NCBI GenBank assembly: GCA_964270895.1
Contig: OZ185436.1
Direction: 5' to 3' (one strand)
DNA: 64,000 bases
Source: Podarcis filfolensis
Lineage: Eukaryota
Positions 1 to 64,000 of this stretch are shown here, one piece after another. Positions within the stretch are counted from its first letter, which is position 1. Each line of letters begins with the position of its first letter. Both the position numbers and the translations under genes were made by a program. Under the pieces are notes generated by a model. It did no database searches. It had not been told where the DNA came from and was given only the letters and a program-made list of their open reading frames with translations.

Positions 1-332
1 TAAAGTAATCACTAATGAAAAGGCAGACAAGGGTATAATATTGCAATGCCACAGAGTAAGAACATATATTCTAAGGGAAGTTTGCTTTCTCATTAATTGA
101 GAAATAGAAGTTCACAAATCACAACCCATAAATCAATTAAACTTTCTGTGAAAAATACTAACTTAATTGATGGAGGCATTCCCCCCTGTTTTAGATAGCC
201 ATCCCTCTATCAAAGGGGTATTCCTTTTGGAGACAGCTTTTAACTAGACATAGTTTAGCAAACGCTGACCCATAAAACCAGTGCAGGTGCACCCATGGAC
301 ACTGCTTTGGCAACCCATGGCTTCTTCTATGA

Positions 333-465
333 TAGATGGAGAACTTATTTCTCCCTAGATGTTGTTGGACTTGAAAACCCATCAGCACCAGCCAGCATGG
401 CTAGTGGTCAATATGGGAGTTGCAGCCCAGCAACATCTGGAGGGCCACACATTCCCCCCCCCCCC
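333..465. repeat. Short quasi-palindromic interspersed repeat (hAT-like MITE); further copies near 5270-5395, 11630-11737, 19085-19220 and 62430-62538
   Basis: Internal inverted motif AGATGTTGTTGGAC...CCCATCA ... TGGGAGTTG...CAACATCTGG seen in five degenerate copies. Confidence 0.55.
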
Positions 466-742
466 CGTTCTGTTATCTCCAAGGTCGTTGCTCTGTTGAC
501 CAAGCAGAAAACCATATATCTTTTATGATACCAGGCCTGCAAATCCCAAGGCTTCATACTCCTCTCCAGCTCAGAGGCTTCCAAAGTGGTGGACAAAATA
601 TTAATACAAAAGAAAAATACAATAAGAGCACAATAAATACAAGCAAACAATCAAAATCAGTATAAAATAGCAAAATAACCAAGTGCCCACCTACCACACT
701 GGGTAAACTATACATTTATGAGTTAAATTCATCTCTTAAAAA

Positions 743-888
743 AGCTCAGCTGTTTAGAACATGGTGCTGATAATGCCAGGGTTTTGCGAGTTTGGTCCCT
801 GTATGAGACAGCTGCATATTCTTGCATTGCAGGGAATTGGACTAGTTTATCCTCAGGGTCCCTTTCAACTCTACAGTTCTGTGATTCT
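743..888 (+). mobile_element. tRNA-head SINE with CR1-like 3' tail
   Basis: AGCTCAG...TAGAACATGGTGCTGATAA head; tail ggactag...ttcaactctacagttctgtgattct; related copies at 44051 and 55599. Confidence 0.6.
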
Positions 889-1979
889 GCAGCATTCTGC
901 CTCTCACGTAGTAACCAGCTTAGTTCACATCCCCTCTTCCCTGGGTAGCTCCAGTCTCTCATCTAGCAGCAAGTCAATCCACAAACAATCACCCCAGAGG
1001 CAGTGGCCTCACCTTCCATCATACCCTGAAGGAGCAATTCAAAGCATGTGGAAACTTTCCCCTAGAAAGAGTTACAGTTGTGGAAAAGTCCTTAACCTTG
1101 GGCAGAAGATTTGGCCAGCTAGACCCACCCATGAAGAACCCATCTAGAACTCACCATACCACATTCCCTTTTGTATCTAACAATAGCCTTTGGGCCAAAG
1201 TACCCACAGGCCTTAAATCTCAGCCTCTGAAGTTCCCAATTCAAGCCCCAGAATCTGTGATAGCATGTTGTTGGGAACAAACGCAAAACACACACCACTT
1301 CTTCTTTGGTGATCACTCGTAGCCAAGTAAGACTGCCTTCCATGAACACGGTCTTAACAGTGAGTCCGTAAGTGACACACACACAGGCCATGAGGCTGTC
1401 AGTCGAATGTGAATATTTCTATTTGATTAACAGCTTCCCTTTTAAGCAATCACTTAACAATTGAAATGGTAGAGCATTCTCTTTGAGTAAATTTTAATGA
1501 CAGTTTCTCTAAGCATAAATTACACAGACCAGCTACTCTAAAGCCCATTTTAAAAGCACTACCCGAATGAAGAAATGCATTGTGTGGGAGCTCAGATTAA
1601 AAATAACGATGATGACAATGATGATGAAAATCTGCATTTACCAAATGAATAGATCAATTGCACCAGTTAATCAAGAAATGTTTTCAAGCCCTTAGGAAAC
1701 ATTAGGAAGCAGCAATAGGAACATCATAACTGCACAGCAGGACCTCCCTTTGCTCTTTTTGTTGGCAAGCTTGCCTTTCTGCCAGTGTAGGATAGTTCTT
1801 TAAGTCATCCTGTAACAGTGGCAATCGTCTGCATTATAATGTTAAAAACTCAGCTCAGTGGGCTGGCTGGTAGACACGGCAGTAAATTGATGATTGGGTG
1901 CGTTCTCAGAGTTGCAGCATAGAAGCCTGCTTATGCAATCATTGAGGGATAGTGCTTTTCTTCAGACTATTCCACTTTA

Positions 1980-2230
1980 GGAGCCAGTGTGGTGTAGTGG
2001 TTAAGAGCGGTAGTCTCGTAATCTGGTGAACCGGGTTCGCTTCCCCGCTCCTCCACATGCAACTGCTGGGTGACCTTGGGCTAGTCATACTTTGAAGTTT
2101 CTCAGCCCCATTCACCTCACAGAGTGTTTGTTGTGGGGGAGGAAGGGAAAAGAGAATGTTAGCCGCTTTGAGACTCCTTCAGGTAGTGATAAAGCGGGAT
2201 ATCAAATCCAAACTCTTCTTCTCCTTCTTC
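1980..2230 (+). mobile_element. Full-length tRNA-derived SINE, Squam3-like (lacertid type) with (CTT)n tail
   Basis: A box TGGTGTAGTGG (1990-2000), B-box-like GGTTCGCTTCC (2034-2044), CORE-like body, CTT tail; family name from recalled consensus. Confidence 0.75.
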
Positions 2231-2611
2231 AGGCTGCAAGTGCAGGGGCTATATATTTCAATGCTTCTCCATAAAATAAATTCCATGTGCACAAAGATGC
2301 CCACATGTCTCAGAAGAAGACTGTCCTCCCGGACATTGTGTTTTTCTGTGCACAGGGAGTTTTTGTGGTGGAGCGAGCATTATTTGTGTACTAAAGTGAG
2401 ATAGTCTAGGAAAAGCGTTACCATGTGATTCTGGTGTCTAATCAATTGTCCCTAGGTTTAGAGTTGGAAATAGGAAATGCTTCCCCATCCCGGGTGTTTC
2501 TCACTCTTATGTCGCACAGACATGGCACAGTGTATTAATAGTTCAGCTCAAATATCTAAAAGGTTTTATGTTTCTTTGTTTTGTTTTGTTGTTTTACCTG
2601 TCTGCCTTTGA

Positions 2612-12872
<10,261 letters not shown>

Positions 12873-13223
12873 CAGGACAGCTGCTATATCTCACCAAAGG
12901 ACTAGTTACTTGGGTTCTTTTTTTAAAAAACCCACAAGCAATACCTGAATGTACTGTACTTTTCAAAACAGCATTTTAATTTTATTTTTTTGCGATACGG
13001 AATCAAAATGTTTCATATGCCTATGAGAACCAGAAAATTTAATTTTTATATTTTTAAAAATATTTTCTACATACAGAAGTATTTTTTTTACCTGACATCT
13101 TACTGAAAATGGATGTGAGTGTGTGTATGCATAGCACTTAACTGTATTCTTTTTATCTTATATAGCCAATTACAGCTAGCGATACAAAAGCACTGGCATT
13201 ATCCGTCCATTCATTTTTTGTTA

Positions 13224-13386
13224 AGTAAAATGAATCCATGAAATGCTGAGTTGTGGTGCTGTTTCCAGGATTAAGTTGATTTAAAAAACAAAACAAAAGC
13301 TGAAGCCCATTTTTCAACAACGTACCTCTAGCAGCAGTGTTTTAAAAATCAGGCAAAATGTGTGGGACTCCCCACCCCAGAATAAA
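13224..13386 (+). terminator. Candidate ABCC3 polyadenylation signals (AGTAAA 13224-13229; AATAAA 13381-13386)
   Basis: Hexamers follow an AU-rich 3'UTR; the first is followed by GU-rich gttgtggtgctgttt. Which one is used cannot be determined from sequence. Confidence 0.4.
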
Positions 13387-13748
13387 TACAGTGTACATGA
13401 GGAAATATATATTTTAAAAGCCCACATCTCCCATTCAGCCTGGGGCACTGCACACACAGAAGGGGACTTGCGCAGCTTTAGCTGGGTGGTTCTTCTCTTC
13501 AAACAGTTGAGGCCCAGTGCGTGGAGCCCTTATTTAAAAGCTAAAATCTTGATACCACTTCTGAAGCAGGACTGGTTACTGGTTGGCTGGGCCAAAAGTT
13601 GTACTTCCAGACACAGGACTACCAGAAATTTCTGGACTTATTCCGAGGGCTGCTCCTCATAAAGTACAGTAGTACATGTAGTAGTAAGATCAAAAAGTTA
13701 CCAGGGCATGTAGAATAGGAGCAAAGTTCCTTTTAAAAATCTCTAAGG

Positions 13749-14001
13749 AATGGGAAGGCAACCTAAGCCCCGGAGGCCGGATCCGGCCCAATCGCCTTCT
13801 AAATCCGGCCCGTGGACGGTCCGGGAATCAGCATGTTTTTAAATGAGTAGAATGTGTGCTTTTATTTAAAATGCATCTCTGGGTTATTTGTGGGGCATAG
13901 GAATTCTTTCATTATTCTTTTTTTAAAAATATAGTCTGGCCCCCCACAAGGTCTGAGGGACAGTGGACTGGCCCCCTGCTGAAAAAGTTTGCTGACACCT
14001 G
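13749..14001. mobile_element. hAT MITE, same family as 32788-33040
   Basis: Long stretches identical to the 32788 copy; partial TSD CTAAGG. Confidence 0.8.
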
Positions 14002-14143
14002 CTAAGGCAAAATATTCATTCAGAATTTTAACTTTCAGCCAGGACAGCAAATTTCTCATTACATAGAAAGCTTACAACAAGCACCCTTTTGAGAAAAATA
14101 TTTAAAAACAAACCAAAATCTCCCATTTTAAAAGCAACAAACT

Positions 14144-14149
14144 TTTATT
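14144..14149 (-). terminator. Minus-strand AATAAA with downstream U/GU-rich element (distal ANKRD40 site or orphan)
   Basis: Minus strand reads AATAAAagtttgttgcttttaaaatgggagattttggtttgttttt, preceded by about 400 nt of AU-rich sequence. Confidence 0.45.
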
Positions 14150-16049
14150 AATTGTAAAAAGGGCACAACATATAGGAAATAAGAAACTCAAACATAAATC
14201 ATTTGGTTAATTCTTCATTATAACCATGTTTTTTTTTTCAGTGTAGTAATGAAGTTCTGAATCCTTTATTTCCACTGATATCATAAAGTACCACACAGTT
14301 GTTATTAGGTTAATAATTTGGTTAGTAACACTAATAAAATCCTCTGTTATAAATTGCATAAGTTATACAATATAAAAATAATCCTCTGAGTGCATAGAAA
14401 GATGCCAGCAACTGTGCAGTATAATCAACAGACTTGTAATATGTTAATTAATACTATGGCTAATCAATAGAGCATGTCAATTTGTTTACCCACATACTAG
14501 ATACCTGTGGATGCCTGTGGATATCTGCTTCTCAATGAAAAGCCCAAAGGCATTTCAGCCACGATCCAGCAGTCTGGGGCACACCCACTGACTTCATATT
14601 GGATCGTGGCCTTCCTCTTCTAAGAACCTTGTTCCCAAGTCTTCTAGCACAAAAGCACATTTCCCTTCAAGCACTTCCAGAGAAGCTGACGGTGTGTGTT
14701 GATTTTAGGCACACACTTAAAATCAAAAGGGGATGGGGAGAATTGCCACCTTAAATATGTTGTGCAAATCCTGACCTGGCACCTGTCAGGAAATTTGGAT
14801 ACACTGGAACACGGTCCGTGGCAATATTTTCATTTATCTCAATGCATTAATTTTATGGCAGGACTGAATAAACCCTAACAAGGAGTCACAGCAATATAAT
14901 ATGCTGCCAATGGCTTTGTCTCCAGCACTTGGGTCAGGGGGCACATTTGGAATTTTTAGAAAGTGACATGGGTACTAGTCGCAACATGATCGCCGTGGGA
15001 ATGTGGCATAACACCAAGTGGCTGTTGCATCAAAAAGGGCATAACAAGTTTGGACCACAAAATGTTGCAGGGATGCCCCCTGCTCCATCTCCCCCATCAG
15101 TGGCTCCTATATCAGCCACCTCACTCACAGAATGAGCCACTCCTCTGTTCAGAATTGAAGAGAGGCAGGGTGTCCAATCTTGGAACTGAGTGAAATGTGG
15201 ACATGCTTAAGGGGGCGATGTTTAAATATAGGACAGGCTGATTCGGTGCAAATAGGGAACTGAGCAGGAAGAACAAACAGTCTTTCATGCATTGTGGATT
15301 TTTGAGGGAATATTTACTGAGAACTTTTGGGGACCCATAGGAGGTGTTGGCGGGTACAGCGGGGCCCACTAGTGCCACATTGGCAGCCTCTGACTTTGGC
15401 TGTACCACAAAAACAATGTGTTGCCACAGTGCTCCATTGAAAGTAAGCATTTTCTAAACCCTGTGCTAATGTTTTAAGGCCTACAGGAATTCAAAATTCA
15501 CATTCCAGGTGGCATTGGCCATGTCAGTGCATTAAGCCTTGGATCAGGCAGAGGGATATCTTAGCTCTCTACAATTAGGCAATGAAATGACTCATGACAA
15601 CCAAAAGCTTGCTTGCACTGTAAAGTTTCAGTGAGTCCTACGCTGGAATTGTTACCTTGAGACGGCACTGTGCGAGCATGTTAGACCCACGCTAACTATC
15701 CTGGATTGTCACAAAAGACTTTGTTTCCTCTGTGGAGCCGTGACCCGCGGTCACCAGGGATAATGAGCCTAAAGAGCTGAGTCTGGGTTTCTTGGCTCCT
15801 GCATGACTCAATTTGGCCACTGTTTAAAGGGATAAAGGAATTCAGAGGGCTGTCGTCAGCATAAGGTAGCTTAAATTTGTTAGCTATTAAACAGTTAAAT
15901 GTTTTAGTCAAATAACTGCTTTACCTGTCGGTTATAAATGCACTGAAATGTTATGGTATCTACCCAGGCATTTAGTGACAGTAATAGTTTTGCTTGGAAT
16001 AATTCAGGCAAACCATGTATTGTTTAGGCCTGGGTCTCTTGGAAAACTC

Positions 16050-17950
16050 ATACCACCACCTTCCCCCAGGCCCCACCTTTCTCTGGACCCTTGCTTGCTA
16101 TAATGTCTTCTTGAACTGTGCTTCTGCATTCATTGCACCACCCACTTTTGCCCCTGGCTCCTCCCACCATTGGTATGTGGCTCCCACAGAAGGGATTATG
16201 GCCCTCAGGCTGAAAAAAGCTGCTTTCCATTTGTGCAACCACTGGGTACAACCCATTAATCACAGTGAAGCTTTTAAGCCCTAGCTTAACAAGGACATGT
16301 GACCAGTGTGGGCCACCGAAGCTGAATGACATTAAATTCCTTTGTCAAAAGATCTGAGTTAAGGAGATGAAAAATATAGCATTTGAATAGTAAGCTACGG
16401 ATGAGTTATCTTGGGAACTACAGGACTGAGGAAGGGGCTTAATATGCTGCTAGATGCTCCGCTCAGAGTTTGCCCCTGGCAAATAATGCAAAGCAATAAT
16501 GACCCCCTTAGTGGCATCAATCTTTGCATCCCGTTGCGATAAATGGGTCTCTTGGAAAAGCAAAATAAGATCCAGGTTTCTGGAATTTGCAAGTGCACAG
16601 AACAGCACTTCTTTCCAGCCTAGCCCAGTTTAAAGCATCTAAAAAGAGCATGAAGGTCCATCACACCACCGGTCATCTGAAGGTAGCACATCTACTCAAA
16701 GTTACACAAAGTAGGTGTGGCTTAGCCCTCCTCAACCCTAGTCTATTTCCTACCTAACATCTGAAGCTGTCGTCTTTCCTAGCTTCACCTCCATGACTTT
16801 CCATGTGTCTTTACTAACCTTCATCTTCCATTGTTTCCTGTGATTCCCCCTCAAAAAAACCCGTTTTCTGTCCTTTGATTCTTCTGTCTCCAGTTTTCCT
16901 CCTGCTTCCCTCTCTTTTCCAGTAGATTTTTCTTTTCTTTTCCCTTTTTCCCCTCCAGTCGCTGCCATCTATTCACCTGGCTACTGCCAATTTCCCTTTC
17001 CAGCCACAGCTTCCTGGCCTCAGCCACTTGTTCATTCTCCCTGGCCACAGCCACTTGCTCTCCCTGGCCACAGCTGCTTGCTCTCCCAACCCTGTTGTTT
17101 ATTTTTTGTGGTCCTCAGCTGCCAATGTCTGCCTTCCCCAGCCGCTGCAGTCTGTCTCTCCTCCATGCCAAAGTTCACCTCATCAGGTCACTTTAGTTTG
17201 TGCCATTTCTTTAGTCCTGGCCACCTAAACATCCTCCTCCATTGGTTCTCATCCTTTTCTACAGTGTCTTCTGAAAGGACCTGCTCTGTCAGATCCTTTT
17301 GTAGTCCATCGCTTTTCCTCAACCCCCCAAAAGGTTTTGCATCTTTCACATGGAGAAGGGAATATTGGTTCCTTACCTGAAGGACACTTCTCTGAGATGA
17401 AGTTCCATCACAGCCTTCTCTCCCTATCGATATGCTTCTGAGTGGCTACCTAATCCATGGAAGGGTTTCCTCCGTGTTTGCTTCAATTATCTTGCTTGCA
17501 TTCTTCCAATATGTTCCTCCAATATTTTCTGTTAAGACCATTTATATGCACTCTCCTGTTATTTTCTTGAAGAAGCAGTTTGTAGCAGCTTGTCCTCTGT
17601 GCATTTTTCTTCTCTGAGCTTGAGGAGGACTATGGCACACCTACTACTTGCAATTCTGAGTGCATTTCTGGCGTTTGGATAACCGGTGGCGCTACAATCC
17701 ACGTGATGGACCTTCATTCCAGAAAAATGACCTTTCCCTCTAGAGCACATCTGGTGGAGGGGAGTGGGGAAAGTCCCATTCAGCAAGTGGAAGTTGCTGA
17801 ATACCACCCATTCCAAGTGCATTACTGTGGGCATAAATTTCCCTTCAAAGCTGCTCATAATTCTGTAATATCGGTCAGGGCCGTTGCTTAGAAAGCCATG
17901 GCTCGAAGCTAGGGTTACAGAGCACATGAGCGTTTGCCCCAATCTGAAGC
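16050..17950 (-). mobile_element. Highly decayed L1/Tx1-like LINE 5' portion (ORF1 remnant plus start of the APE endonuclease)
   Basis: Minus strand near 16590-16530 reads WKEVLFCALANSRNLDLILLFQETHL (APE-like DI..LQETH), then GVIIAL and HVLVKLGLKSFTVINGLYP; upstream is purine-rich K/E/R-coding sequence with RRVHINGL. Confidence 0.45.
17010..17087. repeat. Degenerate 23-bp tandem repeat, about 3.5 copies (CTCTCCCTGGCCACAGCCACTTG)
   Basis: Units at 17035-17057 and 17058-17080 plus partial flanking units. Confidence 0.7.
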
Positions 17951-18122
17951 TTAGGAGCCTGACATGGGGGCACTGAAATCAGCAGCTGAATATTTTTCTG
18001 TTAATTAATTCATCTAGCTGGGTAGTCCAACTAACTTGAAGCACATACTCAATTGTGCTGCAGTTAGAGTAACTGAGATCCCTTCACTAGTACACATAAT
18101 CCTAAAACTAGGTATATTATAT

Positions 18123-18128
18123 TTTATT
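18123..18128 (-). terminator. Candidate ANKRD40 proximal polyadenylation signal AATAAA
   Basis: tttatt on + strand, about 1.7 kb after the stop; modest U/GU-rich sequence downstream on the minus strand. Confidence 0.35.
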
Positions 18129-18475
18129 CAAAAATGTTATGTTCCATGCTTTTCCAATTCTAGGACTTGACAGCAGACTATTTATACAGAAAGTGAACTA
18201 GCAAGAAGATGAAAAGCTGGGCATGCCTATATGAGATGCAAGCAAGTCTGTCAGAGATGCATAGAAATGCCAAGATTTCCTTACTAATTTATCTTGGTAT
18301 TAAAAATATTTTTTGCTATTTAAAATGCTACAAGATTACTTTCCTTTAAATAGTTAATAGTTTCAAGATCAGAGGATAATTAGGATAAGAGGCTAAGGGG
18401 GGTTGTGCTCGTTTCATGTGTGGCATCAGGAGTGAAGTTGCATTCTTAATCATCATTCTGGAAGCCTCTCACTCC

Positions 18476-18520
<45 letters not shown>
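18476..18520. repeat. (AAT)15 microsatellite
   Basis: Direct observation. Confidence 0.97.
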
Positions 18521-18521
<1 letters not shown>

Positions 18522-19814
18522 TCCCCAGCCATCAACAGATACTACCAGCCATTCTGTATTGTTTACTGGCAAGCAATAATAAGTTAGACACACACCCTAA
18601 CGGTTTCGGTCAACATATTTACAGCTTGGGTTAACACGGTAAATATGTTCAAATATCTGACCTGAGCACCATCTTGAAGAAATCACAGCTGATTTCGCCA
18701 CTTGGTGACGGTTTTAACTCAGCAAAATAAAGTGTCAGAAGTCTTAAGCCTTCCTCCCCAAAGGAATGGGCATCTGGACCTGACTGGTCCAGTCTCCCAG
18801 GCCACAATGTACCACTGGGAGGAGATGGAATGGGGAGGAGAGTCGTTCCCTGCTTGTCAGTTCCAAACTGTACAGACCTCTCCCCTTGCGGAAGCTTACA
18901 GGTGGTTTGTCCCATTAGTAGCAGTGAGGCTAGAGGGACCATCTCAGGCTACTGTTCTGCCTCTAACAACCCTGACATTCCTCGTGACATGCGTAAGTGG
19001 TGAGATATATCCCACTTCCGTTTTGCAACATGCCATTCTCCAAAGGATGCTGTATTAGCATTAGTTTGAAACACTTCGCCAGAGTGACTAACCTGTGACC
19101 CTCCAGATACTCTTGGACTCCAAATCCCATCAGTCCAAGCTAGGTAAGTCAATAGGCAGGGGTGATGGGAACTGAAGTCCAACAACAACTGCAGAGCCAC
19201 AGGACAACAGCTCCTGCACAAGGTCAGTGTAACTATTGTTTGAGAGCCCAGGTTTCTCATTCTTCCTCTTACCCCTTCTCCTGCAAAAGTAGCTTATTCT
19301 CAAGCTAACACATTTGAACACTGGTTATACTAGGAGTCTCTGCATGCTAAGTATCCAATTACAAGTGTTAAATGTGTTCCAGGTTCTCTCCTTCAACGTA
19401 AGTGGTCCTGCTCTTTTTAATAAGTAGCAATTATTAGAGCAATTTAATTTAAGTCTTTCCCTGAGAGCTTCTAACTCTGCAGTGTTCAGAGAGATGTAAT
19501 GATTTCCTAGCAAGAAACACTGCTGCATGAAGAGAGAGGCAATAATCTGTTGCTGCTTAGTATCCTATCCAAAAACATTACTTCACTGCCAGTTTACTCA
19601 AAAATTAACTGCAGATACTCTAAGTGGACATTCTAATCCTACAGACACTTAAGTAGGAACAAGCCCAAATGTTTTCGGCAGAACTTGCTTCCAAGTAAGT
19701 GTGCTTTATAGGTTAACTCTGTCTTCCAAGGTAAAGTAGAATCTGAGGTTATAGCCCTTGCAAAATCCTAGGTTTAACTGTTAAATACTAGTGACAGGTT
19801 TTTCATTTGAATAG

Positions 19815-19961
19815 CTAGTAAGTCAACTTTGATGCTTTCTTATTGTAACAAGGCCTTTCAGTTAACGTTGGTGCAGCATTTCTAAACAGAAAGTCATTAT
19901 CACTCATCGTCAAAACCAGCTCCAGTTCTTGGAAATCCTGAAGCCTTGATACATCTTTGTC
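19815..19961 (-). CDS. ANKRD40: ANKRD40 exon 5 (DKDVSRLQDFQELEL...SKLTY*)
   Basis: ttcag|GAC...TAC TAG, 147 nt. Confidence 0.95.
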   Translation of the reverse strand, partial: DKDVSRLQDFQELELVLTMSDNDFLFRNAAPTLTERPCYNKKASKLTY

Positions 19962-22900
19962 CTGAAAGAAATAAACACAATAAATTAAAAACAATGTCTA
20001 TACTAATATGAGGCATGCTAGTCCAAATGATGCGACGATTTCGGCTCACCTTTGTGCTGCGCTACATCTTGCATATTTAATTTTGATGTTCCAACGGACT
20101 GCAGGAAAGAGAAACTGGACAACAGGATCCACGCCATTGTCTGGGCTGAGAGACCAGTTGTCCTTTTGGTTCCTCTCCTCCCTGAACTGTTTTCATTCAA
20201 GCTGATCATTATTAAGAACTTCGTTAACTTTAAGAAATGGTGTTTGAGTTTGCATGCTCTGCCCTTCCCATCCCCATTTCCTTTTCTGCTGTGTCTTTTA
20301 GACTGTAAGCCTACCTTCCTTTTAATCTGTACACAGCACATAGTAGATTTTAACGGATGAACTCAACATAGCACTAAGCAGGTTGTTTCAAACAGATATA
20401 CTTGTGCTGACAGAGAAATCTGCCCTCTCCTCTGCTGGCATGCTGTTTCAGGTGTTCTCCCAACATCCCCTGCCTATTTGTGGGGTTGTGGGGAGTGCAG
20501 ATGGGGGGAAAGCCTTGCTGTGCTAGCAGAAGTACTTGTAGGGGTTCTGGTGATAGGACTCGTTAGCCGTGTTTTATAAATGATTACTGTTGATGACAGA
20601 TCCAGAGCAATTTAGTTGCAGTTGTCCCATTGAAACCAGTGTGAAAAATCAGTCACAGTTGCTACTGCAATCAACGAGAGTTATCTTCAACAAACAGTTT
20701 GGATCCAACCCAATGTTTTATTCTTGGACCTATGGCCTGTGTTCTTCCATGTGTTCTTGCCAGCCTATGCTCTGTGAGGGTCTTTACATGGAGATTGCTA
20801 AGAGATTAAGAAATTTCTTATGCTATAGCTTGAGTCTTCTAGAAATACAGCAAACCAAAGGGTTGCCACTTTTAATGCTGCAAAAATGGATTTTCAGACT
20901 ATCAGTGCAAACTTATGCATGCTTTCTCAGAAATAAATATTATGGTACACATTGAAACTTACTTACAGGCAGGTGTGCATAGGATTACAGCCTTAGTTTG
21001 CCAGAGAGACGTGAGCTCAAACAGAGTACAACAGGGAGTTAATGCTTGTGGGCAGCTATTGTTCAAGTGAAGACTTTACTTTCTATCCAAATCTATTTGC
21101 ATTAAATAGGAGAAAGTGTGCCTTCTCCAACTATGTTGTTATCAGCATGTGTGAAGGAGAATGAGTGCATAATTTGTGCTATATCCTTGCCACAGAGTGT
21201 GAATATTATTATTATTTTATATTATTCTATGTACACCACTCACTTTTTTAAAAATTGAACTGTTCAAAAAGTTTTCTAAACAGATAAATGAAAAGTTCCC
21301 TCTAGACACCTGGAATGAATTTTGCTTTTTAAAAAAAAAGTCTAAAATGCCTATTCTGACAATGTTGCTTGCTGGCAAAGTACTTTGAACCAGCTAAGGG
21401 TTATCAATATGAATGCAGTTCCCCTCCTGTTGGGACTCCATATATGTTGTCCTATCAGGAAATCAGTGAGAATGCCAATCAGGTGTTCCAGAGGAGGCAA
21501 TGGGGGCTAGAGTTGATTGATTTGACCAGGGCTACATCTGCATAACTGGATTGGGAGCCAGAGCCTTTAAGAGGATTTGTGCTCCAATTCAGTTCAGCTT
21601 GGCTAGAGCAACTGAGAGCACAGGTATTTGAAACATCTATATCAACAAAATTAAGTCCACCATGCCATGCTACAAAAATAAAGCAGACAGTACCACATTG
21701 TAAAATGGGGGGAAAGGCAGTGCTTCCTATTTAATCACCTAGCACTAAAGTGGATCACAGCTGGTTTAAACTGACCAGCGGGCCGGATTAGGCCCCCGAA
21801 ATGGACTTTGGACATGCCTGGGTTATGGTGACTAGTGAATAGCACGGGAATATCTTGACCTTGTATTATTTGCACAGGAAAAGTCCATTCAATCATGATG
21901 AGGAGGACAGGCAGAGATTCCAATTCTAAGAGGGCTTTTTCTTTTTAAGCATCTCTTTTCAGAAGGCGTTCTTTATTTAAAACATAAGGTTTAAAACTAC
22001 AGATATGAAACGTTCACAAGGGATTGGATGCTTATGAAGGCTGCTGTGGGCAACATGTGTACTACAGGATAGTCCCACTGACGTCAAGAAATGTTGGTGT
22101 AAGAACAGTAGTGTCCGTAAATGCAGGTTGGAGGAAGATGATACCGTTATAATTACCCTGAACATAGTATGAAGGCTTGAATAATCATAAATTATAATAA
22201 ATATCTGAAGGAATGGGTCTTGGTTATTAGCTGCCAATATTTTTGAGAAAATGAAAGCCAGCCTGGGTTATTACTCCAGCAGGATAATTGGCTTTAGTAA
22301 AAGGAACCAAATGGATAAAATATCTCAATTCCAGCAGGGCTTTTGATAATGTTCCATATGCTACTCTTACAAGTAAATTGGAGAAGGGTGAATTGGAACA
22401 TGCTGCCATGAGGCAGGTGTACTTTTGGCTGGGAAGCTACACACAAGATGTTCCAGCATGCTGTGGATTTCAGCCAGAGTAGCTATTAGTGGATTGCTAT
22501 TGTTTGAATTGGGGAGCTAAATGACATTCCACAGGGATCTGCCCTGGACCAGCACTAGTGAGCATTTTTATTAACAGCTTGGAAAAAGCAATGATGAGTG
22601 CGCTAAGATTTTACAATCTGAACTGCAAACACAACAGAGGGGAAATCAGCACACTTAACTCAAAGCAAATGTTTATGTGGGGTGGAGCACCCAAAACAAA
22701 AAAACCTAGGAAAAGAGTGAGCGAGCTGGGCATTCGGACTGCAACAGGAGATACTACAGCAGATACTACAGCTGGTAGGCAAGAAGACTAGTCATGTGTG
22801 TGGCTACAACAGCTCGCCATTAGCTAGCATGGAGCTGATGTGCAAATAAGTTATTGTATGGAAGACAGGAAAAACCTAAACTATTCTGACCTGCAAATTC

Positions 22901-23715
22901 TGAAGTTAGCATCTTGTACTGGCCTCAGGGAGAATCCAGGGAGACAACTCAATTCCTTGAATTGTCAAGATTCTAACATGCATGGCACACCAAGCATCAC
23001 ATGGCCATCTGTCAGGGATGCTATAGCTGCATCCAGCACGTTGAGGTTGGACCAGAAACGTCCAAGTTTCCTTCCAACTCTAAACTCTAGGATGCTTTGA
23101 ATCCATGTGGTTTACAGACTGTGTGTGTTGCCCAGTCCTAACCTTTGGGTTATACTAAACTGCAACTGCAAAAGGAATCAGAAGCTGGTATAACCAATGT
23201 CAGAGATACAGAAGCAGTGATGCTGAATAACTTTGGGCCCAATTTCAGCTCTCAGGTATGCAGCTGAAAGCCATTGGCCCAAATCTAGATGTAGCTATGT
23301 GCAAAACCTACTTAAATAAGAACCTCAGAAAGAAAAGTCACACATAGTGGCCTCAGAAGTTGTATCAGGACAGCATTTCCATTACATTACTTGGGGATGG
23401 AAAACCCTTATATTCACCTGAGCAGGGGCAAATGAGAATATATAGATTGTGTGCATTTGGATGTGTATGTTTCTCCAACCCTTTGAATATCTATACCTAC
23501 ATCTGATAACAGGAACTTCCAGTATCAAACTACACAGATGGTAAATCCTCTTGCACATAACATGCAACATGCAGTGAAGGTTTGCACATGGCTTGCTGCC
23601 ATTCTGCACACACAAAGCTCCCTCCTGCATGGACTGAAATTTTAAAAAGACCTGGAGTGGGAACACAGTTGTCCTACTCATTAGCAATGAAATGCAACCA
23701 AAACTTCAACATAGC

Positions 23716-23776
<61 letters not shown>

Positions 23777-26700
23777 CCACTCAGTGCTTTTGACTTTCAG
23801 TCATTTTTATTGGCGTATCCAATTTCCATCATTGCACTGATATTCTAAATTGATATTTAGAATATAACAAAGTCTTATTGACACAGAAATCTGCTCCGGC
23901 ACCAAAATTTGACATTAGCATTAGCACCAAAATGCCAGTGTCAAATATGAACTCCAAAATCTAAACTGATCACTGGGGGAGAAATAAGACCCATCAATTA
24001 ATCTATTACCTGCACGCTTAAGTGGCCTATTCTTGTCCAGGCAGAGTTACACTGCTGAAATGCTACTACCGTACTTCTGATTTGAAAGTCTCAGGAAATA
24101 ATACAGGTATCTTAAGCACCCCAGAAACCACACAATCTCTTAAATGCATAAAACAGGCCTGCAGAACCCAGGCTAAATGCAGTATGTCAGGTGAAAACCC
24201 TGGTCAATCAAAAAGTCTCCAGCCTTTGCTGCTTTCCTCAGGGTTGAAACCCAGGGAAGTTATGAAACAAAAATCAGATATAGCCACTGGACTGCATTCA
24301 GCTTCATGTGTCATTCTACAGGTCTGGCATCAGCAAAAGAAAAAGAATAAAAAAAGAAACAGAGGAACGAGGACAGAATGAGGATCTTACCTTTCTCAAT
24401 ACTGTATTTGGAAGTTTCCTTATTTTCTCCACATGTTCCGGGTTAACCCCCAGCTCACAGCAGCTCACTCTGAGCAATTCTTTGTAAGTCAGTTCTTGCC
24501 GATCCAGTTCAATTTCAATGAAATCGTTCTCTTTTAGAGTACGGTTTTGAACTCGGACCTTAAGCACCAGTTCTAATTTTAAAAGACACACACAACCACA
24601 ATTGTTAGGAGCATTAATAATAAGCACGTGGCAAATGTTATTGGGTAGTAATTAAATTTCAAAAGGTTGCCTTGTTTCCCTTTTGGCAATCCCTTTTTCT
24701 AACTTGTGAACCGCCCTGCAACTTGCGGGTATAGGGCGGTATACAAATTTAGTAAATAAATAATAACAATAACAGCTTCAACGTGATGCTTGCCATGGAG
24801 TAGCAATGAAGCTCCTGGACTAGAGATGGAGAACTTCAGCCCTCCAGACCTCTCTCTGAGCCTCAGAATGCTCCTCAGCCCTGCTTGTCACCTTCCTCAA
24901 GTGTATTTGCCTGGCTGCACGGTCTCCTTCAACTGTGATGCTTCTTGCTTGTCTGCGTAGAGCAAGGTGTGTGTGAGTAGATACTAACCTACTATACAAA
25001 GGTAGCATTTACATTCATTGATCTTCCCACTTCTCCCCAGGCCCTGCCCACCACTGGAATGTGGTCCAGAAGATAATGTAACTATTAAGCTGAAAAAGCT
25101 TCCCCACTCTGTGCTAGACCAAACCTACTATCACATGAAACCCTCGAATTGGGGGGGGGGCAGGGAGAGAGAGAGAGAGGCAGGCAATTGACAAGGTCCT
25201 TGAATATGCAGGTGCAGCCACAAAACACATTTCCGCTGTCATCAAACACGGCCCATGGTGTAACAGCAAATCTGCATCTTTTCACAGTTCAGCTTTGGGT
25301 GGTTGCTCTCATGGGGCCTGCATGATTATCAGGACCTCCATCAGAAAATGTGGACCAAGTCAACTATTGCTTGATGCTTGCAGAGCTGCCTAGCAGCGGC
25401 AGAAAAAAAGCGTGGATATAACCCTCCTCATGGCCATGCTCTCTCTGCCTTTAGCAGAAAGAACCAGCCTTAAGTATTTTTGCACTGTACGTTGCCTCAA
25501 TAAGGTTTTGAAGGCCCAAAACAATGAAATAAATAATATTACTTCGGTAATATGCCTAGATACACATTCAATTTAAGCAACAGCAATTAAGACAAATAAG
25601 CATTATTGTTTGTGGGGAAAGAGGTATCTATGGTATCCCTAATGATACACTATCATTTAGAGCTCAGGAATAACAACTTCAATAAATCAATTTTTCTATA
25701 TCTGCGATAGGCCAAACAAAAACAGTGAATTTATTTGGCGGGGGGATATAGAATCCATTTAGTTTAGTAACATAAGGAGCAATTTCTACTACTAAAATAT
25801 ACAGTGGTACCTCTGGGTGCGAACGGGATCCATTCCGGAGCCCAGTTCGCATCCAGAAGTGAACGCAACCCATGTGCGCGGATCACAATTTGCTGCTTCT
25901 GCGCATGAGCGTCACGTAATTTTGACCGTCTGCACATGCGCGAGCGGCGAAACCTGGAAGTAACGCGCTCCGTTACTTCTGGGTCGCCGCAGCACGCAAC
26001 CCGAAAATACTTATCTTGAAGCTACTTCAACCCGAGGTATGACTGTACTGCCACTTATATAATCAATAGGCAATGGGTACGAGTTCTGTAAATCCACAGC
26101 AGTGACCATCCTCTGCTTGGTGTGAGAGGGAATAATTTAGCACTATTCAACGCTCATATGAATGTGCCTGGGGGCAGTGATCATGATTGGGCTCACCCAA
26201 GCACATTTGATAACATGTCTGGAAATAATTGCCATATGTAGGCTCTTCCCATGTGATTCGAGGACTCTGCCTGTTTGACAGATATATAAATTGTGCAGAC
26301 ACGGCCTAAACGCAGTTTTATCTCCCCATAGATTTTCCAGACATTACATTTAATGCACATAGTGTTTAGTTAGGGCTGCCTTCCCTCTTCTGTACACCTT
26401 CAGACAAATGTCTGATTAGTGCTTATGCGACTGTTTCCCAGGCAGCTAGAAAACGCCCCCAGAAACTTTGGGGGATTTCATTTAGGGATCACTGTCTTGA
26501 CCACTAGGTTGTATGAAGTGTCAGAAAATTTAGGAAGAGACTTCTGACAATGGAAGATTATAAACCCAACCAAACGCTGCGCTAATTGATTTGTTATCCT
26601 GTCCAATTTCTGTTCAATCTACACACAGTTTTTATTCTAATTGTTTTCACCAAAAGGCAGCACTAAGTTATCTTGAAAGCTTAACAGCTGAGGTTACCTT

Positions 26701-29700
26701 GCATGTTACTAAGGGGGAATGTTCCGGTGAAGAAAAAGGGCTGAAATGTTGGGACAGGTCCAGCACAGGAACCATTTGGTGGCTGTGTTTCAGGCTGTTT
26801 AGCTGCAACAGGGGAAGAGAGCGTCCTGTTTGGAGGAAGAGGCATCTGGTGACCGTGACCATTCTGGACTGCAGGCTCTGGGGATTCCACTGCCATTGCC
26901 CTTGTCATGTCCCCATTGGACCCCAGAGGGGAAAGCTTTTCATGCTGCAACATGGTAGTGCCAGGTGCCTGAACTTGAGGTAAAGAAATGGGGCAGTCTT
27001 CATTGTGTTGTTCTAAGGAAGGGGAAAGTCTTCCATTCAAAGAGGAAGCTGAGGTGCTGGTAGTGCTGCTACTCATGGAGTTATACACATAAGGGAAAGG
27101 TGGGTTAGCCAAGTAATTGGGGATAATGGGCAAGGCGGAATCTTTCTTCTCATCCGGAAGCTCCTCAGCATCTTCCACTGCAAAATAAAGAATAGCTCTA
27201 AATAAAGGCAATTTCCAACTAAACATTGGTGAGTAACCTGGCAGGGGAGAGAGAGACAGAACTAGCACTGCTAAGCTAGCTGTACATGTTAAAATTACAA
27301 TGTGCACATAAAAATATATTAAGCATTTCTAACGCTATAATAAAATGCAATCATTTGATACTTCTATTATGCAGTTAGATATTAAATTAAATGTCACAAA
27401 AATTATCCCTGCACATCCCCACCTGGGATTAACGAGGGGCTACATTTTTAACCAAGTCAAAGTTCAGCAATCAATTTTTGATGGTTACAGTCTTCCTTTT
27501 TCCAAATCACTATCTGTACACATCAATGCTGATTCTAGCGAAAGGATTAAAGGAGACTTGGGGGAGAAAGTTACAAGGGCAGGAAGATCATACTGTTTCA
27601 TCTTCATTGAATCACTATGGATTCCCTTCGGCACCAAAATATTCTTGACAGTTATTAGCATCAACCGATCATTTTACCTCCCAGCATCTTCCTAATTTCC
27701 CTCTTTGATGTTAACTGGGCTGGTGTTTCTTCTTTAACAGTCAGAGCGTCTTTATCAGCGCCAGCATGTAGCAAGTACGATACCACTTGAGCATGGTTCC
27801 GTTTGCAGGCCCAATGCAAGCAAGTCCTGCACAAGGCAAATGTAACAGCTAAGTTTGGGGGTTGCAAACACACTACATTAAATAAAAACAAAAACTGATG
27901 TACTGTATTCGTTGAAAAATAATGACAGCCTACCTTAAGCTGAGCAGTTTTGCTAGTCTTACAGATTTTTTATATTTCTTATACATTCCTATAGTGACAC
28001 CTACTGGCAGAATCCTTCCCTATTGTAAATCACAGCGCTTCAAAGTTCATTACAGTACTTCTAGTTTCACAGCTTTCACATGCAGTTCTCTAGCAGCAAG
28101 GCCAAAGAGATGAGCCCACACTCTAAACTTCCAATATCTGGGGCACACTTAAAAACAACAACAACTGAATTAAGATTTGAGGCACATTTCCCCTTCCTGG
28201 CAAAACAAACAAACCAAAACCCATTTTTAGAAAGGATTTCACTGATTTAATGCAATTACCTAATTTACTTAAGTTGACAAGGTATAAATACAAAACATTT
28301 ATTTCCTCCCCCTCCAAACAACATCTCAGTGTAACAGCAAACTACTGTATTGATAAAGGCAGTCTTGCATACACCCAAATCCACAGTCAGGCAATACCTT
28401 CGTAAACAGAATTCTTGTGTTCAAATCTAGTGTATTTGGGATGATTTGGATAAAAAGGCACTGAACTTTTTCCTTTTGTATGTCTGCAAACCGTGGGAGT
28501 TTCCCATAGTCTGCTGCTGTGTGCGGATGGCACCAGGGTGACTACAAAAGGATCCACACACACTAATTGGCTATGCAAATATGAAGAATGGTGATAATTA
28601 AAGCTCCAGTGGGGCAGGGGAGACCTCCTCCTGCAACCCTGTATGGTTTATTACCTTGCCCCTTTCCAAACAACGTCCAGTGAGGTATCTGAAGAAGTGT
28701 GCATGCACACGAAAGCTCATACCAAGAACTAACTTAGTTGGTCTTTAAGGTGCTACTGGAAGGAAAAAAAATTTTTGTTTTGTCAGTGAGGGCAAGTAAT
28801 TCTTCTGCACCTTTGAAGCAACTGAAGCTGGACCATCCAATCAAGACTCAGGGTTTATCTACACGTCCTGCTGCAGGGCAAGGGGAAAACTGAACCCACG
28901 TCTAGAAAACCGCTTGGACCCATGCTTTCTAGGTACAGCACAAGCATAAGTGTGGGCAAGCCTATAGTGATGTTGACCTTTTCAAGCATGGCCCCCCTAC
29001 TATCCTGCAAAACTGCTATTTCTTTGTTTAGTGCATTTGTCTACCTTCTTTCTTCCAAGATGCTCAAAACAGCACACATCAGGTTAACCTATTTTTATCT
29101 TAAGAGCAACCCAATAAAGTAGGTTATGCTGAGTGTAAGACCATCCAGTGAGATGCCTAAGTGAGCAAGGATTTGATTCCAAGTCTCTATAATCTACCGG
29201 TAAATTCAACGCTTTTTCCAGTTCAACAAATAGTGCCCAGTTATGCAGTGCCAAAAAACTATGCAGGCATAATTGAAAAGGACATAGATTTCCATATGAT
29301 AACGTATATGCATTGATGCAGGTTTAGAATAATTACTATAATTTAAAATATATACAATGCATCTCAGTCTAGACGAGAAACTACAATCAAGTGACCCATT
29401 TGTCTGCTGTCCAGTTGTTGATGGAGTAATGTCAAAGCTCTTGCCCTCCTTCATTCAAGTTCATCTTTAAACCAAACTTGGACTTGACAGCCCTTCAAAC
29501 AGAGGAGGACACCTTCAAATAGAATCCTGTCCTCTCTAAAGCAGGACACTTGGTCACCCTAGTTCATTACTACTTATTTTATCTCAGTGTGCTCTCAAGA
29601 TTCTTTTTAAAATATTACTTCTGCTGCAAAAGGTCACAGATCATTGAAATAAAAACCATTTCCATTATAAAGCTATTCTCTTTCAGAACCATATGGTTGA

Positions 29701-30654
29701 TTTTGAGACTACTGCAGTATTAGACTTTGTTAAATGGTCAGCGAAGCCATATAGCTCTAACCAATGTTAAACTTTCTGTATTTTCTAACATATTTAGTAT
29801 ACAATACTGATTTTGCGATTGTCAATAGTTTACTGTACAGTACTGTACTATAATTCTCTGGTATATTAATATTTATAACTACATTAATATTGTTAGAATT
29901 TTTCTCTCCAGTGTGCAGTTATCTATCATTGTATCATTCTGACAAAGTTTTGCTGTATTCTTCTACTCTGAACAAATCTCAAAACAATTTTGTGCCACAT
30001 GCAAATCTCACTAATTCACTCCTTCCCTTTCCAAAACAACTTCATGCCACACCAAAATCACAATACGTTTCCATAAGACCAACCAACAAGAGTAGAAGAA
30101 AAGAAAGCACAGTGGCCATACATTCAATTTATATTACAAAAAAATGATAACTTTTACTTTATGAGAACTGTTAGAAATATAAGAATATAATTGCTAAAAT
30201 GTGAGATTCACCTCACAAAAGCCAACCAAAGAGAAAGGCACTTGTGATCTAACAAGCAGACAACCAGATCTCGTCAGTGTGATGTAGACACTGCTAACAA
30301 GATTAAAATAAACTTTTGAACACTATAAAACGTAACAGCAAATGCATTGTCTGACCCTCCTTTTAGAAATTTTAGAAGGGATGAATAGCAAGAAGAAAAG
30401 ACTTGTAAAATATCACTCCAAACTAAGTAACCAAGTCTACCACACACCGCTCTCTGAAAATGCCAATACGTATGGCATTGCCCAAAAGCTGCCGATGCAA
30501 TTCACTTGCTAAATGCTCACCAGCCGTTGATTTCGTTTTGAGAGTTCACACTGACGCCACATTCCACCAATCGCTGAACTTCTTCAACATCCCCCAAAGC
30601 AGCGGCTTCTCTCAGTCGCTCCTGAAGCTCTTTTTCCTCTGCTGCAGAGCTCAT
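19815..30654 (-). CDS. ANKRD40: ANKRD40 ankyrin repeat domain protein 40, 363 aa: complement(join(19815-19961,24391-24572,26698-27177,27678-27826,30521-30654))
   Basis: Five GT-AG exons, 1092 nt in frame. N-terminus MSSAAEEKELQERLREAAALGDV...NGWTCLHWACKRNH (ankyrin repeats); C-terminus ELVLKVRVQN...ERPCYNKKASKLTY*. Lies between ABCC3 and LUC7L3 as in human. Confidence 0.95.
22200..23095 (+). mobile_element. Decayed CR1 LINE 3' region (RT remnant to 3' tail)
   Basis: Translates to YLNSSRAFDNVPYATLTSKL...WL and ..PQGS.LG-like RT motifs; ends gttggacc...ccttccaactcta. Confidence 0.6.
23722..23774. repeat. (AG)n microsatellite, about 26 units
   Basis: Direct observation. Confidence 0.97.
24391..24572 (-). 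CDS. ANKRD40: ANKRD40 exon 4 (ELVLKVRVQNRTLKENDFIEIEL...VLRK)
   Basis: attag|AACT...AAAG|gtaaga, 182 nt. Confidence 0.95.
25802..26045. mobile_element. Tc1/mariner MITE (second family) with TA TSD
   Basis: TA|CAGTGGTACCTC ... GAGGTATGACTG|TA; CpG-rich interior. Confidence 0.75.
26698..27177 (-). CDS. ANKRD40: ANKRD40 exon 3 (Pro/Ser-rich linker, VEDAEEL...FTGTFPLSNMQ)
   Basis: tgcag|TGG...CAAG|gtaacc, 480 nt, open. Confidence 0.92.
27678..27826 (-). CDS. ANKRD40: ANKRD40 exon 2 (TCLHWACKRNHAQVV...RKMLG)
   Basis: tgcag|GACT...GGAG|gtaaaa, 149 nt. Confidence 0.95.
28684..28723 (+). ncRNA. Minimal type-I hammerhead ribozyme motif
   Basis: GGTAT / CTGAAGA / A / GTGTGCATGCACAC / GAAA / GC / TC / ATACC: stem I, catalytic core, stem II, GAAA, minimal palindromic helix III, UC cleavage site. 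Confidence 0.6.
28686..28783 (+). mobile_element. Penelope-like terminal-repeat fragment (single copy) with 8-bp flanking direct repeat CAGTGAGG
   Basis: Near-identical to the right arm of the 7659 element; CAGTGAGG at 28678-28685 and 28784-28791. Confidence 0.7.
30521..30654 (-). CDS. ANKRD40: ANKRD40 exon 1 (MSSAAEEKELQERLREAAALG...EINGW)
   Basis: ATG at 30654; donor CTG|gtgagc; 134 nt. Confidence 0.93.
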
Positions 30655-30689
30655 GTTACAAAATTATCTTTGCAGTAAAACTTTGGGAT

Positions 30690-31000
30690 TGTCGAATGGA
30701 GCCGCCTACTGCGAACGACGGATCATTTTATAAAACTAGTCCATCAGAGGGAGGAAGAATCCGATCCGTCCTGAAAGAAAAGTCTCACGCCTTAGTCCTT
30801 TTTCATCTTAAACTCATATGCAGCTGTTTCCTACCTATGGCTCATAAATCAAACAGTTTCACATTTCTGAAGGCCATTTTTCCCTAATTGCATAGTCTAG
30901 AGCGGATACGGCTTCCTCCTTCTCGCAGGGGGACTCTATTAAGTGAGACAACAGTGACCTAGATATTTAGTTCCTACCAACAGTCCGGCACGCGAACATT
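30690..31000 (-). promoter_or_regulatory. ANKRD40 proximal promoter/5'UTR region, moderately CpG-enriched, with TATA-like TATAAAA at 30726-30732
   Basis: Local rise in CpG immediately upstream of the ATG; TATA-like motif about 75 nt upstream of the ATG. Confidence 0.4.
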
Positions 31001-32787
31001 CACGCGCTCCTGCAATCTTGCAGAACACTTTCATTCCCCCCCCCCCCATTTGCTCATACGGGTTGCTATTTAAAATATAAGCAGTCTTTCTCGCCATCAC
31101 TACTTTATACCACAACCTATCCCAACTCCAGATCTCTCTGCATTTTTTTGCTTGTGCTTCCACTGAAAATGATCGTCAGTTTCCCTCCCTTCCCCGGCGG
31201 CAGATTCCTAGCGCGATGTACGCTGCGAACAAATCTGTTAACACTACTGATCCAAACGTATTAAAACCGTGAGCCAGTTCCTTGCAAAACAGGAAGCTCG
31301 GCTTAAAAAAGGTATGAGGCGTCGAGAGATGATGTTGGAGCCCAGAAAAAAAAGTGTAGCAGTTCTAAACGGATACAGCGGTAAATCTAAAACAGCTAAA
31401 TATAATGTAGAGCAGCCCTTTTGAAATATTGGACTTGGTAAATTTATGTCTCCCCAGTAATCTGCCAATGCTGTCCCCAGTTTTATTACAATGTGCACAT
31501 TTTGTAATATAATTAAGGTTTCTTAGAGTCCATGTTACAGATTGCTTCTTAAAATGGAACAGGAGAGTGCTTGCTGTCTGAATTATGATGGCCAGACACA
31601 CAGGGCAGCAGTTTCCCAGTTGGGGCGTTATAGTCATGGAATGCTCTCCTAAGGGAAAACCACCCAAGTCCATCACTACTGGCCTGTCCCATTACTTAAC
31701 GTATTTTAGTGGAGTAGGACCGATTCACTGTTTTGACAGTTTGTGGGGGGGAGGTTCTGCCTGAGGTGCACTTTCCCTATTTTGGTTGTGTTTTTTTAAT
31801 GATTCATTATTGTTTAAGGTGCCTAGTAGTCTTTTTAAAAAAGAAAGGTGGGGCATAAATATATTCATAAAATATGGGAAAATAAATAATATAAACAAAA
31901 CTTTAGTGCCAAGTTCCTTCTAGCAGTAAAACAAATACGTACCATTGTTTTGCAGGATAATTAATGGTTAAGATTTTGTGTTCTGCTTTTGTTTTAATGA
32001 TACTGTTTTTGCATTGAACACTGTACTATGATTGCATAATAAAAGTTCACATTGATTGATCCAGAAGCAAACACTTGCCCAGACCTAACAGACATTTTAC
32101 AACTAAAATAAAACGCTTCAAACCCTGGGAATACTAAGAAATTTACTTGGAATGGGTGGGATTCTCCATGAAAAAAATTTGTGTGTTTTTTTCACAGGTA
32201 CGTAGATATGATAGGCAGAGAAGCCCTTAGAGAACAAAAGGTTGGCAACTCACATAAACAAGGAGCCAAACATGACTTCCCTTCCGTATCTCCTTCACAA
32301 AGTTAAGACAGTACTTGCCTGATGATAGTTCTCTTTTTGGGGAAATTCTGACTTAACTCAGAAGCATATCCCATTATGCTCAGGACTAGTGTTTAGGATT
32401 GCAGTCTGAGTCTCATGTACTCAGAAACAAAAACTGGCCATGTTTTATAAAGTGATTGTTTTATGATTCTGTCTCACAGCATGAGACTATTTTTTTTAAG
32501 TACTCCTTGTCAAACAAGTATTTAATTCTTTTGTATTATTGAGCTGTGGGGTAACACCTACGCACTGCCTTTCCCATTGGGGTTCTAATAGTAACAGGTG
32601 CAGGACTATTTTTGAAGGTTCGTTAAGCAAATGTGGGACCAGAGGATTATTTAAAACAAAGCTGAATAGAACCATTGTTTGTGTATTGAGGCTCTGAGAG
32701 GCTTGGGTAACGGGATTTCGATTTTATAGTTTGTATAGGTGGAAGGGACCACAAAAGTAATCTTTTGCTCAAACCCATGACCTAGAT

Positions 32788-33040
32788 CATGGGTAGGCAA
32801 GCTAAGGCCCAGGGGCCGGATCCGGCCCAATCACCTTCTAAATCCAGCCCACGGATGGTCTGGGAATCAGCATGTTTTTACATGAGTAGAATGTGTGCTT
32901 TTATTTAAAATGCATCTCTGGGTTATTTGTGGGGCATAGGAATTCATTCATTTTTTTCAAAAAAAAATAATAGTCCGGCCCCCCACAAGGTCTGAGGGAC
33001 AGTGGACTGGCCCCCTGCTGAAAAAGTTTGCTGACCCCTG
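32788..33040. mobile_element. hAT (Charlie-like) MITE, 253 bp, with perfect 8-bp TSD ACCTAGAT
   Basis: TIRs CATGGGTAGGCAA / TTTGCTGACCCCTG; TSD at 32780-32787 and 33041-33048 with central TA. Confidence 0.85.
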
Positions 33041-33339
33041 ACCTAGATTAAGATTCTCCTGTTCCACCCACCAAGCTATCTCCTCTATTTGTCACTTTTT
33101 ATTTTCTTTCAGAAACGAAAACTCAAGTGGCTTACAAAAAATAGAGACTTAAAATACAGCAATTGTTATATATAGAAGAGCAGATCAAGTCATTTCAAAA
33201 ATTTATTTCGCGAATTCTATGAAGAGGTTGCAAAATCATGGGCATTTCTATTAATAAGAGGGGATGCTCTGTGCAAAACTGAACGCTGCTCGGTCTTGAA
33301 GGCGGAGGACACTCTCTTTTATAACGGGCTGCTCTAGTC

Positions 33340-34280
33340 AGGAGTAACTGTCAGCTTGCGCCTTCGCAATCAAAGAGGAAAAGAAGGCTGCGCAGGTGCA
33401 CCTCCCACGACTCCCTCCCCCGCGCCCCCAGGCGAGACCCGCGCGCAGGCGAGCGCCAGGCCTGGGCCACAGGACCCTGGGCGGTTGCGCGAGATCTGCG
33501 CGGTGCATTGTGGGGGACGCCCTGGGCTTGAGGGTGCCGCCATTTTGTCTCTGTCACTCTCGTCAGCGGCGCGGTTTGGGTGTTATTGTAGGAGGGGGGG
33601 CGGGCGGAGGCGGCGGCGGCGGGAAGGAAAGAAAGCGCTGGAGGCCGCGGCGGAGAGGCCGGACTTGACGAGCGGGGCATCATGATTTCGGCCGCCCAAC
33701 TTCTGGACGAGCTTATGGGCCGGGACAGGAACCTGGCCCCGGATGAAAAGCGCAGCAACGTGCGGTGGGACCACGATAGCGTGAGTATGGCCGAGACGCG
33801 GCCTCCTCCTCCTCTATCGCCGGCCCTCGCTTGGTCGAGGCCCTATTGCGCGCGCTTTGGGGGACGGAGGTAAAGTGGAGGGGAGAGAAGATGGGCCAGT
33901 TAACAGGACGAGGAACAGGTTTACCTGGCGGAGACCCTAAAATGGGGAGGAGGAGGAGGAGCCGCTCCGCTATTAACTGCTAGAATAGCTTGCAGGCAAA
34001 GAGGTGAAGGCACCTTAAGGTCCTGCGCAGCGGGTAGCGGGCGCGATGGGCAGGGAGCCTCGAAAAGGCTTTCCGGGAGGAAAACGGGGTTTCGTTTCGC
34101 GGCCTTGGGGGTTGAAGGACAAACAAGGAAAGGTTGTACCCCCGTTATGTTCACGCTGAGGATTTGTGGTTGAAGCGAACAAGAGCTAAACCTCTGGATC
34201 TGGGGCGTCTGCCTTTGGGGGGGGGCGCACGGAGAGGGAGATTTGAGGCCTTTGGGGAGGGCGAGGCACCCGCTGCTCTA
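33340..34280 (+). promoter_or_regulatory. CpG island spanning LUC7L3 promoter, exon 1 and start of intron 1
   Basis: Obvious GC/CpG-rich block against AT-rich background; YY1-type motif CCGCCATTTT at 33537-33546. Confidence 0.85.
33682..33780 (+). CDS. LUC7L3: LUC7L3 exon 1 CDS (MISAAQLL...WDHDS)
   Basis: gcatcATG...AGC|gtgagt, 99 nt. Confidence 0.95.
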
Positions 34281-37200
34281 ATAAAGGGCCTACCGATCCT
34301 GTAGTTTCAACTCTTTTTTTAAGGTGTGATGCTTTTAAGATCGCTTGTTCCACCGCCTTCTAATACGAAGCACAGCTGCCTAAGAGTGTTAACAACCGGA
34401 AAGCATTGCAGTACTACTATCTGGCGAAGTGAATAAGGCTGCAAAATACAGGCACAGCTGAAAACTAAAACATGCGGGGGACCGAAATACACTCGAGCAT
34501 TGATCTGGCCAAAGGTCTGAAAAAACACAAATTTATTTAAAGTATTGTGCGAGGGGTTGGAGATATGCAACACCTGGGGCAGGATGTTCTAACGTCTGAG
34601 TGCTGCAGCCAAAGGTCCTGCCACCTGTTCCCACCAACTGTGCTTCAGATGAGGGCCACACATGGGCAAGAGTCTCAGCACTTGACTTAGTAACTGACTG
34701 TATTTTAGGAGAGGAACTGGCCCTTTAGGTATCCTGGTTGCACACAGTATAATGGTAATGGTAGTTGTATCTGGGAAATGACTGACACCTAGTGATACAC
34801 AGGAAGAGGTAATATGATTCCCACATCTTCCCCACTCAGAAATCAAAGCACTGCATTTTGTACCAGCCGACGTTTTCAGACTGTTGTTCAAAGGCAGCCC
34901 CACAAACTCTAATTGCCCAGCCTGAATGTAGCTAAACCATTTGTGGTTGTAGCCAGGTCTACCTTATCCACAAACAGTGCTGTGATTACACCAGCCAAAA
35001 CCAAGCAACCCCACTGTTGGCCACCACCACATCTTAGAATCAGAAGCAATACTCCTAAAATTAAAATTTTGCTTTTCTAAAGAATGTGAGACAATTCCTG
35101 CAGACTTTGCAGGAATTAGGGATTTGTGACCATTGAGTTTCTCCAGAGGCTTTGCTTCTTAACTCCTGACAGCAGTGAACGTTCATTTACATTGAAAGAG
35201 TACATTTCCCCCTTTAGCAGCCAACATACAGTACACACAGTTTTTGCTATCTCTACACATAAAGAGCTGTTGATTTCATAATGTCAAGAAGCATTTTGCT
35301 CCTTTGTTATGACATTGCCTTAGAAAACTCTGGGCAGGCTGCCTAAAACGTGTTGGAGTCACACTCCTTCTGAAGGAGCAGGTACCTAACTTGAGGGTGT
35401 TTCTAGATCCATTACTATCATTTGAGGCTCAAGTGGCCTTGATGGCTTTGAGCAATGGCTCAGCTGCATCACCTTTTGGACAGGAACAACCTAACTTCTG
35501 GTGTCTAAGCTCTGATGATGTAAGTTGGACTACTGCAATGTGTTATACAGGCAACTCCCCACGTTGGCGGAACATGTGTACTGTAAGCCCACCCCGTTCA
35601 GCCCCCTTTCAGGGCCACAGTGTGCATGTCGGCGATCACACACCAATCAAACACATGCAAAATTGTTGTTGTCTGTACATTGAAGATAGTTCTGCAACTG
35701 GTGCAGAATTTAGAGGCCAGATTGTTGACTGGGACAGAACTGTCTGAACATATAACTGATTTTGGCATGACTGCACTGGCTATCAGTTTCTGGACTCAAT
35801 TCAGAGTGCTGGTTTTGACCTTTAAAGCCATATGTAGTTGAGGACCACAGTACCTCAAGAACCACTGCTCCCCTGAAGCCTGCAGTCATCATATGAGACC
35901 CTTAGTTGTGTGCCCCCCTCCACAGGATATTTGGAGGGTGTAGTATGCTCTTCCCTGAGATGCACACCTGGCACCATTTTTATCTTATTTTTAGGCTCCA
36001 GGCAAATACTTTTCTCTTTACCTTGCCTCTGGTTCCTTAATTTGAAAGGTGGCATTGTGGCCTCTTTTAGTGGGGTGGGATCAGTAACTCCTCATCTGTT
36101 GTATCTGTTTAGCTGTATTTGTAGATTGTTGTTGGATGTTCTTAATTGTTTTTAATGTAAGTTGCTAAGGGTCGCTCTTTGAGAAAAGCAACTCACTGAT
36201 ATAACCAATATATAAATTGAATAACCTCTGTGCAGTTGGGAAAACGTTTCTGATTTCCACATGCTAGAACCTAGTGTTTAGGAAATTTCCAGAGAAATGT
36301 ACCAATATCTTCCTCAAATATCGGCACTACACGTGGGCAATCTGTCATCTGCAGACATTCTTTCACTGGCCCCCGTGTTTATAGAAGCTGTTTAAAGATG
36401 GCACAAAAAAGTGTTCCTTGATCTCCCCCCCCCCCCCCCGAAGTCAAATAGTGGCTCACATAGTAGATACGTTTCTTTAACGATATATTGAAAAGGTGTT
36501 ATTTCCTGCTCACTTACAGAGCAATCCATTACATATCTACTCTGCAGTAAGTCTCACTAAGTTCACTGGTGTGAGAGAGCAAACCTAGCCAGACAGATAC
36601 ACCAGCATAGTTAAGCTGCAGCCTATCAGTTCTAGGCTGGAGGTGGGGCAAGGTTGGAGGACAGTGTAAACATTCATTTTCTGCCTTTCCATTGGCTCCT
36701 GTGTGATGAATTTTAGTGGCACCTATATTTTGGTGGCATGCTGTGGAGGTGGAACCAGTGAATGAAAGGATTTAATATGCAGTGTAAATGTGTTGATCCC
36801 TCTCCTTGTCCCTGACATACACTCTTTTTGCCCGTTATGCCAACATAACTTCCGCTGGCTTATTTTATGCCAAGATGAGTCATTTGCTCAGTTTAAGTCC
36901 AGGATAGGGTAATATTCCACATCCTAATTTCTCTCAGATGGTGCGTTTAGGAGTTAGAATTGCATTGCTGTCTACTGAGGAACATAGGAAGCTGCCTTAT
37001 ACTGAGTCAGACCATTGCCTACACTGACTTGCAGTGACTGTCCCTGATTTCAAAACTGAATTCAGCCTCACCTAGAAGGGCTGGGGATTGAACATGGAAC
37101 CTCTATGCAAAGAAGATGTTCTGCCCCTGAGCTACGTTACTGTAGGATTGCAGCCTCAGGTGCTTCCATACATGGTTTAAATGAGAAGAACTGAGATCAA

Positions 37201-37912
37201 GTTGCTAGTTTCTTTACTTTTTATGACACCAGAACCCCAAAATACAGCATCTTGTGTTTGGATGTAGACAATTCCAGCAACTGGTATTCAGTAGCATCGC
37301 TGCCTCTGACTTTGGAGGCAGAGCATAAGTCATCAACAGCTCTTGACTGAAATTCTTCAACAGTGTATTGTATATAGGTTTTTACTTAATTTACTTGCTA
37401 GCCATAGGAAACCAGGAATTGATGCAGGTAGGTGAAAAGTTGTTGGAGAAAGGACAGATTGTGCTATTCCTCTTCTGACAGCCCTCTAAAAGGGCTTGAA
37501 GAAATGAGTCAGTACTCATCCATACTGTAAAGCTTACCTAGATGGTTTGTGCTTAGGATATTTTAAATGCAGCCAAAATTAGCACAGGTTGGTTTAAAAA
37601 GAGAGAGAGAAAGAAAGAAAGAGAATTGGAACTGGAACAAGAGCAAATTACTTAATTCTCTTACAGCTTTGTGTCTGTCTAAATTTGATGTGTAAGGAAA
37701 GTAACTTAAGTTTCTTCTTCTCAATCAGGTTTGTAAATATTACCTTTGTGGGTTTTGTCCAGCTGAATTATTCACAAATACCCGTTCTGACTTAGGTAAG
37801 TGCCTTTGGTTTTTTCCCTTATATTATAGCAAATGTCAAGGTCATGGATCGAAGCTGCTGTGAATAAATGTTTTCTTTGTTTACCTCCTATATGTATGGA
37901 TGGAGACAGACA

Positions 37913-37947
<35 letters not shown>

Positions 37948-40900
37948 TCACAAAATAATCTCATTAAGATGACTAAAAATCTTAGATTTGCATAAGTTCA
38001 GAGCCATTAATGTGAATTTTCCAGAAAATTTTGCTTTAGAAAGTTTTCCAAAAGAAATTCATATGCTGTTTAGGGTAATTTGCCTTGGAACATTTTCTGG
38101 TGCTCTAGAGAGTGATGTAATTGGTATCTTTATTTTATTTGAAATTAGTAAATAGAGCAAAAGAAAACTGCAAAGCTTACCTAATGTTCTCTACATTCAT
38201 TGCAGTTGGGATCTGTTCATTGTTTCTAATGAGCTTATAAAACAGAAAATTTTCAAAAGAAAAATGAAGCACTGGGGAGGAGGGGAACATTTTCAGTTAC
38301 TAGAAAATGTTCTGCCTCACATTCCTATTCATAGCAGATTGGGTTACATTCTAGGGCCCCCATGTGCATAAGCGAAAATCGTGTAAGTGGGGAGCCCCCT
38401 CTAAAAAGCCTATAAAAACTTGTTTTTTCCTGCTCTCCAGTTCTAGCCACACAACTCTCTTCAACTAGAGTCAAAGCTCGGGGGCTAGCTGAAGGATGCA
38501 TGGAAAAGCAGTAGCAGCTCCTTAAGAGCTCTGAGGACTCTAGCTCTCCTGCCATTTCCCAGTTTGAATCTACAGTATCTGTCTATTTTCTGGTGGCACC
38601 TGTATACACAGCTGTGTGTGAGTCAATTGTGCTTAAGTGGACGGACGCCTGTATATGGCTTCTGTCAAAGAATCAAAATGCAAACTTCCAGGTTCTTGCA
38701 AAAACCCTTTAGCAATAGTTTCCCAATCTTTCCATCATTTATGGCCTTACTCCATAGCTAACTATATACTGTCAGCTTTAGTGCTGTCATGCTCTAGTTC
38801 ACATTTCAGATCCAACGGCAGTGTTCCTAAGACTTCCACTAGCGTTCTGATTTTTAATGTGGATCATACCAAAATTGTACCAGGACAATATCACAGATAT
38901 TCATGGGTGTGTATTTTAAAGATGTGCCACCAACAAGGTTTGGAATTGTTGTAGCATTCTAAATTGATAGGTAAGATCTCTTCAGTACATTCTTTTTCTG
39001 GAACTCTTTGCCTCGACAGTCGTGGGCTTCTGTATTCCAGAGGTTCATAACCACTCTTTATTAGCTCAGTAAATGTTGCAGGGGTGTGATGCGCTTGTTC
39101 TTCTGCTGTCACTGATTCCATTCAAACTTTGAAAAAACAAATATGTAGCCAAGTACACTTGAATCTTCATAGAAATATATTGCTTCACTTTCCTTAGGCT
39201 TGCAAATCTGTACCCTACCTCACCCCATTTTGTCTCTGAGCAAATGACGCTTGATTTTAAACCTTAGCCCTGCTCTGGTGTGTCGGTGGAATATTGATCA
39301 GGTTACAGTCATTCTGGTACTATGCCAGCCTAATGGCAATATGCTAGAAAGTCATTTAGAACTGTTAGTACTGTTGTGGAAAGGCACCCCAGTTTTAATC
39401 TTTACATTAGTTTGGTTAAAAACTGTTGAACTTTATCCAGGTCTTTGTTGGCATAGTGTTATCAGAAAGTCATTTGGATGTATCATCATTATTGCTTTTA
39501 TTTCTAGGTCCTTGTGAGAAAATTCATGATGAAAACCTCAGAAAACAGTGAGTGTGTTAGTAGTTATAATTAATAAGAAGCTAATAAATATAATTAAGCA
39601 ATAACGCAAGCATTTAAATGAGGTTTTAAAAAATCCTCAGTTAAAATTTCACGAGGTGGATAGCGTATAGTCTTTCGTTGTTAGGTAATATGGAGATGAC
39701 CTTTATCTGAAGTTTAATGTAATCATTTCTTTTTTAACATTGTCAGGTATGAGAAGAGTTCTCGATTCATGAAAGTAGGCTATGAAAGAGACTTCCTTCG
39801 GTATTTACAGAGCTTGCTTGCAGAGGTGGAACGCCGAATTCGAAGAGGTCATGCACGTTTAGCATTGTCTCAGACTCAACAGGCTTCAGGTGTAAGTACA
39901 AAAGCAGAGGGCACGTTAAACATATATGGTCTTTTGGGTGATATCCTTTTGCAGAACTGTTTACAGAACATATTTTCCTCTCTCCCTTGCACTTCTGTAA
40001 TGTGCCCCAAATCTACTCTAGTGTGGGAGCCTGCAGAGGGGAGGGGAAGAGGAGCAGTCTCATTGCACATGCGGATGCCCATTTATGTGATGTTGGATAC
40101 CACCCTTTGTATTTTCTTATAAGTGTTCTTTAAAGTAGAATAGATATACATACTTGACCAGGAGTTTGAATTACCGGTCTTAACTGTGTTTCTCAATGTA
40201 TATACGGTTCACTTACTGCTTTATAAGTTCCTTAAAACTGAACAAACACAAGAATAGCAGGATACAACATAAGCCACACTTGGATGAAACAAATATATGT
40301 GCAGTTTGAAGCTAACTTTTGAACTCGTCAGAATCGAGTTTCTAAATATGTACTGTTGCTCTGGTGGTTAAGAGATAACTGAGTGGTAGGTGGAAGCCAC
40401 AGTGTGGAGGGTGAAAGCTTAGCTTTCAGAATTTCCAGAAAGGGACCCTGCAAGTGCAGAACCCATATTTGGGACTGCACAGAGACCATGTACAACAGAG
40501 GTGGACAACCTCCAGTCCATGGATGAGACTTAGCCTTTCAGGCCTTCCCCATTGGCCTTGCAGACTTTTGGGGCAAGCCATGTCTACCTGCCCTACATCT
40601 GATGTCATCCTATTAACTGTGGGGCTTGCCCATAGCTGCCTTGTGCACCTCCCCAAATCTCTGACAACCAGCTGGTTTTCAGGAGCCTTCAAAGCACTGC
40701 ACAATGCTAAGTAGGATCACACTCTTCACATCAGCTGCTGCAAAGGGGGAGCAATCCTTCTGAGTTCAGACTCAATAGGAATCTCTGGTGCACCCATTTC
40801 CAACACTAAGTGGGATTCCCCTTACTGCTGGCCCTGCCCTTTTAACCTTTTCGGAGCAAACTTTAATGGCAGGGAGGGGCTTCAGAGAGCAGTTTGGCAA

Positions 40901-43900
40901 ACCATTATCTGAAGCAGTTTCATCCCTCTTAACGTTGCTCTAGCAAGGGATTTTGACAGGTAGACAGGGTCACTCACCTGTCATATTTGGCCTGTAAGAC
41001 CACTCTTGATAAGGATCTGGCCCATGGAGCCCAAAAGGTTCTCCACTTCTGATGTAGATGAACTTATTGTGGAATTTTTTCTTCTTACAACTTACTCTTC
41101 GATATCAGTTGTGCTGTGGACATGACAAAGCAGAACAGTGTTTTGTTGCACTTGTAACTTTTAGGTGTCTGTTGTCACTTTTATTTTAATACTTAGCAAG
41201 CAGCAGGACCTACTGGTAAAAATGAAGAGAAGATTCAAGTATTAACTGACAAGATTGATGTACTTCTACAACAGGTAATTGTCTTGAATCATACAGAAAT
41301 GTTTATAAAGTTGGATCAAGACATTATACTAACTTTGTTCTCTCTCTATTAGATTGAAGAACTAGGTTCTGAAGGAAAGGTGGAAGAGGCTCAAGGCATG
41401 ATGAAACTTGTTGAACAGTTAAAAGAGGAAAGAGAGTTGCTAAGATCTACAACTTCGGTAAGTAAGAGTCCTGTTTTTCTCTAAGTCTGGAAGCCCCAAC
41501 AGAATACAGTCAAATAAACTTGACCTCACAAAAGCCTTATTTTTCCAGCTTGTATTCTTCCAACTTGTTGAATAAATAGTTTCTTTGATTGCCACCAAAA
41601 TATTTTCATACTTTATTAGTCATTGAGCTTTAACCATGTGTATATGAGATTATAGTGGATGCTTGGGTTGCGAACGTGATCTGTGCAGGATGCATGTTCG
41701 CAACCCACAGTGCTGCGTCTGCGATTTGGTGCTTCTGTGCACGCGCAAAGCACCGAAACCTGGAAGTAAGCCGTTCCAGTACTTCCGGGTTTCGCCGCGT
41801 CCGTATCCCGAAAACATGCAACCTGAAGTGTCTGTAACCCAAGGTATGACTGTAATAGCCTGCATAAAGACAAATCAATTTATGGACCAGAAAAATTGGA
41901 GGATTGTTTCTAGTGGCATCGTTTCACTGGTGCAAAGCTCTTTGATCCAGCAGAGGCTTTCAGAAGTAGCAGAACAGGGAGGGGGGCAGTTTTCACTTCT
42001 TCCTCCTTCCCCCCCTTCAATTGTTCAAGAAGGTAGGGGTACTTTCAGGATACAACGCTCTATGTTTAGAATAAACATAATGTTTAGAATAAATAATGTT
42101 CCTAGAATGTGTCCCTCACTGGGTTAATATCCTCTCAGATACACAGGAATGCAGAAAACACTTTGAAAGAGGGAGATCTTGGCCACATCCCTGTTCTTGA
42201 CCTATTAAGGGATAGAGACCATCTTAGAACTTCAATAAGCCTTTGGAATTGAAATGAACCCAGTAGAATTTTAACACCATGGAAGATTATGACTTGTTTC
42301 TTATTATCAGATGGCAGCCTTGGGTTTAGAGGGGTTGTTAAATGCTATTTGGGTGCAGCTGGAATAATATGCTTGTCAGTTGCTTTGCAGATAGAATTGC
42401 ATGAAGCTCTGTTTTAAAGATGCACCTGCACTTGAATTATAATGCAGTTAGACCAATCTTGTGATCTGCTTTGGGCATGAAATTGTGTGTATTTTTATAG
42501 CAATTGGTTAGCTGCTTGCATGCCAAGGGGTAGGTTAAGAATTTGAAAAATAAGTTGTATTGTTGTTAGGTAAATAATAAATAAAGTGTTAATGTAACTA
42601 TCTGTTTTAACAAGTATCTTCTGTTTCCAGACAATTGAGAGCTTTGCAGCTCAGGAAAAGCAGATGGAAGTTTGTGAAGTCTGTGGAGCATTTTTAATCG
42701 TAGGAGATGCACAATCCAGGGTAGATGATCACTTGATGGGAAAACAGCATATGGGTTACGCAAAAATTAAAGCTACAGTGGAAGAACTAAAAGTATGTTC
42801 AATCTGCATGTATATGTAGATCTGCATGTGCTTGGCAATACTGTCAACATATAGCCTGTGTATGTGGTGATGCCACTATAAAAATGATTTTAGAATGTGC
42901 CATTATGAACTGAAATACTCAGAACCTTGTGATACCAAGTAGGTGAACTTCTCAGCTTATATTCTTGAATACTACCAACAGATAAAAGTATTGACTTATT
43001 TTTATTTTCATCCATGTTACACAAAGGTTAAAGTACATACTGACCTGATTCATACATATCCCTAAGCCAAACCATGGTTAGGCATGAGCAAGCAAGTATG
43101 CAGGTACTTACAGCAAAAATGGCAGTTGCTTCTGGTCTGCTCAGAACTACCAGGACTCATGGTTCATTTTCTTCCAGGCGAATCACAAACCTGGGTTCAT
43201 GAGTAAACTATGATTTATCACAGAATAAACATGCTTGCTCATGTTTAGTTCTGGTTTGGCTTCGTATTATGTGCAAAGTGGGCCAGTGTCAATTATTATT
43301 TATGGGGAATGGGAAAACCAAAAGTTAAACAATATATCAAAATAGCCACCAGCATAGGATGAGAAAGTAATAAGATAAAAATAACTGGATTGATATAGGT
43401 GTTTGCAGTTTCGGATCTGTTTACTGAGCTAAGACTGACAGAAGTTGGTGTTATTCCACGAGTTTCAGTAAAAAGCATTGACAGTCTTAGAACTGTCCCA
43501 TACAAAATGTTATATGTTCATGGCACTTCTATGCATAATTTAGGTACATATTATGATAAATGTATCCAGATTTTAACCAACAATTAACAAGTGGTGTCTG
43601 AAATGGTTTTACTTGGTTGCTGGCCTATTCTGTGGAGTTTTAAGCACTATACGTACACATAAATGTATACATATAATGCATCCAACTGTAGCTAGCTGAG
43701 ATTCTAATCTGCCAAATCAAGGTACATTTGAGGACAAGGTGTTCAGTACAATTTTGTTCTTGCATTGAACAGGGTTTTTCAAAAATGTTCTTTGTGTGCA
43801 GAGATACAGCCTATTGCTCTGTGGTGGATTGCCATCTGTCATGGATGCATTGTAGGGGGTTGGACTAGATGATCCTTGGGGTTCCTTTCAACTCTACAGT

Positions 43901-46900
43901 TCTATGATTCTATTTGTATATACGTTATCATTAATGTTACCAGATAATGGAGATGCTTTAAATTTTATCTGAAATAGACTGTTAAAGAGTGTTTCAAATT
44001 CATGTCATGGTAGTGAGTATTGCCCTTTCTTAAGAAGCATGAAATCTTCCAGTTGGTTTTGGGTTCGAGCCCCACATTGGGCAAAAGGTTCCTGCATTGC
44101 AGGGGAGTTGGACGAGATGATCTTCATGGTGCCTTAAAATTCAACAATTCTATGATTCCAGTAACCTTTCTGTAATACTTTCCTTATTAAGGAAAAATTA
44201 AGAAAGAGAACTGAAGAGCCTGAGCGTGATGATCGGTTAAAAAAAGAGAAACTAGAACGTGAAGAGCGAGAGAGGGAACGTGAAAGGGAAGAAAGGGAAA
44301 GAAAGCGACGGCGTGAAGAAGAAGAAAAAGAAAAAGAGAGGGCCCGTGATAGAGAGAGACGAAAGAGGAGTCGTTCACGAAGCAGACATTCAAGCAGAAC
44401 TTCTGACAGGAGGGGTAGTCGGTCAAGGGACCATAAAAGATCAAGAAGCAAGGACAGAAGACGAAGCAGGTACCTGTCTGGGAAGGGGCTAAGGACATTA
44501 GATTTCTTTGAAGTTAATTGAATAAATTGAAATGGTTGATGAGTCAAGAGAACATCTAAAGGTGTAGACTTTGTATTCCTGAGAAACTGTTTGAGGTTTT
44601 CAGTACTTAAAATTCCTCACAAGTACAGTGGTACCCCAGGTTAAGAACTTAATTTGTTCTGGAGGTCTGTTCTTAGCCTGAAGCACCACTTTAGCTAATG
44701 GGGCCTCCTGCTGCCGCTGCGCCGCCACTGCATGATTTCTGTTCTCATCCTGAAGCAAAGTTCTTAACCCGAGGTAATATTTCTGGGTTAGAAATATTTC
44801 TGGTATGTAACTCGAGGTACCACTGTATCTGAAAACTTGGCATAAATAGGGTTTAACCAGTTTTGAACAAACTTTGGCTTACATTTCTCAAGGCAGTTTT
44901 ACACTAAGCACTTTGCAGCAAAACTGTAGTTTATATCAAAGCTTCGTTTAACTATGAATGTGCCTCCCCCCAATTTTGCCGGTCCATATGTGGATGTGTC
45001 AAGTTTTTATGTCAAGTTTACTTGTGATAAATTTAGGGAAGTGCTTTAGGGATAGTCAACTAAATGACTGCATGAGCAGAATGACTTCTGCTTGTGCAAT
45101 GAGACACTGCCCCCCCACCTTGTCCGTTCCCCACACCATCCCCAAATCTGCTCCAGAGAGTTGAGGGAACCCCTGGAATATATCTAGGGACATGTGGGGG
45201 GGGGGAGAATGTCCCATTGTTCAAAAAGAAATCCTTTCATTGGTGGAATGTTTACATTAGCACCAGGTTGAATTCCACCCATTCTTCTTACATTTTTAGG
45301 AGTCGAGATCGACGCAGAAGCAGAAGCCATGATAGGTCAGACAGAAAACATAGATCACGTAGCAGGGACAAAAGGCGGTCAAAGAGTCGGGATCGGAAAT
45401 CTTACAAGCACAGAAGCAAAAGCAGAGAGCGAGAACAAGACAGGAAATCTAAGGAAAAAGGTCAGTTCATATGACTGGTGAAGAATAGTTTTTCTGCAGA
45501 GCTGTGCCATGATCTTCCAGTGATTGCTGCCCCCATAGATTCCTTCTGAACTCTTAAATACAAACTTTTAAATACTTGATGCACCTTTCCTTCTCCCTTC
45601 CAGTACTGTAGCATATTATATATAAAACTCTTAGATTCCAGGTAGATGAGTGTCTCTTGGCTGCATACTACCTCAGTTTTTCTACATCTGTGAACTTAAG
45701 TTCAGTTGAGTCTTCTGTTACTGTCTTTAGGTGTGTGTTACCAGGGGTGGGGAAGCAGTAGGCTTGCAGATCTACTTGTTTTTTGCTAGAACTCTTGAGA
45801 TCCACCAACCAAAGCCTGGTTCACGCTGTGCAATAAATAAAATGAGAATTTAAGCATTCTGAGACCAGCTATTTGTTTTGAGTACCAGAAATAAACAGAG
45901 CTAATTGCCCTGCCACACACACACAAAATTCAACAGTATATTCAGAACCATGTTTTTGGTGGTGGTTGTAAAACAACCAGGAGTCAGAAATCCTGATCTG
46001 TAAATAACCCAGACATTTACCAATCAATCCTGATCTGCCTTCTGCCCACCCCTCCATTTTGCAGACTCAACAATACTAACAGTAAATTGGTGTGATATTT
46101 AGATTGTTCCTGAAGACATGGTGCATAAAGATGGTATGTCACTACTGTTCCATGTTCTTACGTACAGTTACAGTTGCTTCCCTTTGGTGAACACTTTTTC
46201 TTCAGCCTCTGTGGCTTATTATTCAACCTCGTCTGCATTTCCAACACTTTAGGAATATGAGAGAGCCTAACTAAAGTCTGTTCTTGGCTTGTTATTTATT
46301 TTTCAGGTATTAAGTATATATTTTTTAAAATCAGTGCTAATGAGTGTAGTAGTTTTCCTTATTGTGGATACTGCACTGGCTGATTTCTTGCAGATACACT
46401 GTCCGTATTAGCATGTAATGGTAATCAAGTTTTAGTGCAACATGATGGACTTTAGCAAATTTTGGGCTCATATGCTCTCCTCCTACAAAGCTGAGATAAA
46501 GAATTCATAAGCTTCTGCTTTTAGTTAACCAGAGTTTGCCATGTTGTTTGAATATGAAATTGTGGTAAGGACTAACCTTGCTTGGTTTCAACAAGCCAGC
46601 TTCAGAAACCACAGTATATCACTCCAGGTGATACATCAGCCACAGTAAGCAAAAGCTTCTGAACTGTTCCTCTTGACCACACAGGAGAGGGGAGCACACA
46701 AGTCTGAAGCTCATTGTGAATCATTCCATTGTTTGTTACTTTGTCCACCCAGAAATAACATGAAAGCCCGATTTCTCAAATTAAGAATCCATGTTAGCTT
46801 CAATTCCCATTTTTAAATGACACGCACATACATAGCCATGTAATGGGATACTTGCAAAACCTCGAAGGTCAGAGGTACACCTCTTGTCTAAAAGATGTTG

Positions 46901-49900
46901 GGTAAATTTCTGGCCTCTGGAACAACTTTCAGTGTAGTCTTCTATTGATAATAGATATGTCTGTTAACCTCCCATTTTCAAGCCCATTATCAAAGTAATT
47001 TGGGAAATGGCCTGTTTCACCTGGGGTTGTTAGTATACATGCTCCGCCCTAAATTATTTTATTTGATACACTGGAATCTCCCTTCTCAGCATGTGGGTCA
47101 CTTACACTGCAATCATATGCCTGTCTACTGGGAAGTAAGCCCCAAAGTTAAACTGAGCTTACTCCCAGGTAGGTGTGTAGGATTGCCGCCTTAGTGGTGA
47201 ACAATATGAATGTTTAGTGTTCTGCATAAAGCTTTGTGGTCCCCACATTGAAAGGAAGCCTTTAAAAATGGTCATCAGCCAGCCAGCCTCTCCAAGCCTC
47301 ACTGCCTCAGTTTTGGATAGTATTTCATAAATCCCTTTAAGGTCTCCTTACTGGATAGAAGCTTGGAGTTTTTTCACTGCTTTATGCATCTTTTGTATGT
47401 ATAGAATGATGGTCATGAATTAGATATGACTGCCTGTTAATCGCCTCTAGAAATAATCTTCATTTTGGTATGTTGGTTGTGTATTTCTTTTTATTAATGC
47501 AAAGTTGAATGAATTCCTGCTCAAGGAAGTATTACCAAAGTTCCCAGGACTGTGATTAATAAAAGCAGAGTAATGGGAATGGTACAAATATATGGTTCTG
47601 ACCCAGTGAGGCAAGCCTGATGCACTCAGCTGTGTGTAGGTACTGTTCTAAAATGGGGCATCAGAATAGGCTGCAGAGTCTATTATGGCATTCATTGGTT
47701 CTAGAGAAGACAACAGTGACTCGAAATAACAATGTACTTCTTGCATAAATAGTGATTTTATTATCTCCAGGGGGTCCTCCATTTAAACAATCTTGGACTG
47801 CTTCTTTCTCTTCTATTCAATGCCTTTTGTCTGGATTTTCAAGAAACTGAGTTTGGGTATAAACTAATGGTTTTGTAGCTTAGTAGAACACTTCACAATT
47901 TAATGGTATGCAATGCTAAATAACATTTATCTATACCAGTAACACGGGAAGATATCTGCCCAGAAGTCATAACCTCCTAGTTTGCAGAATATACAGCTCA
48001 TTTCCCCTTTCCCAGTCACCCTGTAACACTAAAAAGTGGTGTGACTCAATTACACTGCACACGCCAGCTGAGGGTGTGTTTAAATACTATTCTTGCTATT
48101 TTTCCACTTTCTTTCCTACAATTCTTTTGGTGTTGTGATTGTGGTTACACTTGGAATTTGACTTCCTTCCATGTCACTTGAGCATTGGTAAAAAAAATTG
48201 TTAGTCATTGTTAAGCAGCTGTATTAATGTCTGTCCTCCTTACATGTTCTATATTCTATTCTGTTGCACTTATGAAAGCATGCTTTAAGTTTATTCAGTT
48301 AATTACACACAGGACCTTTCTGAAGAAATCCTCAGTGAAGATAGGTGTATAGATATTCTCAACTGGTCTGGTATTGAGGAACTGGAATTTTCAGCAAATC
48401 TTGCTCGTTGCCTTGCAGTAAATTGGAGCTTCATAGTGAGAAAACCCCCCAGATCTGAGAGAAACTGAACAAATACAAAATAAAATTTCAGTTCTATTAA
48501 CTTGAGAGTGAAACACTCCACCCCCCCACCCCGCTTTCTGACCCTATCCAGTGAAACAGTTAAGTTTCTCTTACTTAAGCACAGCTAGTCAGTATTTGAA
48601 TAGATGGCACTGCAGCATTTGTACTGTATGTGTGCCCATTTTATTTCCCTTTTTATGATCAGAAAAGCAATTTTCAAGAAATAGGTAGAAGGATTATACT
48701 CCTTGCAGATATTCTATGGGGGTGGGTAACAAATCTTTCAACAAATAGAATTATTCCCTGAGCTCTACTTACCAAATCAAAGATAAAACTACTTTAGCGT
48801 AGAGTAGACAAAAAAAGTTTTCATAGTATAGCTTCCTATTTTAATTCACAGGCCAATAGGTCAATAACTGTTTAACAGTTGCCAAGAAAAACGCCTCTCT
48901 CCCCCATCTGTCCAAACTCAAAGCAATAAAACACCTTCCGGAGAATCTACATATTTTGCCCATTTAAAGGGCTGTTGAGCTCTATCGTATCTACATAGGA
49001 CAGAAGATAAGCTTATTGGACTGACAGCTAGTCCTCTGCGGGGCAACAAGACTGCTGTTCCTCAGTGGATCTACATGTGAATCGGCGATACCTAATAAAG
49101 CAAAAATTGAAGACTTTCAAAAAGGTCAGTTAGTGCAACCTATCCAGGCAATTATTACATGGAACAGACACCTCTAAGAGTTCCAAAGCTAACTGGACTT
49201 TGATGACTGGTTTTCTCTCAGCTTCAAATATTGAGTGTTTTCCCTTAGGCAGTGGTTCCTTTGTAGTTCCTCCCCCCTCCCCTTTTTTGGCTGTTATCTG
49301 CATAATCAAGCTGTTCTAAGTTTTCTTGATAAAAGGAATTGAAACTAACTTCAAAATAATCTTTTGCTCTTGCAATAGGCGATAAGTATGCCTTTCCAGA
49401 AACTTCACCCATACAGCTTTGACAGTCTCTTCTGTTTGTTCCCTGTTCTTTGTTCTTTGCTCTTGCATTAAATACAGCCATTCAAAACATCTAATATACT
49501 TTATCTGGATGCTTAAAAAAGAATTTTGGTTCATCATGCTGATGAAATACCCAAGTGATTTCAGTGTACAGCATACACGTCTTACACTATATGCATGTTA
49601 TATATAAATAAGTGCTTTAATGGGACAAAAACCTGGTAACCATGTCTGATATGGAAACTGCCCACCGTAAAGGGCTATGCATTGAATATAAGAGAAGGAC
49701 ACATGGCTGTCTTAAATTTTTATTTTCTCCAGGTAAACTCATTATTCTGGCTTTACTAATTTTATTGGCAGCCAATCCATTGTCGGATTCTCTTATAGCG
49801 CTACCTCAGCCTGATAATGCACTTACACAGATTACTTTCTCTCTTCTTGGCAGTGGTTGGCAAGTAGGGAGACAATCCCCAATCCTGGTGAGGTGATGGG

Positions 49901-51472
49901 GCATAGCAGGCAAATGAAGGTAAAGGAGGTGGGAATGGGCTCTGGAAAAAGAGTGAGGGAAGAGCAGGCACTACCATTTGAGAATAGTTCTTGAAGCCAT
50001 GGAGACAAGGTTTGGGGAAAATGGGTTATCAAAAAGATAAGCATGCAGATCTAAAAAAACAGTACAGAATTTAAATGTCCTTAAAACTTCAGGCAGTAAT
50101 ATGCATAGTTGATTCAAATAGCCAAATCAAAATCAGCTCTGTGGTTTGGATCCAGACTTTGCCTTTCCCAGATGAAAGAAACTCCTTCCATCCATATTGT
50201 CAGCCGAGTGGGAGGAGAGGTAACGTTCGCCAATTCACCTCTCTGCAGCCCCCAGCCCCACCTCTCATGTTCTTCCAGAAGATGTTCCAACCCTCCAGAA
50301 CAGAGTTAGAGGTGGCGCAGGGTGTTGCATTGAGGAGAAATAATTAAAACCACTCCTTCCTCTGTCAGCTGCAGTATCCCCACAAATGAAGTAAGGCCTG
50401 GATCTAACCCTATACGTTAAGGTTTGTTACCTAAGATCAATACGTAATCCTGTAGAAATTAAATTGCTCCAAACTGTTCTGTGCATATGCTGTCTGAGAG
50501 GTCAAGAATTCAAACATGTTCTGAATACCAATTGCGGGAAACCACAATAGGTAAGAGTGCTCTTGTACTCAAATCCTGCTTGCTGGTTTCCTACAGGCAG
50601 CTGTTTGGCCACTGTGAGAACAGGATGCTGGACTAGATGGGTCATTGGCCTGATCCAGCAGGCTCTCCGCCCTGGCCAGCAGATTAGGTGTTGGCATCAG
50701 AGGTCAGAGGATGCTGCCAACAGGAGTCAGACCAACAGTCCCTCTTGCTCAGTATTTTCTGACCAGCAGTGGCTCTCCAGCATATCAGACAATAAGTCTT
50801 TCCCAGCCTTATTTGGATATGCCAGAGGCTGAAGCTGGGACTTTGTGCATGCAAGGCAGATAGATGCTCTACCACTGAGCTACGGTCCTTCCCCAAATTT
50901 GTACATGGTCTTGAGCTAAATTAAGTGATTAAAAGTCGTATACTATGATGAATCTGTAGTTTTAGACGCATTTTACACTAGCCTTTACATCAGGTAGTTT
51001 TCAGTTAGGTAGCATGTACATGGCTTGTGGGTTTTGACCAGAACTATCAAACAGGTCAGTGACATTTGCATTGTAATCTTAAGCAGTTCTGCCTCCCCCT
51101 CTGTGCTATCCTTTCCCTCTGAACTCAAGAACTCAGTTCTTGTTCTTTCTGGTGGAATATTTCATTCAATATTAGCACTATAACTTTGATCTCTAGTTTG
51201 CAATTTTACAGCCAATTGCTGATGTCTCGGCATATACTTCACCCCTGAAAAGCGTGATACCTTGTGTGTCTTTACTGTGAAGTCCATGGTCAATGTCTTC
51301 TTTCATGGCAGAAAAGAGGGGATCTGATGATAAAAAAAGTAGTGTGAAGTCCAGTAGTCGGGAAAAACAGAGTGAAGACACAAGCATGGACTCCAAGGAT
51401 GGCGATGCTAAGAATGAGGTCAATGGGACCAGTGAAGACATTAAATCTGAAGGTGACACTCAGTCCAATTAA
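33682..51472 (+). CDS. LUC7L3: LUC7L3 (CROP/Luc7A) U1 snRNP-associated splicing factor, 431 aa: join(33682-33780,37729-37795,39508-39547,39747-39891,41197-41274,41353-41457,42631-42792,44192-44469,45300-45460,51312-51472)
   Basis: Ten GT-AG exons, 1296 nt in frame. MISAAQLLDELMGRDRNL start; zinc finger CKYYLCGFC...PCEKIH; second finger CEVCGAF...HLMGKQH; RE/RS-rich region; C-terminus EDIKSEGDTQSN*. Confidence 0.96.
34575..35035 (-). mobile_element. Decayed L2 LINE 3' fragment
   Basis: Minus strand contains CGGCTGGTACAAAATGCAG (RLVQNA) and other L2 RT C-terminal features. Confidence 0.55.
35385..36175 (+). mobile_element. Decayed L2 LINE 3' fragment
   Basis: Translates to NLRVFLDPLLSFEAQVA, ..LDYCN.. 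and LQLVQN; ends in a T-rich tail. Confidence 0.65.
36979..37136 (-). mobile_element. Degenerate tRNA-derived SINE (second family, tail ...AAGGCAGCTTCCTATGTTCC)
   Basis: Minus-strand GTAGCTCAG head and CR1-type tail; related copies at 6206-6320, 50724-50894 and 61950. Confidence 0.6.
37729..37795 (+). CDS. LUC7L3: LUC7L3 exon 2 (VCKYYLCGFCPAELFTNTRSDLG)
   Basis: atcag|GTT...TTAG|gtaagt, 67 nt. Confidence 0.95.
37914..37945. repeat. (AC)n microsatellite, about 16 units
   Basis: Direct observation. Confidence 0.95.
39508..39547 (+). CDS. LUC7L3: LUC7L3 exon 3 (PCEKIHDENLRKQ)
   Basis: tctag|GTCC...AACA|gtgagt, 40 nt. Confidence 0.93.
39747..39891 (+). CDS. LUC7L3: LUC7L3 exon 4 (YEKSSRFMKVGYERDF...QQASG)
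   Basis: gtcag|GTAT...AGGT|gtaagt, 145 nt. Confidence 0.92.
41197..41274 (+). CDS. LUC7L3: LUC7L3 exon 5 (QAAGPTGKNEEK...LLQQ)
   Basis: cttag|CAA...ACAG|gtaatt, 78 nt; exact acceptor is ambiguous (cluster of AGs). Confidence 0.85.
41353..41457 (+). CDS. LUC7L3: LUC7L3 exon 6 (IEELGSEGKVEEAQ...RSTTS)
   Basis: attag|ATT...TTCG|gtaagt, 105 nt. Confidence 0.95.
41653..41852. mobile_element. Tc1/mariner MITE, same family as 25802
   Basis: Shares GAAACCTGGAAGTAA...GGTATGACTG|TA. Confidence 0.7.
42631..42792 (+). CDS. LUC7L3: LUC7L3 exon 7 (TIESFAAQEKQMEVCEVC...EELK)
   Basis: tccag|ACA...AAAA|gtatgt, 162 nt. Confidence 0.95.
43845..44158 (+). mobile_element. Two tandem SINE/CR1-tail fragments (43845-43912 and 44051-44158) just upstream of LUC7L3 exon 8
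   Basis: Both end in ...ctatgattc and carry gttggac(t/g)agatgatc. Confidence 0.55.
44192..44469 (+). CDS. LUC7L3: LUC7L3 exon 8 (RE/RS-rich, EKLRKRTEEP...DRRRSR)
   Basis: ttaag|GAA...GCAG|gtacct, 278 nt. Confidence 0.93.
44626..44825. mobile_element. Tc1/mariner MITE, same family as 6019, opposite orientation
   Basis: TA|CAGTGGTACC ... GGTACCACTG|TA; left part is the reverse complement of the right part of 6019-6180. Confidence 0.8.
45300..45460 (+). CDS. LUC7L3: LUC7L3 exon 9 (RS-rich, SRDRRRSRSHDR...KSKEK)
   Basis: tttag|GAGT...AAAG|gtcagt, 161 nt. Confidence 0.94.
47103..47190. repeat. Short palindromic MITE-like repeat (TACA.TGCAATC...AGGATTG..GCC); another copy at 52735-52826 inside the LUC7L3 3' region
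   Basis: Terminal inverted motifs and shared core GAAGTA.G...GCTTACT.CC. Confidence 0.5.
50555..50667 (+). mobile_element. CR1 LINE 3'-end fragment
   Basis: ...gagaacaggatgctggactagatgggtcattggcctgatccagcaggctc. Confidence 0.55.
50724..50894 (-). mobile_element. Degenerate tRNA-derived SINE (second family)
   Basis: Minus strand starts GGGGAAGGACCGTAGCTCAGTGGTAGAGCATC. Confidence 0.65.
51312..51472 (+). CDS. LUC7L3: LUC7L3 exon 10 CDS (EKRGSDDKKSSVKS...EGDTQSN*)
   Basis: ggcag|AAAAG...AAT TAA, 161 nt. Confidence 0.94.
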
Positions 51473-51557
51473 AACTGATCTGATATGACCTCAGATCAGA
51501 CAGAGGTAAGTGCATTATTTCAAACTTTGATTAGGGCTTTTTGTTACTGTTTAACAG

Positions 51558-51742
51558 TGCAGCGTAAGTATGTACAGATGAAGATGGAGCTAAGTCAACA
51601 AGTAAGAAGAGGTGCTAAAGCAACTTCTGAAGGAAAACACAGTGTAGTCCTGCAAAATCTTTTGAGGTACATTGTTTTGTATCGGCTATTTTGTAGCAGA
51701 CTCATACCCCCATTAGTGTGCCTCTTGGGAACATATTTGTAA
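51558..51742 (+). CDS. LUC7L3: LUC7L3 alternative C-terminal exon (VQRKYVQMKMELSQQVRR...PPLVCLLGTYL*), reached through a 105-nt intron 51453-51557
   Basis: Donor GAAG|gtgaca at 51453 (phase 1) and acceptor ttaacag|TG at 51557 join in frame; 61 aa open to TAA. Confidence 0.65.
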
Positions 51743-51905
51743 TCTAGTCCCTTAGAAGTTAATTATCCTATTTTTTATTTTTAGGGGATTTATTATCTTT
51801 TTTAACAATTTGAACTGATTTTGTAATTAAGTCCATATTGTGTTGGTGCATCAGAAACATTTGCTTTAATACTTAATATTAGAGGCACATGTTGGACTAT
51901 TTTGT

Positions 51906-52195
51906 NNNNNNNNNNNNNNNNNNNNNNNNNNNNNNNNNNNNNNNNNNNNNNNNNNNNNNNNNNNNNNNNNNNNNNNNNNNNNNNNNNNNNNNNNNNNNNN
52001 NNNNNNNNNNNNNNNNNNNNNNNNNNNNNNNNNNNNNNNNNNNNNNNNNNNNNNNNNNNNNNNNNNNNNNNNNNNNNNNNNNNNNNNNNNNNNNNNNNNN
52101 NNNNNNNNNNNNNNNNNNNNNNNNNNNNNNNNNNNNNNNNNNNNNNNNNNNNNNNNNNNNNNNNNNNNNNNNNNNNNNNNNNNNNNNNNNNNNNN
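51906..52195. other. Assembly gap (290 N) inside the LUC7L3 3'UTR region
   Basis: Run of N. Confidence 0.99.
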
Positions 52196-52349
52196 AATCT
52201 TTAAGCTTACTGTTGTGTGTTTTATTTACAAAAAGTGAAAAGGAATCTTTGTGCATATATTGTGAAACTGTTAACCTGATATTAACTTGATTGGAATTTT
52301 CTTTCAACTGTGTGTAGGGATGCAGTGCTGCCCAGAATTAGATATCTTT

Positions 52350-52364
52350 ATTAAATGCAATAAA
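52350..52364 (+). terminator. LUC7L3 proximal polyadenylation signals ATTAAA (52350) and AATAAA (52359)
   Basis: Tandem hexamers at the end of an AU-rich 3'UTR. Confidence 0.6.
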
Positions 52365-53125
52365 TACTACATAATAATCGCCTTGTAACATTCAATGCAT
52401 TTCAAGTCTTTAAGAGGTATGTGTTTATAATTTCCTACTGCGTAGGAGAATTGCCAGGCAGCCATGGCACACAGCAGCATATACTGGCTGATACCAGACT
52501 TGGGAGGCAAATGAAAATAAAGGCCAATGTCAGAAACACCCAATAGGTATATATAAATGGCAAGAATGTATATAACCACATTGTTAGTTAAATGAAGCTA
52601 ATCTTATACATAAATAATTGCCCCGTCTTGACCTGTGATTTCTCAGGGTCATAAAACCAGCTGATTGATTGATTGATTTCCTTGCAACATAGTTAATATA
52701 GTTTCAGCTTATCTTCTAAGAACCCCTAACCCATTACAGTGCAGGCCTATGCATGCTTATTCAGAAGTAGGTTCCACTGTGTTCATTGGGGCTTACTTCC
52801 AAGTAAATGTGCATAGGATTTAAGCCATACAGTGCAATCCTCTGAGCACTAATGTTGCACACCCTCCATTCGTTTCAGTGGTACTTGCATTTGACCTCTG
52901 TGCAAGCCCTGTTGGAATACATGGCTTCCCAACAACAGTGGTTGGTGAATTGTAACGTCATGTTTGTCCTTAACTGTCCAATACACAGGGGTGTTAGGTG
53001 TAATTTTTATGAGATGATTTTGAGGAGTTAAGCGGGCAGCAAGCAGACGCTGTTTAGGAATGGCAAATGAAAGTAATCTCTGTTCCCGCTATCTGACTCT
53101 CTTTTCCCAACATTTTGCGTTATAG

Positions 53126-53280
53126 GACAACCACGTGACAAGTCTGCGAAGAAGCCTGAAGACTGCTTAATACGAAGATCTGCTTTAAAATGAGGTGAAA
53201 GAAAGCTGTAGTGGCATAGAAAAAAAAATTAAAGTTCAGTTAGATTTTTTAAAATAAAAATTAATTCAGGACTGTTGTGA
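53126..53280 (+). other. LUC7L3: LUC7L3 distal terminal exon (mostly 3'UTR) with AATAAA at 53253-53258
   Basis: Pyrimidine tract cttttcccaacattttgcgttatag|GACAACC; pairs with donors at 51506, 51564 or 51667. Confidence 0.55.
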
Positions 53281-53411
53281 CCTCTCAAAATGCAGAGAGA
53301 AGTTAATAAGCAAACATGCTACTGAGAATTTTAAGTCCTGTTATCATTTTTTTCCTATAAGACTTTTAAGGTGATAAACCAACATAACCTGAACACATGG
53401 CTTGCTCAGTG

Positions 53412-53417
53412 TTTAAT
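53412..53417 (-). terminator. Candidate polyadenylation signal ATTAAA of the ANKRD40 paralogue
   Basis: Minus strand reads ATTAAAcactgagcaagcca followed by GU-rich tgtgttcaggttatgttggttt. Confidence 0.4.
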
Positions 53418-55019
53418 TGCAAGTTTTCATTCTTGAACTTTGAAACACAAGGATAAATGTTTAGTATTTTGTGTGACTCCAACTAAAATAAACCCCATTT
53501 TTACAACAAAGCTATACCTGGCTTCTTGATATACCCTAATGGAAATACAGTATCTATGACTTTCTGTTACACATTTGATTGTCATTGAGTGTTTAATATT
53601 AAATAGACTTCTTTCCAAATAAATCAAATGTGTTCAAGTTCATTCTTGTCTATCCACATGCCCCCACCCCAGATCAAAATGAGAGGTTGGGGTATTTCTC
53701 TTATCAAAATTTACATAACCAATTACTGTCCCAGTAGTTTCCATAGCTTTTTAAAAAGTGTAAATAAAGATAAAGAGGTAACACTGCAATTTTCATGTGA
53801 TTGTGTTCTTTCTTGGATATGCGCTAAGATACATAGTTAAGTATAAAAATATTTGTTGTTGCCAAAGTCAAAGTCAAACCTGCATAATATTTGAGAGAAG
53901 TGAAGTATCAAGTTAGACGCGAGAATAGGAACAGACGACCATATAATCCGATACTCCACTCATTTTATGTACCGTAACCCGCCATTTGTATACAGGAAAG
54001 CATGTAGAACGCATTGTCAGCCATAGGAACCAGACAAAAGGAAACTAATAACCTTGTCGCGGTATTTCTCTATGTAATCCAGTCAGCGCAAAGTAACTAA
54101 GGGCCTACATCAACTGTTAGAAGACATGTTGGCAAATGCACACAGCTTCATGACAAGTGAATTATGAGGTGGTGCCTAAAGCAAAATTTTAATTAACAGC
54201 CACTTTAAAACTCTTGGCTACCCTGTTACAAGTTGATTGTGCAAAAAATAAAGCTGCCATTGAAAATTGTTCTTAGGTTCACAGGATAAAGCATCACATA
54301 AATACATCGTTTTCTGTTGGTTTGGTTTGCATTACATGCCTTTTTATATAAAACTACAAAAATAGTTTTCTAAATGCATAGATTTGCTTAGTTACCAGCA
54401 TTGCTATATCATCTTTCAAACTAACGTTACTATGCAACAAGCAATATTCTAGAACAAAAACTGGTAACAGGAAGCACTTGTTTAAACCTGTTTCTCCATT
54501 GTTTATCTTCTCAAAACAATTCCGTTTTTACAGCATTATATTATAAAGAACATAGGACAAGAAAACAGAACTTTTACTTGTTCCTCAGTTCATTTGTCTG
54601 TCTTACTGTTACACAGAGAAGGTACCTAGCAGTACTTTTTATATATTAAAAAAAAGGACCAGAGACTACGACAACACTAGTTTTTCTGTGGCAATGTTGG
54701 CCTGACAACAATGTATAAAATATATTAACTCAATACATATCATTAGGTGCCAGACACCAGTTGACTGAGGGAACAATTGTGATTAGTTTCCCCCACAAAA
54801 CAGTTTTCCACTTGTGCTTGTTCATTGTATAGGCTACATATGAGACTGTTGAAGTGCTTGAGCAATCCAAGAGCCATCTTTGAGATAGCACCACTGAAGA
54901 AATATTAACCAAAGTTAAGAAAAATGCTGCATATAAAAATATTGAATAGTAAACACATCTTGCTTTAATTTTAACGAGAATAAGGTTTTTAGATACCAAC
55001 TTCCTAGACGTCTTAAACT

Positions 55020-55163
55020 TCAGTATGTCAACTTTGCCGCTTTAGTGTTATAGCAGGGTCTTTCCATTAGTGTTGCTGAAGCATTTCTGAAAGGAGAACT
55101 GATGCTTTTCACCAAAACCAGCTCTAGCTCTTGAAAATCCTGAAGCCTAGCAACATCTTTATC
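55020..55163 (-). CDS. ANKRD40CL: ANKRD40 paralogue exon 5 (DKDVARLQDFQELEL...AKLTY*)
   Basis: tcaag|GAT...TAC TGA, 144 nt. Confidence 0.93.
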   Translation of the reverse strand, partial: DKDVARLQDFQELELVLVKSISSPFRNASATLMERPCYNTKAAKLTY

Positions 55164-58100
55164 CTTGAATGAAAGACACAAATGTCATTAACTGATGAGT
55201 TGCAGTAACTTTATAAAATCAGTTTAACAAAGCAGGATGATAGATAACCAGATTGAGAGAACCAGATCAAATACATGTAAAGAACTACTTTTAAGTGTCT
55301 CCATTATGAAATAATATTCCTTGCACCAAGTTGTTGAGTAGGAAGTCATTCCAACAAATCTACATTTATAATGCTAACTCGCTTCATTCACAGAACGGCA
55401 TTAGTATGGTGGGTTGCTAGAGTAATAGCCACAGCATGACCACTTAGTCATTACCATATGTGGGAAGATATACCAGCTTTTATCTGATATAAACAATCTT
55501 TGCTTGGATCTAGCATTTTTCTGAATGTGCTTGAGGAAGGTGGAGGGAGCCAAATCTTGCTGGTTCCTCTACAGCCCACTGTAAACTGTCTTATCAATCT
55601 GTGTAGCTCAGTTGGTTAGAGCATGGTGCTGATAACACCCTATGGGACAGCTGTGTATTCCTGCATTGCAGGAGGTTGGACTAGATGATCCTTGGGGTAC
55701 CTTCCAACTATGATTCTATGGAAGGTTGGAAACTCCAACAAGCAGTGTAAAGGGCAAAGCAGGATAGGGATCAGAAACTGGAAACCAGCAAACAGCACTA
55801 CTTCAGCAGGAGTAGTGTTACATAAAAGAGACATTCTGGATACAACCCCTTGTAAATCTAAAAATGTTTGGCTGTATCCAACAAAGTTGTCCCATTGGCA
55901 CGGGGATTCTACTTGCACAATGAAACTACCCCTCTCTTCCCCCATGCACCCCAAAATCTGCTCTGCGGGTTCCCCTAACCCTCCAGAGCAGATTTTCAGG
56001 AGCATGGTGAGAAAAGAGGAAGTTCTGTTGCACAAAAGGCGGAGTAAAAGCCTCTGCAGGGTCAACTACACCAGCACTGAGAATGTGCTGGCAAAGCAGC
56101 ACCCAGCAGGACTGAAGACAGCATCTTCTTAGAACCCTAATTAAACATTGGGGCTGGCTCCATAATCTAGGGCCTGGTTCTGGATCAGGTCAGCCCCAGA
56201 ACAACCTGCGGCTGATCTAGTGCCAGATCAGATGAGGGGGAGGTGTGCACAGCCCTAATTAAAAAGAAGCACCCATTATTCTTCAAGTAGTCCCCTAAAA
56301 CTCCACATCGGGGTACTCAGCCACTGGATAAATGACTGAATATGCTAAGTGCTTTGACCATTTAAAAGACATGCTGCAAGTATTATACTTTATCTTGTTT
56401 ATGCTAGATTTTATGTGCAACACATTATCTGTACAACCAAGAAACAAAGATTCTCCCACCTCCTCTTTTAAGTGGTACATACAGTCCAGCAAGAAACTGC
56501 ATTAAGGTTCTGTAAATTGCATATGTTATTAGAGCCAAACTCTGCATTCTGTTCACTGCTTGAGAGCAGGCTGGCTCTGCATGTTAAAAATTCTGAAGGC
56601 TCCCATACCCAAAGGCAGAGTGACTTGGAGAGAGGTTCAGCTACACCCACAGGATTGCCGGCCGGAGCCACCGGCTGCCTTTCTCCATCAGTTGCTTATC
56701 TCTGCTTAGAAGCTACTTTGCCCTAAGGCCGAAGAACTAGGAAGGAGAAGAGGCAAATTTAGTCACTAAGGGTCGAAGAACACCTATGCTAGAGACTGCC
56801 TGCTGCCTAAAATTACCAGAAGAAACTAGCAGATAGTTGCCTGTACAAAGCATTATCTCAGGCTACTTTTAAAATTGACCATGTTCTGTTTTGGACACAG
56901 ATTTATTCTAACATCACTGGTAAGAGTGTCAACATAGGAATACTTGAAGGAAAATGATGGTCCTTACCTTTCTTATCAGTGTATTCGGTAGCTTTCTAAC
57001 CTTTTCCACTTGTTCAGGATTAATGCCCAATTCATGGCAACTCACTCTGAGCAAATCTTGGTAAGTCAGTTCTTGTCTGTCCAGTTCAATTTCAATGAAG
57101 TCATTCTCTTTAGGGTTCTGAACTCTTACTTTAAGTACCAGTTCTATATGTGGAGAGGAAAGAGTATTTTGAAGTTAAATCATCGCCAAAATGCAGAGAA
57201 ACGGAAATGACAGCCACAAACCCAAATATATACCCTTGGAAATATACCCTACAAATGTTAACAGATGTTTACTAGACCACAGCCTTTATCATTTGTATTT
57301 GCTCTTTGTTTGCACAGACTCAAGAGAATCCAGTGTAAGTCAGTAGCAGCAAACTCCCAGTGTAAAGCAGTGGGGCTCTGTCATGAACTCTGCTGTGTTG
57401 TGTGGCCACAGATTCTCAGATACATGCATAAGTAATGACTGAATAATAAAGTTGAGGAGTTTAAGGTTGAGAAGAGAACAAACAGGAAGAACAACAAGCT
57501 ATGGCAATGTTGCTACAGGCAACTGTAGCAAAAAAGTCTACCAGTATGCACACACATGCACTGCAGACAAACAGCCCCGGTCCAATAAAATTACTCAAGG
57601 AGATCAGTAAGTGTAGAGTACAATGAAGAAGCAAGTGGAGTGGAGGGCTGTGACAGCTGTATAAAGCTATTAAGGGACTAAAGATGGAAAAGTGATTCAC
57701 AGGCTACTGCCACAAAGAGATGAGCTCTTCAGCTGTCCACCTTGTCTTCTTACCCATCTCATTCTCTTGCTTAGTAGTGGCTGCTGGGTCTTCACACTGA
57801 TATTTCCAGCATCTGATTAGTGCCAAGTGTACTTTAAACAAAATATCTGCATCTGCAGATTTAATGAAACCCTAAAGTTAATGATTCTCTACACTTAAGC
57901 AATTAAATGTGAAAGCTGATCAGCTTTTTCATGCATAGAGGATAAGCGTGATTTAGTTTTATGGTTGAAGCTAAGTAGGTGGAAGACGGCCTAGGCTCCA
58001 CATATAAGTTGCTCTGGGCTCAGAAGAAGAGCAGGGCACAAATGAAACATCATAAATAATGCCTCAATCCTAATTTTATATGTGCTAGAGTTAACCATCA

Positions 58101-61100
58101 AAAGCAGATTAACGTACTGCTTTGAAATGTTACATTCCAACAATTAAGCCAGTGCAAGTCTCATTCTTGACACCTGCACACCAATCTGAAGTCTGGGCAC
58201 ATGTTTTTCAGTAGCAGTTGTGTAGTTTGGAAGAGCTGCCCATTTCCTTCATTGCAATGTCACCGTTTCCTTCAACCCATTGCACTCCAACCAACAATTC
58301 TGCTATTATTCCAGGAAGATTTCCAAATAACTGAGATACAACAACTACTTCCTCAAAAGTTCATTTCCCTCGTGAACACTGATCTGTGACAACCTATGAT
58401 CATATTACACAGAAGCACGACGACACAATACTGATCCCGGTCATGTGGCAATTAAGAGAAAATGCCCTATCTTGACAAAGCTCTACCAACTCTTTAAGGA
58501 AAGAAAAAGAAGAAAAGGTTCTTAAAGCAGATATGAAGCACTAAAGGTAGTTACTGTCTACTGGAGACACATGCACTGTCTCCAGCTATGCAGTAAAAGC
58601 ATTACAATGGAAAAATACTCTTCAGTACCTTGCATATTATATGAAAAAGTTCCTGTGAGAAGCAGCGGCTGTAAGGGTGGTGCAGTGCCCATACAGCAGC
58701 CATTTGCTTGCTGAGGTACATGTTGTCTAGGTACAGTTGAGGTCAAGAGAGCTCTGTTGTGAGATGTAGATGAGGGATAAACAGGGCAGCTCTGGACTCG
58801 AGGCATTGTGCATTCTGATACTCCTGAACTGATGGGAGAAGGAAGCTCCCCTTCGTGCAGGTCTTCAGAAAGTTCAGTTTCAGCGTGCAAGAAAATGGGT
58901 GTGCAAGTATTTTCAAGCTGAGTGGCTGATAAACAAGGGCTAGGTTCACTCTCAGATAAATAAGAGACGGCAGTGCTGTTGTCCTCAGGTGGTGCTAAGA
59001 GATGAGGGGCATTGTCCTTTTCTTGATAGTCAACACAAGGGAATGACGGGTTTGTCAGAGAGTCTCCAGCATTTGACAGCTTTAAGTCATTCACTTCTTG
59101 ATTGTCACATTCTTCCACTTCAAGGGGGGCGAGGTGGGAAGGAAAAATAGAATCTTTTAATAATTTAATCCATTTTAAATAATGGCAAGCAGAATTCTAA
59201 TGCCACCCAGAACATCTGCCAAACACATATATTTAAAATCATAAACGGCTAGTTTTTAGCTAAAAGAAAGCAAACTTATTTCAGAGTAGAATTAAGTATG
59301 GCAAAAAAAATATAGAATCAATCCAGAGAGTTGGATTAGCAAATCTTTGGTTCATGGAAGAAACATTCTGCAGAAATTTTATTTACTTATTGGAATTGGT
59401 AAGTGAAAAGATGTGTACACATACATACAGACCAAAGCTGCATTGCTGAAGAAACACTCTTTAATCTGTAACCCAGCTTTAATTTGATGTTCTGGGAGGC
59501 TATACTTTTCTGGAGTGTATTGGAGAAGGAACATTTTTAGGTTCCCAGTGTACTCTGCTTGACCATCTGTCCAAATTCCTAGAAGCCACCATGACCAAAG
59601 GAATGGAATCTAAGTATTACAGAATCTGACTGGCACAACAGCTCTCTCATTTAATTGAACAGCTTGTGCAAAACAATTTATTTTAAAATTATTCTGATCC
59701 TATGTACAGTTACTCAGAAAGAAGTCCAAAAAAGGACAAGGGGATTACTCCAAACTCCTATATCAGCCAGCTCCCCAATTACAGTCAGGTCAGTAAACTC
59801 TGGTCATAATTCTACCTTTGTTTTAGATGAGGCAAGCAGTAAGGAGCAAAGCTTTCACTGCCATAGCTCTCAGGCTTTGGGATGCCCTGCCTAAGGTACA
59901 GAGCAAGTCTTTGTTGTTGCTGGGATTTCCCAGAGGATGAAAAACTTGTTTTGTTCCCTGACTTTTAGCTGATGTGACTAGTTCTGTTTTACATTTAAAG
60001 CTGTTTTAATTTCTGTGACATTAAAATTGTTGTTAACATCTTTAAGCCTCATAGGAAAACGGCCTATAAAAGCTTAAAACAAATAAAATTAAAACTGCAG
60101 CCTCAGTTTCTCTAGCCCACAAACAGTCTCACACAATATTCTGCCTGTAACTATAGCAGCGGTTCTCACACTGTGTTCCAAGGAAGTCTTGTCTTCTTTG
60201 GGAGCTTATCAGGGGCTGATGAAAAGATCAGAGATGGCAGATAACTTGTCTGAAAAATGCAGTGCATCTAATACATTACATTAGTTCATAGTCTATTTTT
60301 GGAAAGACAAATTCAGTATGTCGAGTATACCTCCCAGAAGCTTTCTGATTTCTTTCTTTGAAGTCAAATGTGCTGCCAGCTCTCCATTAACTGTGAAAAT
60401 CTCCTTATCAGCTCGAGAATCCAGCAGGTAAGAAACCACTTGGGTATGATTCCGCTTGCAAGCCCAGTGCAAACATGTCCTGTAAAAGTTAAACATATTT
60501 GTTAGCAAGCATCTGTAAAGTTCTTATTCTGAAAGTCACTGTTTTGTGTCATTAAATGTCTGCAAGATGTGTACAGCCATCAGAGCTGTTAAAAAAAATG
60601 CTCAAATTTGTCAGAGATGAAACAATTACACCTTGTCTATTGATCCAGACAAAGTTAGTTGTACTTATTTTCCACTGACCTCAATATAATTCAAGTCATG
60701 ACCAATTTCTTCCATTGATTACAATGGGACCTAAGTTCAACTAAAACTTAGTCTGAATCCAATCTAATGTTACTACTATGCACGAATGAAAGTTTTGTGA
60801 CCAGGCTGAGGTTTATTTTCTGTTGTAAATCAACAGGCCAAATTTGACTGTGCTGTCAAAGCTTGCTTATTGAGCTAGCATTCAACACTATAAGCTGGAG
60901 AGGGAAAGAATAATGTTTAAGCTAAATGACAGTTAATGTTTAAGCTAACTGATGCTCATAAAGGTACAGTTGTCCTTGATGCACATACATGCTTCTTTTG
61001 TTTCATTGGTTTCATTTGCACATCACAGGAAAAGCAACCAGAAGGGTTTGCACCCATGGCACTCGCTCAAAATTCCGAGGCCCAAAAGTATTGTCTGTTT

Positions 61101-63970
61101 TCAGTATCAAATTCAACCCCAGTATCTCTCAAACTGGGTCATTTTTGTCAATTTTGCATGAAGCAGGCACAAGAGTATTGCAGCCAAGAAGATGGCTACA
61201 TGCCTAAAGGCAGTAGCAGCCAGTGGAGTGGATGGCATTGTGCAGGTGCAGCAGTAGAGCCAAGGCAACCCTCCCAACACTTTGCCCCTCCATTCTTGGT
61301 TACTGGTAGTGATCACCATGTTGGGAAGCCAGGAGAGGAACACACCCCACACTCCCTTTGCCCCTATCGGGCTCTGCTAAATATCACACACATGTTCGCT
61401 CCCTTATTAGCCATATGTACTATACGCTACCATCTCATGCCTGAGTGTTACTGCAGCAGTACAATCTCCAGTCCTGAGCTGAACATTGGGAGGGAGGGGG
61501 CAGGAAGACTGCTGCCTGCCAACTTGACAATGATCTTACTAAACTTTTATAAAGCAAATGAATTATACAGCACCAATTAACTGCATCGGAAGGGCATTTT
61601 CTAAGCCATATTCACAATTCTAATATTGCAGTGACGGTCATAATTATAAGACTAATATGTTGCCAGACCACAAGCCCTGAATATGAGCGCACTGAAGGAC
61701 CCAAGTTGCAATTTTAATAAAAGACACACTCATGGCAACAGTATAGGATTCAGAGAGCAAAACAAAGGCATGCAAACGACTTCAATGACCAAATTACTGT
61801 AAAAAGCTACTGCCTTCAATCACACAGCTTGAAAAATCTGAAACCCCACACTTTTGAGTCTCCTCTGCTTGCACTCACACAATCATATAGAGGTAATCAT
61901 GAAGACACACGTCACATAAATCCTGGTGCTCACTGGATGTGATTTAATAGGAGAGGAACTGTAGCTCAGGGGTAAATGGTATACTTTGCATGCAGAAAGT
62001 CTCAAGTTCATAGGAACAGAAGAGCCCTGCTGAATCAGACCAAAAGCCCACCTGGTCCGACATCCTGTTCCCAGACTGGCCAGACAGAAACCTATGAGAA
62101 GCCCACAAGCAGCACATGAGCATAACAGCACTTTTCCCATTTGTGTTCCCCAGCAATGGCGTTCATACTGCCTTCAGTACTGGAGACAGTACAGAGCCAT
62201 CATGACTAGTACCTGATAGCTTTATCCTCCATGAATTTGTCTAACCCCCTTTTGAAGTCATCTGAGTTGGCAATCATCACTACATCCTGCGGCAGCAAAT
62301 TCTACTATGTTTAACTATGTACTATGTCTGTTCTGTTCAATTCTTTGCTTAGGCAGAGGTGTCTAAGACTCTATTCCAACTGGCAGCGGCTCTCTAGACA
62401 ATATTGGACTAGATCCAATGGTAGCTCTTTGTATATTGTTGGGCTGTAACTCTCATCAATCCCAGCCAGCAGGGCCAAAAAGCAGGGACAGCAGGAGCTG
62501 TAGTCCAACAACATCTGGAGAACCACAGATTAGACATACTGGGGCTGTATAGCCCAGTGCTTTGCCTCTTGCGTAAAGCTGCTTCATGTGCAAGGTTTTC
62601 TGAGAACATCTGTCATGTGTTCAGATTTGGGGAGTTTTCATGGGAACAATACAGGCACGCTCCCTACAAGGGCGTCCACAGACTCATTCCTATACAACAG
62701 GGGTTCCCATTTGCTCAAAGCCTGTAAGAATTCTCCCATACAAGAATTTGCATTAGAAAATAATAGAAGCTGTGCTTGATCCTTTGGGGAGAACACGGGA
62801 TTTTGTCATCTGCTTTCTGTTCTCTGTGACCTGAATAACACAATGGCTAAGAGCCAAACTGCACAACTACATGTTATGCAGGGGATTTTCGACTAATAAT
62901 TCAAGTGCGTGTGTGTCTGGATCAGAACAGTGGCACTGGGCAAGAGTTTTACTTGAACCTCTCCCCTCACACCAATTCCCCAAGCTAATAAACCCCTTGT
63001 CCTTTAGGGGACTAGCACTGCTGCTCTGATCAAATTAACTCCTCCCTCTCAGTCACAATGGCTCATCCTAGAAGTGAAAATCAATGTGCTGGAAGATTCA
63101 TCACAGTTCTCCTGAGTAAACTGAAGGCTGGCTCTCAGAGTGAGAGCTCGGGAGTCTCCAAATCTCAACCCCAACAACGTTTATCTCATTTTGAGCAGCA
63201 CTTAGTCATAGGTTCCCTATAAATAATAAATATTATTAAATGTCTGCAATTATGGGAAAACAGTGATCCTGACCTGCCTTGTAGGGTTAAAGCCGCTTGA
63301 ACAGGAACACACACACACCTGGATGTTATTAGGAAAGGTTTGTGACTGATGGCTGGCAAATGTGTGATTTGTTCATATTGGCTCTATTTTTCCAGGAGTC
63401 TCTAGAACCAAAGCCTGAAAGGAATTTCTGTTTAGAATTTCATAACCAGGCAGCCCACTAATCAGGATGAAGCACTGACATCTGACCCATCTATTCTTGT
63501 CAGATGCTGGTGAGATTTTGCCCACCCCCACCCCCGTGGGGAGCGTTTCTGTAACTTGCCTTTAAGATGAACTCCCAGTAAACACGCATTTCAGAGCCAG
63601 AGGGAGGGGGGCCACGGGAACACACGGGGGGGGGAAGATGCTCTTGGACACGGACACAGAGGGTACACATTCGCTGAAGTTGCATTTGCGTGTAACGTGT
63701 TGCTGGCGGTTGCCTCACCATATATAGCCTCGAGAGGGGTGGAAGGAAGTGTATTAGCGACGATGAATGCTGCCCTAATGCTAACCACGGGAATGAGGAG
63801 CACAGCGCGGAGGGGCTGGGGGAGGAAGAAGGAGAGGCGTCTTACCAGCCATTGATCTCATTCTGGGCATTCACCTCCACCCCCTTGTCGAGCAGCGTCT
63901 GCACCTCCTCTAGGTCGCCTAGTGCAGCAGCTTCCCTGAGCCTCTCCTCTAGCTCCAGGTGGCTGCTCAT
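55020..63970 (-). CDS. ANKRD40CL: Full-length ANKRD40 paralogue at the ANKRD40CL position, 360 aa: complement(join(55020-55163,56968-57143,58629-59117,60331-60479,63846-63970))
   Basis: Five GT-AG exons, 1083 nt, no frameshift or internal stop; same intron phases (2,1,1,0) as ANKRD40; ankyrin exons intact. The symbol comes from synteny (downstream of LUC7L3, minus strand) and the shorter QNPKENDF motif. Confidence 0.88.
55599..55720 (+). mobile_element. tRNA-head SINE with CR1-like tail (B box deleted)
   Basis: GTAGCTCAGTTGGTTAGAGCATGG head; tail GGACTAGATGATCC...ATGATTCTATG. Confidence 0.65.
56968..57143 (-). CDS. ANKRD40CL: ANKRD40 paralogue exon 4 (ELVLKVRVQNPKENDF...LIRK)
   Basis: tatag|AACT...AAAG|gtaagg, 176 nt. 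Confidence 0.93.
58629..59117 (-). CDS. ANKRD40CL: ANKRD40 paralogue exon 3 (VEECDNQ...LTGTFSYNMQ)
   Basis: tgaag|TGG...CAAG|gtactg, 489 nt, open. Confidence 0.85.
60331..60479 (-). CDS. ANKRD40CL: ANKRD40 paralogue exon 2 (TCLHWACKRNHTQVV...RKLLG)
   Basis: tacag|GACA...GGAG|gtatac, 149 nt (same length as ANKRD40 exon 2). Confidence 0.92.
61950..62420. mobile_element. SINE (+; 61950-62008 and about 62335-62420) interrupted by a CR1 LINE 3' fragment (-; about 62009-62327)
   Basis: SINE head GTAGCTCAG...TTTGCATGCAGAAAG breaks at GTTCA and resumes at a second GTTCA; the insert reads as a CR1 3' end on the minus strand. Confidence 0.55.
63846..63970 (-). CDS. ANKRD40CL: ANKRD40 paralogue exon 1 (MSSHLELEERLREAAALGDL...EINGW)
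   Basis: ATG at 63970; donor CTG|gtaaga; 125 nt. The 30 nt upstream to the window edge are also open, so a longer N-terminus is not excluded. Confidence 0.88.
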
Positions 63971-64000
63971 CCTCTCTCTGCCCCCCTTCCCCTTCCTGGG

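Follow-up and report, generated by a model that had tools for sequence, protein, structure and literature searches.

The window, i.e., the whole 64,000-nt stretch of Podarcis filfolensis DNA that was analyzed, carries two ANKRD40-type genes on the minus strand, separated by LUC7L3 on the plus strand. The first, ANKRD40 itself (19815..30654, minus strand), was read from the sequence as five exons at 30521-30654 (134 nt), 27678-27826 (149 nt), 26698-27177 (480 nt), 24391-24572 (182 nt) and 19815-19961 (147 nt); its 363-aa product is identical to that of Podarcis raffonei ANKRD40 at 359 of 363 positions. LUC7L3 is marked by an exon-bearing open reading frame for the LUC7 N-terminus (39769..40122, plus strand; Pfam PF03194, E 9e-7). 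Beyond it lies the second ANKRD40-type gene, hereafter copy B, and WFIKKN2 is outside the window.

The coding exons of copy B measure 125, 149, 489, 176 and 144 nt, all on the minus strand. Exon 1 (63846..63970) opens with the ATG at 63970 and encodes the first ankyrin repeat (Pfam Ank_4, E 8.5e-5), the 5'UTR extending past the window end. The second ankyrin repeat is encoded by exon 2 (60331..60479; Pfam Ank, E 5e-7, more exactly 5.4e-7), and exon 3 (58629..59117) encodes a fast-evolving linker that is predicted to be disordered and has no Pfam match. In this single-exon search, which used a Pfam copy predating PF27687, Ank matches fell on exons 1-2 only. Exon 4 (56968..57143) supplies the first two thirds of a predicted ubiquitin-like domain and carries a two-codon deletion. 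The last exon (54702..55163) combines 144 nt of coding sequence (55020-55163, including the TGA at 55020-55022) with the 3'UTR, which a transcript contig covers to at least 54702 and then for 127 nt more; ATTAAA occurs in this 3' region at 54969 and at 54193.

Together the exons form a coding sequence of 1083 nt for 360 aa, with zero internal stops. All internal exon borders, read from the sequence and checked by script, have AG before and GT after the exon. The intron phases deduced from cumulative lengths are 2/1/1/0, identical in copy B and ANKRD40. The exon sizes of both genes, the identical phases, the freedom of copy B from disabling mutations and the same-orientation arrangement around LUC7L3 had been claimed in an earlier note made from the letters alone, and all were borne out, the sizes by script.

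Expression of copy B

Copy B is spliced and expressed, as seen in contigs from public runs presumed to be RNA. A single 1697-nt contig of run X1 (depth 39.6) contains all four junctions, with exons 1-3 spliced to exons 4-5 as the earlier note had proposed to check. This contig joins 54702-55162, 56967-57143, 58629-59117 and 60331-60480 before passing into exon 1, its end behind 60480 matching plus-strand positions 63847-63876. Three junctions are also present in run X4, likewise presumed RNA, from another organism about 4% diverged. The joints 57143/58629 and 55162/56967 were found in X1 and X4, and the joint between exons 2 and 3 (59117/60331) in X1, X4 and X6. The raw-read RNA run X23, 12% of which was read, yielded zero reads on copy B exons; its reads all lie on a repeat within intron 4.

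Protein architecture and predicted fold

The copy B protein has about 2.5 ankyrin repeats in its N-terminal part, followed by a disordered linker of about 160 residues, a C-terminal domain predicted to be a ubiquitin-like β-grasp domain (PF27687), and a conserved tail whose last residues are -LTY. Whole-protein steps, both for the fold and for the domains, were carried out on a public orthologue 99% identical to copy B (P0272), in which Pfam Ank_4 is detected at E 8e-14. PF27687 is precomputed on this orthologue and on every match of an exon-4 word search. That search reached only proteins of 45-141 aa; a full-library profile search was needed, since full-length kin had been missed, and the profile of the ANKRD40-type C-terminal domain retrieved 563 cluster representatives.

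The model of the public orthologue reaches a pLDDT of 97-98 over the ankyrin part (residues 11-90) and 84-97 over the C-terminal domain, and stays below 55 in the linker. The C-terminal domain was modeled alone because Foldseek results for the whole protein were swamped by designed ankyrin proteins. The predicted domain model has a ββαββαβ order, with DSSP assigning E2-8, E17-21, H28-39, E46-51, E55-57, H60-64 and E70-76. With E values between 5e-4 and 1e-3 and a TM of about 0.72 relative to the target, Foldseek matched it to SUMO2, ISG15, NEDD8 and ubiquitin, and superposition on ubiquitin-like domains gave Z scores of 9-10 with an rmsd of about 2.0 Å over 70-74 residues. These matches point to a ubiquitin-like β-grasp fold for the modeled domain. 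A search of solved structures with the sequence profile of the domain returned only spurious repeat-protein matches (TALE, PPR) and no qualifying stretch.

The C-terminus of copy B, ...RPCYNTKAAKLTY, runs about 25-30 residues past the last strand and contains no GG. The absence of a C-terminal di-glycine argues for an integral ubiquitin-like (UBL) domain rather than a conjugatable modifier. Judging from the domains alone, the protein could serve as an adaptor, whose ankyrin module would bind a partner while the ubiquitin-like domain would engage a UBL receptor; the literature yielded no measured function for any ANKRD40 family member.

Copy B represents, in lacertids, the sauropsid "ANKRD40-like" gene, which is already annotated and thus not new. 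The RefSeq Podarcis raffonei "ankyrin repeat domain-containing protein 40-like" isoform X1 has 360 aa, 356 of them identical to copy B, and the four differences all lie within the linker. Sauropsid "40-like" proteins, 350-365 aa long and carrying Ank and PF27687, make up more than 100 clusters, with models from many squamates, tuatara, turtles and birds (e.g., Zootoca, Rhineura, Chelonoidis, Dromaius, Sphenodon); length, domain content and clade mark them as the same gene as copy B. Compared with its tuatara, turtle and emu counterparts, copy B is 83-85% identical over the C-terminal domain and 68-77% over the ankyrin part, against 36-41% for the linker, and a crude estimate from 20 differences puts dN/dS of the linker exon at about 0.45. 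The earlier note had proposed an ancient duplication kept whole in this reptile; retention proved to be sauropsid-wide rather than special to it, and the ancient age is upheld by the trees.

Origin of the duplication and the probable mammalian counterpart

In the trees, copy B falls within a sauropsid 40-like clade (100/100*), the members of which branch in the order of the species tree, and the ANKRD40 of the window lies within an amniote ANKRD40 clade (96/92*). The earlier note had set such a tree beforehand as a check, and copy B did not group with lizard ANKRD40. A lineage-specific duplication of lizard or squamate ANKRD40, unrelated to mammalian ANKRD40CL, might be suspected from the linker exon, which is very diverged from all others, and from the long stem branch (0.23-0.26) of the squamate 40-like genes (CL, a label used here for these genes and mammalian ANKRD40CL alike). 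Against it, the window's ANKRD40 groups successively with the ANKRD40 of squamates, sauropsids and amniotes (96/92*), leaving copy B out, and the copy B orthologues of tuatara, turtles and birds follow the order of the species tree. A sauropsid-only duplication, grouping sauropsid CL with sauropsid ANKRD40, was moreover rejected by the AU test (p-AU 0.022). The trees and this test refute such a recent origin, whose probability we consider practically nil.

The duplication is old, because frogs (100/100*), coelacanth, ray-finned fishes, sharks and cyclostomes branch outside both copies; in the trees amphibians are represented by frogs alone, and the lobe-finned fishes by the coelacanth alone. 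Sauropsid CL and amniote ANKRD40 are joined at 84/49 in the full-length tree, and a second full-length tree is similar. The local duplication that left the copies flanking LUC7L3 most probably arose on the amniote stem. Were it to predate amniotes or tetrapods, the second copy would have been lost in frogs and fishes; the node excluding frogs from CL plus amniote ANKRD40, at only 84/49, leaves room for this, and the short loop of CL proteins, described below, is also the invertebrate form. However, no second type appeared in 25 frog clusters, coelacanth, paddlefish, teleosts, sharks or cyclostomes, and CL lies inside tetrapods in both full-length trees, which makes the older date very improbable.

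One main support of the link to mammals is the two-codon gap in exon 4, where copy B reads QNP--KENDF versus QNRTLKENDF in the ANKRD40 of the window, as the earlier note had observed. The short loop, located between the first two strands (QN-P/L-K/R-E/D-N-DF), was found in all CL sequences, 25 from sauropsids and 10 from mammals, and the QNPKENDF that the earlier note gives for human ANKRD40CL does occur in the primate ANKRD40CL proteins retrieved. The long loop is present in all other vertebrate ANKRD40 proteins, including those of frog, coelacanth, ray-finned fish, shark, hagfish and lamprey, and the gap is therefore a derived deletion. The tail offers a second marker: amniote ANKRD40, including that of echidna and opossum, has an extra residue and an FL motif, absent in both CL groups. 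Human ANKRD40CL, we assume, is located beyond LUC7L3 from ANKRD40, and the mammalian arrangement is presumably likewise.

In the C-terminal maximum-likelihood tree, sauropsid and mammalian CL form one clade with a support of 58/0, the 107 columns of this domain by themselves leaving deep nodes open. A mammal-only duplication, placing mammalian CL with mammalian ANKRD40, was 12 lnL units worse and marginally rejected in the AU test (p 0.046). The single CL clade is argued mainly from the shared deletion, the position (presumed for mammals) and this marginal rejection of the alternative. Two separate duplications, one giving rise to the sauropsid 40-like gene and the other to mammalian ANKRD40CL, both beyond LUC7L3, would accord with the low 58/0 support and with the long, fast mammalian CL branch (stem 0.25; the stem and several tips are longer than bird and turtle CL). 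They would, however, require the identical two codons to be lost twice and the same insertion site to be used twice; the 12-lnL cost and the ANKRD40 tail characters missing from both CL groups also speak against them, and we hold this course of events to be very improbable.

Copy B is most probably the positional and phylogenetic counterpart of mammalian ANKRD40CL, for which we infer one-to-one orthology. As a whole, we give a probability of about 0.8 to the reading of copy B as a functional, transcribed five-exon sauropsid ANKRD40-like gene, an amniote-stem duplicate and probable counterpart of ANKRD40CL. The mammalian comparison was made with the human sequence left out. Annotated CL proteins measure 120 aa in marsupials and 104-142 aa in eutherians, and these lengths suggest that the 5' exons encoding the ankyrin repeats and linker were lost in the mammalian line, as the earlier note had proposed. 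At the protein level, an HMM of the ancestral N-terminus gave no sign of ankyrin or linker relics in 11 mammalian CL N-termini (13-40 aa), its scores falling within those of 200 shuffles each.

ANKRD40CL, or LINC00483, has mostly been handled as a lncRNA, and its coding re-annotation is recent (PMC7795790). The derived indel and the well-conserved ubiquitin-like domain shared with an intact sauropsid gene support the view that the mammalian gene is coding and encodes only the UBL part. Mammalian ANKRD40CL may have descended by domain loss from an ankyrin-linker-UBL adaptor, persisting as a free-standing microprotein since the amniote ancestor and perhaps, as it lacks the ankyrin module, competing with ANKRD40 or serving as its decoy at a shared UBL partner; we offer this as a possibility that is on balance doubtful. 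If it were true, the sauropsid gene would provide a full-length control for the role of the human microprotein. The gene itself is a matter of routine annotation, and what makes it useful is its link to mammals, a modest evolutionary insight; kept intact in squamates, tuatara, turtles and birds, the 40-like gene is a natural full-length comparator for mammalian ANKRD40CL. The duplication history was not found addressed in the literature on ANKRD40CL or ANKRD40.

With its neighbor paralogue ANKRD40, copy B shares the five exons, their phases, the orientation and the three-part architecture; identity is highest over the C-terminal domain (80%) and the ankyrin part (74%) but only 26% in the linker. 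Unlike ANKRD40, it has a first ubiquitin-like-domain loop two codons shorter and a tail one residue shorter, and the branches of 40-like genes are longer than those of ANKRD40. The predicted fold of its C-terminal domain is like that of UBL domains within larger proteins (Dsk2, Ddi2, TBCE, BAG; also PB1, DCX and CIDE-N), although sequence identity to ubiquitin-like (β-grasp) domains is just 8-21%. Mammalian ANKRD40CL (formerly LINC00483) resembles copy B in having the ubiquitin-like domain, the short loop, which reads QNPKENDF or QSPKENDF, and a conserved tail (...RPCYNSxAAKMTY). In contrast, the annotated mammalian proteins lack the ankyrin repeats and the linker, both of which the 360-aa sauropsid protein has.

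Two ANKRD40-type genes and their public counterparts

The distal ANKRD40-like gene of the window was read directly on the minus strand as five exons, located at 63846–63970 (exon 1, 125 nt), 60331–60479 (exon 2, 149 nt), 58629–59117 (exon 3, 489 nt), 56968–57143 (exon 4, 176 nt) and 55020–55163 (exon 5, 144 nt). All internal exon borders have the form AG-exon-GT, and the joined frame of 1083 nt comprises 360 codons and TGA, with zero internal stops. A local tblastn search of its product against the window detected the exons of ANKRD40 proper on the same strand. Border reading placed these at 30521–30654 (134 nt), 27678–27826 (149 nt), 26698–27177 (480 nt), 24391–24572 (182 nt) and 19815–19961 (147 nt), giving a product of 363 aa. 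Intron phases, derived from cumulative exon lengths, are 2, 1, 1, 0 in both genes, which are separated by LUC7L3 (LUC7 N-terminus exon at 39769–40122, plus strand, Pfam E 9e-7). The exon 4 loop reads QNP--KENDF in the distal copy vs. QNRTLKENDF in ANKRD40. The exon lengths, phases, orientation and two-codon gap reported in the earlier note were all correct on re-reading, and its observation of a complete, intact duplicate was fully confirmed. Elsewhere in the window, 290 consecutive N, an assembly gap or masked sequence, occupy 51906–52195 near the LUC7L3 3' end, and an ORF at 5785–6081 (plus strand) resembles part of an ABC-transporter nucleotide-binding domain, with no Pfam match at E 0.01; it would fit ABCC3, which lies upstream of ANKRD40 in mammals.

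The exon-4 frame search, which by its length rule reached short proteins only, returned mammalian "putative ANKRD40 C-terminal-like protein" entries (104–142 aa), bird partial proteins of 105–107 aa with the long-loop QNPNLRENDF, ending SGYNKKASELTY, and bird partials of mostly 106 aa (104–109 aa) with the short-loop QNLRDNDF, ending RPCYNSRASKLTY. Since full-length kin were out of its reach, a C-terminal-domain profile was run on the whole representative library, revealing 563 cluster representatives that extend into invertebrates, many of them 240–400 aa long with ankyrin repeats. Public annotation lists an "ankyrin repeat domain-containing protein 40-like" (350–365 aa, Ank + PF27687) for many squamates, tuatara, turtles and birds. 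In Podarcis raffonei, the 40-like isoform X1 (360 aa) is identical to the distal product at 356/360 positions, so the five-exon model already exists as a RefSeq model in a sister species; the P. raffonei ANKRD40 matches the window's ANKRD40 at 359/363. These identities mark the window as the DNA of a Podarcis-like lacertid. The distal copy is an ordinary sauropsid paralogue, already annotated.

Transcription and splicing of the distal copy

Fourteen public runs presumed to be RNA contain 11–15% of the sampled words of window 55000–60500, approximately the exonic share of this region. Four runs were compared with window 54700–60560, namely X1, X4 and X6 as contigs and X23 as raw reads; for those with spliced contigs, the RNA nature is only a guess. 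In X1, one contig of 1697 nt (depth 39.6) spans 54702–55162, 56967–57143, 58629–59117 and 60331–60480, with joints reading CT..AC on the plus strand, i.e., GT..AG on the strand of the gene. Its 30 loose letters past 60480 match plus strand 63847–63876, the end of exon 1, which places all four junctions in a single transcript. Exons 1–3 are thus spliced to exons 4–5, as the complete gene proposed earlier implied. X4, from a different organism, contains three of the junctions and differs at 20 positions across the 489-nt exon 3 (8 synonymous, 12 non-synonymous), yielding a crude linker dN/dS of ~0.45 from only 20 changes. X6 contains one junction, and X23, the sole raw-read RNA run (12% read), had no reads on the exons of the distal copy. 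Intron depth in this region is close to zero, except at a repeat in intron 4 (55484–55875).

This repeat shows very high summed depth, up to ~8,650, in all three contig runs, and the 180 raw RNA reads from X23 all fall on it. The loose ends beside it vary from read to read, some carrying a tRNA-like GGTTCGATCCCC stretch, and an A>G change at 55673 recurs in nearly all records. The repeat has the look of a SINE-type element that is expressed from many copies across the genome. Separately, one low-depth X6 contig (depth 4, side 28) joins 58544 to 59825, skipping 1280 bases with GT..AG on the plus strand; an antisense spliced transcript across exon 3 is possible, the signal being too weak to interpret. 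The Zootoca vivipara 40-like model P0276 (369 aa) has nine added residues where exons 1 and 2 meet (…NGCLLTNRFNFYRTC…). Window 60480–60508, upstream of exon 2, is homologous to these residues and also open in frame (LLTNMFNFYR, ORF 60293–60508); the transcript contigs of the distal copy use the acceptor at 60479/60480.

Phylogeny, indels and the age of the duplication

In a tree of full-length proteins (49 rows; 355 columns, without indel columns), the branching matched that of the species. A starred clade of sauropsid 40-like proteins (100/100) contained the distal copy, with the Rhineura copy as its sister, tuatara with squamates (starred, 98/85), and turtles with birds. ANKRD40 from echidna, opossum, placentals, alligator, birds, turtles, tuatara and squamates formed a starred amniote clade (96/92) that included the window's ANKRD40. 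The distal copy therefore does not group with lizard ANKRD40 as a lineage-specific duplicate. The node uniting both clades received 84/49 and the tetrapod node, with frogs outside both, 93/91; frogs (starred, 100/100) were followed by coelacanth and ray-finned fishes, then by sharks and cyclostomes. An earlier tree with slightly different sampling gave the same picture, and no second gene type was found among 25 frog clusters, all of one type.

A C-terminal-domain tree can take in the short mammalian proteins. It recovered starred clades for mammalian ANKRD40CL (100/97, marsupial Dromiciops basal), squamate CL-type proteins with the distal copy, and amniote ANKRD40 with the window's ANKRD40. 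A single clade of all CL-type proteins in the best tree had support of 58/0, leaving the deep nodes open. Holding mammalian CL with mammalian ANKRD40 cost 12.0 lnL (p-AU 0.046), and holding sauropsid CL with sauropsid ANKRD40 likewise cost 12.0 lnL (p-AU 0.022).

Between the first two strands of this domain, the loop (residues counted between R and DF) is 7 long in every sauropsid and mammalian CL, 9 in ANKRD40 of amniotes, coelacanth, paddlefish, teleost, shark, ray and hagfish, 8 or 9 in frogs, 12 in lamprey, and 7 in most invertebrate homologues listed. Set against the trees, the short CL loop is a secondary two-codon deletion common to both CL groups. A weaker character, lying in a tail of variable length, is one extra residue plus an FL motif in mammalian and sauropsid ANKRD40, absent from both CL groups. 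Together, the trees, AU tests and indels fit a single duplication before the amniote radiation, with both copies kept whole in sauropsids; judging from these sequences, it probably followed the split from frogs. The ancient tandem duplication proposed in the earlier note is supported by these results.

Mammalian ANKRD40CL and the ubiquitin-like domain

Annotated therian ANKRD40CL (120 aa in Dromiciops, 104–142 aa in eutherians) starts within the first strand of the predicted ubiquitin-like domain or shortly ahead of it. In the short N-terminal exons of mammalian CL proteins, ancestral-profile scores for ankyrin or linker relics were no better than those of shuffled versions. In the C-terminal tree, the branches of bird and turtle CL are shorter than the mammalian CL stem (0.25) and several mammalian CL tips. 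All these features of the annotated proteins are consistent with 5'-exon loss in the mammalian line. Among the matches listed, the papers that mention ANKRD40CL do not address its origin; the locus figures mostly in cancer work, under its lncRNA name LINC00483. One study notes that LINC00483 was re-annotated as protein-coding, its product resembling the ANKRD40 C-terminus and having no known function (PMC7795790). Among the ANKRD40 papers in the matches listed, titles and abstract openings do not address the function of ANKRD40. Our analysis adds explicit evidence that the distal copy corresponds, at full length, to mammalian ANKRD40CL; it also dates the duplication approximately and identifies, from a model, the part kept in mammals as a ubiquitin-like domain.

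The whole-protein model was built on P0272, a public orthologue 99% identical to the distal product, with a 62-sequence alignment. It comprises a confident ankyrin module (residues 1–92, pLDDT 97–98), a predicted disordered region (93–250) and a ββαββαβ domain (255–330, pLDDT 84–97). Compared with tuatara, turtle and emu orthologues, the distal copy shows 68–77% identity in the ankyrin part, 36–41% in the linker and 83–85% in the C-terminal domain; ANKRD40 is somewhat better conserved in each part. Two linker motifs, LPIxPNYLANPPFPY and FQPxFFTGxFPxNxQ, are conserved family-wide in the alignment consensus and look like candidate docking motifs. Both are kept in ANKRD40 from fishes to mammals and in the CL of birds, turtles and tuatara. 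Squamate CL has them in strongly eroded form, and in the distal copy both are much altered.

No solved relative of the C-terminal domain was found by sequence search. The chain ends ...RPCYNTKAAKLTY, without di-glycine, and the modelled domain is accordingly read as an integral ubiquitin-like domain rather than a modifier. When modelled alone, the domain gave Z 9–10 and rmsd ~2.0 Å over 70–74 residues in superpositions on ubiquitin-like domains, with matches including the ISG15 C-domain, the UBLs of TBCE, Dsk2 and Ddi2, and also PB1, DCX and CIDE-N. Foldseek likewise aligned it with SUMO2, ISG15, NEDD8 and ubiquitin (E 5e-4 to 1e-3, TM ~0.72 by target).
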